Assembly (NCBI GenBank): GCA_944358495.1
Contig: CALVRF010000001.1
Span: forward strand, 1 to 39,112
DNA length: 39,112 bases
DNA from: an uncultured Bacilli bacterium
GTDB lineage: Bacteria; Bacillota_I; Bacilli_A; RF39; UBA660
Reading direction: 5' to 3'
The notes beneath the pieces were generated by a model. That model was given only the letters and a program-made list of their open reading frames with translations, did not search any database and was not told where the DNA came from. Positions 1 to 39,112 of the stretch are shown piece after piece (positions within the stretch are counted from its first letter, which is position 1; the number at the start of each line of letters is the position of its first letter). The position numbers and the translations under genes are program-made.

Positions 1-231
1 AAAAGGCGTGAACCATGGTTTAGTGTGTTCTCTCCTTTTTAATTTAAAAATGATAATTTAATAGAGGAAATCAATCTGGCTATTAATTAGAAGGTGGGAA
101 GATAAAAGTAGATGTAAGCATTGAAGATGTTGTTAGTATAGCCGGTCATATGTTATACTGTTAACGTGATATTTTATCTAAAGTTATGTTAGTCTAACCG
201 ATTTAGTTATCTTTTTAGAAAGGAAGATAAA

Positions 232-612
232 ATGAGTAATATAGAGATGTTAACTATGATAAACAATTTCCCGATTGGGGACCTTCCTAAGGAGAGGATA
301 GAATTATTAAGTAAGGCCGAGATAATCGCTTTTTTATCGAGATTTCAAGAGCAGTTTGAAATGATAGAAAATATTGATGAAAGAGAAGCGACAGTCAAAA
401 CATTTTTGGGAGAAGTATTAGCGTTAAATGAGAATGAACGCTTCCCTAGCTTGAGGCAAGCTGAAAGTATCTTAAATTTAGTTCCTGGCTTTGTACGTGA
501 TTTTGGGAAAGTACAATATATCAAAGAAACTAATCCTAGTTTTAATAGAACGTATGATATGGTTGCTGATGGTATTGGATTAATAAAAGAAACTCCAAGT
601 AAATCACGATAA
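232..612 (+). CDS. hypothetical protein (126 aa)
   Basis: Intact ORF with a purine-rich RBS-like run (aaaggaag) a few nt upstream of the ATG. No motif recognised. Confidence 0.45.
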   Translation: MSNIEMLTMINNFPIGDLPKERIELLSKAEIIAFLSRFQEQFEMIENIDEREATVKTFLGEVLALNENERFPSLRQAESILNLVPGFVRDFGKVQYIKETNPSFNRTYDMVADGIGLIKETPSKSR

Positions 613-647
613 TTGATATATATGATTTGTTTAAAGGAGAAAAGTAT

Positions 648-947
648 ATGGATTTAAAACAAATGCAAAAGGAAATATGGAAAAATAAACTTGAAAAAGG
701 ATTTAATACGACAAACGTAGAAAAAGAGTTTTGTCTTTTATATGGAGAAGTTGCAGAGGCTTTTGAGGCCTATAGAAAGAAAAAAGATGATTTGAATGAA
801 GAGTTAGCCGATGTTGCCATTTATTTAATGAGCCTGTCGGAAATGCTAGGATATGATTTGGCCGATGAAATACAGAAAAAAATATCAAAAAACGCTAAAC
901 GAGTTTATAAAAAGGTGGATGGCGTTTATATTAGAGTAAGTGATTAA
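648..947 (+). CDS. MazG-like nucleoside triphosphate pyrophosphohydrolase
   Basis: Motifs LYGEVAEAFEA ... EELADVAIYL ... KNAKR match the MazG-like EExxE/ExxD helix pattern. ATG at 648 follows the RBS AAAGGAG. The ORF-track start at 627 is probably too early. Confidence 0.7.
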   Translation: MDLKQMQKEIWKNKLEKGFNTTNVEKEFCLLYGEVAEAFEAYRKKKDDLNEELADVAIYLMSLSEMLGYDLADEIQKKISKNAKRVYKKVDGVYIRVSD

Positions 948-1036
948 GTTATGATTTAATAGACGTTATTACCAATTAAAAGGAAAAAAAGAACAATAGG
1001 GTATTTATATTATTATTGTTCTTTTGTTTTATAAAA

Positions 1037-1783
1037 TTATTCTTTTTGGTGGCTATCACCATTGCTGTAATCGATTTCAATTCCGTCTTGAACGTTGTAG
1101 ACAAAAATATTAAAACTTACTCCTTGGCCTTTATCTTCAACAGACATTGCTTCCATTTGAACGCCGGTAGCTAAAAGATTGTCCTCTTCAAAAACAGGAG
1201 TAACACGGTATAAAACATGATTACCAGTATTTTCAACATATTCAGCAATTTGATTTTCAAAGTCTAACATGCCCTCAGTATTCATTTGTCTAGTGCAGGT
1301 GATGAGATTTTTTTCATTAGCATTTTCACCACTTAATTGATAACCAATAAGGTGGCAACGATTATATAGATATTTTCCATTAATGTTATCATATTTTATG
1401 GTGTGCCAGCCAGTTGGTTTAATCATACCAATGCTACCCCTTTCTTCTGTTGGCATAGTGTCTTGGCTGATATTGGCGTAAGCAACTCCGCATCTGCCTA
1501 ATGAATCAAGTTCACTATAGTTTTCAAAGGTTTCTGTGGTGTAATCTTGTTCAGTAAATTCTGGCTTGTTATCATTAATTACAACATAGTTTTGGCCAGC
1601 GTAGGCAGGAATAGCGTCCATGTCATAGCTTTGCGTGGTATTAGATTGGACATTTGTCTTGTCACTTTGATTGTTATCTTGGAATAAATTTACTATTTCA
1701 TCTTGATTATAAACACCTAAAGCGACTAATAGTGCAATGATGAGGCCGAGGATACTTTTGAGTATTATTTTGGATTTTCGCAT
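1037..1783 (-). CDS. membrane-anchored DNA/RNA non-specific endonuclease (EndA/NucA-like DNA-entry nuclease family)
   Basis: N-terminal TM helix. Motif RCHLIGYQLSGENANEKNLITCTRQMN is typical of the streptococcal EndA-type nuclease family. Confidence 0.8.
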   Translation of the reverse strand: MRKSKIILKSILGLIIALLVALGVYNQDEIVNLFQDNNQSDKTNVQSNTTQSYDMDAIPAYAGQNYVVINDNKPEFTEQDYTTETFENYSELDSLGRCGVAYANISQDTMPTEERGSIGMIKPTGWHTIKYDNINGKYLYNRCHLIGYQLSGENANEKNLITCTRQMNTEGMLDFENQIAEYVENTGNHVLYRVTPVFEEDNLLATGVQMEAMSVEDKGQGVSFNIFVYNVQDGIEIDYSNGDSHQKE

Positions 1784-1967
1784 ATTATCACCTTACTTTA
1801 TATATATATTTTAACATCTATTTGACAAAAATAATAGTTTTTTTATTTATGGTTTTTCATTAGTGTTAAGGACTTGTTAAGATTGATTATTTTTAGTAAT
1901 TAGTATATAATATAATAAAGTTTTAGCAATTTTATTTACTTGATGTTTTAGAAGGTTGGTGATATTT

Positions 1968-2483
1968 ATGGGAAAGAAAAATGATGTTTATCAAAAAGTC
2001 TGTGATTTTGCTGATAGACATCCATTAACGATTGCTTGGCGTTTAAAGGCTCATTCTAGGGTGGCTGAAGAACATATTAATGACGATGAAGAGGTATTAT
2101 ATGCATTTGCCGCTCAAAAAGGTGCTAGTTCGTTTGATATTATTAGTACGTTTGTAGTGGTAGTGACAAATAAGCGAATCATTTTAGCACAAAAGCGTTT
2201 GATTTTTGGTTATTTTTATTATAGTATTACTCCGGATTTATTTAATGATTTAACAGTAAAAATGGGGCTTATTTGGGGAAGGGTTATCATCGATACTGTT
2301 AAAGAGACTGTTGTGCTTTCTAATTTATCTAAAGATTCATTGCAAGAAATTGAAACTGTTATTTCGAAATATATGTTTCAGAAAAAGCGCGAATATGAAA
2401 CTGAGCTTACTGATGAAGAACGAGCTGAACTTAATTCAGAACTCAAGGATATGGCTGTACATGGTGAGAGGGACATAGAATAG
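1968..2483 (+). CDS. bacterial PH-domain (YokE-like) protein
   Basis: The EEVLYAF...VVVVTNKRIIL segment resembles bacterial pleckstrin-homology domains. ATG at 1968 lies 6 nt after GGTGA. Confidence 0.5.
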   Translation: MGKKNDVYQKVCDFADRHPLTIAWRLKAHSRVAEEHINDDEEVLYAFAAQKGASSFDIISTFVVVVTNKRIILAQKRLIFGYFYYSITPDLFNDLTVKMGLIWGRVIIDTVKETVVLSNLSKDSLQEIETVISKYMFQKKREYETELTDEERAELNSELKDMAVHGERDIE

Positions 2484-2547
2484 TTTCTCTTTTTTCTTGA
2501 AAAAGAAATATTTATTATATATAATTGTGTTATAGGAGGTTAGCTTT

Positions 2548-3810
2548 ATGAAGTTTTTGCTTAAAACCTTAGGAATTTTATTGGCTATATTTATTTTATT
2601 AAAGTTATTGTTTTATATATTTGATAGCGGTCATGAAGTTAGTTATTCAGTAGGGAATTTTGAAGTTGACGAAGTTTTAAAAACAAAATCATTATATGGT
2701 GAGGATGATTATTATTTTGAAGTTAGTCATGAGGATTTTAATTTTAATTTTCAAGTTCCGGTTAGTTATAATAAAGATGATAAGGTAATTAGTAAGCTTA
2801 GATATGAAAAACAAGATGACATGGTTTGCATTTTGCCCATTTTTAAAGGAAATAAAATTTTAACTGATGTTATGTGCTTTAGTGATAGCGACAATGAAAA
2901 TGTTATGACATATTATCAAGATTTAGATGATAACACGCAGAGTAAATTTGCTGATTTTATTAATTCTTTAAAAAAATTTGGGTATGATGTTAATAATTAT
3001 GAGGATAGGGCTAAGGGCAGAAATTTATCGAACAATTTGACTTTGTATGATGATAATTTTGTTGATAATCATTATATTGCTATGGAAAATTATAAAGGTC
3101 TTACTTTATTTAATGATGAGGAAGAAAATGTGGAATTATTTGACAATGATGTATATAAAAGACCAGTCAAACTGTTTTATGATAAATATTATATTGTGGC
3201 TAATTATAACGAAGAATATGGATTTAAGATATTTTATGTAGTTAATATTATTAATGGTAATGTTCAAGAAATTCGTAGTTATGATGATATTTCTTTTGAG
3301 ACAATTATGCAAGGCGCTGTTGATGATGAAATTTATTTCTTTGATAAGGAGACTGAATTACAATATAAAATTAGCCTGAAATATGAAAATGTTGAAGAAG
3401 TAGCGGACAAGGATAAATTGCAATATTACAATGGAAAATGGAATAGTATGGCATTAAGTGATGCTTTGGAAGGAAAAACATTTGATAACTATTATACTAA
3501 GGCACCAAATGGTTATGAAAAGGCTGATTGCATTGGAGAGGATACTGGATATTGTTATTATTATAAAAAACAAATGGTTGATGATAAAGAACAGTATTTA
3601 GTATATCGTGCGGATGTACAAAACACAAAGATAAAAACATATTTGTTTACCACTACTGATATGCGTAGTGTGATATATTTAGATAATTTTGTGTATTTTG
3701 TTAATGGCAATTCTTTATATTATTATGGTGAAAATGGTGTTCGCCAAGTAATCGCCAATTCAGAACGTGAATTTAATGATGATATTCATTTTGGGGTTTA
3801 TATCAATTAA
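2548..3810 (+). CDS. hypothetical N-terminally membrane-anchored protein (420 aa)
   Basis: Long intact ORF with RBS AGGAGG upstream and a single N-terminal hydrophobic helix. No catalytic motif recognised. Confidence 0.55.
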   Translation: MKFLLKTLGILLAIFILLKLLFYIFDSGHEVSYSVGNFEVDEVLKTKSLYGEDDYYFEVSHEDFNFNFQVPVSYNKDDKVISKLRYEKQDDMVCILPIFKGNKILTDVMCFSDSDNENVMTYYQDLDDNTQSKFADFINSLKKFGYDVNNYEDRAKGRNLSNNLTLYDDNFVDNHYIAMENYKGLTLFNDEEENVELFDNDVYKRPVKLFYDKYYIVANYNEEYGFKIFYVVNIINGNVQEIRSYDDISFETIMQGAVDDEIYFFDKETELQYKISLKYENVEEVADKDKLQYYNGKWNSMALSDALEGKTFDNYYTKAPNGYEKADCIGEDTGYCYYYKKQMVDDKEQYLVYRADVQNTKIKTYLFTTTDMRSVIYLDNFVYFVNGNSLYYYGENGVRQVIANSEREFNDDIHFGVYIN

Positions 3811-3865
3811 TGATTACCTGGGGATTGATTAATAAAGCTAGAGAAGAAAGTGGTGATGAACAAAC

Positions 3866-5149
3866 ATGAGAAGGATATTTAAACGTGATAATAATGAAAA
3901 GTTGGGCCTAGTGTTATCTGGAGGTGGTTCCAAAGGTGCTTATGAAATAGGGGCTTATTTGGCGTTACGTCATCTTGGTAAAAGACCAGACGTAGTTACT
4001 GGAACATCGATTGGTGCTATTAATGGATTATTAATTGTTCAAAATGATTGGCGTAAGGCTATTAGGCTGTGGAAGAAAATATCTTTTTCTTTAATATATG
4101 ATGAAAATTCCTTTCCGATTTGTGACAATCCCGAGCTTAAGGATATTTATAAACTGTATATAAAATCATTTATTAATGATGGTGGTTTGGACATAGAAAA
4201 ACTAAAATTGTTATTAAATGACGTTTATAATCCTCGCAAGTTTTTTTCATCGCCGGTAGATTATGGTTTGGTTACTTATAATTTATCGAAGAGGAAACCT
4301 GTATTTAAAACTAAAAACAATCTAAAATCTAATTTGGTTAAAGATTATGTATTAGCTTCAGCTTCTTGTTATCCGGCTTTTAAACCTTATCGAATTGGTC
4401 ATGATTTATTTATTGATGGTGGGTATTATGATAATATGCCAGTTAATTTGGCGATTGATTTAGGGGCTACAGAGGTTATTGCGGTTGATTTAAGAGCAGT
4501 AGGTTTTAAGCAACCTAATAAGTTAAATGTTCCAATAACTGTTATTACGCCGAGAAATAAAATTGTTCCGTTTTTAGTTTTTGATAAGAGTAGGTCTCGT
4601 GAAGCTATAAGATTTGGTTATAATGATACGATGAAGACTTTTGGAAAGCTAGAGGGAAATGTTTTTACTTTTAGAAAGCGTAGCTTGGTTAATAATTATA
4701 AACGGTATGGCGTTATTTTTGAGGACACTGTTCATAAGATAGTTAAGAGATTTGACAAGGGGATTATTGGAAAAATTTTGTCCACTTCTTTATTTAAAAC
4801 ATTTTTAGCAGATAAATTGACTTATGAAAACTTTAATAAGCTTATTGAGAAAGCTGGTCAATCTTTTGGATTACCAGAGGATAATATTTATAATATAAGG
4901 ACGTTTAATAAAGCTTTGTTAAATGAGCTTTCAAAAGCTAGGGGTAATGAATTAAACGATGTTTTAACTAGAGTAAAAGAAAGAAATGTGCGGAATTTTA
5001 TTAATGTGCAAGGAATAATTAAGTTATTTTTTGAAGCGATTAGTAAGAATGATTTTGAAGGGGTTAAAAGATTGATACCTTTGTTTGCTGATGAGTTTTT
5101 GATAGCTATTTATTTATATGTAGTTAGGCAGCGAGTATCTTTTTATTGA
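3866..5149 (+). CDS. patatin-like phospholipase
   Basis: GGGSKG oxyanion motif, GTSIGA (GxSxG) nucleophile elbow and a DGG catalytic Asp motif (FIDGGYYDN). Confidence 0.85.
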   Translation: MRRIFKRDNNEKLGLVLSGGGSKGAYEIGAYLALRHLGKRPDVVTGTSIGAINGLLIVQNDWRKAIRLWKKISFSLIYDENSFPICDNPELKDIYKLYIKSFINDGGLDIEKLKLLLNDVYNPRKFFSSPVDYGLVTYNLSKRKPVFKTKNNLKSNLVKDYVLASASCYPAFKPYRIGHDLFIDGGYYDNMPVNLAIDLGATEVIAVDLRAVGFKQPNKLNVPITVITPRNKIVPFLVFDKSRSREAIRFGYNDTMKTFGKLEGNVFTFRKRSLVNNYKRYGVIFEDTVHKIVKRFDKGIIGKILSTSLFKTFLADKLTYENFNKLIEKAGQSFGLPEDNIYNIRTFNKALLNELSKARGNELNDVLTRVKERNVRNFINVQGIIKLFFEAISKNDFEGVKRLIPLFADEFLIAIYLYVVRQRVSFY

Positions 5150-5160
5150 AGGCGGATTCG

Positions 5161-5189
5161 TTGCGGTCTTTCAGCATTTGTGTTATAAT
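5161..5189 (+). promoter_or_regulatory. sigma-A type promoter of trpS
   Basis: TTGCGG (5161-5166), 17-nt spacer, extended -10 TGtTATAAT (5181-5189). The leader to the start codon is only about 30 nt. Confidence 0.55.
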
Positions 5190-5221
5190 TGGTTTATTAT
5201 TGGATGATTGAGGTGATTATT

Positions 5222-6232
5222 GTGCCTAAAATAGTGTTGACAGGACTTAGACCAACAGGTAAATTACATTTAGGCCATTATTTTGGAGCGGCACAGACGT
5301 GGCTTAAAATTCAAAATGATTATGATTTTTATATGGAGATTGCTGATATTCAAGCACTCACGGACAATTTTAACAATCCAGATAAGGTGCGTGTGAATGT
5401 TCGCGAGGTGACGATTGATTTATTATCCATTGGAATTAATCCAGATAAGGTGCATTTATATATTCAGTCGATGATTCCAGAAATCGCAGAACTTACGGTT
5501 TTATATTCTAATTTGGTGACAATGGCTAGGCTTTATCGTAATCCGACAGTTAAAACGGAAATTGCGCAAAAAAAAGCTTTATTTGGTAATAGTGGTGAAA
5601 GCGTAACTTATGGCTTTGTAGGATATCCAGTTAGTCAGGCTGCGGATATTACAGCTTTTGATGGAGAGTTGGTCCCAGTAGGGGAGGACCAATTACCACT
5701 TATCGAGCAGTGCCGGGAGATTGTGCGTAAATTTAATTCAATTTATGGGGAAACTTTAGTAGAACCAGAACCATTACTTTCTTCAACACCACGAATTAAA
5801 GGGCTTGATGGTAATGATAAAATGGGCAAAAGTTTGGGTAATGCTATATTTTTGGCAGATAATGAAGCAACAATTGCTAAAAAGGTAATGGGAGCAATTA
5901 CGGACCCACAAAAAATAAAAAAAGATGATCCTGCCAATCCAGATATTTGTATGGTTTATTATTACCATAAACTTATTGATAGTAAGAATTTAGATGATAT
6001 TTGTGTGGAATGCAAAAAAGGTGAGCGAGGATGTGTGGCTTGTAAAAAAGAACTTATTCATAATATGATGGAGTTTTTGAAGCCGATTCACGAGAAACGT
6101 ACTTATTATGAAATGCATCCGGAAGTTGTTGATGAAGTTTTGTTAAATGGAACGGAAGAAGCACGTAAGAAGGCCCAAGAAGTAATGTCCAAAGTGCGTA
6201 AAAATGTAAAAATTGATTATTTTGATGATTAA
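5222..6232 (+). CDS. trpS: tryptophan--tRNA ligase with a C-terminal Cys cluster
   Basis: Class I signatures: TGKLHLGHY (HIGH) and KMGKSLGN (KMSKS). GTG at 5222 lies 6 nt after GAGGTGA. The ORF-track start at 5189 sits inside the promoter. Confidence 0.9.
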   Translation: MPKIVLTGLRPTGKLHLGHYFGAAQTWLKIQNDYDFYMEIADIQALTDNFNNPDKVRVNVREVTIDLLSIGINPDKVHLYIQSMIPEIAELTVLYSNLVTMARLYRNPTVKTEIAQKKALFGNSGESVTYGFVGYPVSQAADITAFDGELVPVGEDQLPLIEQCREIVRKFNSIYGETLVEPEPLLSSTPRIKGLDGNDKMGKSLGNAIFLADNEATIAKKVMGAITDPQKIKKDDPANPDICMVYYYHKLIDSKNLDDICVECKKGERGCVACKKELIHNMMEFLKPIHEKRTYYEMHPEVVDEVLLNGTEEARKKAQEVMSKVRKNVKIDYFDD

Positions 6233-6299
6233 TTGATTCTTGGATGGTGATTGATGAATTAATTAATCATTTTTTTATATTTAAGTTATATATTTTAAT

Positions 6300-7190
6300 A
6301 TGATGAAGAATATATTTAAAGGGTTTATTATTGGTATTGGAAAAATCATACCTGGAGTAAGTGGCAGTATGTTGGCAATTTTATTAGGGGTATATGAAAG
6401 AGCTTTGGCTATTATTGCTAATATTCGCTGGATTAAACGGGCAGATTTATTGTTTGTTTTTTCATTAGTGATTGGTATTTTTATTGGAATTAGTGTATTT
6501 AGTCGAGGTGTCAAATGGTTTTTAGATGTTTTTTATTTACCAACTATGTTACTTTTTATTGGTTTAATTATTAGCGGTGTTCGCCAATTTGTTAATGAAC
6601 TGTCAGTTAATGAAAAAACGTTTAACTTGAAACAAAAAGTAAAACATGTGTTAATCTTAATACTTGCTTTTGCTTTTTCATATTGGATTACTAAACTTGG
6701 TGCTGGATGGTTATCATTGGGGAAAAACTTTGATATTGAAACTGGCAGTTTTAGTGATTTTGGATTATTTTATTGTTTAGGGTTAATTGAGGCTTTTTCA
6801 TCGATTGTACCAGGAATTAGCGGTACAGCTATTTTTATGTCTTTGGGCTGTTATGATTTATTGCTTTCTTTTTTTGTTAATATATTTAATATTAGTTATT
6901 GGCGTTTTGGTTTAGCTTTTTTGTTAGGGGTATTAACCGGTGTTTATGCATTGGCAAAAATTATTACCTTTTTGCTTAAACGTTATAAAGTTATTACTTA
7001 TATGGTTATTTTGGGTTTTATGTTATCAGCAATATGGTTAATGATGGTGATAGCTTTTGATACGACTTTGTTTTTTAAAGATGCTTCATCTATATTAGAT
7101 ATTGGTTTTGGAATTTTTTCTAGCTTGTTTTGGATACTTATTGGTAATTTTATTGGTAAAAAAATAAATGTTTTATTATCAAATGATTAA
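6300..7190 (+). CDS. DUF368 family polytopic membrane protein (family recently linked to undecaprenyl-phosphate translocation)
   Basis: Duplicated motif IPGVSGSMLAILLGVYE / VPGISGTAIFMSLGCYD, typical of DUF368. Multiple TM helices. Confidence 0.75.
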   Translation: MMKNIFKGFIIGIGKIIPGVSGSMLAILLGVYERALAIIANIRWIKRADLLFVFSLVIGIFIGISVFSRGVKWFLDVFYLPTMLLFIGLIISGVRQFVNELSVNEKTFNLKQKVKHVLILILAFAFSYWITKLGAGWLSLGKNFDIETGSFSDFGLFYCLGLIEAFSSIVPGISGTAIFMSLGCYDLLLSFFVNIFNISYWRFGLAFLLGVLTGVYALAKIITFLLKRYKVITYMVILGFMLSAIWLMMVIAFDTTLFFKDASSILDIGFGIFSSLFWILIGNFIGKKINVLLSND

Positions 7191-7226
7191 ATTATTTGCA
7201 TACAATTTAGTGGAGAGGTGATAATA

Positions 7227-7583
7227 GTGGAAAAAAAATTACCTAGTGTGTTTGCTAATAAAGTTGAGACGAATGCCGGCAATAATAAAAGTATTTTTTA
7301 TTCAGCTGATGAACGAATGACTTCGTCTTTGCCAAACGAAAATGATCAAGAAAGAATGCCCACTGGGAGAATGGTTACGACTGGAGAAATAACTAAAAAT
7401 ATTAATCAAAAAATTAATGAGATATTTAAATCATCTAATTATATTTATAAAGCGGATGTAGAACTTACGTTAAGAAGTGGGAAGATTACTAAACGTATTA
7501 TTGGGAAAAATGCTAGTAATTTAATTACTATGGATAATGAGCTTATTCCAATTTCGGAAATTATTGATATTAAGCGTAAGTAG
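7227..7583 (+). CDS. hypothetical protein
   Basis: ORF with RBS GGAGAGG. GTG at 7227 has better spacing than the ORF-track GTG at 7218. No motif recognised. Confidence 0.45.
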   Translation: MEKKLPSVFANKVETNAGNNKSIFYSADERMTSSLPNENDQERMPTGRMVTTGEITKNINQKINEIFKSSNYIYKADVELTLRSGKITKRIIGKNASNLITMDNELIPISEIIDIKRK

Positions 7584-7660
7584 TTTTTGAGTATAGTAAT
7601 AATAATTGTTGGTAATGTGAAAAAATTCCAGCAAAAAAGACTTTCGTATGAAAGCCTTTT

Positions 7661-8104
7661 TTAGACTGCTTCTACAAATGTATCTTGTAAGCATCTTATA
7701 GCGCAAACGCAGTTTAAGTTCATAGTAAAGAAACTGTTAGTTGCAACATAAGGTATTGTGTCAACTGTTGTTGGATCGGTATTGGCTGCTAATACTCGGA
7801 ATGTTGCACAACAACCATCTACTTTTTCAACTCTAAATACGCTTGAACATGTAACACCCACAGTTGTGCAGTCAACGTTTTCTTTAGTAGTTGGCATTGA
7901 CCATGGTGTGCCATTGCCTGCGCAGGTATATAGCATAATTGGTCTAGTGTTACATCCTACGGTTGATACCGCACATCCTAGGAAACCACGGTCGCAAGTA
8001 TCTAAACATGCATCGGCGCATTCAGCATTATCTTGTAAGATGTTGATAACAGTTAAAATTTCAGCAATACATCTGCATTCGTTTGAATTGTTGTTATTAC
8101 ACAT
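7661..8104 (-). CDS. CotY/CotZ family Cys-rich spore coat/crust protein
   Basis: Cys-rich. FRVEKVDGCCATFRVL and the C-terminal NLNCVCAIRCL resemble B. subtilis CotZ (FFRVERVHGSCATL ... DLDCFCAINCL). ATG at 8104 lies 5 nt after GAAGGGGTGG. Confidence 0.75.
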   Translation of the reverse strand: MCNNNNSNECRCIAEILTVINILQDNAECADACLDTCDRGFLGCAVSTVGCNTRPIMLYTCAGNGTPWSMPTTKENVDCTTVGVTCSSVFRVEKVDGCCATFRVLAANTDPTTVDTIPYVATNSFFTMNLNCVCAIRCLQDTFVEAV

Positions 8105-8357
8105 ATAATCCACCCCTTCATTAGTCTCAATATAACATATTCAAATTGTGCGAAAGGGTGTAAATGAATGTCCCAATTATGCTTTTAATTTGGCTTTTTA
8201 GTATTTTCTATTAGAAAACATCATAAAATTAGATGAGCAAGTATAGATGTTTTTTGAAAAACGTGATGAGCTTGAGTTACTTAAAGTTTGTAATAATTTG
8301 GCAATTGGTAGTTATGGAATAGTAGTGGAGAGCTAGTGTTTTAGATTTTGTAAAACT

Positions 8358-9290
8358 ATGAGGATGGTGAATATTGTGAAGAACGCTATTAATTATTTTT
8401 ATAATATTGCCATTGATGATATTCATCAAAATAGTAAAATGTTTTACTTTGATTATGCAGGTTTTCGTTATGCTTTATTAAGTTATGATAAGGATCCGGA
8501 GTTAGTTAATAATATTTACAATTTACACTTGGAAATTTTAAAGCAAGGGCTTTATATCCATCAAATTATTTTGAACAAAGATGGGCAGATAATTACCTTT
8601 ATTAATGGGCTTCCTTATATATTAATGCGTTTGATTAATTATGGTGAGAAGATTACTTTTAGGGATGTTTTATCTTTTGTTGGAGTGTCAAGCGGTAGGG
8701 GGATAGATACTAATTTAAAACGAGTACATTGGGGGGGATTATGGTCAGATAAGATTGATTACTTGGAATATGAAATAACTCAGCTGGGGCAAAAACATTC
8801 GGCAATTAGAAACTCTTTTAGCTATTTTGTAGGATTAGGCGAGACGAGCATTCAGTTGTTTAATATGTTTTTTGGTAGTGAGGGCCGGAAAATTATAGCT
8901 CAGGAAAGTGTGGGACATGATCGAATTAAAGTTGATGACGATACTTTTGAATTATATAATCCTTTGAATTTAGTGGTAGATTATCGTGTGCGTGATATTG
9001 CTGAGTATATTAAAAATAAGTTTTTTTCAGGTTATGATGTATGGGAGGATATCAATTATTTTTTATATAGCGGAGGTTTTACTGCTGATGAACATTTATT
9101 GTTTTTTATTAGATTGTTATATCCAACGTATTATTTTGATATTTATGAGAATATTATAAGTGGTGATTTGGACGAAAATGAATTACAAAAAATCATCGAC
9201 AAAGTTGATGATTTTCAAAATATATTAAGAAATGTTTATTTATATTATAGACGTTTTTTGCAGCTACCAACAATTGAATGGCTTGAGTAA
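8358..9290 (+). CDS. CotS/YutH-like spore coat protein (kinase-fold family)
   Basis: Size and layout resemble YutH/CotS-family proteins. It sits next to a NifU-like (YutI-like) gene, as yutH does in Bacillus. An alternative GTG start is at 8376. Confidence 0.5.
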   Translation: MRMVNIVKNAINYFYNIAIDDIHQNSKMFYFDYAGFRYALLSYDKDPELVNNIYNLHLEILKQGLYIHQIILNKDGQIITFINGLPYILMRLINYGEKITFRDVLSFVGVSSGRGIDTNLKRVHWGGLWSDKIDYLEYEITQLGQKHSAIRNSFSYFVGLGETSIQLFNMFFGSEGRKIIAQESVGHDRIKVDDDTFELYNPLNLVVDYRVRDIAEYIKNKFFSGYDVWEDINYFLYSGGFTADEHLLFFIRLLYPTYYFDIYENIISGDLDENELQKIIDKVDDFQNILRNVYLYYRRFLQLPTIEWLE

Positions 9291-9302
9291 CAGGTAAAAC
9301 GG

Positions 9303-9563
9303 TTATAAATATTGATTATTTTGAATTTCGGTGATGTTAATAACTTCTTTTACACTTGGTATTTCTTCTTTTATAGCACCTTCAATTCCCTCTTTTAGAG
9401 TGAAATCAATAAGTTCGCAACCGGCACAAGCACCCAACATTTTTATATAAACAATATTATTTTCATATTTTATGAATTCAATATTGCCACCATCAGATAT
9501 TAAAAAGGGTCTTAACTTATCGATAATTTCTTTTATTTTTTGTTCTTCTTTTATTTTTTTCAT
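9303..9563 (-). CDS. NifU C-terminal-domain Fe-S cluster carrier (YutI/Nfu-like)
   Basis: LRPFLISDGGNIEF ... GACAGC (CxxC) is the conserved Nfu/NifU C-terminal domain signature. Confidence 0.85.
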   Translation of the reverse strand: MKKIKEEQKIKEIIDKLRPFLISDGGNIEFIKYENNIVYIKMLGACAGCELIDFTLKEGIEGAIKEEIPSVKEVINITEIQNNQYL

Positions 9564-9734
9564 GGTATCATTTCCTTCTCTATTTTTGTGTAATTTATTT
9601 TGCTAAATAATTTGAAATCAAACTATATTATTTTTGTTAGTAATATTTATATTATACTATAATTTGGGTTAATGTAAAGTAATTTTTTGTTTTATAATTA
9701 GGTGTGGTATAATAATATTAGGAGTTGGTTTGAT

Positions 9735-10112
9735 ATGCCAAAATATGAAAAAGGGAAAGTTGTACGTGGAACAGTAACATGCATCGAACCTTATGGAGCT
9801 TTTATGTCGTTTGATGAATTTTATACTGGTCTTATTCATATTTCTGAAATTTCTAATGGCTTTGTCAAAAATATAAGTGATTTTATCAATGTTGGGGATC
9901 ATATATATGTAGAAATTTTAGAGGTGGATGAGGAAGAAGCTCATCTAAGACTTAGTATTAAAAATATTCAATACCGGATTAATGGTAAGCCTAGAAAAAG
10001 GAAGATTCAGGAGACTCCAAAAGGTTTTGAAACTTTAGAAAAAAATTTACCAATGTGGATTAATTGCAAATTAAAAACTATTAAAAAAGCGCGAAACTTT
10101 GTTGACAAATAG
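9735..10112 (+). CDS. S1 domain RNA-binding protein (YugI/GSP13-like)
   Basis: GKVVRGTVTCIEPYGAFMSF...GLIHISEIS...VGDHIYVEILEVD is a canonical S1 OB-fold. ATG at 9735 is preceded by AGGAG. Confidence 0.8.
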   Translation: MPKYEKGKVVRGTVTCIEPYGAFMSFDEFYTGLIHISEISNGFVKNISDFINVGDHIYVEILEVDEEEAHLRLSIKNIQYRINGKPRKRKIQETPKGFETLEKNLPMWINCKLKTIKKARNFVDK

Positions 10113-10130
10113 AATTATATATGTTATAGT
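10102..10130 (+). promoter_or_regulatory. sigma-A promoter for tRNA cluster 1
   Basis: TTGACA (10102-10107), 17-nt spacer, TATAGT (10125-10130), 20 nt upstream of tRNA-Val. Confidence 0.7.
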
Positions 10131-10149
10131 TAATTACGTCCACATGAAT

Positions 10150-10226
10150 GGGCGATTAGCTCAGTTGGTTAGAGCATCTGCCTTACAAGCAGAGGGTCAT
10201 AGGTTCGAGTCCTATATCGCCCACCA
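10150..10226 (+). tRNA. tRNA-Val: tRNA-Val (anticodon TAC)
   Basis: Cloverleaf read by eye: GGGCGAT acceptor stem, anticodon loop CTTACAA, T-arm GGTTCGAGTCC, encoded CCA. Confidence 0.93.
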
Positions 10227-10234
10227 TTTTTTTT

Positions 10235-10310
<76 letters not shown>

Positions 10311-10316
10311 TTATTT

Positions 10317-10400
10317 GGAGAGGTAGCGAAGTGGTTAAACGCGGCAGACTGTAAATCTGTTCCTTCGGGTTCGATGGTTCGAATCCATCTCTCTCCACCA
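10317..10400 (+). tRNA. tRNA-Tyr: tRNA-Tyr (anticodon GTA), long variable arm
   Basis: GGAGAGG acceptor stem, anticodon loop CTGTAAA, long variable arm, GGTTCGAATCC T-arm, CCA. Confidence 0.93.
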
Positions 10401-10406
10401 CGTGAT

Positions 10407-10481
10407 TGCCTCGTAGCCAAGCGGTAAGGCACCACACTTTGACTGTGGCATTCGCTAGTTCGAATCTAGCCGAGGCAGCCA
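10407..10481 (+). tRNA. tRNA-Gln: tRNA-Gln (anticodon TTG)
   Basis: TGCCTCG/CGAGGCA acceptor stem, anticodon loop CTTTGAC, GTTCGAATC T-loop, CCA. Confidence 0.9.
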
Positions 10482-10487
10482 TATAAT

Positions 10488-10563
10488 GTCCCGTTAGCTC
10501 AGCTGGTAGAGCATTTGACTTTTAATCAAAGGGTCCCGAGTTCGAATCTCGGGCGGGACACCA
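10488..10563 (+). tRNA. tRNA-Lys: tRNA-Lys (anticodon TTT)
   Basis: GTCCCGT acceptor stem, anticodon loop CTTTTAA, GAGTTCGAATCTC T-arm, CCA. Confidence 0.93.
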
Positions 10564-10576
10564 TTGTAGTTTGTTA

Positions 10577-10602
10577 GGGCCTTTAATTATAAGGCTTTTT
10601 TG
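10577..10602 (+). terminator. rho-independent terminator after tRNA cluster 1
   Basis: GCCTT / AAGGC stem with a 7-nt loop, followed by a T-run. Confidence 0.6.
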
Positions 10603-10873
10603 ATATCTATATGTTTTTGTGCCATGCAATTTTATGTTTTTTACTAGAATATTTTTTAGTTTTTTTGAGATATATGGTGTTTATTTTGGTAGTTGATATA
10701 TGTGCCTGAACAGTTATTATATTTTTGTTTTATTAATAAACTTTTGTGCTGATACATATAGTTTGTTATAGGTCGATTATATATTTATTTAGGGTTTATC
10801 TTAAAATTTTATTTATTTGTACGTAAAAATATATAAAAAAACGCAAAAAAGGGGTTTAAATTTAAAGAAAATG

Positions 10874-10882
10874 TGATATAAT
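10874..10882 (+). promoter_or_regulatory. extended -10 promoter element for tRNA cluster 2
   Basis: TGaTATAAT about 35 nt upstream of tRNA-Leu. The -35 is weak (GTTTAA). Confidence 0.45.
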
Positions 10883-10917
10883 GGATATGTTACTTTTTGA
10901 AAGTGAATAATTTAGAT

Positions 10918-11006
10918 GCCTGAGTGGCGAAATTGGTAGACGCACAGGACTTAAAATCCTGCGGGAGTCATATCCCGTGCCGGTTCAAGTCCGGCCTTAG
11001 GCACCA
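10918..11006 (+). tRNA. tRNA-Leu: tRNA-Leu (anticodon TAA), long variable arm
   Basis: GCCTGAG acceptor stem, anticodon loop CTTAAAA, long variable arm, GGTTCAAGTCC T-arm, CCA. Confidence 0.93.
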
Positions 11007-11010
11007 ACGT

Positions 11011-11101
11011 GGAGAAATACCCAAGTCTGGTTGAAGGGACCGGTCTTGAAAACCGGGAGGTCGGAAACGGCGCGGGGGTTCGAATCCCTCTTTCTCCGCC
11101 A
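11011..11101 (+). tRNA. tRNA-Ser: tRNA-Ser (anticodon TGA), long variable arm
   Basis: GGAGAAA acceptor stem, anticodon loop CTTGAAA, long variable arm, GGTTCGAATCC T-arm, CCA. Confidence 0.93.
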
Positions 11102-11118
11102 TTTGTATTTTAGAATAT

Positions 11119-11195
<77 letters not shown>

Positions 11196-11199
11196 TTTT

Positions 11200-11275
11200 G
11201 GTCTCGTGGTGTAGCGGTTATCACGTCTGCCTGTCACGCAGAAGATCGCGAGTTCGATTCTCGTCGGGACCGCCA
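11200..11275 (+). tRNA. tRNA-Asp: tRNA-Asp (anticodon GTC)
   Basis: GGTCTCG acceptor stem, anticodon loop CTGTCAC, GAGTTCGATTCTC T-arm, CCA. Confidence 0.93.
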
Positions 11276-11278
11276 TTT

Positions 11279-11354
<76 letters not shown>

Positions 11355-11541
11355 TCTGTAAAAACTATAAACTCTTACGTTCGGTTAAGGGTTTTTTTAA
11401 CCGCTACACCAAGCAAGAAAAAGCCCAACGAGTTATTGGGCCGCGCCGATATATTTATAGTTTGTTTTAATAGTTGTTTTTTTAAAGGTTTGTGTTGGAA
11501 TTTAAAGAAAAATTTTAATATAAAAAGATTTTATGTGGGTA

Positions 11542-11570
11542 TTGACTAACGCCCATAATTGTGATAGAAT
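11542..11570 (+). promoter_or_regulatory. candidate sigma-A promoter upstream of tRNA cluster 3
   Basis: TTGACT (11542-11547), 17-nt spacer, TAGAAT (11565-11570) with an upstream TG. It is about 155 nt from tRNA-Arg, so the assignment is tentative. Confidence 0.4.
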
Positions 11571-11725
11571 TTAATCGTGTCTTAGTTAAGTGTATTGATT
11601 TACTTAAATTTTAGACAATATTATCTTGTAGGAATAATGCTTATTTTGTTGAATAGTATTTAATAGCTGGCGCTTATTACGTGGTAAGAGAATAAGTATT
11701 AATATATTCCTTGCAGGCGACATAT

Positions 11726-11802
11726 GCGCCCATAGCTCAATTGGATAGAGCGTTTGACTACGGATCAAAAGGTTATGGGTTCGACTCCTATTGGGCGCGC
11801 CA
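11726..11802 (+). tRNA. tRNA-Arg: tRNA-Arg (anticodon ACG)
   Basis: GCGCCCA acceptor stem, anticodon loop CTACGGA, GGTTCGACTCC T-arm, CCA. Confidence 0.93.
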
Positions 11803-11807
11803 TATAT

Positions 11808-11884
11808 CGGGAAGTAGTTCAACTTGGTAGAGCACTACATTTGGGATGTAGCTGTTGCAGGTTCAAATCCTGTCTTCCCGACCA
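11808..11884 (+). tRNA. tRNA-Pro: tRNA-Pro (anticodon TGG)
   Basis: CGGGAAG acceptor stem, anticodon loop TTTGGGA, GGTTCAAATCC T-arm, CCA. Confidence 0.93.
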
Positions 11885-11895
11885 CTTTATAAAAT

Positions 11896-11919
11896 AACCG
11901 TTGAATAACAACGGTTTTT
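11896..11919 (+). terminator. rho-independent terminator after tRNA cluster 3
   Basis: AACCGTTG / CAACGGTT perfect 8-bp stem, 5-nt loop, T-run. Confidence 0.75.
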
Positions 11920-11984
11920 ATGCGCTTGAAATTGAATAAATCCACAGTACTGTCTTTCAATATGATGATTATGGTGACAAAAGG

Positions 11985-12731
11985 TCATAAAATTTTATTA
12001 TAGATTTTTTCTAAATCTTGTTCCATAATATCAAAGCTAGTTCCATGGTCATGGATTTGCCCGGCTTTTTTACCACTTTTGAAAACATTAATTTTAAAAG
12101 TTATTTTAATTGTGCCATCGTCGATGGCTTTTAGGAAACTTTTAAATTTTTTCAGTTCATAAAAGGTGTAATCATAATATTTGTAGTAAACACTGTCACA
12201 TTCATATTTTCTATCGGCCTTGACAAAAAGTAAGTATTTTAATTTTCGATATACTTTTTCTTTTATCATGTCAAAGCTCCAAGAACATTTATTGTCGATT
12301 AATATACCACTTAATTTATCAAATACATGCATAAAAACTTTTTCTTTGTGCCAGTCAACGTAAAGAATATATTGATATTTTTTAGCAGTTTGAACATACT
12401 TATTACCATATATTGATATATTGAATACTTTATATTGTGGATATTTAGAATGGGGATAGCCATATTCTTTATGGATTCTTTTAATTTCATATAAATAGCT
12501 ATCTGGCGCTGCCCCAAATAAAGTGATGTAAGGCTCACTATTAGTTTTTTTAGCCTTTATTTCAATTGCTCCATAATCGGGAATTTCAAAATCTTCACTA
12601 TGGATGTCTAGCTCATTTTCTAACGTAAGACCAACGCCGGAGTCACCATTATTGACTGATTTAATCCATCCTTTTTGGACTATGCGATTCATTTTTTCGG
12701 TTAATTCCTGATATTCATATAATTCTTTCAT
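11985..12731 (-). CDS. MvaI/BcnI-family type II restriction endonuclease-like protein (no adjacent methyltransferase)
   Basis: GDSGVGLTLENEL...IPDYGAIEIKAKK...ITLFGAAP parallels BcnI (DDGVVGQILERQF...LGDLGEFELKG...LTLFHKKP). C-terminal IHDHGTSFDI...LEKIY parallels BcnI GPHDRGPHLRI...LDKLY. ATG at 12731 lies 6 nt after GGGAGAA. Confidence 0.65.
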   Translation of the reverse strand: MKELYEYQELTEKMNRIVQKGWIKSVNNGDSGVGLTLENELDIHSEDFEIPDYGAIEIKAKKTNSEPYITLFGAAPDSYLYEIKRIHKEYGYPHSKYPQYKVFNISIYGNKYVQTAKKYQYILYVDWHKEKVFMHVFDKLSGILIDNKCSWSFDMIKEKVYRKLKYLLFVKADRKYECDSVYYKYYDYTFYELKKFKSFLKAIDDGTIKITFKINVFKSGKKAGQIHDHGTSFDIMEQDLEKIYNKIL

Positions 12732-12969
12732 ATTTGTTTCTCCCATATTATAATTTGTTAGAACTTTGGAGTTCTATATTAATATACGTTTTTTATAGAG
12801 GTAATTCCTGCTTCTTATGGGAAAAAAAGCTCAAAAAATGTCAAAAAATGAATATATTAAACCAAAGAGCTAAAATTAAATAGTATGGTGTTTTATCTTC
12901 CCATGAATTAACTCTTTAAAAAAAGGCGTAAATATGATAAACTAATAGTAGCTGTGAAAGGAGAATTAT

Positions 12970-13503
12970 ATGGTAGTTTTTTTAATAATAATTGTGATTT
13001 TAGTAGCAATTATAATTATTTTATATAACCACTTGGTAAAATTAAATATTAGATGTAATAATGCGTGGTCACAAATAGATAATCAGCTTAAACGTAGAGC
13101 TGATTTAATTCCTAATTTAGTAGAAGTTACGAAGGGTTATGCCGCATATGAAAGTCAAGTGTTAACTGAGGTAGTGAATGCGAGAAATCAAGCTAACTCG
13201 ATGAGCGATATGGCCAAAAATAGTGAGGAAGTAAGTGAAAAATTAAATAATTTATTTGCTTTGTCAGAAAATTATCCAGATTTAAAAGCTAATGAAGTTT
13301 TTAAAAATTTGCAAATTGAATTAACAGGAACTGAAGATAAAATTGCCTTTGCTCGCCAGTTTTATAACGATACAGTGCAACATTATAATACGGCGATTAT
13401 GGTATTTCCAAACAATATTATGGCAAAATTAATGAAGTATAAAGAGAAAGAATATTTTAAAGTGCAAGAAGACGAAAAAGAAGTAGTTGAGGTGAAGTTA
13501 TAA
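12970..13503 (+). CDS. lemA: LemA family membrane protein
   Basis: N-terminal TM helix. NAWSQIDNQLKRRADLIPNLVE ... ENYPDLKAN ... ARQFYNDTV..YNT are LemA family signatures. Confidence 0.85.
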   Translation: MVVFLIIIVILVAIIIILYNHLVKLNIRCNNAWSQIDNQLKRRADLIPNLVEVTKGYAAYESQVLTEVVNARNQANSMSDMAKNSEEVSEKLNNLFALSENYPDLKANEVFKNLQIELTGTEDKIAFARQFYNDTVQHYNTAIMVFPNNIMAKLMKYKEKEYFKVQEDEKEVVEVKL

Positions 13504-13504
13504 G

Positions 13505-14383
13505 ATGATTTTAAGAGATGTTAGACGTAATAAATTGAAAACAGGTTTGATTATTACTATCTTTTTTGTTTTCATCACTTTACTAATTTATTTTGTATCT
13601 TTATTTCTCTTTGATAACATTTATTTAGCAGCAGCAATAGGACTTTCCATCTCCGCAATTTCAGCATTTGTTTCTTATTATAATTCAGATAAAATGATTT
13701 TGAGTATTAATGGTGCGAGGCCGGCAACACGTGAAGAGTTTTTACAATTAAATGTATCTTTGGAATCTTTATGTATTAGTGCCGGATTACCATTGCCCAA
13801 ATTATATGTGATGGAGACTGATGCGTTAAATGCTTTTGCGACAGGAAGAAATCCTGAGCATGCTGTAGTCTGTGTAACAACAGGACTACTTAAAAAGCTT
13901 AATAAATATGAATTAGAAGGTGTTTTAGCTCACGAATTATCACATATTAAAAACTATGATATTCTAGTTTCTACTATTTCCATTGTAATGGTGGGATTTG
14001 TAAGTATATTAGCTGATGTATTTACTCACGGCTTAATTTGGGGTGGTAATCGCGATGAAGACAGTAGAGCTTCTATAATTTTATTAGTTGTGGGTTTAGT
14101 ATTTATTATTTTATCGCCGATAGCAGCTACATTGCTTAAATTAGCCATTTCGCGTAATCGTGAATATTTGGCTGATGCTAGTGCGGTAGAAATTGCTCGT
14201 AATAAAGAAGGACTTATAAGCGCATTAACAAAATTAGAAACAGAAAATAGACCAATGAATGTTAACAAAGCAACGGAATCTTTATTTATTGTTAATCCAT
14301 TAAAAGGCAAAGAGAAGGATTCTTTATGGAGTACTCATCCAAGTACAGTTAATCGCATTAAAAGATTGCAAAATATTCAATAA
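13505..14383 (+). CDS. htpX: M48 family zinc metalloprotease HtpX
   Basis: HELSHIKNYD (HExxH), four TM segments, NREYLAD third-ligand region. The conserved LemA-HtpX gene pair is present. Confidence 0.85.
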   Translation: MILRDVRRNKLKTGLIITIFFVFITLLIYFVSLFLFDNIYLAAAIGLSISAISAFVSYYNSDKMILSINGARPATREEFLQLNVSLESLCISAGLPLPKLYVMETDALNAFATGRNPEHAVVCVTTGLLKKLNKYELEGVLAHELSHIKNYDILVSTISIVMVGFVSILADVFTHGLIWGGNRDEDSRASIILLVVGLVFIILSPIAATLLKLAISRNREYLADASAVEIARNKEGLISALTKLETENRPMNVNKATESLFIVNPLKGKEKDSLWSTHPSTVNRIKRLQNIQ

Positions 14384-14528
14384 TAGTTTATAAGTTAGAA
14401 GAAAGCGTAATAAAGCCAAAAACGCTTTTTTATTGGTGAAAATTTAGTGATAATGGTTGAAAATTAACGATTTAGTAGATTAAATTTGGAAAATATGTTA
14501 TTATTATATAGAGAAAAGAGGTAGTGAT

Positions 14529-15389
14529 ATGAACGAAAACAAACGTTTATTGGTTATTTTTGGAGTAATTGTTTTAGTTGTAGCAGTAATTTTAATAATT
14601 AGTTTTTGGCCAGAACCGGATAAAACTTTTACATGTGGAGTAAAAGCTGATGGCGACTATGATAAACTTGGGTCTGTGAACTATGAGCAGTATCAATGTT
14701 TATATGAAAGTGATGATAAAAATGCTTTGGTAGTAGCTGATGAACTTAGCAATAAAGAAAAAGAAACTTTAAATAACGTAGCTACAAGATTAGGTCATGC
14801 ATTATATTATGTAGATACGGAAAGTTTTTCTAGTGATGAATTAAAATCTATGAAAAAAGAATTAAAATATAATGACAATTCTTTTGATAAAAATGTTATT
14901 TTAACGATTCAAAGTGAAAAAGTTGATGATTTTAAAGAAGAAATTTTTGACGATGAGGATGCTTTGTTTGAATTCTTACAAGATGCTAATTTAGCTAAAT
15001 TTGCTTGTGAGGTAGTGAGTGATCCTGAATATGAAAACTTAGGAGCACTTACCTATGACCAATATCAATGTTTATATGATAGTGGTGAGCCATTTGCTCT
15101 TATTTTAGCGCAAACAACATGCAGTTATTGTTTGTCATATAAACCGATAATTGATGAATATGCTGCTGATAATAATGTACCAGTTTACATTATAGAAATT
15201 GACGAATTAACTGATGATGAAACTAATTCAATATTATCTTCATTAAGCTATTTTGATGATAATACTAGTTGGGGAACACCACTAACTATTGGTATTAAAG
15301 ATAAAGAAGTAGTAGCTGAGATTAACGGTTATACTGATGATGAAAATACCATTAAAGATTTCTTTGTACAGCTTGGACTTCAGGAATAA
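14529..15389 (+). CDS. membrane-anchored thioredoxin-fold protein with an internally duplicated N-module
   Basis: N-terminal TM helix. CSYC (CxxC) inside ALILAQTTCSYCLSYKPIIDEY. The second half repeats the first (see findings). Confidence 0.55.
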   Translation: MNENKRLLVIFGVIVLVVAVILIISFWPEPDKTFTCGVKADGDYDKLGSVNYEQYQCLYESDDKNALVVADELSNKEKETLNNVATRLGHALYYVDTESFSSDELKSMKKELKYNDNSFDKNVILTIQSEKVDDFKEEIFDDEDALFEFLQDANLAKFACEVVSDPEYENLGALTYDQYQCLYDSGEPFALILAQTTCSYCLSYKPIIDEYAADNNVPVYIIEIDELTDDETNSILSSLSYFDDNTSWGTPLTIGIKDKEVVAEINGYTDDENTIKDFFVQLGLQE

Positions 15390-15480
15390 ACGTTATAATA
15401 GAATAGTGATTAAGTTCACTATTTTTTTTGTCATTTTAAAGTCACTTTGTGGAGATATTATGTTCTTAAGGAGGGATACT

Positions 15481-16158
15481 ATGACAGTTTTGAAAGTGGA
15501 AAATTTAACAAAAACATATGGAAAAGGTGCAACAGCGATCAATGCTGTAGATAATGTTAGTTTTAGTGTGGATAAAGGTGAGTTTGTCGCGATTGTTGGC
15601 CCTAGCGGTTGCGGGAAATCGACGCTTTTGCATTTGATTGGCGGAGTGGATCGTCCCACAAGTGGGAAGGTGTTTATCGAAGATGAGGACATTTATAAAC
15701 TAAGCGATGATAATTTAGCTATTTTTCGCCGTCGTCAAGTCGGGATAGTTTATCAGTTCTATAATTTAATACCGATTTTAAATGTTGAAGAAAATATTTG
15801 TTTGCCTTGTGACTTAGATGGAACAACAGTTGGTACTAAGAAAATTGATGATATGCTTGAGGTTTTAGCTTTAAAAAATAGACGTCAACATTTGCCTAAT
15901 CAATTATCCGGTGGACAACAACAGCGCGTATCAATCGGAAGAGCACTCATTAATAATCCAGCAATTATTTTGGCTGATGAACCGACGGGTAATTTAGATT
16001 CTAAGGCTAGTAGAGAAATTATGGATTTACTTAGGTTATCAAATAAAAAATATAAGCAGACAGTAATTGTTATTACCCATGATTTAAATATTGCATTGAA
16101 AGCAGATAGAGTTATTACGATGGCTGATGGTAAATTAATTAAGGATGAGAGGAACTGA
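15481..16158 (+). CDS. ABC transporter ATP-binding protein (MacB/FtsE-like)
   Basis: Walker A GPSGCGKST, signature LSGGQQQRV, Walker B ILADEPTGNLD. ATG at 15481 follows AAGGAGGGA. The ORF-track start at 15337 overlaps the upstream gene. Confidence 0.9.
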   Translation: MTVLKVENLTKTYGKGATAINAVDNVSFSVDKGEFVAIVGPSGCGKSTLLHLIGGVDRPTSGKVFIEDEDIYKLSDDNLAIFRRRQVGIVYQFYNLIPILNVEENICLPCDLDGTTVGTKKIDDMLEVLALKNRRQHLPNQLSGGQQQRVSIGRALINNPAIILADEPTGNLDSKASREIMDLLRLSNKKYKQTVIVITHDLNIALKADRVITMADGKLIKDERN

Positions 16159-16159
16159 C

Positions 16160-18661
16160 ATGAAAAATTTAAAGAAATTGGCAGTTCGTAATTTACTTTT
16201 GAATAAGAAAAGAGCAACAGTTACGATTATCGGAATTATGCTTTCAACAGCACTTATTTGTGTAGTGGCCGGAATTGTCACTAGTTTCCAGGCGACATTT
16301 GTGGAAAATGCGATTATGGATAATGGTGACTATGAAGCGATATTTAAAAAGGTTGATAGCGAAGAAGTTAAGTATGTGGAAAACAACCGAAATGTTACCG
16401 ATTCTTTTAGAACTAGGGATTTAGGTTATGCTAAGTTTATTACTAGTATTGAAGAATATAGGCCTTATTTATATGTGAGTGAATATGACGATGAAGCTTT
16501 TAAACATATTCATGTGGAACTTACCGAAGGCAGGTTACCTAAAAATAGTAATGAAATTATCATCCCAAAAAGAATGAATCAGGATAGTTCAGTTGTTTAT
16601 AAAATCGGTGATAAATTGACGTTAGATATCGGAAAGCGTTATTTAGGTGGTGAAGAAGTTAATCAAAATGTAACGTATTCTGGTATTGATGGAGAGGAAG
16701 AAACTTTGGTTTCTGAAATGACCAAGGAATATACTATTGTTGGTATATTTACCGGAATTGGACCATCACTTGAACCTTATTCTGCGCCAGCTAGTACGTT
16801 AATTAGTTATTTGGATGATACGGCGACTAATTTTAATATTGGAGTATTATATACTAATCCAGTGCAGGCTAAAGAATTTAGTAAAGATATTAATGATGAT
16901 TTGAGCCAAGAATATGAAGTTATTTATAACGAAGATTTATTAGATGCCTATGGTGGAAATTTTAGTTCTTCGACGATGTCGATGTTTTATATCGTTGGAG
17001 CTATTGTCATTTTAATTATTTTGGTTTCTAGTGTATTTGTGATTAAAAATAGTTTTTCTATTTCTATTACCGAAAAATTCAAACAATATGGCATGCTTAT
17101 TAGTGTGGGGGCAACTTCTAAGCAAATTAAAAAAATGGTTTTATTTGAGGGCTTAATACTGGGCGTTATTGGTATTGCTTTGGGATTGATTTTAGGAATA
17201 TTAGTTATTTATGTTTTAGTTTTATTAATTAATTTAATTTTAGGAGATTATTTAAATAATTTAGAATTTGTTTATTATATTTCACCCTGGTCCTTGGTAG
17301 TTGCTTTACTATTTTCAATAATCACGATTTATTTATCGGCTATCTTGCCGGCGCGAAAAGCCGCCAAAATATCACCGATTGAAACGATTAGAGGTAGTGA
17401 TGATATAAAAATTAATAATAAAAAAATTCGCAGTCCAAAATTAGTGAAGAAAATTTTCGGCATTGGCGGAGAGATTGCTTATAAAAATTTGAAAAGAAGC
17501 CGAAAGAAGTATCGAACAACAGTTATTTCTTTAGTTGTTAGTATAATTATGTTTATTTCCATTTCGGCTTTGATTCAGTATAGTTTTAAAGTATCCAATG
17601 TGTATTATCAAAGCTTAGATTATAATGTATCAGTCTTTAATACTGCTGATGATAGCCAAGCTAGTTATGAACTTTATAAGGCTTTAGAGCAGATGTTTGA
17701 CAGTGCTTCAATAATTGAACGAACAGTAGAGATAGAAATTCCTGATGAGTATTTGACTAGTATGGGCAAGGAAATGAGTGGGAATGTAGATAGTTATTAT
17801 TTGATGCTAATGTCAATCGGGGATGAAGCTTATAAAAATTATGTTGATAAATTAGGTGGTAAGGCGGACGACTACGCAAAGGGCGGAATTTTACTTGATA
17901 ATGCGACAACTTTTATCGATGATAAAAAATATAGTGGGCATTTGTATAATTTGGAAGTTGGCGATGAAATTTCTGGAACCACCATCGATAGTGAAGATAA
18001 AATTAATATAAGAGTCGTTAAAAAGACGGATATCTTACCGATGAATTTAGGGGCATTACATTATGGCGTTTTAATTGTTTCTGATTCTTATATGGATAGT
18101 TTAGATTATTCTAGTGGGGCTTTTTATTTAAAGGACGATTCAGCTGATGAGGCAGCGAAAAAGATAAATGATTATATCGAAAATAATGATGAATATCGGA
18201 ATGTATTTGTGTCTAGCCTTGATGAAAGTATTAGAGAAAATAATGCGATTGTTTTAGTAATTTCTATTTTCCTTTATGGCTTTATTATGGTGATTACGTT
18301 AATTGGCGTAACTAATATTTTTAATACTATTACCACGAATATGAATTTACGCAGGAAAGAGTTTGCTATGTTAAAGTCGGTAGGCATGACAAGTAAGGAA
18401 TTTAATCGGATGATTAGATTAGAAAGTGTTTTTTATGGATTTAAGTCATTAATTATTGGCATACCATTAGGCTTGTTATTGTCGTACGGTATATATATGG
18501 GAATTAGTGAATCGTTAGAGACACCATATGTGGTGCCGATTGGTCCAATTATTATTTCGATAGTATTTGTCTTTGTGATAGTGTTTATTACGATGCATTA
18601 TTCTTTATCAAAAATTAATAAGGAAAATATTATTGAAACGATTCGTAGTGATAATATTTGA
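16160..18661 (+). CDS. ABC transporter permease with two FtsX-type domains
   Basis: Two FtsX-like 4-TM modules separated by large extracytoplasmic regions. Its start overlaps the stop of the ATPase gene. Confidence 0.85.
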   Translation: MKNLKKLAVRNLLLNKKRATVTIIGIMLSTALICVVAGIVTSFQATFVENAIMDNGDYEAIFKKVDSEEVKYVENNRNVTDSFRTRDLGYAKFITSIEEYRPYLYVSEYDDEAFKHIHVELTEGRLPKNSNEIIIPKRMNQDSSVVYKIGDKLTLDIGKRYLGGEEVNQNVTYSGIDGEEETLVSEMTKEYTIVGIFTGIGPSLEPYSAPASTLISYLDDTATNFNIGVLYTNPVQAKEFSKDINDDLSQEYEVIYNEDLLDAYGGNFSSSTMSMFYIVGAIVILIILVSSVFVIKNSFSISITEKFKQYGMLISVGATSKQIKKMVLFEGLILGVIGIALGLILGILVIYVLVLLINLILGDYLNNLEFVYYISPWSLVVALLFSIITIYLSAILPARKAAKISPIETIRGSDDIKINNKKIRSPKLVKKIFGIGGEIAYKNLKRSRKKYRTTVISLVVSIIMFISISALIQYSFKVSNVYYQSLDYNVSVFNTADDSQASYELYKALEQMFDSASIIERTVEIEIPDEYLTSMGKEMSGNVDSYYLMLMSIGDEAYKNYVDKLGGKADDYAKGGILLDNATTFIDDKKYSGHLYNLEVGDEISGTTIDSEDKINIRVVKKTDILPMNLGALHYGVLIVSDSYMDSLDYSSGAFYLKDDSADEAAKKINDYIENNDEYRNVFVSSLDESIRENNAIVLVISIFLYGFIMVITLIGVTNIFNTITTNMNLRRKEFAMLKSVGMTSKEFNRMIRLESVFYGFKSLIIGIPLGLLLSYGIYMGISESLETPYVVPIGPIIISIVFVFVIVFITMHYSLSKINKENIIETIRSDNI

Positions 18662-18724
18662 TGATAAAAGGGCTTTTTAAGTCCTTTTGTGTTATAATAC
18701 AGGTGATGAAAATTGGTGATAATC

Positions 18725-19375
18725 ATGAAAAAAATTTTGCTTTTGGAAGATAATGAGTCAATAATTAAGGGGTTAAAGTTTTTATTAGAAAAAGAAGGTT
18801 ATGAAGTGGTAGTTTTTCGCGATGTGCTGGCGATGAAGAAAATAAATTATAATGACTTTGATATTGCTATTTTGGATGTAATGTTGCCAGACGGCAGTGG
18901 TTTTGAGGTGTGCCATAATATTAAAAATGAGGCTAAAATACCGGTAATATTTTTGACGGCTAGAGATGAAGAAGATGATATTGTTCAGGGTTTTGAATTA
19001 GGCGCTGATGATTATATAGCGAAACCTTTTAGAAATAGAGAGCTACTTTCTAGAGTAAACCGATTAATAAAGGGGAATACGAAAATTATCGAGTGTCAAA
19101 ATGTTCGTATTGATGTTGCAGGGGCTAGAGTATATGTCGATGGTCAAGAAGTTAATTTTACGGCCTTAGAGTATAGAATTTTATTATTTTTATTTATGAA
19201 TATGGATAAGTTAATAACACGCGAGGCTATATTGGAAAAAATATGGGATGTGGCTGGTAATTTTGTTAATGACAACACTTTAACGGTTTATATTAAAAGA
19301 ATCAGGGCTAAACTTAATAATGATAAGTTGATTACGACAGTTAAGGGATTAGGATACCGGGTGAATAGCAAATGA
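18725..19375 (+). CDS. OmpR-family response regulator
   Basis: Receiver domain (ILLLEDN, DIAILDVMLPDGSG, KPF) plus a winged-helix output domain (LTVYIKRIRAKL ... GLGYRV). Confidence 0.9.
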   Translation: MKKILLLEDNESIIKGLKFLLEKEGYEVVVFRDVLAMKKINYNDFDIAILDVMLPDGSGFEVCHNIKNEAKIPVIFLTARDEEDDIVQGFELGADDYIAKPFRNRELLSRVNRLIKGNTKIIECQNVRIDVAGARVYVDGQEVNFTALEYRILLFLFMNMDKLITREAILEKIWDVAGNFVNDNTLTVYIKRIRAKLNNDKLITTVKGLGYRVNSK

Positions 19376-20562
19376 TGAAAAGTTTTAAAAATTTAATTAT
19401 TGGTTTGGTTTTGGCTAGCGTAGTTTTTATTATTTTGGCTAGCCTAGTAATTTATCAGCAGTATAACAATTATGTTAAAGCGGTCGATGTGACTATGGCA
19501 GGAATTGTCAATGAGGTTAGAGAAAAGTATCCTAATGTTTCTGAGGAAAGGTTGATTGAATTATTAAATAGTAATTCTAATGATTTTGAGTCACTTGCAA
19601 GTTATGGTATTGATAGGGAAGCGGTTATTCAGCTGAAGAGCCAATTACAGGGAAATATATTAATGATGACTTTACTGATATTAGTAATGATTGCGGTGTT
19701 AGGTTTGATGTTTTGGTTTTTTATTAAAGCACGCCGGAAACAAATAAAAAATATTGAGGAGTATATTGAGGCTATTAGTAATTTAAATTATTCATTGGAT
19801 ATTGTGGATAATGATGAGGGTGAACTTTCTAAGTTAAAAAATAATTTGTATAAGCTCGTTTTGATGTTAAAGGAAACGTCGCTTAAGGCGGTTAATGAAA
19901 AAGCTATTTTCCAAGAGTCGGTAGCTAATATTTCGCATCAGTTAAAGACGCCTTTAACTTCAATCTTAATTTTACTGGATAATTTGAAAAATGAAGAAAT
20001 GGATGAAAAAACACGAAATGATTTTATTAAAGAAATTGTTTCACAAGTTACTTTGATGAATTTCTTGGTGGTATCGATGCTAAAGCTAGCTAAATTAGAT
20101 GCTGGAGCGATTGACATGAAAAAGGAAGCAATAAATTCTTTGGAGCTGGTTCAAGATGCTGTGAAAAACTTAGATGTATTAATGGATATTAAAAATATTC
20201 AGGTAGAATTTAAGGGTTCTGGAGATGTTTTTATGGGCGATTATCGATGGCAACTGGAAGCGCTTACGAATATTATAAAGAACTCTGTAGAATATTCAGC
20301 GCCCAATGGCAAGATTAAAATTGAGCTTAGTAGTACGAAATTTGGGGTTAAAATTTTAATTATTGATGAGGGTAAAGGTATTAGTAAAAAAGAATTAAAA
20401 CATATTTTTGATAGATTTTATAATGGTGAAAATGCCAGCGATAGTAGCATTGGTATTGGTCTTTCATTAGCTAAGTCAATTATTGAAAAAGATAATGGAT
20501 ATATTAGGGTAGAGTCAACGTTAGGTAAGGGCACAACATTTGAGATAAATTATATGAAATAA
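19372..20562 (+). CDS. sensor histidine kinase
   Basis: Two TM helices, H-box SHQLKTPLTSI, N-box NIIKNSVEYS, G1 DEGKGI, G2 GIGLSLAKS. Overlaps the regulator stop by 4 nt. Confidence 0.88.
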   Translation: MMKSFKNLIIGLVLASVVFIILASLVIYQQYNNYVKAVDVTMAGIVNEVREKYPNVSEERLIELLNSNSNDFESLASYGIDREAVIQLKSQLQGNILMMTLLILVMIAVLGLMFWFFIKARRKQIKNIEEYIEAISNLNYSLDIVDNDEGELSKLKNNLYKLVLMLKETSLKAVNEKAIFQESVANISHQLKTPLTSILILLDNLKNEEMDEKTRNDFIKEIVSQVTLMNFLVVSMLKLAKLDAGAIDMKKEAINSLELVQDAVKNLDVLMDIKNIQVEFKGSGDVFMGDYRWQLEALTNIIKNSVEYSAPNGKIKIELSSTKFGVKILIIDEGKGISKKELKHIFDRFYNGENASDSSIGIGLSLAKSIIEKDNGYIRVESTLGKGTTFEINYMK

Positions 20563-20650
20563 TTAGTGTTTGGAAAAAAACACGCAATATCTTGGTTTAG
20601 AGTAATTACTTTTTTATAATTTTGTGCATTAAATATTATAAGAAAGTGAG

Positions 20651-20917
20651 GTGCTTTTTGTGGATGTTGTTAGTTATATATTGGACAATAAATTAATATT
20701 GATTCCGGTTTTATATGTGATAAATTATATTGTTAAAAAGACGAAAGTTATAAGTGATAAGTTTTTACCTTTGGTATTATTGGTAGTTGGCATTTTGTTA
20801 TCGGTATTGATGGGTGGCGATACGATTATTAATAATATTGTACAAGGAATATTAGTGACTGGGGCGACGGTACTGACGGACCAAATTGTGGTGCAGACAA
20901 AAAATAAGACCACCTGA
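20651..20917 (+). CDS. small two/three-TM holin-like membrane protein
   Basis: About 85 aa. The pattern LIPVLYVINYIVKKT...LPLVLLVVGILLSVLMGG...GILVTGATVLTDQIV resembles Firmicute phage holin families. The in-frame GTG at 20660 has better RBS spacing. Confidence 0.45.
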   Translation: MLFVDVVSYILDNKLILIPVLYVINYIVKKTKVISDKFLPLVLLVVGILLSVLMGGDTIINNIVQGILVTGATVLTDQIVVQTKNKTT

Positions 20918-20932
20918 TGAGTGGTCTTTAAA
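20906..20932 (+). terminator. rho-independent terminator overlapping the holin-like stop codon
   Basis: AAGACCAC / GTGGTCTT 8-bp stem with a 7-nt loop. Confidence 0.6.
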
Positions 20933-21035
20933 ATTGCCTAGTGATTTAAGGAAAATGATGATTGATTCTTCTAATCGCGGGGTTAGAGTTAAGCATTTTT
21001 CATTTTGCCCTAGTAAGTTTAAAGAGGGCCGAATT

Positions 21036-21200
21036 ATGAGTACGGCCGATAAAAAGGAGGCTATTATCGATGATACGATTGATAGTATTCGAAAAAACGA
21101 CTTTAAAGCATTTCATGGAGCTTCTACTTTGATAACGGGCGCTAATAAGAATTTAGAGGGATATGAGGAAATGCAAGAATTTATTAAAAATAGAAGATAA
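21036..21200 (+). CDS. small hypothetical protein (54 aa)
   Basis: ATG at 21036 lies 7 nt after AAAGAGGG. The upstream part of ORF 20886..21200 overlaps a terminator and is probably not translated. Confidence 0.3.
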   Translation: MSTADKKEAIIDDTIDSIRKNDFKAFHGASTLITGANKNLEGYEEMQEFIKNRR

Positions 21201-21243
21201 TTTTATAAAAATAACAATACGGAAATAATGTATTGTTATTTTA

Positions 21244-22227
21244 TTATCTATGAAATTTTTTAAGTTGTTTACGGACTAATACGGAACCTTTTTCTTCAGT
21301 GGCTTCAAATCTTTGAAAGACATCTTCTATTATACCATTACCAAGTAAAACTTGATTGATAGCACTATCTATTTCTTTTCTTGTGCTATTTGAACCGTTC
21401 TTATATGTATGAAATAAAGCGGTTGCAAGTAAGGTGGATATTATATATGTTTCAAAATCGATAATACTCGGACTATTTTCTTGTGTATATTCTAGATATG
21501 TTTTTTTCATAATGCATTCTTTTAAGTCTAGTAATCTATATAATGTTCTTAAGGTTAGTAAATGCTTGGTATCATCTAAATCCATGGCTCCTACTTTTTC
21601 CATAAAAATGGATAAAGCCTCATCATGTAATTTATTATATACACTACCTTTATTTCTATTTAATAAAGCATGGTATAATTCGTGGATGTATGTCATTTTT
21701 TGATTATCTTGGCAAGGTCCTAATAAGATAATTTCGCTTAGGTATACTGGCAATTTTTCCAAAAAGGTTTGATCTAAGTCTTTAAAGCTGTAAAAACTTT
21801 GAAAAATGCAGCTACCACTGGGCTCATTATCGGTATTTAGATATACTGGAATATTGGTGGAATCAATCCATTCAACGTGATTTTTAATGAACCTTATGAT
21901 TTTATCATATTTTTTGGGTTTGGGGTTGGTTCCGAATTTAGCGATAACCATTGAAGTTAAATAATCATTATTAGTATAAGGAACGCGGATATTTATCCCA
22001 TTGGTGTGTTTTTCTACAACATATTTTCCAGCTTTTAAAATGTCATTAATGGAACAAAAATGAAATGATAAACGATTATCCCAGCTAGCATTTAGATGGT
22101 CAATAGCAGAATACCTTAATCTTTTATATTCTTGGGTGGCAAAGAAGTCAGAAGTATATGTCTTATGGCCATGAAATAACATTTTTTTGTGCAAAATATT
22201 TAGTTCATTCTCACTAAGTTTAATCAT
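21244..22227 (-). CDS. hypothetical protein with an HExxH motif (possible zinc metallopeptidase)
   Basis: Only one recognisable element: MTYIHELYHALL (HExxH). A bidirectional hairpin at 21210..21240 lies downstream. Confidence 0.4.
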   Translation of the reverse strand: MIKLSENELNILHKKMLFHGHKTYTSDFFATQEYKRLRYSAIDHLNASWDNRLSFHFCSINDILKAGKYVVEKHTNGINIRVPYTNNDYLTSMVIAKFGTNPKPKKYDKIIRFIKNHVEWIDSTNIPVYLNTDNEPSGSCIFQSFYSFKDLDQTFLEKLPVYLSEIILLGPCQDNQKMTYIHELYHALLNRNKGSVYNKLHDEALSIFMEKVGAMDLDDTKHLLTLRTLYRLLDLKECIMKKTYLEYTQENSPSIIDFETYIISTLLATALFHTYKNGSNSTRKEIDSAINQVLLGNGIIEDVFQRFEATEEKGSVLVRKQLKKFHR

Positions 22228-22386
22228 AGATTTTCCTTCTTTCTAAAGTTTTGTATGGAGCTTATTATATATCAAACCAATATTTTGTCAAGGATATGAA
22301 AGGGATATTATGTAGAATAAAGCTGTCGCAAAAGTGACATATTTAGGGAAAAAATTATATATAATAATATGGGAAAGGATGAGTGG

Positions 22387-23766
22387 ATGAACAAGAGAAA
22401 TATAAAATTTATTCTGTTGATCGTTTTGATTACTTTATTTTTAATTGGTATGCTTATTTTTTATAGTTCTAAAACAGAAGAGCAAGGACAAAATGTAAAT
22501 AAAATTACAACAACCGTAATGAGTGTAGGGAACAATGCATTAACAGTTCAAGATAATAATCATGTTATTTATACATTTGCTATTGATGGTGGAGATATTG
22601 ACGTTGGCGATATTATAGAACTAGAATATGTTGGCGAGCTGAATAAAAATGTGGATTTACAAGATATTCAAGTTATTAATTATAGCTCAGTTAATGTAAC
22701 TGAAGATGAAGATGGTATTCCTGATGATTGGCAAGATAATGGAATATTTAGTGACTTCTATATTCAAGCTAATGAAAAATTAAAAGAAATGGCTTTGGAG
22801 GAAAAAATTTCCCAAATATTGTTGGTTAGATATCCGGATAGCAATGGTATGATTATTTTACAGGAAAATCAATTTGGTGGTTACGTGTTTTTTGAAAGAG
22901 ATTTTCAAAATAAATCATCAAAACAAGTAAAAAGTATGATGAATAGTTTACAAAATGTTGCTAAAATTCCGATATTAACGGCTGTCGATGAGGAAGGGGG
23001 AAAAGTGGTTAGAGTTAGTAGTAATCCTAAATTAATGAGTGAGCCATTTAAGTCATCTAAGGAATTATATTTATCTGGTGGTTTTGAAGCCATAAAAAAA
23101 GATACTGTTGAAAAGAGTGGTATATTATATAATTTAGGATTAAATGTTAATTTGGCGCCGGTTGTTGACGTGGCAACTGATTCTAGTGCTTATATGTACG
23201 GGAGAACTTTAGGTGAGGATACTGCGACTACTGCAACTTATGCTAAAACGGTAATTGGAGCTAGTAAAGGAACAAGTGTATCTTATACTTTGAAACATTT
23301 CCCAGGTTATGGCAATAACAAAGATACTCATGAAGGTGAGGTAACTGATGAACGTTCATATGATGAAATAGTTAAAAATGATTTGCCACCATTTGAAGCT
23401 GGTATTGATGCTGGAGCAGAAGCTGTTTTAGTTAGTCATAATATAGTTAATAGCATTGACTCTGAGAATCCAGCTTCATTATCTCCGAGTGTTCATAATC
23501 TACTTAGAAATGAATTAGGATTTACGGGGATTATTATTACTGATGATTTGGCGATGGGTGCGGTTTCTAATGTTGAAGCTGCAACGGTAAAAGCGGTATT
23601 GGCTGGTAATGATTTAATTATTACTACTGATTATGCTAAAAGTATAGATTCCATTAAGACGGCCATTCAAAATAAAACAATTGATGCAAGACTAGTTGAT
23701 AAACTAGCCTTTAGAGTAATTGCTTGGAAGTATTATAAAGGTTTAATGGTTGATAATCAAAAATAA
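22387..23766 (+). CDS. membrane-anchored glycoside hydrolase family 3 (NagZ-like beta-N-acetylhexosaminidase)
   Basis: KHFPGYG and GIIITDDLAMGA motifs of the GH3 N-terminal domain. N-terminal TM helix. ATG at 22387 is preceded by GGAAAGGATGAG. Confidence 0.85.
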   Translation: MNKRNIKFILLIVLITLFLIGMLIFYSSKTEEQGQNVNKITTTVMSVGNNALTVQDNNHVIYTFAIDGGDIDVGDIIELEYVGELNKNVDLQDIQVINYSSVNVTEDEDGIPDDWQDNGIFSDFYIQANEKLKEMALEEKISQILLVRYPDSNGMIILQENQFGGYVFFERDFQNKSSKQVKSMMNSLQNVAKIPILTAVDEEGGKVVRVSSNPKLMSEPFKSSKELYLSGGFEAIKKDTVEKSGILYNLGLNVNLAPVVDVATDSSAYMYGRTLGEDTATTATYAKTVIGASKGTSVSYTLKHFPGYGNNKDTHEGEVTDERSYDEIVKNDLPPFEAGIDAGAEAVLVSHNIVNSIDSENPASLSPSVHNLLRNELGFTGIIITDDLAMGAVSNVEAATVKAVLAGNDLIITTDYAKSIDSIKTAIQNKTIDARLVDKLAFRVIAWKYYKGLMVDNQK

Positions 23767-23860
23767 AGGGAAAAATCTAGGACACTTGATGTTTTTGAAT
23801 TTGTCTACTTTTTGTGTACATGTTCATATTGCAAAAGTCATTAGATTTTTTTTTGAAAAA

Positions 23861-24075
23861 AGTGATATAAATGTGATATTGTAAAATAAAAACCCTTATA
23901 AAATAAGGGCTAAACTACTAAATTGGTGGAGAATAAGGATTTTATTTATCGATATTAAATAATTTTAAAAATATAGTTTTCCTTTTAATTTCAACCTTTT
24001 TGGTTTATTTATATTTAAAAAGGTTTAAAGTAAATTTATAAAAATTAAGAAAAAAATGATATAAAAATGATATTG
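23861..24075. repeat. att-type repeat copy A (tRNA-Ala 3' fragment at 23924..23938 plus conserved arms)
   Basis: TGGTGGAGAATAAGG is identical to the 3' end of the tRNA-Ala at 38802. Left arm: two GTGATAT boxes plus a CCCTTA/TAAGGG hairpin. The right arm of about 135 nt ends in ATGATATAAAAATGATATT. Confidence 0.85.
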
Positions 24076-24090
24076 ATTTATATAACACAT

Positions 24091-24119
24091 TTGACAATAT
24101 TACTAAATGTTGATATTAT
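24091..24119 (+). promoter_or_regulatory. near-consensus sigma-A promoter of the precursor/rSAM operon
   Basis: TTGACA (24091-24096), 17-nt spacer, extended -10 TGaTATTAT (24111-24119). RBS AAAGGAGGA lies 6 nt before the ATG at 24141. Confidence 0.7.
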
Positions 24120-24140
24120 AGCCATAAAGGAGGAACTTTA

Positions 24141-24524
24141 ATGACAAAACAAGCTATTCAAGATATTTATAAGGAATATTTATCACAGTCATCTAATGCA
24201 TGTTTAGAAGAAATTAGTGCTCATGAAAATGGACACGACAATAGTGGTGGCCACCCTGACTATCATAATGATTCACATGATAATACACCAGGATTGTATA
24301 GAATAATACCACAAAATGTTAATAGTGACTACGAAAAAGGTAGTAGAACATTAGAACTATTAAAATTATATCAATCACAATCATCTATTGAGCTTTCAGA
24401 TCTAATGGGAGTTCACGAAAATGGACATGATAATAGTGGAGGCCATCCTGACTATCACAATGATTCACATGATAATACACCAGGAGTATGTCAGATGGTA
24501 TTAAAGAAACGTGCAAAACATTAA
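24141..24524 (+). CDS. candidate RiPP precursor with two tandem cassettes, each ending in the core HENGHDNSGGHPDYHNDSHDNTPG
   Basis: Strong promoter and RBS. A 24-aa module repeats exactly at aa 28-51 and 92-115, each preceded by Y-x-SQSS-x-x-L. The 3' end overlaps the radical SAM gene. Confidence 0.7.
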   Translation: MTKQAIQDIYKEYLSQSSNACLEEISAHENGHDNSGGHPDYHNDSHDNTPGLYRIIPQNVNSDYEKGSRTLELLKLYQSQSSIELSDLMGVHENGHDNSGGHPDYHNDSHDNTPGVCQMVLKKRAKH

Positions 24525-25620
24525 TACATTAATTAAACCGACGCATAGATGTAATATGCGTTGCAAATACTGTTTCCATGAAAAATATGGCTACTCTAAT
24601 GATTTATTAGATATAAATAAATTAGAAAAATATATTTCATTATTATGTTCAGAATATGATTTTATTAATATTATTTGGCATGGTGGTGAGCCATTGCTTG
24701 CCCCATTATCTTTTTATGAAGAAATTTATGATTTTTGTGACCATTTTAATAAAGAATTTCTATTTACTATTCAAACTAATGGTACATTAATTAATCAAGA
24801 AGTTGTAGATTTTTTCAGAAAAAGAAATACAAATTTTGGACTTTCATTTGATGGATTAAATAATGAATATACAAGGGGTAACACATCAAAAATTTTAGAT
24901 AGTATAGGATTATTACAAGAAAATGGTTTTAGGCCAGGAGCTGTTTTAGTTGTTAATAAAACTAACGTTTCTAATTTGATTGATGAATATAATTTTTTCA
25001 ATTCTATGGGTGTAGGATTAAAATTAAATCCAATGTTTATCGATGGAGAAGCTAAAATGCACGAAGGTGATTTAGGCTTAAATCCCGATGAGTACATAGA
25101 AAATTTTGTTGATTTTTTTAAATACTGGACTTTAGATAATAATGGTAAAATCAATGTAGCTACTTGTAATGAATTAGTTAATTTAATTTTAAACGAACAT
25201 TCAGGGGTATGTACTTTTAATTCATGTTTAGGAAAATGGTTATGTTTTGATTCCGATGCGAATATTTATCCGTGTGATCGATTATGTACTCCAGAGTATT
25301 CTTTAGGAAGTGTTGATTCATTATCTAGTATAAATCAAATATTTGAAAGTGATGTATTTTATGATTTATTAAAATCAAGTGTCGAAAGAAGAACAAAATG
25401 CATAGAAACATGTAAGTATTATAAAAACTGTTATGCAGGTTGTAATGCCAACGCAATCCTAAATAAAAATGATGGGTATGAAAATGGTGTTTCATGCTAT
25501 ATTCATAAAGGTATTTTAGAAAGAATAAAAAGTTATGTTTTAGAGAGTACCGAACAAACAGAACATTTAAATCCTCAATATGTAAAAACTCTAGAGCGTG
25601 CTAAAAATAGAAGAAGGTAA
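24511..25620 (+). CDS. radical SAM enzyme with a C-terminal SPASM-type Cys-rich domain (anSME-like peptide maturase)
   Basis: LIKPTHRCNMRCKYCFHE (CX3CX2C at residues 14-21), GGEPLL, and C-terminal Cys clusters CTFNSC...LCFDSDANIYPCDRLC...CIETCKYYKNCYAGC. The GTG start overlaps the precursor by 14 nt. Confidence 0.85.
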   Translation: MQNINTLIKPTHRCNMRCKYCFHEKYGYSNDLLDINKLEKYISLLCSEYDFINIIWHGGEPLLAPLSFYEEIYDFCDHFNKEFLFTIQTNGTLINQEVVDFFRKRNTNFGLSFDGLNNEYTRGNTSKILDSIGLLQENGFRPGAVLVVNKTNVSNLIDEYNFFNSMGVGLKLNPMFIDGEAKMHEGDLGLNPDEYIENFVDFFKYWTLDNNGKINVATCNELVNLILNEHSGVCTFNSCLGKWLCFDSDANIYPCDRLCTPEYSLGSVDSLSSINQIFESDVFYDLLKSSVERRTKCIETCKYYKNCYAGCNANAILNKNDGYENGVSCYIHKGILERIKSYVLESTEQTEHLNPQYVKTLERAKNRRR

Positions 25621-25622
25621 AT

Positions 25623-26198
25623 ATGAAAGAAAAAATAATTCCTGTATATCACGGGAGTATACATCAAGGTTTAAAAATAATTAAAAGAAATAAAAGTACT
25701 CATGGTAAGTCTTGGGTATATGCAACTTTATCTAAAGCAATTTCCACAATTTTTATAAGCAATAAAGGTAGCGATTTATATTATTATTTAAGTGGTGATG
25801 GAACAGAAAATAATCCAGTACTTTTGGTGGAAAGAAAAGAAGGTATGTTTAAAGATATTTTTAACGTTTCAGGTTCACTTTATACGTTAAGTGGCAAAAA
25901 CTTTATTTCAGGGGAAACTGGTTGGTCCGCAGAAGTGATTAGTGAATCCGATGAAAATGTAATCCATGAAGAACATATAGATAACGTTTTTGAAAAACTT
26001 AAAGAATTAAATGATATGGGAGAATTAAAACTTTATTTATACCCAAATAGACCACCTTTTCTTCCGAAAGATAATAGTGATTTAATTCCAAAAGTTATAA
26101 GATGGAGAAAAAGAGGAATAAATATCGAAACATTTTTTACATTATATCCGGAATTAAAAGAACAGTATTTAAAGCAATTAAATGAAAATGAGGAATAA
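25623..26198 (+). CDS. hypothetical protein, translationally coupled to the rSAM gene
   Basis: The ATG is 2 nt after the rSAM stop. N-terminal VYHGS...HGKSWVYAT. No family recognised. Confidence 0.6.
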   Translation: MKEKIIPVYHGSIHQGLKIIKRNKSTHGKSWVYATLSKAISTIFISNKGSDLYYYLSGDGTENNPVLLVERKEGMFKDIFNVSGSLYTLSGKNFISGETGWSAEVISESDENVIHEEHIDNVFEKLKELNDMGELKLYLYPNRPPFLPKDNSDLIPKVIRWRKRGINIETFFTLYPELKEQYLKQLNENEE

Positions 26199-26321
26199 AC
26201 TCATTTTTTTTAAAAATAATATTTATAATATAACTAATTATATTATACTTACGATATATTATTATATAAATGGTAATTAACAATAATGCCGTGTATTTTG
26301 TTATTATGGAGGAAGTAAAAA

Positions 26322-26471
26322 ATGAAGCTTAAATATAAAAATGATATATATCAAGTTAATATACAAGATTATCTTCTTATAAAAAAAGAAATAATTGAAT
26401 TATCAGAAAACTTATTATTTATTTGTGCATTATTAAGAAGACCTTGGAGATGGGATTATGATAGAGATTAA
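26322..26471 (+). CDS. possible small ORF (49 aa) ending RRPWRWDYDRD
   Basis: Not in the ORF track (too short). ATG at 26322 lies 8 nt after GGAGGAAG. Confidence 0.25.
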   Translation: MKLKYKNDIYQVNIQDYLLIKKEIIELSENLLFICALLRRPWRWDYDRD

Positions 26472-26610
26472 AAAATTAGAAGTATATTGTTAAAATATGC
26501 AAATCAGAATGATTTGAATGATCTAAAGCAATGGTTTTAAAGCATTAAATTTTTAACATAGAATAACTTCCACCATATTTTTTATATAAATTATCTTATA
26601 CTTTAAAAGT

Positions 26611-26829
26611 AAACAATGATATAATCAATGATATTGCAAAATAAAAAACCTTATAAAATAAGGGTTAAACTACTAAATTGGTGGAGAATAAGGGTTTTAT
26701 TTATTGATATTAAATAATTTTAAAAATATGTTTTTCCTTTTAATTTCAACCATTTTAGTTTATTTAAGTTTAAAAAAATTTACAGTGAATTTATAAAAAT
26801 TAAGGAAAAAATGATATAAAAATGATATT
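26611..26829. repeat. att-type repeat copy B (tRNA-Ala 3' fragment at 26679..26694)
   Basis: TGGTGGAGAATAAGGG is identical to the tRNA-Ala 3' end. The arms are colinear with copies A and C. Confidence 0.85.
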
Positions 26830-26860
26830 ACAAAACAGTAGTAAAAATATAAAAAAATCA

Positions 26861-27079
26861 AAAACAATGATATAACAATGATATTGAAAAATAAAAACCC
26901 TCATAAAATAAGGGCTAAACTATCAAATTGGTGGAGAATAAGAGTTTTCTTTATAAGATTTAATAAAAATTAAAAAGTTTGTTTTTCCTTTATTTTTAAG
27001 CATTTTCGTTTACTTTTGTTTAAAAAGATTTAATGTGAGTTTTTAAAAATTAAGGAAAAGATGATATAAAAATGATATA
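26861..27079. repeat. att-type repeat copy C (tRNA-Ala 3' fragment at 26929..26942); left junction of the IME
   Basis: TGGTGGAGAATAAG plus arms colinear with copies A and B. Core-to-core spacing from copy B is 250 bp. Confidence 0.85.
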
Positions 27080-27097
27080 TGATTAATACCTTTTTAA

Positions 27098-27433
27098 TTA
27101 TCTATTTTTATAAGCCTCTATAAATTCATTATCATCATAATTGTGAACATCTATTTCTATTGGTAATATATTGAAATATTTTTCTAGCTTCTCATAGACT
27201 AAAATTTTAACTTTTTCTTTATTTTCAGTTGATACTTGATAATTAGATAGATCAATAGCTAACATTTTATCAATAGTAGATACAGCAACAGCTCCTCTAA
27301 ATTTTATAAAGAAAGCAATATCAGAAGCTAAAACATAAGATAATTTGTCATTATTCTGATATAAAGCATATTCTTCTAACTTATCTTTATTATATATAGC
27401 CTTTTTATTATTGTTAAATGATAAAAATGTCAT
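27098..27433 (-). CDS. hypothetical protein (about 111 aa)
   Basis: ATG at 27433 sits 1 nt after the upstream stop (TAA-A-ATG) with GAGG upstream. The ORF-track start at 27472 would overlap by 38 nt. Confidence 0.45.
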   Translation of the reverse strand: MTFLSFNNNKKAIYNKDKLEEYALYQNNDKLSYVLASDIAFFIKFRGAVAVSTIDKMLAIDLSNYQVSTENKEKVKILVYEKLEKYFNILPIEIDVHNYDDNEFIEAYKNR

Positions 27434-27434
27434 T

Positions 27435-27713
27435 TTATTTTGCCTCAGTAATTGCGAATAGTACTCTTTCAAAAGAGTTAGAAGTGATTTCAGTAGTGTA
27501 ATAACTATTTTTATAAGGCGTTAACTTCCAATAAAAATTATTGTAGCTATAAATAATATCAATATAGAAGAAATGATTATTATATTTTACTCTAATAAGT
27601 TCGTTCTGATAAATACTTATATCATATATTTCTTTGTCTTTATATTTAAGAAATGCGGGTAATATATATTGAGTTAAAACTTCTTTTTTTTTTTGATTTA
27701 TTTTGCTTTGCAT
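27435..27713 (-). CDS. hypothetical protein (92 aa)
   Basis: Intact ORF, first gene of a two-gene coupled pair. No motif recognised. Confidence 0.45.
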   Translation of the reverse strand: MQSKINQKKKEVLTQYILPAFLKYKDKEIYDISIYQNELIRVKYNNHFFYIDIIYSYNNFYWKLTPYKNSYYTTEITSNSFERVLFAITEAK

Positions 27714-27889
27714 ATATTCCTACTTTCCATATTAAATTATTTTATGCTTGTTTTAAGCAAGTATTTTTTAGTATAAAAAGATAGAAAATTCAAATATTAA
27801 TACTATAAGTGTGATATTTATCATTAAAAAATAATGTGTATCGGAATATCGCCTAATATGCAATTATGAAATAACTTTGTAAAATTAAA

Positions 27890-28186
27890 TTGAAGAAGGT
27901 GATATTTATATTTAAGGACAATATAAACGCTGTATCTAAAGAAATTGTTAAAGTAGATTTACCAAATGGGTATTGCTTATTTAAACTTGGTAAATTGTTA
28001 AATGATAAAAATATAAGTATTAATCAATTTATGAGAGATACAGATACCGACTTCAAAACAATTAAAAAACACGCAAATGGTTTAGCACAGCAAATAGATA
28101 CATTACTAATTGATAAATGGTGTAAGTATTTAGATGTTGATGATAATGAAATTTATGAGTATATAAGAAATAAGGTTGATAATTAA
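27890..28186 (+). CDS. small HTH DNA-binding protein (Cro/C1-like), paralog 1
   Basis: GYCLFKLGKLLNDKNISINQFMRDTDT...KWCKYLDV...IYEYI aligns with the paralog at 28404. The start codon is uncertain (TTG 27890 or GTG 27899). Confidence 0.55.
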   Translation: MKKVIFIFKDNINAVSKEIVKVDLPNGYCLFKLGKLLNDKNISINQFMRDTDTDFKTIKKHANGLAQQIDTLLIDKWCKYLDVDDNEIYEYIRNKVDN

Positions 28187-28239
28187 AATCTTATTTTTTT
28201 ATTCCCCACCTTCCTAAAACGAAAAACATTAAATATTTA

Positions 28240-28284
28240 TATATACCATTTATTTAGGTATAATGACAGCTTTAATGGTATATA
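28240..28284. promoter_or_regulatory. 11-bp perfect inverted repeat bracketing a TATAAT box
   Basis: TATATACCATT (28240-28250) and AATGGTATATA (28274-28284) flank TATAAT (28259-28264). A second imperfect IR lies at 28347-28360 / 28372-28384 (GTACTTACGGAATA / TATTCGTAAGTAC). Confidence 0.5.
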
Positions 28285-28403
28285 ACAAAGATATAAAAGG
28301 TAATTTTCTAATTTCTATTTAATGTTTTTCATATTAAGTATACCCCGTACTTACGGAATAGTCAACAACGGTATTCGTAAGTACAATTATATTAGGTGGT
28401 ATA

Positions 28404-28646
28404 ATGCAGGAAAAGTATGTAAAAATAGAGGTTGAACATGGGTATTGGTTGTTTAAACTTGGTAGTTTATTAGCTGAACGTGGTATAAGTAAAAATAAAA
28501 TAATGCGTGATACTAATACAAAACACGATACTTTACAAGGGTATGTAAATGGAACTCTTAAAAGAGTAGATATAGATGTATTAGATAGATTTTGTAATTA
28601 TTTAAATTGTGATATGGTCAATATTATAGAATATATAAAAAAATAG
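28404..28646 (+). CDS. small HTH DNA-binding protein (Cro/C1-like), paralog 2
   Basis: GYWLFKLGSLLAERGISKNKIMRDTNT...RFCNYLNC...IIEYI. RBS AGGTGG upstream. Confidence 0.65.
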   Translation: MQEKYVKIEVEHGYWLFKLGSLLAERGISKNKIMRDTNTKHDTLQGYVNGTLKRVDIDVLDRFCNYLNCDMVNIIEYIKK

Positions 28647-28677
28647 CTTTTGGCATTATTGCCAAAGGCTATTTTTA
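28643..28677. terminator. bidirectional terminator between the convergent HTH and Nudix genes
   Basis: ATAGCTTTTGGCA / TGCCAAAGGCTAT 13-bp stem (one G:U pair), flanked by A- and T-runs. Confidence 0.7.
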
Positions 28678-28690
28678 TTAACAGACTCCT

Positions 28691-29095
28691 TTATTTCATA
28701 TCTATTTTGATTTCTTCAATTATATGACCAATGTTTCCTTCGCCAGCATATTTGTTCATGTCGAAGAAATTATCATTAATTGGTACCCATTCGAGTTTAT
28801 TTACTTCTTCTACGAGTGTAACATTTTTATTTAATATGCCATAATACGCTTCTAATTCTTTTCCCCACTTAACATATGACAAATTCATAAAGTGGATTAG
28901 TTCAACATCATCTTTTTTTATGTTAGTTTCTTCATAAAGTTCGCGGTAGGCCTCATTTAAGCCATCATTTTCTTTTTCAATTTTCCCACCAACAAGATTA
29001 TACATTCCCATATAAGGCTCTTTAGTTCGTTTACACATTAATGTTTGTGTCATATCTTTGTTAAAAATTACTATTACATTCATTTTTTTCATCAT
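28691..29095 (-). CDS. Nudix hydrolase
   Basis: Nudix box variant GGKIEKENDGLNEAYRELYEETNI (REx2EE present). Confidence 0.8.
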   Translation of the reverse strand: MMKKMNVIVIFNKDMTQTLMCKRTKEPYMGMYNLVGGKIEKENDGLNEAYRELYEETNIKKDDVELIHFMNLSYVKWGKELEAYYGILNKNVTLVEEVNKLEWVPINDNFFDMNKYAGEGNIGHIIEEIKIDMK

Positions 29096-29155
29096 ATCAC
29101 CTCAAGATAATTTTACCATAAATTCAAACTAAAGTATACATTTGGAACAAGAAGT

Positions 29156-31009
29156 TTAGTGTTTCACAAAATCTTCTATTTTTTGTTTAAAATATGATTG
29201 CAAATTTTTGTCCTCACAGTAAATAAAACATCCTTTAATACCTCTGGTTAATAGTACTCTATAAGCATTTTTAATTAGTTGAGTGGCAATTACGTTTGCT
29301 TTTTCCGGTTCTTTTTTCAACAATTTTTTTAGTCCCCTTAAAGATGGATCTGTTGAAGCATGATTGAGAAAGTCGGCCACAACAACTCCATTTTCATATT
29401 TCAAGTCGTTACCAATAATTACTCCAACATAATCAAATTCCAAGCCTTGTACCGAATGTATACAACCAGCTTCATTGACGGAGTCATCAATTGCAAATGT
29501 CTGTGCTTGCCCCAAATTCCAGCTCATTGCATAATCATCAATAACAATATCATGGTAATCAGGGTTGTTAGCCTCTTTTTTATTCCAATTCCAACAATAG
29601 CCTGCAAGAATTCTAGCATTTTCTGTGGTGTTAAGTTCTTTAATTGTATTCATTAATTTAGTAGGGCTTTCTATTACGTTTATATTATAATCAACCATTT
29701 CCCCACTATATTCATTATTGATTTGCAAGAGGTAATCCACAAAATTTAAATAATCATTAGAACCACTACATCTAAATTGTGATTTTAAAGTCATATTCAA
29801 AATATTTGCATTATACATTTCCGCAAAATATTTTATATTTTCTTTTGTGCCAATATCATTAAAATGTACGCGTTGTTGTTCATCAATGAAAAATATAGAT
29901 AATTTAGCGGACCTAATTATTTCTTTTATTTGATTTTCCCCATAATTATTAAAAAGTCCGGATTTTTCAGTTAAGCAATGAGCTTCATCAACAATTAACA
30001 CATCAAAAATATTTTCTTGCACATCAGTATATGACCCTGATGATTTAAATAAATTATCAATACTACTTTTTTTCATACTTTGTTTTAGTTGATATGAATA
30101 AACCACTCTTGGAGCTGTATTTCTAGATACATATTGACACAGCTTTCCTTCGTTAATAAAATATCCCAATAAATTAATTGCAACTACTGATTTTCCTGTC
30201 CCTGGTTTTCCACTAACAATAACCACAGTTTTTTCATACTTTTTTGCAACAGATATAATTCTGTCAAAAACTTCCACTTGATCATCGATTAATTTAAAAT
30301 ATTGATTATCAATGAGTAATGCTTTTATATTGTTTTGTAATTTGGCGGAAGGATTAATCTTGGAATTGTTAATTTCTTGTATTATTAATCCATTATCCCC
30401 AAATTTAATATTGTCTTCCAAAAATTTTTTTAGTAATAATTTATCATTTTTTCCGAATAAACTAACACCTTTAACAAAATCATCAAATTTTTCGTTCAAC
30501 AAATCATCATTAGGTGTTAATTCATAATTGTGTAACAAGACAACAGATTTTAAAATCACTTGATTCTGTTGAATATAGTCGTCAAAATCCTTTAATAACT
30601 CCTGATAAGACCAAACTTGATAAGCGGGATGAACTACTTTTTGGAGTCCGCCATTAATGAAAGTCTCCACCAAATAATTACTATCATCCAGCAAATGAAT
30701 TTCACTCCATTGTTTCAATTCAAAAAGAATAACGACTTTTTGTTTTTGGTCGTTATATCCACTTATAATTAAATCTACTCTTTTTGATGTCATTGGTAGA
30801 TTATATTCTAGAGTAATAGTACTATTCATAGGAATATTACAATCTTTTATTACGTTGGCAATATATCCTAATGATGAATCCCACGAATTAATTTCAGATT
30901 TTCCGACTTTTCTATATAGTTTTTTGCTCATCAAGTCATTTAAAATGGAGGATATTCCATCATCTATATCTTTTAAAAATTTTGAAACACTATTACTATA
31001 TACTATCAT
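29156..31009 (-). CDS. DUF2075-family ATPase: N-terminal PD-(D/E)xK-like module plus SF1 helicase-like P-loop domain
   Basis: N-terminus SW..SL...KRVDLIISG...VVILFELKQW (D...ExK). Walker A SGKPGTGKS, Walker B LIVDEAH, and C-terminal HSVQGLEFDYVGVIIG, typical of UvrD-like C-domains. Confidence 0.8.
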   Translation of the reverse strand: MIVYSNSVSKFLKDIDDGISSILNDLMSKKLYRKVGKSEINSWDSSLGYIANVIKDCNIPMNSTITLEYNLPMTSKRVDLIISGYNDQKQKVVILFELKQWSEIHLLDDSNYLVETFINGGLQKVVHPAYQVWSYQELLKDFDDYIQQNQVILKSVVLLHNYELTPNDDLLNEKFDDFVKGVSLFGKNDKLLLKKFLEDNIKFGDNGLIIQEINNSKINPSAKLQNNIKALLIDNQYFKLIDDQVEVFDRIISVAKKYEKTVVIVSGKPGTGKSVVAINLLGYFINEGKLCQYVSRNTAPRVVYSYQLKQSMKKSSIDNLFKSSGSYTDVQENIFDVLIVDEAHCLTEKSGLFNNYGENQIKEIIRSAKLSIFFIDEQQRVHFNDIGTKENIKYFAEMYNANILNMTLKSQFRCSGSNDYLNFVDYLLQINNEYSGEMVDYNINVIESPTKLMNTIKELNTTENARILAGYCWNWNKKEANNPDYHDIVIDDYAMSWNLGQAQTFAIDDSVNEAGCIHSVQGLEFDYVGVIIGNDLKYENGVVVADFLNHASTDPSLRGLKKLLKKEPEKANVIATQLIKNAYRVLLTRGIKGCFIYCEDKNLQSYFKQKIEDFVKH

Positions 31010-31011
31010 AA

Positions 31012-32382
31012 TTATCTCCTTGTCAAAACTTTTTGCTTGTCGGTACAGCTATATGTTAAATACTCACCGGTTATATAAGAATTATCATAAAATCTCTTTT
31101 CAATCTCTTTGTCAAAGTCAGAATCCCATAAATCGTTTGAATAGCCAAGTATTTTCTGATATGTTCCAATACTTTGTAAATATTTTTTATACATTTCATA
31201 AGAATTAAATGTCATTAAAAAGCGATTTCTACATGCAGAAATTGGAAATAAACCAGCTTCATCAACCATCCTGTCCATATCATCCAAAGTATATCTGCCA
31301 TCCAAATCTTGGGGCATAAATGTCTCTTTGAGATAATCAATGCCTGGTACTGAAAACAAGATTTTACCATTATCGGTAAGTAATTCTCTAGCTTTATTTA
31401 ATGCCAAAACTGGATTGTTTAAATGATGTAAAACATAACTAAATATTATTATATCAAAAGAGTCATTAAATTCCAAATTCATAAAGTCTTTATTTATAAA
31501 GGCTGTTTTATTTTTCCCAGAAAAAATTCTGTTTTGAGCATTTAAAATCATTTCGTCACTTATGTCAATGCCTGTAATCTCACAACCATTAAATGTCTTA
31601 TCTATTTTTCCAATTAATTTTCCAGTTCCACAGCCAATGTCAGCAATTTTCATTCCATCATTAACGCTTGATAATACTTCATTTGTAATAGGGTTTTTTA
31701 TACCGTGATATATTACAAATCTTGATTTATCATCCCATTCATCAGCCACTTTGCCCCCGAACACTTCTTCAACACCAGAAGATAGTGTGCTTTTAGATAA
31801 TTGTTCTATAAAATTATTTAACATATTTATATTGTTTGACATTTGAAATTTTGAGGTTGAGCAAGATTCAAATGCGTCGATACATTCTTCAACCATAGAA
31901 ATAGTGTCTTGGAGATTATCATTAACCACAACATAATCAAAATTTCTTGCCACAATCAAATTATTGACGTCATCTCTAATTCTGCCCGTAGATCTGTTTT
32001 CTCTTCTCAAATTTAAAGTTTCTACTGATGGCGGAAGAAGTAGAATTAAACAAGTGTTCGGATTGGCTTTTTTCATTTCTAGGGCTCTATCAGGAGTTAG
32101 CTGAAAAATAATCGTTGAATCGGAGTTGATGTTATCTATATCTTTTTCAAAACTACCATAATAGTGTCCATCATAACACTTAACATTAAACATTTCGCCT
32201 TTTTTTACATAATCTTCAAATACTTCTTTTTCCATAAAGAAATAATCAAAACCATCAATCTCTCCTTCTCGTGGTTTTCTGGTGGTACAAGTAGTAAACT
32301 TTCTAAATTTAGGGTTTTTTAATAATAGTTCAGTTATTGTACCTTTTCCTGAACCACTTGGGCCACTAAAAACTAAATTCAT
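31012..32382 (-). CDS. fusion protein: guanylate-kinase-like domain plus class I SAM-dependent methyltransferase domain
   Basis: N-terminus GPSGSGKGT P-loop and TTRKPREGEIDGFDYFF (GMP-binding signature). C-terminus IADIGCGTGKL (motif I), GIDISDEM, FDIIIFSYVLHHL. Its stop is 2 nt before the DUF2075 ATG, and that gene's AAGGAG RBS lies inside its 3' end. Confidence 0.8.
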   Translation of the reverse strand: MNLVFSGPSGSGKGTITELLLKNPKFRKFTTCTTRKPREGEIDGFDYFFMEKEVFEDYVKKGEMFNVKCYDGHYYGSFEKDIDNINSDSTIIFQLTPDRALEMKKANPNTCLILLLPPSVETLNLRRENRSTGRIRDDVNNLIVARNFDYVVVNDNLQDTISMVEECIDAFESCSTSKFQMSNNINMLNNFIEQLSKSTLSSGVEEVFGGKVADEWDDKSRFVIYHGIKNPITNEVLSSVNDGMKIADIGCGTGKLIGKIDKTFNGCEITGIDISDEMILNAQNRIFSGKNKTAFINKDFMNLEFNDSFDIIIFSYVLHHLNNPVLALNKARELLTDNGKILFSVPGIDYLKETFMPQDLDGRYTLDDMDRMVDEAGLFPISACRNRFLMTFNSYEMYKKYLQSIGTYQKILGYSNDLWDSDFDKEIEKRFYDNSYITGEYLTYSCTDKQKVLTRR

Positions 32383-32409
32383 CTATCTCACCTCTTCGTT
32401 ATGCTCGCT

Positions 32410-32438
32410 ATAATAACGCAAAATAAATTTTTTGTCAA
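32410..32438 (-). promoter_or_regulatory. near-consensus sigma-A promoter of the Gmk-MTase/DUF2075 operon
   Basis: On the minus strand: TTGACA (32438-32433), 17-nt spacer, TATTAT (32415-32410). RBS GAGGTGA precedes the ATG at 32382. Confidence 0.7.
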
Positions 32439-32583
32439 TATTTTCCATTTTATTATGTACAGAAGACCAAATTGCCTTTTACTCTTTATAAAAAAAGTCT
32501 TTGAACGTAGTTTCAAAGGCTTTTTGATGACACTATGACAGCAATTTATGGGTGGGGTAGTCCCAATTTTTACTGTCATAGTG

Positions 32584-33033
32584 TCATTTTCTTTTGTTTA
32601 TATTATCTTGAATAATTTTTTTAGTGTCATTATATGCTTTATCAATTATGACATAAATAAATATTTCCAATATTACTGTAAATAAATATAAACTAATAAA
32701 TACATATAAGTTATTTAATGAAATATTAAAGTTAGGAAAATCTTGTATAAAAATAATTGCTAAATACACAAGAGTATATAGTACTAATAAAACCGTAGTA
32801 GTATCATTTAATGACCTATTAACAAGTTCTGATTTTCTCTTATCAATATTTAAACCGTTTTTACTCCATTTACCAACACAATATACGTTACCAATTAATG
32901 TAAATGGAATTAAACACCAATATAAGCTAACCCAAAAATCATTTTGATTAATCACAAGTGCTATTACATCAATTAACAAAAATATATTACCTAAAATTTG
33001 TACTATATTAAAATATTTAATTCTTTCTCGCAT
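32584..33033 (-). CDS. small polytopic membrane protein co-transcribed with the XRE repressor
   Basis: Four predicted TM helices. ATG at 33033 is preceded by GAGAGGA. Overlaps the repressor 3' end by 17 nt. Confidence 0.55.
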   Translation of the reverse strand: MRERIKYFNIVQILGNIFLLIDVIALVINQNDFWVSLYWCLIPFTLIGNVYCVGKWSKNGLNIDKRKSELVNRSLNDTTTVLLVLYTLVYLAIIFIQDFPNFNISLNNLYVFISLYLFTVILEIFIYVIIDKAYNDTKKIIQDNINKRK

Positions 33034-33520
33034 TTTCGATCCTCTCTTTCGTTTTAGCACTATGTAATAGTTTAACAATTTCATTAGCTGAATTAATTTG
33101 ATATTCTGTATCTTCTATTGTTTGCATAGTAACTTCTTTTTCTTCTTCCGATATATTTTCATCTTTTAATCTCTTATTTAAACTATCTAATAATGATTGC
33201 CAATTATCTATACTTCCCAAAGTATTAACAAGAGCCTCATCTAATTCTTTTCCTTTTAAAGAAGAATAGTAATGTTTAAGTAATGGGTTTAATGGTGTTA
33301 CTTGAAAACCTAAGCCAGCTGCATACATTAAATCATTATAATTAACATCAATATGTTGGCTTATTTTTCGGAGTGTTTTAGGATTTGGAATTTCACGTTC
33401 TCCACTTTCAATTCGTGCTAGTTCTGTATCACTAATATTAGCCATCCTAGATAGTTCACGTTTTGATAAACCTTTAGCTTCTCTTGCTTTAGCTATCATT
33501 TGACCAACCGTTTCGTGCAT
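33017..33520 (-). CDS. XRE-family (CI-like) transcriptional repressor
   Basis: HTH GLSKRELSRMANISDTELARIESGER. ATG at 33520 is preceded by GAAAGGAGC. The ORF-track start at 33571 runs into the promoter. Confidence 0.8.
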   Translation of the reverse strand: MHETVGQMIAKAREAKGLSKRELSRMANISDTELARIESGEREIPNPKTLRKISQHIDVNYNDLMYAAGLGFQVTPLNPLLKHYYSSLKGKELDEALVNTLGSIDNWQSLLDSLNKRLKDENISEEEKEVTMQTIEDTEYQINSANEIVKLLHSAKTKERIENARKN

Positions 33521-33542
33521 AAAAAAGCTCCTTTCTGCTACC

Positions 33543-33680
33543 AATATAACATATTTTAATGATTTTTTCAACTTTTTTATCGAAAAATAACACTTTTTGC
33601 AACTTTTTGGTTGACAAAAGTGGTTTTATGGTGTGTAGTCAACTTATAAGTTGCACTTTAAATTAAATTGCAACTTAACA
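33543..33680. promoter_or_regulatory. divergent promoter/operator switch region of the IME
   Basis: Leftward TTGAAA-17-TATATT (33571-33566 / 33548-33543). Rightward TTGACA at 33611-33616. Five CAACTT/AAGTTG half-sites, including the perfect palindrome CAACTTATAAGTTG (33640-33653). Confidence 0.6.
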
Positions 33681-33916
33681 AAAGCTCTTTGACAACTGCA
33701 TAGTGTGCTTACGGTCAGACTGGCCCAGGGTTTGCTGGGAACGGGAAGTACACGTTAAACAAAGAAATCATCCTAATTTACATTAGGAGTTGTGGGTTAG
33801 CTAAAACCCTCCTTAGATACATTGCTTAAAAAGTATGTATACATCCTAAAAGGGAGTTGTCGGTAACACTAAAACCGTCATTGCTGAAAATATCATAAAA
33901 CGAAAGGGGGAAATAA

Positions 33917-34147
33917 ATGACAGCAAGTGAAACATTAAAGTTAATTGCAAAACAATGGTGTAATTTAGAAGATTTGAGAAAATTAACAGGTTTAGGAAAA
34001 AACAATGCCTTAAAATTAAAAAGTGAAATTAAAGACAATTTAGAAAGTAAAGGTTATCAGTTACCTAATAAACTATTACCAATGAGTGAAGTAGTAGAGT
34101 ATTTAAAAATCAATGTGAGTTATTTACAAGAGGTGTCAAAAAATTAG
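33917..34147 (+). CDS. small putative DNA-binding protein (excisionase/regulator-like)
   Basis: 76 aa, first rightward gene of the switch, RBS AAAGGGGGA. Function inferred from position only. Confidence 0.4.
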   Translation: MTASETLKLIAKQWCNLEDLRKLTGLGKNNALKLKSEIKDNLESKGYQLPNKLLPMSEVVEYLKINVSYLQEVSKN

Positions 34148-34165
34148 TATGGGAGAAATGATAAT

Positions 34166-35110
34166 ATGAAAACTATATCACAAATGAGAAATGAGCCAAT
34201 AAAAAAAGATTTCATAGTTGATAAACTAATGAAATCTCGGGGAGTGTATTGTCTAGTTGCAAGACCGAAAGTTGGTAAATCATTATTCGCACTTCAACTT
34301 GCCAACTCGGTTGCAAATGGACAAGAGTTTCTTGGTTTGAAAACAATTACATCTCCTGTACTATATATTAGCACAGAAATGAACTCTACACAAATTTTAG
34401 AACGTATAGATAAAATGGGTTTACAGTTTACTGATAAAAATTTCTTTTTAAAGGAGCAAGAAGTAAATGAGAGAAAATTAAATCTTATGGACTTACAATT
34501 AGATTTACAAGAATTTGCTTATGATTATGGTGGAAAACTTGTGATTATTGATATGTTATGTGGAATTAGATTAGATAATGGCTATGATATTAATAGTTAC
34601 CAAGATATTGGTCAGTATGTTATACCAAAATTTAGAGAATTAAGCAATAAATATGGTTTTACAATATTATTAATACACCATTTAAATAAAAGCAATACTT
34701 CTTTAGGTAGTACAGCTATTGATGGCTCGGTTGATGGTATGATTACTTTAAAAAAAGATAATAATATCGTAAATAAAATATTTCTTAATTATGAAAGTAG
34801 AGATTTTGAGGGGCTAGATTTGATTTTAAAAAGGAATGAAAATTTACTATTTGAAATTTCAGAGTTGGAAACCGAAGATTTAAATGTTAATTTAATCATA
34901 TTCCTAAATTATGCAATAAAACAAAGGGACTTTGAATTTACAGTATCAGAAATTACAAGCAAATTAAATTTAAATATAACACCATCACAATTTGGTAAAA
35001 TATTAAATGCTAACATAGACAACTTGCAAAAAGAGGGACTATATATAGAGCAACAAAGGAAAGCAAAGGCTAGGGTATATATCGCACAATATAAAGAGCC
35101 TTTGGAATAA
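34166..35110 (+). CDS. RecA-fold AAA ATPase (RepA/DnaB-C-terminal-like, AAA_25 type)
   Basis: Walker A ARPKVGKS, Walker B LVIIDML, and LLIHHLNKS, typical of RepA-like replicative helicases of plasmids and islands. Confidence 0.7.
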   Translation: MKTISQMRNEPIKKDFIVDKLMKSRGVYCLVARPKVGKSLFALQLANSVANGQEFLGLKTITSPVLYISTEMNSTQILERIDKMGLQFTDKNFFLKEQEVNERKLNLMDLQLDLQEFAYDYGGKLVIIDMLCGIRLDNGYDINSYQDIGQYVIPKFRELSNKYGFTILLIHHLNKSNTSLGSTAIDGSVDGMITLKKDNNIVNKIFLNYESRDFEGLDLILKRNENLLFEISELETEDLNVNLIIFLNYAIKQRDFEFTVSEITSKLNLNITPSQFGKILNANIDNLQKEGLYIEQQRKAKARVYIAQYKEPLE

Positions 35111-35131
35111 TACTTTATATATTACCTGATA

Positions 35132-35365
35132 TCAATATTCACTGAATAAGTGAATATTGAAAATAAACGTGGCACGTTTTGTTTGCGATAGCAAATGAAA
35201 GTGGCGATAGTTTATTTCTTCAATAATAATTGCTGTGGAATTATTATTGAATTAGTCTTATAGGAATAAACATAGCTTATTCCTATAAGACATAAGGGGG
35301 TTTTTAGGGAACTCCCTAAACTCACAAATGGGCTATGCCCTAGTGAGATAGGTCATAAATGACCT
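35132..35365. other. array of eight consecutive hairpins; candidate oriT (and/or replication origin)
   Basis: Perfect IRs: 35132-35160 (11 bp), 35165-35179 (6 bp), 35182-35195 (5 bp), 35219-35251 (13 bp), 35255-35291 (15 bp), 35303-35320 (8 bp), 35330-35340 (4 bp), 35350-35365 (7 bp). The array is immediately upstream of the MobV gene. Confidence 0.55.
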
Positions 35366-35389
35366 CTAAATAACTGGGGGTAATAAATA

Positions 35390-36814
35390 TTGTATGATGG
35401 AAAGCAAGTTGTGAGGGTAGAAACTAAATATAAACAGAAAGATTTGTATAATATTGGAATAGAAATGAAACAAAGAAAAGGTACTGGAAATTATGACAAA
35501 GAACGTACACCGTTTAATGTGGAGTATGTATCTATGTCTGAAAGAAATCTATATCAAGAAGTGAAACAAACCTTAAAAAGAAGAAATATTGAATATTTAA
35601 ATAAGCCTAATACTAACTTATTAAATGGTATTACGTTTACAAGTGGTAATGAATTTTTTGAGGCATTAGGTATGAAGTTTATTGATAGTGGTAGAACATA
35701 TAAAACTGGCGATAAAAAAGGACAAGCTGTTAAAACACCATATATAAAATCAAAAGAAGATATACCACAAGCTGTTAGTTATTATTTTGATAGCTGTATG
35801 GACTTTTTGAAAGAATATGTAGGCGAAGAAAATATATTGTTAGCTCAAATACATTATGATGAAGATACTCCTCATCTGCAAGCCTATTATATACCAGTAG
35901 TAAATAAGGTAAAGCGAAAATGTTATGTAAAAGATAAAGAGGGAAATGTAGTAAAAGAAGAAGTTAAAAATAAGCAAGGTAAAACTTCACTTGTTCCAAA
36001 GCTGTTAAGAGATGATAAAGGTAAAATTGTTTATGAAGAAGTTAAAGGAAAATTTTTAAACAATGATCAATTCTGGAAAAGTAAAGGTGGTAAAAATTCT
36101 TTTGCGAGATTACAAGACAATTTTAATAAATTTATTACTGAACGTGGTTTTAAATTAGATAGAGGTAATATTGGTAATGATGTAGAACATAAAACAAAAT
36201 TAGAACATCAAATAGAGGAAAATAAGGCAGAGTTAGAGGAATTACAGCTAGAAAAAGAAAGAACTAAACAAATACTTGAAGATACTAAAAATGGCTTGTT
36301 AGAGGCACAAAAATCAGCAAATAAAGAGGTTTTAAACCCTAGAAAAGGTATTGTTGGTTATAATACTAATGATGTAGTAGAAATAGTAGAATATTCCAAG
36401 AATTTGGAAAAAATCAATATATTACAGCAAAGCGAATTAAAAAATAAAGATACACTTATAACTAAATTGTCTAATGAAAATGAAAATTTTAAACAAAATA
36501 AAGAATTAATCAAAAGAAATAAAATTATTGAAGAACAAAAAGACACCATTAAAGAGCAAAAAAAGGAAATTACTAGGCTAAAAAATATAGTCAATGTTTT
36601 AGAAAATAACATTGAAAATTTAAAACAAAAATTTGAAAGAGAAATTGATAAATGGAAAAATCTATTTTCTAAAATGTGTAAAGCTATTGATAAAGTATTA
36701 AAACGAGAGCCTAAAAAATATATTGAAGATTATGAAGATTTAGCTGATAGCATTAATTATGATTACTATGATAAAGGAAAAGACAAAAATGATGATTTTG
36801 AAATGAGATTATAA
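35390..36814 (+). CDS. MobV-family (Mob/Pre) relaxase
   Basis: HYDEDTPHLQAYYIPV matches the HxDExxPH motif of pMV158 MobM-type relaxases (final His replaced by Gln). Long coiled-coil C-terminus. TTG start 9 nt after GGGGG. Confidence 0.8.
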   Translation: MYDGKQVVRVETKYKQKDLYNIGIEMKQRKGTGNYDKERTPFNVEYVSMSERNLYQEVKQTLKRRNIEYLNKPNTNLLNGITFTSGNEFFEALGMKFIDSGRTYKTGDKKGQAVKTPYIKSKEDIPQAVSYYFDSCMDFLKEYVGEENILLAQIHYDEDTPHLQAYYIPVVNKVKRKCYVKDKEGNVVKEEVKNKQGKTSLVPKLLRDDKGKIVYEEVKGKFLNNDQFWKSKGGKNSFARLQDNFNKFITERGFKLDRGNIGNDVEHKTKLEHQIEENKAELEELQLEKERTKQILEDTKNGLLEAQKSANKEVLNPRKGIVGYNTNDVVEIVEYSKNLEKINILQQSELKNKDTLITKLSNENENFKQNKELIKRNKIIEEQKDTIKEQKKEITRLKNIVNVLENNIENLKQKFEREIDKWKNLFSKMCKAIDKVLKREPKKYIEDYEDLADSINYDYYDKGKDKNDDFEMRL

Positions 36815-36858
36815 GATATTGCAAGTTTATTAATTAAGTATTATAATTTGTTTAGGAA

Positions 36859-37503
36859 GTGATATGCTTGGTAGAGATAAAACAATGGGTAAAAGATATT
36901 GTAATTTATTTTGAATTTTTGAATAACATTAATTTAAAATTATTTAAATTATGCTCTTTGGATTGTTGGAATGATATTACATCAATAGAAAAATATTATT
37001 TAGATATTTCACAAGATTTATTTAGATTATTACCTTGTTCTGCTAATACTAAATTAAAAAAAATTAATTTGATAGAAAGCGATGGCATATTTTCGATTAA
37101 TGATGGCATAGAAGAATTAAAAGGAGAAATTAAAAAATTTGTTTTAGAAAATAATGATATTTTATATACTATTAAATATATTAGAAATAAAACTGAACAT
37201 ATGCCTCATAAACTTAAAGCAGAAGGATTTTATAGTGGAAGTACGGGAAGTGATATACGATTTTCCTATGAAAATGAAAGTTTAAACATAAATTTTAATG
37301 ATTTGAAAAAGTTAGTTATTAAGTTAAATGAAATATTTATAAAAATGCAAAATGATTTGTCAAAATATCAAAATCAATTATCAGAGGAATACAAGACCTA
37401 TCCTTGTTGGGATTACTTAAAAAGTATGAATTTTGAAATATATAATAAATTACTTTTAAGTGAAAATTTATATGACATTTCATTTGTTATCAACAAATAT
37501 TAA
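36859..37503 (+). CDS. hypothetical cargo protein with an RNxxxH (HEPN-like) motif
   Basis: KYIRNKTEHMPH contains R-N-x-x-x-H. The start is uncertain (GTG 36859, or TTG 36868 nine nt after AGGAAG). Confidence 0.45.
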   Translation: MICLVEIKQWVKDIVIYFEFLNNINLKLFKLCSLDCWNDITSIEKYYLDISQDLFRLLPCSANTKLKKINLIESDGIFSINDGIEELKGEIKKFVLENNDILYTIKYIRNKTEHMPHKLKAEGFYSGSTGSDIRFSYENESLNINFNDLKKLVIKLNEIFIKMQNDLSKYQNQLSEEYKTYPCWDYLKSMNFEIYNKLLLSENLYDISFVINKY

Positions 37504-37589
37504 TATATTTAAATTAAAGATTATTATAGTAGAAAGTAAGTAAAACTTTTTATATTAATAATCTTTTTTGTTTGGGAGGTGAGAGCAAT

Positions 37590-38687
37590 TTGTCGTTATA
37601 CCAAGACAAAAAGACCAAGAAATGGTGTTATAGACTATCTAAATATGTAAATGGGAAACAAGTTCAAAAGCATTCTAAATGGTATGATTTAAAAAAAGAG
37701 GCAAAAGAGGCAGAAAAAGAATATTTAAAATCTATTAATGAAAATAATTCTTCTGATGAAGAAATAACATTTAAAGATGTGTGGGAAAGTTATATTGATT
37801 TTAAGAAAGATAAATTAAAAATAACAAGTTATAATGCAATATTAAATAAAGGTATACATTATGAAAGTTTATATAATATAAAAATGATAAATTTTGATAT
37901 TAATGTTTTTAATAACTGGAAGAGGTATATAAATAAACAAGACTTTTCCACCACACATAAAAATAATTTATATAAATGTTTGAGGTCAATTTTAAGATAT
38001 AGTGAAAAGTATCTTGATATTAAAGTAAATACATTGCTTAATAAAATGACTAATTTTAATAACCCAAACGAATTAAAAAAAGAAATGAATTTTTTTACTT
38101 ATGATGAATTTAAAAGTTTTATAAGTGTTGAAGAAGATTTAACTTATAAAACTTTTTTTGAGGTCTTATATTATTGTGGTTTAAGACAAGGCGAAATACA
38201 AGCCTTAACTTGGAAAGATATTACATTTGTAAATGATAATGAAGTATTAGTAAAAATAAATAAAACTTTAACATCAAAAATTAAGGGCAAAAAATATGTG
38301 ATTTTACCACCAAAGACCAAAAGCAGTTATAGAACATTACCAGTAAAAAATAAACAATTAATTAGTGATTTAAAGTTATTAAAAGAAAGATGTCAAAAAT
38401 TATATGGTTTTTCAGAAGAGTGGTTTGTATTTGGAAATGTGTATCCTTTAGCTGATACTACTATACAAACTAGAAAGAACAAAAATTGTAAATTAGCCGG
38501 TGTAAAAAGAATAAGAATACACGATTTTAGGCATAGCTGTGCTAGTTTATTAATAAATAAAGGAGCAAGTGTTGCTTTAGTTTCAAAATATTTAGGTCAT
38601 AGTGATATAGCTACAACATTAAATATATATTCACATATGTTTAAAAGTGAATTACAAGATATAGCCGAAGAATTAAAAGATTTATAA
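37590..38687 (+). CDS. int: tyrosine-type site-specific integrase
   Basis: GLRQGE (Arg I), HDFRHSCAS (HxxR), GHSDIATTLNIYSH (catalytic Tyr). TTG at 37590 lies 7 nt after GGGAGGTGA and gives the typical MSLYQDKKTKKW N-terminus. Confidence 0.88.
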   Translation: MSLYQDKKTKKWCYRLSKYVNGKQVQKHSKWYDLKKEAKEAEKEYLKSINENNSSDEEITFKDVWESYIDFKKDKLKITSYNAILNKGIHYESLYNIKMINFDINVFNNWKRYINKQDFSTTHKNNLYKCLRSILRYSEKYLDIKVNTLLNKMTNFNNPNELKKEMNFFTYDEFKSFISVEEDLTYKTFFEVLYYCGLRQGEIQALTWKDITFVNDNEVLVKINKTLTSKIKGKKYVILPPKTKSSYRTLPVKNKQLISDLKLLKERCQKLYGFSEEWFVFGNVYPLADTTIQTRKNKNCKLAGVKRIRIHDFRHSCASLLINKGASVALVSKYLGHSDIATTLNIYSHMFKSELQDIAEELKDL

Positions 38688-38693
38688 CAAAAA

Positions 38694-38730
38694 CTAGGAG
38701 CTATGAAAGTAGCTCCTAGAATTTTTTTTT
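38694..38730 (+). terminator. rho-independent terminator after int
   Basis: CTAGGAGCT / AGCTCCTAG 9-bp stem, 8-nt loop, 9-T run. Confidence 0.8.
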
Positions 38731-38734
38731 GAAA

Positions 38735-38817
38735 AACAATGATATAACAATGATATTGTAAAATAAAAACCCTTGAAAAAATAAGGGCTTAACTATCATT
38801 TTGGTGGAGAATAAGGG
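38735..38817. repeat. att-type repeat copy D (left arm plus core); right junction of the IME, continuous with the intact tRNA-Ala
   Basis: CAATGATATAACAATGATATTG, the CCCTTG/TAAGGG hairpin and TGGTGGAGAATAAGGG are colinear with the left halves of copies A-C. Confidence 0.85.
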
Positions 38818-38878
38818 ATTCGAACCCTTGACCCCTTGCGTGCAAAGCAAGTGCTCTAGCCAGCTGAGCTAATTCCCC
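38802..38878 (-). tRNA. tRNA-Ala: tRNA-Ala (anticodon TGC); integration target
   Basis: The reverse complement reads GGGGAATTAGCTCAGCTGG...CTTGCTTTGCACGCAAG...GGTTCGAATCCCTTATTCTCCACCA. It has the G3:U70 Ala identity pair, anticodon loop TTTGCAC and an encoded CCA. Confidence 0.93.
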
Positions 38879-39024
38879 AAAAATCAATATTGCTTATTCA
38901 TTGTAGCATATAATTTATGAAAAATCAATATTTTTTCTTTAAATTATATGCTTTTTTCATTATTTTTATCTTAATTTATTTAAAATAATACCCATATGTA
39001 GTATAATTTATATAAGGTGGTTCT

Positions 39025-39112
39025 ATGTTAAAAACACGGGACTTTGACAGTTTTAAATTAATAAAATTGCGTAAACCATTGAAATATGGTTATTTTTTTG
39101 TCAAATTTTGGT
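39025..39112 (+). CDS. 5' end of an unidentified CDS running off the window
   Basis: ATG at 39025 lies 6 nt after AAGGTGG. It is open to the window end (MLKTRDFDSFKLIKLRKPLKYGYFFVKFW...). Confidence 0.35.
   Translation, partial: MLKTRDFDSFKLIKLRKPLKYGYFFVKFW

Follow-up and report, generated by a model that had tools for sequence, protein, structure and literature searches.

A composite genomic island at a tRNA-Ala gene of an uncultured gut Bacilli bacterium, consistent with tandem accretion of related elements

How several copies of the 3' end of one tRNA gene come to lie on the same stretch of chromosome, and what the DNA between them represents, is the question raised by a 39,112-nucleotide stretch from an uncultured Bacilli bacterium, referred to here in its full length as the window. 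An intact tRNA-Ala(UGC) gene occupies 38802-38878 on the minus strand, so that the repeated 14-nt core, TGGTGGAGAATAAG, is the reverse complement of the last 14 nt of the tRNA, including CCA. The core occurs as an exact match on the plus strand at 23924-23937 (copy A, the crossover block), 26679-26692 (copy B), and 26929-26942 (copy C), and the 3'-terminal 14 nt of the tRNA itself (38802-38815) constitute copy D. These four exact copies compare with 0.01 expected by chance, and four or more matches were seen in 0 of 100 shuffles. A first-pass annotation of the window had placed the core at these same four sites with spacings of 2755, 250, and 11,873 bp, which are the values that we measured from core start to core start. 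It had also given the core as 14-16 nt long. The 14-nt length stands, as these bases are invariant, but positions 15-16 vary among the copies, being GA in copy A, GG in copies B and D, and AG in copy C. An inverted-repeat model of the core site was judged by eye and dropped, since the symmetry was not convincing.

Similarity between the copies extends into arms on both sides of the core. Stretches of about 200 nt align colinearly at 23874-24074, 26629-26829 (92%), and 26879-27079 (82%), in keeping with the colinear arms of about 215 nt claimed earlier around each core, and the left arm and core recur beside the real tRNA, as had likewise been noticed, at 38723-38820. Right arms are 77-89% identical among copies and left arms 82-88%. 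Counted from the first base of the core, paired (A/G)TGATAT boxes lie at -62/-51 and +132/+143 in all copies. The box-pair pattern RTGATAYNNNNRTGATAY gave six matches, all on the plus strand, compared to 0.5 expected, and a seventh pair, in the left arm of copy B, has a period of 12 nt where the other pairs have 11 nt. The earlier description of ATGATAT boxes at the arm ends holds everywhere except in the leftmost left arm, where the boxes read GTGATAT. The hairpin of the left arm, which had been thought to mimic the tRNA terminator, scores as a predicted intrinsic terminator on the minus (tRNA) strand at three places (23911-23891, 26916-26896, and 38790-38767) and is nearly unaltered in a relative that targets tRNA-Ser. 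It is an element-borne feature that stands in for the displaced terminator of the tRNA, such that the P arm of an element brings the tRNA a new terminator. A scan of 23000-39112 against Rfam recovered the tRNA alone, which rules out a reading of the arms as a known structured RNA.

The locus is ordered as a relic arm, a 2.75-kb CIME, a 250-bp microCIME, an 11.9-kb IME, and the tRNA-Ala gene, and 23843-38878 is a composite genomic island. The relic P arm (P0; 23843-23923, plus strand) carries its GTGATAT boxes at 23862-23868 and 23873-23879 and the first of the hairpins at 23891-23911 on the minus strand. It is 84% identical to 38723-38780, with the T-run of the integrase terminator included, and around the boxes it does not differ from the P arm of an element in contigs L125/L126 that encodes an integrase 67% identical to the one in the window. 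P0 therefore reads, judging by its boxes and flanks, as the relic of a lost fourth, older element with GTGATAT boxes. A search upstream of 23843 for the left boundary of this element, in which cores were allowed up to 3 mismatches and the box-pair pattern was relaxed, gave no convincing candidate.

Both arms of the 2.75-kb unit (23924-26692) are present with their boxes intact. Its P' arm (23938-24078; boxes at 24056-24062 and 24067-24073) and its P arm (26613-26678; boxes at 26616-26622 and 26628-26634, with the 12-nt period, and a hairpin) enclose a body at 24079-26612, all three on the plus strand. Besides a promoter-like site (24091-24119), the body has only three predicted genes. The first (24141-24524) encodes a repeat-containing peptide, the second (24511-25620) a radical SAM/SPASM maturase, and the third (25623-26198) a protein of 191 aa. 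Neither an integrase nor a relaxase domain was detected in the unit, which on its gene content appears to be a CIME, that is, an att-flanked unit without integrase and transfer genes. A look-up of the 191-aa protein for the unit in another context returned it beside a GH3 gene only, in all contigs read. The 250-bp unit (26693-26928, plus strand) is gene-less and consists of a P' arm (boxes at 26811-26817 and 26822-26828) and a P arm (boxes at 26867-26873 and 26878-26884, hairpin at 26896-26916), separated by a spacer of about 36 nt.

The cores at 26929 and 38802 delimit the IME, leaving the tRNA intact, and its copies in other hosts have the same limits. Its P' arm (26943-27078, plus strand; boxes at 27061-27067 and 27072-27078) is followed by the body of the element (27079-37571), the integrase gene (37572-38687, plus strand), and the P arm (38737-38801, plus strand; boxes at 38739-38745 and 38750-38756), which includes the replacement tRNA terminator (38767-38790, minus strand). 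Cargo genes encode two HTH_26 proteins, a NUDIX protein, an SLFN-g3/DUF2075 helicase, and a guanylate-kinase::methyltransferase fusion. A maintenance/transfer module holds an HTH regulator (33017-33571, minus strand), a 76-aa ORF (33917-34147), an AAA_25 protein (34166-35110), a Mob_Pre (MobV-type) relaxase (35390-36814; E=2.3e-12), and a 214-aa ORF. The tyrosine integrase adjoins the tRNA-proximal core copy. Its catalytic domain matches PF00589 (E=7.7e-27), residues 17-59 match the N-terminal arm-binding domain PF14657 (Arm-DNA-bind_4; 25.8 bits with a cut-off of 22.3), and R205, H317, R320, H343, and Y353 are invariant in an alignment with five relatives. Among viral contigs, just four distant relatives of the integrase were found, with 21-30% identity. 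No VirB4 or coupling-protein domain was detected when the larger ORFs of the element, those of at least about 75 aa, were scanned with Pfam. By its predicted genes the element is an IME, with its own integrase and its own relaxase and without type IV secretion genes, and its transfer would presumably rely on a helper conjugation system. No excisionase was identified; the 76-aa ORF is a candidate without a Pfam, NCBIfam, or PDB sequence match, with weak PHROG matches of no assigned function and a low-confidence AlphaFold model (pLDDT 62).

We consider it very probable that the locus is a stacked array of an active IME, two integrase-less att-flanked neighbours, and the relic of a fourth element at tRNA-Ala. 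In the proposed mechanism, the catalytic domain of a lambda-type tyrosine integrase would act on the 14-bp core and its N-terminal arm domain on the paired ATGATAT boxes, two of which lie on the P arm, about 55 bp from the core, and the other two on the P' arm, about 135 bp away on the opposite side. Integration would exchange arms between the attP of the element and any core-bearing site, so that entry beside a resident element would create an internal junction resembling a complete attP, and copies B and C would be internal junctions of this appearance. The two neighbours would have lost the integrase and kept both arms, one as a 2.75-kb CIME with a radical-SAM peptide cassette and the other as a 250-bp microCIME consisting of arms only. 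The units may still be recombining at present. Repeats such as these could also arise if a single att region had been duplicated locally or had undergone unequal homologous recombination, with no separate elements involved, and copies B and C, at 250 bp apart, do superficially look like a tandem duplication. This explanation is highly improbable in view of the divergence of both right and left arms, the boxes of copy A, which are those of a different element family, and the comparative data, which contradict it in that other genomes carry each unit independently, with the core as the exact breakpoint.

These comparisons with other contigs are consistent with a stacked array of separate elements. 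Units between cores behave as discrete modules, and their presence, absence, and reordering break exactly at the core. Copies of the IME in other metagenome contigs are 99.92-99.95% identical over 11,887 bp, and the near-identical element occurs in three chromosomal contexts with three tRNA-Ala variants, which may be paralogues within one genome or belong to separate genomes. In the S66/EngB context, the flanking LemA and M48 orthologues are only about 63-72% identical to those of the window (translated comparison), indicating a different host. The far junctions in other hosts are box-free and join the native terminator, the core, and the P' arm of the IME, with this arm directly against native box-free flanks in L101/L105/L108/L147/L150. 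An empty attB in related genomes, which the first-pass annotation had offered as a check of its view, is present in L022 and L023, where related species have one core, a native terminator, and zero boxes; both represent the TilS-like/AsnRS context only, a locus other than the window's own. The terminator in L023 matches the far flank of the occupied site. No empty site at the window's own tRNA-Ala locus was recovered among the contigs searched. After the 2.75-kb unit, the species of the window has two alleles, either the 250-bp unit with the IME or an unrelated element, the different element following core B in L003/L112/L115. Positions 15-16 always go with the partner on the right and the bases immediately 5' of the core with the partner on the left, which limits the crossover to the 14-nt block. 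In none of the contigs searched did the IME show an attP junction of its own (P_D-core-P'_C).

Elements with related integrases (67-55% identical) have kept the geometry of the boxes and changed their sequence; wherever both ends are readable, this applies to both arms. In the element whose integrase is 67% identical, the boxes of both arms read GTGATA(T/C) (-62/-51 and +133/+144), an element at tRNA-Pro with a 61% identical integrase has AAGATGTA-type boxes (-72/-61 and +133/+144), and a prophage at tRNA-Ser with a 55% identical integrase has TGGTATATAA at -72/-61 on its single readable arm. Because the sequence of the boxes shifts with the integrase while their position holds, they fit arm-type integrase sites, and the N-terminal domain of the integrase would be the protein that binds them. 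Directionality factors such as lambda Xis bind repeated arm sites in other systems, and several HTH proteins are encoded by the element, so the boxes might instead be bound by an excisionase, by an HTH regulator of the element, or by a host bending protein. We find this unlikely, since the boxes are direct-repeat pairs on both arms spaced one helical turn, are kept in the gene-less 250-bp unit, and track integrase divergence among elements with otherwise similar backbones and a prophage, and since the integrase has a recognised arm-binding domain. The arrangement that would follow from integrase binding has a familiar counterpart in the lambda-type attP, in which the core is flanked by arm-type integrase sites on the P and P' arms, as for lambda Int and Tn916 Int. 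The window shares with it an integrase with an N-terminal arm-binding domain, a crossover inside a short identity block, and direct-repeat boxes on both arms, with a span of about 210 bp. It differs in having two boxes per arm and one orientation for all. No host-factor or excisionase sites were identified in the arms.

The position of the 250-bp unit bears on the order of arrival. It is distal to the IME in the window, L145, and L146, and lies between the IME and the tRNA in L016, L134, L140, L141, L147, and L150; the orders in L145/L146 and L147/L150 were each read on a single contig. A proximal junction assembled from pieces of the window matches L134 at 765/766 positions. At least four chromosomal contexts contain the unit paired with the IME, the sequences being the same, and unit and IME probably arrived jointly. 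As the two travel together in several hosts, one integration per unit is not required. The earlier proposal of successive integrations into one tRNA is thus borne out in that modules break at the core and empty sites exist in relatives, and it needs revision in that four elements rather than three contributed and that each unit need not represent an event of its own. Strictly sequential accretion, in which every unit entered alone at the tRNA-proximal site, with the newest nearest the tRNA and one event per core, is what the literature usually describes (PMC5704250, PMC7563491), and the order in the window agrees with it, in that the most decayed units lie farthest from the tRNA. We nevertheless regard it as rather doubtful here, as the pairing of the 250-bp unit with the IME in at least four contexts points to en-bloc movement, and the tRNA-proximal microCIME of L147/L150 requires either distal-site integration or re-integration of a composite circle via the internal attP. 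Alongside joint arrival, we tentatively raise the idea, to which we give well under an even chance, that the 250-bp unit is a hitchhiking att-only element that moves between hosts with the IME rather than a passive scar. If so, it would be the site-specific-recombination counterpart of a MITE, and the composite circle would have a second usable attP, with either attP yielding one of the observed orders.

Tandem accretion, CIMEs, and microCIMEs have already been published (PMC5704250, PMC7563491), and the mechanism is not new. In streptococci, ICEs or IMEs and CIMEs accumulate in tandem at the 3' end of a target gene, as for ICESt1/ICESt3 and the tRNA-Lys locus of S. agalactiae (PMC5704250). 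The array in the window is similar in that the integrase-bearing element adjoins the target gene with integrase-less att-flanked units beyond it, in its internal chimeric att sites, and perhaps in a composite able to move whole. It differs from the streptococcal cases in its uncultured low-GC gut Bacilli host, its tRNA-Ala target, and its integrase family. The microCIMEs of Streptococcus salivarius are gene-less and 130-220 bp long, a structure "microCIME-CIME-ICE-target gene" is listed among them, and the most decayed elements are always farthest from the target gene (PMC7563491). The 250-bp unit is likewise gene-less, with att arms only, and in tandem with a CIME and an IME. Unlike those microCIMEs, it measures 250 bp core to core, just over the published range, accompanies the same IME in several hosts, and is tRNA-proximal in some of them.

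With the conceptual framework published, the value of the present case is descriptive. To our knowledge, mobile elements have barely been described in this uncultured gut Bacilli lineage, for which the locus provides a clean, fully delimited case of island growth through accretion. From it a family of tRNA-targeting IMEs can be defined whose attP is readable and consists of a 14-bp core and two arm boxes per side at fixed distances, and it adds a gene-less att-only unit that travels with its IME and is located on either flank. The contrast between ATGATAT and GTGATAT boxes makes the family a possible test system for arm-site specificity. The IME itself spreads almost unchanged among diverged hosts, with candidate defence genes aboard.

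The last 14 nt of the tRNA-Ala(UGC) gene (38802..38878, minus strand), identified as one gene by both ARAGORN and Rfam, occur in reverse complement as TGGTGGAGAATAAG exactly at 38802 (core D) and at three upstream positions, 23924, 26679 and 26929 (cores A, B and C), against 0.01 matches expected by chance. These copies had been pointed out in the first-pass annotation, which gave the shared string as 14-16 nt; 14 nt are invariant, and positions 15-16 differ between copies (GA in A, GG in B, AG in C and GG in D). The conserved arms that it described around the cores were recovered by a repeat finder as colinear repeats of 201 nt, located at 23874-24074, 26629-26829 (92%) and 26879-27079 (82%), and a 61-nt family of left arm and core takes in 38760-38820; spacings between repeats are 2755, 250 and 11873 bp. 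Whatever the junction type, the sequence from positions 15-16 rightward is that of the right-hand partner and the bases just left of TGGTGG are those of the left-hand partner, which limits strand exchange to the 14 invariant nucleotides.

Cores C and D enclose 11.9 kb of DNA with genes for a tyrosine integrase (37572-38687) that has an Arm-DNA-bind_4 domain, a Mob_Pre relaxase, an AAA_25 protein and an HTH regulator, the gene set of an integrative and mobilizable element (IME). No excisionase was recognised among the IME genes examined. Its cargo, a guanylate-kinase::methyltransferase fusion, an SLFN-g3/DUF2075 helicase, a NUDIX protein and two HTH_26 proteins, includes candidate-defence matches in PADLOC. 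The candidate module (28691-32382, minus strand) comprises the mad2-like guanylate-kinase::SAM-methyltransferase fusion, the helicase (PDC-S41) and the NUDIX protein (PDC-S07), and is adjoined by the two HTH_26 genes, which are paralogous (27890-28186 and 28404-28646). The 2.75-kb unit between cores A and B lacks a recombinase. It contains a RiPP-like cassette (24091-26198) with a strong promoter-like site, TTGACA-17-TATTAT, at 24091-24119, followed by genes for a 127-aa peptide, in which HENGHDNSGGHPDYHNDSHDNTPG is encoded twice by 118-nt repeats (24176-24293 and 24368-24485), for a radical SAM/SPASM maturase that scores best, at 176 bits and below cut-off, against the dynobactin maturase DynA, and, downstream, for a 191-aa protein to which no function was assigned. 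The 250-bp unit, between cores B and C, is without genes.

Six box pairs fitting RTGATAYNNNNRTGATAY were observed where 0.5 were expected, all on the plus strand; a seventh, in the left arm of B, has a period of 12 nt. Relative to the first core base, the boxes of every copy begin at -62/-51 and +132/+143. The ATGATAT boxes previously noted at the arm ends are paired and at fixed offsets, but the left arm of copy A has GTGATAT. About 2,000 relatives of the integrase were found at E <= 1e-30, three of which were used for box comparison. The first (67% integrase identity), at a tRNA-Ala with the same core, is in an 8.8-kb element of the same backbone with GTGATAT GTGATAT at -62/-51 and GTGATAT GTGATAC at +133/+144. 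The second (61%), at a tRNA-Pro, shares the backbone and has AAGATGTA-type boxes at -72/-61 and +133/+144; the third (55%), in a prophage at a tRNA-Ser, has TGGTATATAA twice at -72/-61. Box geometry is fixed, and box sequence varies with the integrase, changing jointly on both arms wherever both ends are readable. This is the pattern expected of arm-type integrase sites, which the integrase would bind. The hairpin proposed to mimic the tRNA terminator is indeed terminator-like on the tRNA strand at 3/4 copies. Since an almost identical hairpin follows the boxes in the tRNA-Ser prophage, it is part of the element and substitutes for the displaced terminator of the tRNA.

Exact-protein look-ups recovered many related metagenome contigs. 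Across all 11,887 bp, the IME is 99.92-99.95% identical in three chromosomal contexts, each with a different tRNA-Ala variant adjoining it: var1 with ABC/Tam41 genes, as in the window, var2 with a TilS-like gene and var3 with EngB/Der genes. When compared as translations, the LemA and M48 regions of the var3 host match those of the window at just about 63-72%, so the IME has recently moved between diverged hosts. At its far end in other hosts, the native terminator is followed by the core and the IME P' (right) arm, the host side being without boxes. The empty site is seen in two related species, L022 and L023, as a TilS-like gene, tRNA-Ala, a single core, the native terminator, a 214-aa gene and an AsnRS gene; the L023 terminator agrees with the far flank seen at the occupied site. 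The window also has twelve tRNA genes in three clusters on the plus strand (10150-11884) and a MvaI/BcnI-like gene (11985-12746); this gene and parts of the tRNA array have another arrangement in L023. Among the recovered contigs, no empty site was seen at the window's own tRNA-Ala locus, nor an attP junction of the IME alone in those compared. Within the window's species, what comes after the 2.75-kb unit is either the 250-bp unit and the IME or an unrelated element starting directly after the core, so at least two unrelated element families use this core. The latter, after core B in some strains (L003 15210-18104, and L115), has an arm beginning AGAAAGCAGTTATTT and carries a 220-aa gene and a 513-aa GTP_cyclohydro2-like gene. 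The 2.75-kb unit showed no sign of mobility in the contigs compared. Insertion sequences were also present, in some samples an IS21-family element inside the 2.75-kb unit (L003/L112/L113; about 12810-15020 in L003) with a 7-nt duplication, CAGAATG, and in others an IS110-family element between the AAA_25 and relaxase genes of the IME (L134/L147/L151).

The order of the two right-hand units varies. Single contigs read flank, 250-bp unit, IME, tRNA (L145 and L146) or flank, IME, 250-bp unit, tRNA (L147 and L150), and a junction built from window pieces (integrase end, left arm of D, core, right arm of B, spacer, left arm of C, core) matches L134 at 765/766 positions. The second order could arise from the first if a composite circle re-integrated via its internal attP, or if the IME entered a resident 250-bp unit at its distal att site; the order data do not discriminate between the two. 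In another host, a frameshifted second integrase (Arm-DNA-bind_4 + Phage_int_SAM_3; L142 112-1190, and L110) lies just beyond the distal junction of the composite formed by the 250-bp unit and the IME.

Units swapped or absent at the core elsewhere, empty sites and the near-identical IME support, with these refinements, the earlier interpretation of successive integrations of related elements into one tRNA, and the underlying observation is confirmed. The array fits the published framework, in which integration, decay to a CIME and arrival of a new element at the att site adjoining the target gene follow in three steps, transfer of whole composites also being described (PMC5704250), and in which gene-less microCIMEs measure 130-220 bp (PMC7563491). 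It departs only in the position of the 250-bp unit, which can adjoin the tRNA in some hosts.

In the left arm of copy A, the segment with the GTGATAT boxes is the same, base for base, as in the P (left) arm of the 67% family, and the arm also contains the T-run found after the integrase terminator in copy D. As native host flanks are without boxes, this arm is what is left of a fourth element that has lost its body. The adjacent segment 15390-23850 (a BceAB-like ABC/FtsX pair, a response regulator and histidine kinase, a holin-like gene, a 327-aa gene and a GH3 hydrolase), missing from the syntenic LemA-M48-PedC-like region of L101/L108, may be its leftover cargo; no left boundary was found for it. 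The same kind of relic occurs at the distal junction of tRNA-Pro IMEs of the same backbone (L128-L130, about 1075-1400), as an integrase terminator and P arm with boxes AAGTGGTAA / AAGTGGCAA, so accretion with decay recurs across the element family.

Follow-up and report, generated by a model that had tools for sequence, protein, structure and literature searches.

The closest described system to the locus studied here is the minviopeptin (mic) pathway of the Bacteroidota member Mucilaginibacter inviolabilis, which produces an ADP-ribosylated triceptide (PMC12912966, 2026). This pathway includes a precursor peptide (MicA), a radical SAM enzyme (rSAM; MicB, 3-CyFE) and an ADP-ribosyltransferase (ART; MicD), along with MicC, which carries out an alpha-KG oxidative cleavage, and the transporter MicT. 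MicD (~23 kDa) ADP-ribosylates a cross-linked His, requires H7 and E101 and contains an F30-X10-Y41 pair; its authors raise self-protection as a possible role (PMC12912966). Cyclophanes that join His C2 to a C-beta have been described on HAA, HNR and HTK motifs (PMC11499958) and on an HAS motif (PMC12912966).

We identified a three-gene, 2.1-kb cassette (positions 24091-26198 of the window, meaning the whole 39,112-nucleotide stretch that was analysed) that encodes a precursor peptide, a radical SAM/SPASM enzyme and a 191-aa protein. Like minviopeptin, this cassette, here called the HDN cassette, appears to bring together a precursor, a cyclophane-type rSAM and a small ART, and its core contains a His-bearing omega-x-x motif. 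The two systems differ in host (Bacteroidota versus an AT-rich gut Bacillota), in core composition (mixed Tyr, His and Phe motifs in the MicA core YSKIHASGGFTKDL versus four to five H-x-[DN] motifs in a near-invariant core that is duplicated in the precursor), in the lack of MicC and MicT counterparts from the HDN cassette and in the wide occurrence of its ART-like gene without an rSAM. The original prediction treated the locus as undescribed; this stands for the core strings, which the literature search did not find, but less so for the architecture, which has an analogue in minviopeptin. Taken as a whole, the reading that the locus is a RiPP cassette with His cyclophanes and an ART partner has, in our estimate, a probability of about 45% and draws much of its chemistry from analogy.

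A three-gene cassette in an island array at tRNA-Ala

The cassette has a strong promoter and ribosome-binding site (RBS) that drive a two-unit precursor (Table 1). The promoter agrees with the consensus at 11 of 12 positions, is the top match within 23700-27200 and lies directly 3' of a conserved island arm. The 3' end of the precursor ORF overlaps the start of the rSAM ORF by 14 nt, and the third ORF begins 2 nt past the rSAM stop codon. These elements, including the GTG start of the rSAM, were all found where the original prediction had placed them. The GTG start is further supported by homologues, in which the N-terminus MxQINTLIKPT..CNMRC is conserved, and by the fact that an alternative start at M16 would drop the invariant C14. 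No protease or exporter gene is encoded within the three-gene cassette, so release and export would rely on host functions, or the product would remain inside the cell.

Table 1. Features of the HDN cassette and of the surrounding island array (window coordinates).
Feature	Position	Strand	Description
Left att-like repeat	23874..24074	+	Two paired TGATATAA-N-TGATAT sites, a hairpin terminator, 17-19 nt from the 3' end of tRNA-Ala, ~130-nt island arm
Sigma-70-type promoter	24091..24119	+	TTGACA, 17-nt spacer, TATTAT; TG upstream of the -10 element
Ribosome-binding site AAAGGAGG	24126..24133	+	7 nt before the ATG at 24141; read from sequence
Precursor peptide, 127 aa	24141..24524	+	ORF; leader-core-leader-core-follower
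Core 1, HENGHDNSGGHPDYHNDSHDNTPG, residues 28-51	24222..24293	+	Five H-x-[DN] motifs
Core 2, residues 92-115	24414..24485	+	Same protein sequence as core 1; a second leader-like segment, LELLKLYQSQSS, lies ahead of it
Radical SAM/SPASM peptide maturase, 369 aa	24511..25620	+	GTG start; Pfam Radical_SAM 1.8e-17; no RRE domain
191-aa protein, probably a small H-Y-E-type ADP-ribosyltransferase resembling MicD/Arr	25623..26198	+	Predicted fold, conserved residues
49-aa ORF with its own RBS	26322..26471	+	Inside the repeat-bounded cassette unit; same ORF in sister contigs L008-L013
Second att-like repeat	26629..26829	+	92% identical to the left repeat; closes the 2.7-kb cassette unit
Third att-like repeat	26879..27079	+	82% identical; distal end of an 11.9-kb integrative mobilisable element
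Tyrosine integrase with arm-binding domain	37572..38687	+	Pfam Phage_integrase 7.7e-27, Arm-DNA-bind_4; the array's only integrase
tRNA-Ala(UGC)	38802..38878	-	Integration target; 3' end copied by the repeats
Six Bacilli-type triad loci	Window (sister contig L008), L001, L004, L018, L107, L190		

The cassette is located inside an integrase-less (CIME-like) unit of a tandem island array at tRNA-Ala. The units of this array are bounded by four copies of the tRNA 3' end (17-19 nt) with flanking arm sites, and the integrase adjoins the tRNA gene, so that the region carries both hallmarks of a tRNA-targeting integrative element array. Searches of plasmid and phage collections returned no DNA match to 23800-26900. 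Several neighbours were considered as pathway members and rejected: FtsX/ABC transporter and two-component genes (15337-20562) and a HExxH protein (21244-22227) are absent from other cassette loci. The 49-aa ORF that shares the repeat-bounded unit is likewise absent from the other cassette loci examined.

A conserved His-rich peptide is paired with a radical SAM/SPASM enzyme

The precursor consists of two cassettes that form a 118-nt direct repeat (24176-24293 and 24368-24485, 81% identical), and its two 24-aa cores have an identical protein sequence. Both repeat and translation thus bear out the proposed two-cassette architecture. We found at least 56 homologues of this small ORF, mostly single-cassette peptides of 48-78 aa, and neither the precursor nor its homologues match a Pfam or NCBIfam model. 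The family is characterized by a conserved leader motif, L-Y-x-x-Y-x-x-Q, and by the core pattern H-x-N-x-HDN-SG..H...HDNTP.

An alignment of 46 family cores shows where the constraint lies. Column identity is 0.84 in the core, compared with 0.48 in the leader and 0.43 in the follower, and core residues H5, D6, S8, H15, H19, D20 and N21 are invariant. Each core contains four to five copies of H-x-[DN], three of which are invariant, and D or N occupies position +2 of every His (217 of 217). The residue at +2 of the core Tyr is more variable (N in 32 cores, C in 10, S in 3 and D in 1), and neither the Tyr motif nor the H-P-D motif is universal. The original prediction that every aromatic or imidazole residue of the core is followed by Asn or Asp at +2 thus holds for His, where it is not a matter of chance, but fails for Tyr, which has C or S in 13 of 46 cores. 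Because of this variation at Tyr, the motif under constraint at the sequence level is H-x-[DN] rather than aromatic-x-[DN]. Counting against a cross-linking role, the Asp/Asn side chains beside His could be metal ligands instead of cross-link acceptors.

A full-text literature search found no occurrence of the core strings, in agreement with the earlier view that the core is unlike any described RiPP, and a search for "His-rich" rSAM precursors returned nothing relevant; one match among these searches concerned the TALE repeat code. This very conserved His-rich peptide is, in short, undescribed.

The second gene of the cassette encodes an enzyme with the motifs expected of a SPASM-type rSAM: a CX3CX2C motif (C14/C18/C21), GGEPLL at residues 58-63 and the SPASM cysteines C234, C239, C255, C297-X3-C301-X5-C307-X3-C311 and C329. 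The CX3CX2C and GGEPLL motifs and eight SPASM cysteines show little or no variation among 26 homologues. Although the radical SAM domain itself is matched, the enzyme fails to reach the curated cut-off of any named NCBIfam model. The top scores are those of DynA (NF041298, 176.4 bits over the full length, cut-off 450), the anaerobic sulfatase maturase (anSME; TIGR03942, 163.6 bits, cut-off 349) and TIGR04083 (146 bits). Scores are lower for the cyclophane-synthase models GrrM/OscB (84.7 versus a cut-off of 310), YhhB (76 versus 445) and AmcB (78.9 versus 425) and for HxsB (TIGR03978, 75.8 versus 370). By sequence, the closest solved structure is anSMEcpe (PDB 4K36-4K39, E 8e-21); anSMEcpe is also the closest match of the AF2 model (pLDDT 89) in a Foldseek comparison (TM 0.82-0.84), followed by ChlB (TM 0.77, full length). 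Family scores, conserved cysteines and structure comparison thus agree with the initial description of an anSME-like, SPASM-type enzyme that lacks an RRE and carries the noted cysteine and GGEPLL motifs.

The peptide and the enzyme recur together. A homologue search returned 381 rSAM matches. Wherever the DNA upstream of a clade rSAM (39-96% identity) was read, a small HDN-type ORF immediately precedes the enzyme gene. These pairs mostly retain the same 14-nt overlap and occupy unrelated genomic neighbourhoods. At six distinct Bacilli-type loci, reached via the rSAM or the precursor, the three genes share one order and spacing beside unrelated neighbours (sigma factor, clpP/whiA, rplQ, uvrB); the triad is thus maintained as one unit although the surrounding chromosome differs. 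Precursor and rSAM are also retained in short-type relatives, among them those of Mediterraneibacter and Ruminococcus NK3A76. The original prediction of a RiPP-type locus is thus supported: its own condition for refutation, that homologous rSAM genes never adjoin similar peptides, does not hold. On the basis of these comparative data (the homologues, the upstream pairing, the invariant His rule and the core conservation), the peptide and the rSAM very probably form a genuine RiPP substrate-maturase pair.

The third protein is a probable ADP-ribosyltransferase

The 191-aa protein itself matches no Pfam or NCBIfam model, and the indications of its identity come from its predicted fold and conserved residues. 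In the AF2 model (pLDDT 93.5), eight of the top 10 PDB Foldseek matches are ARTs, at sub-significant scores (E 0.07-0.3, TM 0.33-0.47). ARTs provide the only coherent fold matches (TreTu/TreX, PARP16 and Arr, all weak; Foldseek probability 0.66-0.69 for Arr), and named ARTs are also among the weak fold matches in the viral library BFVD. The family has 683 representatives. Residues H10, Y33, F44 and E104 are invariant, with H10, Y33 and E104 remaining near-invariant down to 30% identity, and the conserved residues are carried by predicted strands 7-12, 30-35 and 104-107. Compared by published residue numbers only, these four positions have a constant +3 offset from H7, F30, Y41 and E101 of MicD, such that F30-X10-Y41 corresponds to Y33-X10-F44; MicD is also of similar size. 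Sequence comparisons mostly count against the assignment. Curated ART sequence models have no significant match to the family, and profiles of the family searched against the PDB recover no ART and only noise. ART-PolyVal is matched weakly (E 0.003-0.03) in two to three members, and DUF6886 (1.6e-5, 9 of 70 members) is the only Pfam match of the family profiles. A scan of viral contigs with the third-protein profile found no relative. Judging from the model and the conserved residues, the 191-aa protein is probably an ART-fold enzyme.

How closely this protein is tied to the peptide is a separate question. The gene occurs without an rSAM at ~30 of 53 distinct sampled loci, where it is coupled to other upstream genes, and copies with and without a linked rSAM are interleaved in the family tree. 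Two loci (L157 and L144) have only ~660 bp of DNA in common, namely the gene itself, and another pair (L168 and L181) differs by the clean presence or absence of a 1.6-kb precursor-rSAM segment between the same flanks. Fusions to a GNAT acetyltransferase and to P-loop kinases also occur in the family, and the clostridial short-type cassettes lack the gene altogether. The protein, which the original prediction took as a candidate accessory, is therefore not dedicated to the cassette, since so many loci carry its gene without rSAM or precursor and these clostridial cassettes do without it.

Apart from the L168/L181 pair, which we count in favour of a link to the peptide, the same observations would fit an enzyme unrelated to the peptide, for instance a small-molecule-modifying or resistance ART whose independently mobile and widespread gene has repeatedly come to lie beside a two-gene RiPP module; the fusions recall bifunctional drug-modifying enzymes. 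The rifampin ADP-ribosyltransferase Arr is an apt comparison: it is a small ART with weak fold similarity to the 191-aa protein, and the stand-alone, mobile spread of the 191-aa gene is like that of a resistance determinant, although the two proteins have no detectable sequence similarity. Against this reading, all six of the six distinct Bacilli-type cassettes reached via the rSAM or the precursor carry the gene, its spacing is tight and conserved (2 nt apart here, overlapping by 4 nt in L005), the three genes move jointly into unrelated contexts and there is a described precedent of an ART acting on a His cyclophane (PMC12912966). We regard an unrelated gene as somewhat unlikely, and the action of the 191-aa protein on the HDN peptide as a tentative proposal at less than even odds.

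Proposed chemistry of the HDN core

The HDN cassette may represent a pathway of the triceptide kind with an H-x-[DN] core, whose chemistry we infer by analogy; the metal-binding product suggested in the original prediction is likewise conjectural. Triceptide rSAMs (ChlB, HaaB, YhhB, HtkB, XncB, OscB) are RRE-less rSAM/SPASM maturases that act on cores of aromatic-x-x motifs, and the HDN-cassette enzyme and its substrate share these traits. They differ from triceptide systems in the sub-threshold family scores of the enzyme, in an Asp/Asn acceptor after His that the cited triceptide literature does not list with its His motifs and in a core that is much more conserved than its leader. By analogy, the rSAM would bind the leader motif directly, as does the RRE-less triceptide synthase ChlB, and would abstract a C-beta hydrogen from the third residue (Asn/Asp) of each H-x-[DN] motif. 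The resulting C-beta carbon would couple to the imidazole, most likely at His C2, to give four to five three-residue cyclophanes per core (-2 Da each), or 8-10 in the two-core precursor. Such His-to-Asn/Asp C-beta cyclophane formation strikes us as an even bet. The 191-aa protein would then use NAD+ to ADP-ribosylate (+541 Da) a cross-linked His on one of its imidazole nitrogens, in the manner of MicD in the minviopeptin pathway.

A RiPP pair that relies on a different rSAM reaction must also be considered. Candidate reactions include His N-to-C-beta or ether links (as for DynA/DarE), conversion of Ser to formylglycine (as for anSME), epimerisation and C-beta hydroxylation, with the H-x-[DN] motifs serving mainly as metal ligands or recognition elements. 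The family scores speak for this possibility, in that DynA and anSME rank above any His-modifying triceptide synthase, as do the closest structure (anSMEcpe) and the invariance of core residue S8 in 46 of 46 cores. DynA, the dynobactin maturase, cross-links Trp to Asn C-beta and a His nitrogen to Tyr C-beta. It is the best-scoring model of the HDN-cassette rSAM, yet the HDN precursor is unrelated to the dynobactin sequence WNSNVHSYRF and its host, in comparison with those of DynA/DarE/DarW, is a Gram-positive gut bacterium. The anSME enzymes recognize a Cys/Ser-x-Pro/Ala-x-Arg motif. The HDN-cassette enzyme has the same RRE-less architecture with two auxiliary clusters as anSMEcpe, but this motif is absent from the core and its vicinity, no sulfatase gene is nearby and the enzyme is instead strictly paired with a small peptide. 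Also weighing against another reaction, the strictest constraint on the core, the pairing of each His with Asp/Asn at i+2, corresponds to the geometry of three-residue cyclophanes, and ChlB is the next structural neighbour of the rSAM. We consider a different reaction unlikely. The His-Xaa-Ser (Hxs) system provides a further point of comparison, with repeated His-x-x motifs in a small peptide beside an rSAM/SPASM enzyme, but it employs a pair of rSAMs (HxsB/HxsC) rather than one, and its motif is H-x-S rather than H-x-[DN].

If cyclophane formation holds, each 23-residue core would carry four or five His-to-Asn/Asp cyclophanes in succession, a scaffold that is denser than, and chemically different from, the triceptides described in the cited literature. 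The probable ART partner would provide only the second link between ADP-ribosylation and RiPPs.

Possible functions

Because the 191-aa gene is so often found without precursor and rSAM, a role in self-protection or resistance, with orphan copies in non-producers, seems more likely for its product than an obligatory tailoring step. The orphan ART-like copies offer a direct route to asking whether ADP-ribosylation serves biosynthesis or protection, which the minviopeptin work did not settle.

A near-invariant core is unusual among RiPPs and points to a conserved target or to a role like that of a cofactor. We can envision, as a speculative and rather improbable extension, that the HDN peptide is not an arms-race antibiotic but performs a conserved function in gut Bacillota, for example as a metallophore built of poly-His cyclophanes, a redox cofactor or a signal, with the orphan ART-like genes reflecting a community-wide use of ADP-ribosylation to neutralise or tag it. 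This idea is prompted by a core that stays near-invariant while the maturase diverges to 39% identity and by the absence of an exporter or protease from the cassette, and its logic resembles that of PQQ and mycofactocin. Were it true, this would be the first RiPP for which a dedicated gene for ART-based resistance or immunity has spread among non-producers.

The genomic setting raises the further possibility that the cassette is an anti-phage or conflict system, in which an rSAM effector acts with an ART, rather than a natural-product pathway. The cassette sits in a tRNA island array, next to cargo typical of defence (genes for a Schlafen-like helicase, for a NUDIX protein and for a guanylate-kinase/methyltransferase fusion), and rSAM residues 11-121 match the PADLOC pVip family. 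This match covers the generic rSAM core only, however, as do all PHROGs and PADLOC matches, with nothing convincing for the peptide or the 191-aa protein. The full SPASM domain, the strictly co-conserved small peptide with its leader motif, the location of other cassette copies among housekeeping genes and the lack of relatives in viral contigs also make a conflict system very improbable. Least probable, and disfavoured by the comparative data, is that the 127-aa ORF is spurious or encodes a metal-binding or storage protein, rich in His, on which the rSAM does not act. Its His/Asp/Asn-rich composition and lack of a family match speak for this. Against it, the homologues are invariably found immediately upstream of the rSAM gene, in most cases running into its start, and are mostly short single-cassette peptides that share a leader motif and whose core is far better conserved than the flanking sequence.

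The family occurs in uncultured gut Bacillota of humans and animals, where rSAM-modified peptides have been little explored, and the self-contained 2.1-kb cassette should be easy to express. Beyond the clade, and in favour of the proposed substrate motif, distant rSAM relatives (29-34% identity) are accompanied by precursors that end in aromatic-x-Asp/Ser runs, such as YYDYSDYSDSD and WGSDSDDD.

A peptide and radical SAM enzyme encoded as a conserved pair

The original prediction of a new RiPP locus was read from the sequence, and the promoter, ribosome-binding site, ORF order, 14-nt overlap, 2-nt gap and two-cassette precursor that it described are all present. The 127-aa precursor comprises two copies of a leader-like segment followed by a 24-aa core (HENGHDNSGGHPDYHNDSHDNTPG), which appear in the DNA as a 118-nt direct repeat of 81% identity.

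Features of the cassette and its surroundings
Feature	Position	Strand	Remark
12 tRNA genes	10150-11884	+	clustered
ABC ATPase, 838-aa FtsX/MacB-type permease, OmpR-type response regulator, histidine kinase	15337-20562		outside the island
327-aa HELYH protein	21244-22227	-	two genes 5′ of the cassette
Direct repeat, copy 1	23874-24074		201 nt; left edge of 2.7-kb cassette unit
Promoter TTGACA-17-TATTAT	24091-24119		TG upstream; top consensus match in 23700-27200
RBS AAAGGAGG	7 nt 5′ of ATG at 24141		read in sequence
Precursor ORF	24141-24524		127 aa; 14-nt overlap with rSAM ORF
Radical SAM/SPASM (rSAM) ORF	24511-25620		369 aa; GTG start
Third ORF	25623-26198		191 aa; begins 2 nt past rSAM stop
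49-aa ORF	26322-26471		own GGAGG RBS; inside cassette unit
Direct repeat, copy 2	26629-26829		201 nt; right edge of cassette unit
Direct repeat, copy 3	26879-27079
Integrative mobilisable element	26948-38801		11.9 kb
Small HTH_26 (Cro/C1-type) proteins	27890-28186; 28404-28646		paralogous
NUDIX protein	28691-29095		defence-like cargo
Schlafen-group-3 helicase	29156-31009		defence-like cargo
Guanylate-kinase/methyltransferase fusion	31012-32382		defence-like cargo
HTH repressor	33017-33571
AAA_25/DnaB-like protein	34166-35110
Mob_Pre relaxase	35390-36814
Tyrosine integrase	37572-38687		arm-binding domain
Direct repeat, partial copy	38723-38820
tRNA-Ala(UGC)	38802-38878	-	intact

A protein search recovered hundreds of rSAM relatives. 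Wherever DNA was readable, a small ORF lies directly 5′ of the rSAM gene, usually with the 14-nt overlap kept. The settings are otherwise unrelated to one another: cassettes lie 3′ of a sigma-factor gene (locus L001), between clpP/whiA and a kinase gene (L004-L007), 3′ of rplQ (L107), 5′ of uvrB (L190) and in an uncultured Bacilli MAG (L018). rSAMs of 39-49% identity, from Mediterraneibacter, Ruminococcus sp. NK3A76 and further contigs, follow precursors of 48-60 aa that have the same core without a C-terminal follower (e.g. MTMSANELLEVYNAQVSTSDFSAHDNGHDNSGSDGPYHNDSHDNNPND). Similar peptides, sought as the original prediction had proposed, clearly do accompany homologous rSAM genes and, judged by gene order, peptide and rSAM are a conserved pair.

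Candidate proteases include a Peptidase_C39_2-like protein directly 5′ of one cassette (L190:1115-1879) and ClpP genes that adjoin another (L004:5284-5865) or lie a few genes from a third (L001:11202-11750); none is kept across loci.

A precursor family with a near-invariant core

Searching with the 127-aa ORF returned at least 56 small homologues, none with a Pfam domain. Most are 70-78 aa long with a single leader-core cassette; close relatives of the window's precursor have two. A second two-core type, a 98-aa protein found on 99 contigs (P0011), joins its cores by a short linker (…HDNITGIINGIMFHDDGHDN…) and has no second leader-like segment, unlike the leader-core-leader-core precursor of the window.

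In an alignment of 46 cassettes, L-Y-x-x-Y-x-x-Q is the only part of the leader that is kept, whereas the core retains H-x-N-x-H-D-[ND]-S-G ... H-x-[DN]-x-H-D-N-T-P. Column identity averages 0.84 across the core but falls to 0.48 in the leader and 0.43 in the follower. RiPPs usually show the opposite pattern, and so marked an excess of conservation in the core suggests that its target or role is itself conserved.

Asp or Asn stands at position +2 of all 217 core His residues in the 46 cores, each of which has three invariant His positions and four or five H-x-[DN] motifs; the third His is substituted in about one-fifth of sequences. Tyr or Phe is common ahead of the fourth His, and its +2 residue may be N, C, S or D. 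The proposed rule that every aromatic or imidazole residue precedes Asn/Asp at +2 thus holds for His and fails for Tyr, which points to H-x-[DN], not "any aromatic", as the constrained unit.

The core had seemed unfamiliar at first reading, and no description of the precursor family was found in the searched literature. The locus also fell below curated membership thresholds for every named family tested. Putative triceptide pathways have already been catalogued by the thousands (PMC11499958); distinctive here are the H-x-[DN] motifs, near-invariant core, tandem leader-core duplication and partly autonomous partner resembling ADP-ribosyltransferases (ARTs). Among described systems, the mic (minviopeptin) cluster, which pairs a triceptide rSAM with an ART, comes closest, and the nearest enzymes to the rSAM are anSME, ChlB and DynA. 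The cassette is a good, compact experimental target.

The radical SAM enzyme and its proposed chemistry

The rSAM contains C14/C18/C21, GGEPLL and a C-terminal set of cysteines (C234, C239, C255, C297-X3-C301-X5-C307-X3-C311 and C329). The CX3CX2C motif and Cys-rich region noted originally are well preserved, with these and the SPASM cysteines invariant or nearly so across 26 relatives. Conservation of the N-terminus in relatives confirms the GTG start; the M16 start picked by many gene callers would remove C14.

Pfam matches the radical SAM core only, and the rSAM reached no NCBIfam model at cut-off. Top scores were for DynA (176 bits, cut-off 450), anSME (164, cut-off 349) and TIGR04083 (146, cut-off 300), with named cyclophane synthases and HxsB at 75-91 bits. 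The suggested likeness to anSME was borne out, as anSMEcpe is both the closest solved sequence (E 8e-21) and the best superposition (TM 0.82-0.84) of the AF2 model (pLDDT 89). The triceptide synthase ChlB, with its leader bound, ranks second (TM 0.77, full length). Neither of the two has an RRE, and the RRE-bearing CteB, TigE and SuiB rank lower. Relatives at 29-34% identity adjoin peptides ending in YYDYSDYSDSD, YADSDCCC or WGSDSDDD; the wider clade thus seems to act on aromatic-x-acidic/polar C-terminal cores.

Triceptide synthases join an aromatic carbon to C-beta of the third residue of an omega-x-x motif, and the corresponding His link, C2 to C-beta, has been demonstrated on HAA, HNR and HTK (PMC11499958) and on HAS (PMC12912966). 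Because the i/i+2 constraint fits triceptide geometry best of the known SPASM reactions, we favour a product in which the rSAM would form four or five His-C2-to-Asn/Asp-C-beta cyclophanes per core. This leaves room for the rSAM instead to make a DynA-type C-N link or to oxidise the invariant core Ser.

The third protein as a probable ADP-ribosyltransferase

The third protein matches no Pfam, NCBIfam or PADLOC family, and its own family is large (262 close matches; 683 representatives at E<=1e-3). Its AF2 model is of high confidence (pLDDT 93.5) but has no significant match in the PDB. ARTs make up eight of the ten top PDB fold matches, none significant, and include the Rhs toxins TreTu/TreX (probability 0.8-0.9), PARP16 and Arr; non-ART matches are below 0.1. 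Stronger matches in a viral structure library are unnamed proteins, and named ARTs there are weak. A few family members weakly match ART-PolyVal, and 9 of 70 touch DUF6886.

H10 (V-Y-H-G-S, strand 1), Y33, F44 and E104 (strand start) are invariant and persist to 30% identity. MicD, the ~23 kDa ART of the mic cluster, depends on H7 and E101, and its F30 and Y41 form a stacking pair, F30-X10-Y41 (PMC12912966); compared by published residue numbers alone, H10, E104 and Y33-X10-F44 are the MicD residues plus exactly three. We consider the third protein probably an ART-fold enzyme. MicD ADP-ribosylates N-tau of cross-linked His, and only once all cyclophanes are made (PMC12912966). In three family members (P0339, P0378 and P0395) the ART-like domain is fused to a GNAT acetyltransferase or a P-loop (AAA_18/shikimate-kinase-like) kinase, recalling bifunctional drug-modifying enzymes.

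A third gene with a life outside the cassette

The third gene is tightly coupled in all six distinct Bacilli-type cassettes reached via precursor or rSAM and occurs in none of four short-type (clostridial) loci with readable downstream DNA. Counted from the third gene, among 53 distinct sequences with sufficient upstream DNA (two assigned manually), about 23 lie 3′ of an rSAM gene and about 30 do not. All 16 linked loci in which a core pattern was detected have an HDN-type core. Unlinked copies follow a pyrimidine nucleotidase/DUF2441/ASCH set, a tRNA-editing gene, an ATPase and others. Linked and unlinked genes interleave in the tree, even within near-identical sequences. Loci L168 and L181 match on both flanks, with a 1.6-kb precursor-rSAM segment as the difference between them, whereas L157 and L144 have in common only ~660 bp, the third gene itself, which there seems to behave like a single-gene mobile unit. 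In three pairs with near-identical third genes (L157/L144, L160/L151 and L180/L188), homology starts ~14 bp 5′ of the start codon.

As far as gene neighbourhoods tell, this is the distribution of a gene that is useful in its own right, and it resembles that of orphan genes for bacteriocin immunity or of resistance enzymes that modify drugs. The gene could also be a functionally unrelated neighbour of peptide and rSAM, as the rSAM-less majority, the interleaving, the DNA common to L157 and L144 and the family's fusions would allow, but its tight coupling in six of six Bacilli-type cassettes makes this the less likely reading. The 191-aa protein remains a candidate accessory in those cassettes, though not in a dedicated role. 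In minviopeptin, ADP-ribosylation reduced a weak antibacterial activity, and the authors remarked that it might be protective (PMC12912966). Given that remark and the pattern of independent use, we tend to see the gene as protective or neutralising; the alternative is an obligatory tailoring step.

In Ruminococcus sp. NK3A76, a PARG_cat_microb (poly(ADP-ribose) glycohydrolase-type) protein is encoded two genes 5′ of the precursor-rSAM pair (L104:38-898). This pair, with a short-type HDN precursor, lacks an ART-like gene, and its neighbour is curious under the ART hypothesis.

An integrative array at tRNA-Ala

Each repeat flanking or following the cassette unit includes the final 17-19 nt of tRNA-Ala(UGC), so that the tRNA 3′ end is present four times. 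These copies bear a terminator hairpin and pairs of TGATATAA-N-TGATAT sites, of which the window has seven, confined to the repeats (0.06 expected). Together with the integrase-bearing segment, the repeats look like a tandem accretion array at tRNA-Ala. The cassette unit is integrase-less and could be mobilisable in trans. Its GC content is 25.9%, versus 31.5% for the chromosomal DNA on its left. The arrangement recurs in sister contigs from gut metagenomes, some of which have an IS21 element inserted 3′ of the 49-aa ORF.

An imperfect palindrome of 38 nt overlaps the start of the 49-aa ORF, which is called identically in the sister contigs (L008-L013) and missing from every other cassette locus read. 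Only ~250 bp separate repeat copies 2 and 3, an "empty" unit. The two HTH_26 genes form a diverged 102-nt direct repeat (71% identity). The HELYH (HExxH) protein has no Pfam match, was not found at other cassette loci and could be a metallopeptidase. The ABC transporter and two-component genes further left resemble, in layout, Bce-type modules for peptide-antibiotic sensing and detoxification.

Follow-up and report, generated by a model that had tools for sequence, protein, structure and literature searches.

The operon analysed here joins a gene for a fusion of a guanylate kinase (Gmk)-like domain with a methyltransferase (MTase), a DUF2075 gene and a Nudix gene, a trio that forms a conserved module in metagenome-assembled genomes (MAGs) of gut Bacilli and Clostridia from dozens of species. 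We tentatively favour the reading that the module is a mobile-element-borne system against phages or other mobile genetic elements (MGEs), arranged around an Nhi-like nuclease-helicase and equipped with a putative producer (MTase plus NMP kinase) and a putative sanitiser (Nudix hydrolase) of a methylated purine nucleotide. The window, i.e. the whole stretch of DNA analysed, comprises 39,112 nucleotides from an uncultured Bacilli bacterium. A sequence-only reading of it had described a promoter, the fusion gene, a 2-nt junction, the DUF2075 and Nudix genes and a terminator, all of which are present:

32410-32438, minus strand: sigma-70-type operon promoter TTGACA-17-TATTAT, the top-scoring site (11/12) in 28300-33800
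31012-32382, minus strand: fusion gene (Gmk-like::class I MTase), 456 aa
31858-32382, minus strand: Gmk-like NMP-kinase domain, aa 1-175 of the fusion (Pfam PF00625 Guanylate_kin, aa 3-170, E 9e-25)
31012-31797, minus strand: class I SAM MTase half of the fusion, aa ~196-456, plus stop codon (Pfam Methyltransf_11/12/25/31)
29156-31009, minus strand: DUF2075 gene, 617 aa
30530-31009, minus strand: RecB/Cas4-like PD-(D/E)xK nuclease, N-terminal in the DUF2075 protein, aa ~1-160 (alignment)
29156-30232, minus strand: SF1B helicase (DUF2075 / Schlafen group 3 helicase), to the stop codon (PF09848, E 1.6e-92)
29096-29155, minus strand: 60-nt spacer between the DUF2075 and Nudix genes, containing an extended -10 box similar to TGgTAAAAT and the RBS GAGGTG
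28691-29095, minus strand: Nudix gene, 134 aa (PF00293)
28649-28666, minus strand: hairpin resembling a terminator, with T-runs on either strand, where the Nudix and HTH_26 genes converge

Promoter-like sites are as numerous across this AT-rich region as expected from shuffling (36 observed vs 36.6 expected), and the promoter call thus rests on the position and quality of the site, not on statistics. Direct reading of the junction showed the TAA stop codon of the fusion gene, 2 nt and then the ATG of the DUF2075 gene, which is preceded by an AAGGAG sequence within the final codons of the fusion gene.

The operon is carried by a small element that is spreading actively among gut bacteria. Pfam labels of the element genes were taken from identical element copies:

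26928-38878, no strand assigned: integrative mobilizable element (IME) carrying the operon, ~11.9 kb, bounded by a tRNA-Ala gene and a direct repeat
38802-38878, minus strand: tRNA-Ala gene at the element boundary
26928-26942 and 38801-38815: direct repeat of the tRNA-Ala 3' end, TTGGTGGAGAATAAG, bounding the element
37572-38687: integrase
35390-36814: Mob_Pre
34166-35110: AAA_25
33917-34147: Xis-like gene
33017-33571: XRE gene
32584-33084: orf166
27890-28186 and 28404-28646: two HTH_26 genes

The identical 11.9-kb element is contained in 248 index blocks and was found between at least four different sets of chromosomal flanks. A neighbourhood check, which the sequence-only reading had called for, clearly revealed co-occurrence of the fusion with DUF2075 and Nudix genes across genomes, on mobile elements. 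The module might benefit the element and not the host, as an anti-defence or competition device that, for example, methylates and hydrolyses nucleotide immune signals or alarmones, with a nuclease-helicase for processing the element's own DNA or for excluding rival elements. Such a role would agree with the trio being the main cargo of the IME, with other copies beside large serine recombinases or within an ICE, and with one standalone MTase relative that directly follows relA/spoT; signalling nucleotides can be substrates of Nudix enzymes and of kinases. We nevertheless consider it quite unlikely, because the fetched sequence at trio loci L041-43 contains no mobility gene, DUF2075 orthologues occur in restriction-modification (R-M) or defence islands, the architecture equals that of known defence proteins, and no relative was found on the viral contigs and phage genomes searched, where anti-defence genes are common.

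Wherever downstream sequence was available, the DUF2075 gene directly follows the MTase gene, except in L021, L022 and L047, and a gap of 1-5 nt separates it from the fusion genes. The Nudix gene shares the strand of the module and is located either upstream or downstream depending on the locus. This variable position fits independent expression of the Nudix gene, possibly from a promoter of its own in the spacer behind the DUF2075 gene. Between loci, the trio has otherwise unrelated flanks, and these are not consistently defence islands. Nudix-MTase pairs without DUF2075 are found in chromosomal, non-MGE contexts (L048-50, L064-67), with Ogt/Tag/ITPase-like genes or relA-hisS as surroundings, and five of six lineages of standalone MTase relatives (36-44% identity) keep an adjoining Nudix gene. 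Because of these chromosomal pairs, the Nudix-MTase pair may have a housekeeping role and may simply have been co-opted; together with the ability of DUF2075 to stand alone, they would also suit nucleotide or cofactor housekeeping genes that hitch-hike, functionally uncoupled, beside an autonomous Nhi-like gene. This is very unlikely, however, since adjacency is kept across 52-100% sequence divergence, with the short gene gaps wherever the fusion is present, linkage of the Nudix gene is retained despite its permuted position, and several unrelated mobile elements carry the genes together. Moreover, two different Nudix-MTase pairs have been joined to one DUF2075 clade, the second being that of L062, where the DUF2075 protein shows 54% identity.

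The DUF2075 protein had been taken for a nuclease/helicase-like ATPase. Nuclease and helicase were both recovered, and the protein is not an unknown, since sequence and structural comparison assign it the architecture of Nhi and Nhi-like nuclease-helicases, an established single-gene anti-phage type (Nhi is S. epidermidis SERP2475). An alignment of 22 homologues revealed invariant nuclease residues (E68, D79, E97-x-K99, Q131-x3-Y135). The SLFN-g3_helicase/DUF2075 Pfam match spans aa 260-600 and includes the invariant Walker A (G267-S274) and DEAH (341-344) motifs; RecD2, RecD, Dna2, Dda, Upf1 and SLFN14 were matched by Foldseek. In common with Nhi and Nhi-like proteins, one protein of ~600 aa combines a PD-(D/E)xK nuclease at its N-terminus with a DUF2075 SF1B helicase behind it and has Dda, Upf1, Dna2 and RecD2 as nearest structural neighbours; the DUF2075 gene of the present module likewise stands alone in some loci. 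In contrast to Nhi, the protein matches only the candidate model PDC-S41 (aa 2-281, E 5.7e-19) and no named Nhi model in PADLOC-DB. Its gene is translationally coupled to the MTase(-kinase) gene, and a Nudix gene is linked to it, whereas the consulted literature passages on Nhi and Nhi-like proteins mention no partner genes.

A merger of two genes by a sequencing frameshift, which had been considered for the fusion, was ruled out: about 50 independent full-length clusters (454-459 aa) match with 54-65% identity across both halves and the linker. The fusion is thus genuine and more than chance. Its AF2 model (pTM 0.58) is uninformative on the arrangement of the two domains.

The kinase half shares fold, P-loop, TTRxxR, Tyr and lid arginines with Gmk (EC 2.7.4.8) and shows 27-30% sequence identity to solved Gmks. 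P-loop, TTR, R38, Y47, Y75 and the lid arginines are retained in the fusion, as is every catalytic and phosphate-binding residue, and K13, R35, R38, Y47, Y75, S77, R130 and R134 are conserved in the family. It differs from Gmk by its fusion to an MTase, by a TIGR03263 score (118.6 bits) below the guanylate kinase equivalog cut-off of NCBIfam (160.45) and by the loss of all three acidic guanine-edge residues. According to PDB Gmk alignments and a residue census, N66, Q94 and T96 take the place of E69, D98 and D100 (yeast numbering) in 27 of 27 members of the family; the guanine-edge role of E69 and D100 is what we take from the 1GKY structure. These replacements make the previously proposed action on a guanine nucleotide doubtful. 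Most modules contain the Gmk domain, but the Gmk-less trios L046 and L062 look functional. Thus, the kinase step is not essential and the domain is dispensable to the module.

In the other half, class I MTase families of Pfam match aa ~240-350 (E 1e-18 to 1e-21), and the motifs DxGCGxG, D273, D299-F300 and FSYVLHH are invariant. This half also has a C-terminal subdomain and, at its N-terminus, a conserved helical lid, and invariant basic and aromatic residues occur also outside the SAM site. The AF2 pLDDT is 88.6, and the Foldseek neighbours are BioC, 3ccf and PEAMT; sequence and fold neighbours are small-molecule MTases without exception. The MTase half is accordingly predicted to be of small-molecule type, for which reason a role on nucleic-acid ends, the second substrate suggested earlier, is not favoured.

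The Nudix gene product matches Pfam NUDIX PF00293 (E 5.6e-10) and PADLOC PDC-S07 (E 1.4e-10) and retains the Nudix box R51-E52-x2-E55-E56 in the alignment. Its membership had been regarded as less certain, but the opposite is the case: with 74-86% identity across loci, compared to 52-68% for the partner proteins, no other member of the module is as constant or as well conserved. Intact fusion and intact Nudix genes occur together in 25 loci, the intactness census contained no intact fusion without an intact Nudix gene, and the fusion is disrupted in all four loci without Nudix; these loci are not phylogenetically independent, and frameshifts in MAGs may be assembly errors. The fusion and the Nudix hydrolase depend on each other and make up an enzyme pair whose predicted substrate is a nucleotide-like small molecule.

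The DUF2075 gene, on the other hand, survives loss of both partners. It is full-length beside at least four independent large fusion deletions (L026, L032, L036, L038/39), and four further loci have intact DUF2075 with neither an intact fusion nor Nudix. Consequently, the nuclease is tolerated without its supposed protective mark. This speaks against R-M-like self-marking, in which a methylated dNTP would enter resident DNA ahead of replication or in its course while the nuclease-helicase restricts unmarked incoming DNA. The enzyme set (NTP pyrophosphatase, base modifier, dedicated NMP kinase) would fit phage pre-replicative logic, and the tight coupling of the MTase gene to the nuclease gene is reminiscent of R-M operons; as DUF2075 orthologues in other phyla lack any MTase as well, we regard self-marking as very unlikely.

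The DUF2075 clade habitually adjoins an NTP pyrophosphatase (NTP-PPase), which is MazG-like in distant phyla and Nudix here. On plasmids, MazG-like genes adjoin DUF2075 orthologues of 36-44% identity in Marivirga, Halalkalicoccus, Halomonas and Priestia, an NTP-PPase - HNH - DUF2075 - HD cluster occurs on Bacillus plasmids, and several orthologues with an NTP-PPase partner are those located in R-M or defence islands. These pairs share with the present module the DUF2075 clade (24-44% full-length identity) beside a small NTP pyrophosphohydrolase; they differ in that the pyrophosphatase is all-alpha MazG-like instead of Nudix and that neither MTase nor kinase is present. No description of such pairs was found in the literature searched. 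The recurrence of NTP-PPase partners would be expected if the Nudix hydrolase, like the MazG-like partners elsewhere, were the real co-effector, hydrolysing canonical or phage-modified (d)NTPs and starving phage replication, with the nuclease-helicase breaking down phage DNA; all that the MTase-kinase would then do is trap the resulting NMP or divert it from salvage, yielding no bioactive methylated NTP. Also in line with such depletion or sanitation of the pool, Nudix and DUF2075 persist at loci with a decayed fusion, a variant of HD_3 (YfbR-like dNMP nucleotidase), Nudix and MTase resembles a complete dNTP-to-nucleoside drain, DUF3578 and DUF3883 partners beside DUF2075 relatives hint at restriction of modified DNA, and an NTP phosphoesterase with a monophosphatase is a precedent for a dNTP-depleting effector (10.64898/2026.01.15.699771). 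Nevertheless, depletion appears unlikely, since a kinase that re-phosphorylates NMPs would counteract it, and since it leaves unexplained both why no intact fusion occurs without Nudix and why the kinase lost its guanine-reading residues. Furthermore, purifying selection acts most strongly on Nudix, which sets it apart from effector or sensor proteins with their fast evolution.

In the tentatively favoured reading, production of a methylated nucleotide, the Nudix hydrolase would cleave a purine (d)NTP, giving the (d)NMP, and would hydrolyse the modified triphosphate as well. The MTase would then act on the NMP and methylate its base, probably at the N1/N2 (or N6) edge. The methylated NMP would be rejected by housekeeping kinases and re-phosphorylated by the Gmk-like kinase, which has no carboxylates for reading the unmodified guanine edge, and host NDP kinase would finish the methylated (d)NTP; base identity, methylation site and order of reactions are all what we infer. 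The product may be harmful or regulatory, i.e. a poison, mark or signal: against replicating invader DNA it could serve as a polymerase poison or as a DNA mark; alternatively, the co-translated helicase could bind it as a ligand. Nudix would hold it low in uninfected cells, and the nuclease-helicase would then degrade invader DNA.

Phage T4 modifies nucleotides before replication by means of gp56 (dCTPase), gp42 (dCMP hydroxymethylase) and gp1 (dNMP kinase). Both pathways would combine an NTP pyrophosphatase with a base modifier that works on NMPs and, for the modified base, a dedicated NMP kinase. The present proteins (Nudix, class I SAM MTase, Gmk-like) are however non-homologous to those of T4, and the module is cellular or MGE-borne, not phage-borne, linked to a nuclease-helicase and presumably directed at purine rather than pyrimidine chemistry. 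Methylated dNMP ligands and NTP-phosphoesterase effectors have a precedent in defence, the PUA-Calcineurin-CE-HAD system, which is triggered by m6-dAMP (10.64898/2026.01.15.699771). There, as would be the case here, a methylated deoxynucleoside monophosphate is central to immunity, and NTP phosphoesterases (MazG-like in some variants) and a monophosphatase act on the nucleotide pool; its methylated nucleotide, however, is set free when Dam-methylated DNA is degraded and is sensed rather than made by the system, its proteins are non-homologous to ours, and a nuclease-helicase is missing (10.64898/2026.01.15.699771). Two components of MADS, the methylation-associated defence system, are weakly matched in PADLOC, mad2 by the MTase core (6e-17) and mad8 by the P-loop region of the helicase (1e-3), but these matches cover generic Rossmann and P-loop cores only, and the present MTase is predicted to act on small molecules; the five window ORFs scanned against PADLOC matched no further mad model.

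In agreement with the failure of the sequence-only reading to recognise the trio, no named system in PADLOC-DB or in the literature searched matches it. Of the new immunity or nucleotide-signalling module proposed there, the genomic association is confirmed, while a guanine substrate is doubtful and action on nucleic-acid ends is not favoured. An immunity function is what we infer for the module, and as judged from its genes the trio is probably an undescribed defence variant working through a methylated nucleotide.

The sequence-only reading had placed three genes in one operon on the minus strand at 28691-32438. ORF calls, Pfam searches and inspection of the junctions found this layout exactly as described.

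Genes of the operon (ORF calls)
31012-32382, minus strand: fusion of a guanylate kinase (Gmk)-like domain with a class I SAM methyltransferase, 456 aa
29156-31009, minus strand: DUF2075 nuclease-helicase, 617 aa
28691-29095, minus strand: Nudix hydrolase, 134 aa

The Pfam family Guanylate_kin covers aa 3-170 of the fusion (E 9e-25), class I methyltransferase families match at aa ~240-350, and SLFN-g3_helicase/DUF2075 (PF09848) occupies aa 260-600 of the second ORF (E 1.6e-92). Two bases separate the TAA of the fusion gene from the ATG of the DUF2075 gene, and an AAGGAG sequence lies within the last codons of the fusion. The 60-nt gap between DUF2075 and Nudix contains a TGgTAAAAT-like box, and a hairpin with T-runs on both sides is found 3' of the Nudix stop. 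The element TTGACA-17-TATTAT at 32438-32410 is the top promoter match of the region and plausible as promoter of the operon; it is not proven, since the region holds no more promoter-like sites overall than shuffled sequence does. No riboswitch or other RNA element pointing to a ligand was found near the module at nine loci. Immediately upstream of the promoter (32584-33571, minus strand) an XRE repressor-like gene overlaps a gene for a predicted membrane protein of 149-166 aa without a family match; the two may form a regulatory pair of the mobile element.

A search of 5.8 billion proteins yielded about 50 full-length clusters of the fusion (454-459 aa, 54-65% identity), together with standalone methyltransferases of ~258 aa (36-46% identity) and fragments. 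When 27 full-length members were aligned, the two domains and the linker between them all proved conserved (mean column identity 71%). The independent full-length clusters and the conserved linker rule out a frameshift or assembly artefact, and two genes merged by a frameshift, which had been named as a possible refutation of the proposal, are not the case. The AlphaFold model of the fusion is confident (pLDDT 88.6) and leaves the mutual placement of the two domains undefined (pTM 0.58). The methyltransferase half belongs to a small family of 17 mostly standalone representatives at E <= 1e-30, and in an exhaustive search with this half alone the Gmk fusion was the only recurrent N-terminal fusion. 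Two further candidates were discarded. P0063, a Gmk joined to a His-phosphatase, resembles a deletion that connected the module to adjacent chromosomal His_Phos_1 and Peptidase_S51 genes, and at L046 (L-numbers denote loci fetched from other genomes) the 193-aa upstream ORF has neither a P-loop nor a Pfam match, so that this locus is a Gmk-less variant and not a naturally split fusion.

Plasmid searches with the fusion matched only canonical gmk and bioC, and the operon had no megablast match in phages or plasmids. An origin from a phage or a phage nucleotide-modification cluster was rejected: no relatives were found on viral contigs in IMG/VR, and INPHARED returned only generic Gmk genes. The top INPHARED match (L074, GenBank MT835604, 'Bacteriophage sp.') is a yicC-remA-gmk-priA-def locus with a canonical Gmk; at least the fetched region does not look viral and appears to be a bacterial locus misfiled as phage.

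Forty loci fetched from species-representative genomes were compared by tblastn, ORF clustering and a census of gene intactness. Nearly all derive from metagenome-assembled genomes (MAGs) of gut bacteria, namely uncultured Bacilli, Clostridia, 'Tenericutes' and Acholeplasma sp. CAG:878. Wherever downstream sequence exists, the DUF2075 gene lies directly 3' of the methyltransferase gene, with the exception of L021, L022 and L047, and the gap following fusion genes is 1-5 nt. Nudix shares the strand of its partners and occupies one of two positions, 3' of DUF2075, which is its place in the window, or directly 5' of the fusion. The same partners were recovered when the search was started from three DUF2075 sub-branches (53-63% identity), and apart from the trio the flanking genes are unrelated between loci. 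The co-occurrence of methyltransferase(-Gmk), DUF2075 and Nudix across genomes, raised as a check on the sequence-only reading, was thus observed on one strand and amid unrelated flanks. Two less likely explanations, that housekeeping genes are merely hitch-hiking and that the operon serves a selfish or anti-defence role for the element, fit poorly with this conserved coupling.

In the census, whose counts are not phylogenetically independent and in which some frameshifts are possibly MAG errors, fusion and Nudix were both intact at 25 loci, and no intact fusion was accompanied by an absent or partial Nudix gene. At all four loci without Nudix (L005, L019, L023, L024) the fusion is disrupted and DUF2075 intact. 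Furthermore, at least four independent large deletions in the fusion (L026, L032, L036, L038/39) keep DUF2075 at full length. These observations suggest that methyltransferase(-kinase) and Nudix are a mutually dependent pair, that an active fusion without Nudix is not tolerated, and that DUF2075 is autonomous and not a toxin neutralised by the fusion. Self-marking in the manner of a restriction-modification (R-M) system is disfavoured, since DUF2075 persists where the fusion has been lost.

The Nudix-methyltransferase pair extends beyond the operon. Standalone methyltransferase relatives have an adjacent Nudix gene in five of the six lineages sampled, a relA-linked copy being the only one without. 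At L029-33 (e.g. L030 6768-8756) an HD_3 gene (YfbR-like 5'-deoxynucleotidase), Nudix and a standalone methyltransferase make up a unit of three genes by a tyrosine recombinase, without DUF2075. A Nudix-methyltransferase pair with 40-43% identity to that of the window (L048 3535-6777, L049, L050) lies immediately 3' of Tag (3-methyladenine glycosylase) and an Ogt-like gene (PF01035), near an ITPase-like NTPase; these neighbours, with functions in alkylated-purine repair and pool sanitation and seen in this one lineage, may hint at the chemistry of the methyltransferase. The order Nudix-methyltransferase-DUF2075, without the Gmk domain, was found at L062/63 and the pair Nudix-methyltransferase at L064-67. 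DUF2075 of L062 is 54% identical to that of the window, its methyltransferase only 41%, and its Nudix gave no tblastn match; therefore the same helicase clade has been joined to two different Nudix-methyltransferase pairs.

Substrate preferences of the kinase domain were assessed by profile alignment to solved guanylate kinases and a residue census of 27 members. The P-loop, the Arg and Tyr residues binding the GMP phosphate and the lid arginines are kept, and 26-27 of the 27 members share K13, R35, R38, Y47, Y75, S77, R130 and R134. All 27 carry N66, Q94 and T96 where yeast Gmk has E69, D98 and D100; of these, E69 and D100 presumably hydrogen-bond guanine N1/N2 (1GKY structure). Canonical Gmks in the same alignment retain E and E/D at the guanine-edge positions, so the carboxylates that read guanine N1/N2 in guanylate kinases are lacking in the fusion family. 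The fusion scores 118.6 bits against TIGR03263, the NCBIfam guanylate kinase equivalog, which is below the cut-off of 160.45. As the phosphate-binding residues are kept, the guanine-edge acids replaced and the score below cut-off, the Gmk-like domain should still phosphorylate some nucleoside monophosphate (NMP), and unmodified GMP is probably not its substrate.

The hallmarks of class I SAM methyltransferases, D248-x-G-C-G-x-G254, D273 and D299-F300, are invariant in the C-terminal half, and Pfam matches are above their cut-offs. Its top sequence and fold neighbours are BioC, the Tam-like protein 3ccf, phosphoethanolamine N-methyltransferases (PEAMT) and uncharacterised small methyltransferases, with a Foldseek probability of 1.0 against BioC, 3ccf and PEAMT; no DNA or RNA methyltransferase is among the neighbours listed. 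Motif IV reads FSYVLHH, and the invariant positions beyond the SAM site include several basic and aromatic residues. Judged by these features, the METHYLTRANSFERASE of the fusion is predicted to be a small-molecule enzyme. A DNA methyltransferase of an R-M system was rejected, as the catalytic motifs (D/N/S)PP(Y/F) and PCQ are replaced by FSYVLHH and none of the neighbours listed is of this kind. The sole match of DNA-methyltransferase type was a weak 'MTase_II' hit in PADLOC restricted to the SAM-binding core. Motifs, fold neighbours and absent partners likewise rule out membership in R-M systems or in MADS, a mad1-8 locus with a DNA methyltransferase; unlike MADS, the operon gives only partial-domain matches to mad2 and mad8, and PADLOC returned no other mad-model match among five ORFs of the window scanned.

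Nudix is the most conserved member of the trio (74-86% identity vs 52-68% for fusion and DUF2075). It matches PF00293 with 39.8 bits (cut-off 21.1) and PDC-S07 in PADLOC, and received no equivalog assignment in NCBIfam. Within the Nudix box (Gx5Ex7REUxEExGU) G37, R51-E52-L53, E55-E56 and I59 are kept; departures are N43 at the +6 position, which is E in standalone relatives, and N58 in place of the penultimate G. L044 (7407-7901) and L045 carry, directly 3' of the Nudix gene of the module, an additional and different Nudix gene (164 aa).

The Schlafen helicase module has its prokaryotic relatives in the Nhi-like/DUF2075 proteins. In 22 homologues of the DUF2075 protein E68, D79, E97-x-K99 and Q131-x3-Y135, a RecB/Cas4-type PD-(D/E)xK signature, are invariant, as are Walker A (GxPGTGKS) and DEAH. 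The AlphaFold model (pLDDT 78.6, pTM 0.77) matched in Foldseek the SF1B helicases RecD2, RecD, Dna2, Dda, Upf1 and Ighmbp2 as well as human SLFN14. By architecture, an N-terminal nuclease and a C-terminal SF1B helicase domain, the protein is an Nhi-like nuclease-helicase. According to the published accounts, Nhi has the same nuclease-helicase architecture and the same structural neighbours, the architecture is also that of the 'Nhi-like' defence protein and counts as one of the recently studied nuclease-NTPase systems, and Nhi and Nhi-like are said to share no sequence identity. PADLOC-DB v2 returned for DUF2075 only PDC-S41 (a candidate family, matched in the N-terminal region) and a weak match to mad8.

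Plasmids from very distant taxa encode full-length relatives of this protein, and the gene neighbourhoods of these relatives were inspected singly.

Genes beside distant DUF2075 relatives
Marivirga (44% identity): MazG-like gene directly upstream
Halalkalicoccus (41% identity): MazG-like gene 5 nt upstream
Halomonas (42% identity): MazG-like ORF of 87 aa ~600 bp downstream
Priestia (36% identity): mutT - DUF3578 - nucleotide pyrophosphohydrolase - DUF2075, between restriction genes
Bacillus cereus-group plasmids (24% identity): NTP pyrophosphohydrolase - HNH endonuclease - DUF2075 - HD protein
Streptomyces and one Hymenobacter copy: DUF3883 as partner
Methanosphaera: DUF2075 gene solo
MazG-like genes by full-length orthologues at fetched loci: L054 4390-5004; L055 4648-4995; L057 6590-6853; L059 3612-3941; also listed, L061 2322-6731

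The pairing of MazG-like genes with DUF2075 spans Bacteroidota, Haloarchaea, Gammaproteobacteria and Bacillota. From these neighbourhoods it follows that an NTP pyrophosphatase beside this helicase clade is recurrent, and the Nudix gene of the window fills that slot. Pure depletion or sanitation of the nucleotide pool by Nudix agrees with the MazG and HD partners; it leaves the kinase and the dependence of the fusion on Nudix unexplained. At its left edge the window itself has a small MazG-like NTP pyrophosphohydrolase gene (627-947, plus strand; PF12643, E 1e-8) beside a 126-aa ORF without assignment. This gene has no relation to the operon and is of the same enzyme class as the DUF2075 partners elsewhere.

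The operon of the window is carried by an integrative mobilizable element. The 3' end of tRNA-Ala (38802-38878) is repeated at 26928, 26678 and 23923, and the element bounded by the repeats (~11.9 kb) encodes an integrase, a Mob_Pre relaxase and an AAA_25 ATPase and also contains Xis-like and XRE genes. Exact copies of the fusion protein of the window occur in 248 indexed blocks of public assemblies, and the identical element recurs with at least four distinct sets of flanking chromosomal sequence. In one copy (L072 5737-6942) an insertion of an IS110-family transposase separates the Mob_Pre gene from the AAA_25 gene. Other lineages have the trio next to a large serine recombinase (~13 loci) or, in one lineage, within an ICE that also encodes a T4SS coupling protein and MobL. 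Enrichment of the flanks for defence islands was rejected, as only scattered matches (AbiJ, DRT-type RTs, some PDCs) occur amid mostly housekeeping and mobility genes.

In total four copies of the tRNA-Ala 3' end, TTGGTGGAGAATAAG..., are present (23923-23938, 26678-26694, 26928-26942, 38801-38817), which suggests that elements integrated serially or in tandem at a single att site. Between the first two copies (24141-26198) a 127-aa protein with two copies of HENGHDNSGGHPDYHNDSHDNTPG, a radical SAM enzyme (24511-25620) and a 191-aa protein without assignment are encoded in this order; the arrangement looks like a RiPP-type precursor and maturase cassette in an older island remnant stacked at the same tRNA-Ala. 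Elsewhere in the window an MvaI/BcnI-family restriction endonuclease gene (11985-12746, minus strand; PF15515, E 1.5e-40) lies directly after a cluster of 12 tRNAs (10150-11884), and no adjacent methyltransferase was noticed.

The analysis establishes an intact nuclease-helicase of known defence architecture, its tight linkage and its mobility; the further parts of the module are, as predicted from conserved residues and profile matches, a kinase acting on an NMP whose base is modified or is not guanine, a small-molecule methyltransferase and Nudix. In the hydroxymethyl-dCTP route of phage T4 an NTP pyrophosphatase is followed by base modification at the NMP level and then by a dedicated NMP kinase. 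By analogy, the three enzymes could form a pathway of this kind ending in a methylated purine (d)NDP or (d)NTP. Nudix would supply the pathway with substrate and also degrade its product, so that the level would stay low in uninfected cells, while product and nuclease-helicase would jointly act against invading DNA. The product might poison polymerases, mark freshly replicated DNA of the invader or bind the co-translated helicase as a ligand. Our tentative proposal, which we consider possible rather than probable, is that a cellular immune module borne by a mobile genetic element makes a methylated purine (d)NTP de novo (Nudix, then methyltransferase, then re-tooled kinase) for antiviral use; the product would serve as poison, licensing mark or activating ligand for the Nhi-like nuclease-helicase, with Nudix as antidote. 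Precedent for both halves of this proposal is given by m6-dAMP, a methylated dNMP that can be an immune ligand, and by MazG-like phosphoesterases that together with a monophosphatase are dNTP-depleting effectors (preprint 10.64898/2026.01.15.699771).

While the effector groups with Nhi/Nhi-like by architecture, the trio, the Gmk-like::methyltransferase fusion and the MazG/Nudix-helicase partnership are absent from PADLOC-DB and from the papers found by literature search, which also gave no description of DUF2075 partner genes or of the MazG-like pairing; in the sources searched they have not been described previously. What emerges is one large DUF2075/Nhi-like clade habitually partnered with nucleotide-hydrolysing enzymes, a partner set that in gut Bacilli extends to a hydrolase, a methyltransferase and a putatively re-specified NMP kinase. 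Known immune nucleotides include ddhCTP, cyclic oligonucleotides and m6-dAMP. If the proposal is true, a methylated nucleotide would represent a new immune chemistry, SAM-dependent methylation of the free nucleotide pool, and the first such pathway in immunity. It would account for the NTP pyrophosphatase partners of DUF2075/Schlafen-type helicases across bacteria and archaea, and would offer a testable handle on the regulation of Schlafen-type helicases. With 3.7 kb the cassette is compact; it is also abundant in human-gut metagenomes (the identical protein in the 248 index blocks), and the 11.9-kb element that carries it is active. These properties make the cassette easy to clone and relevant to phage-host dynamics in the poorly studied RF39/Acholeplasma-like gut bacteria.
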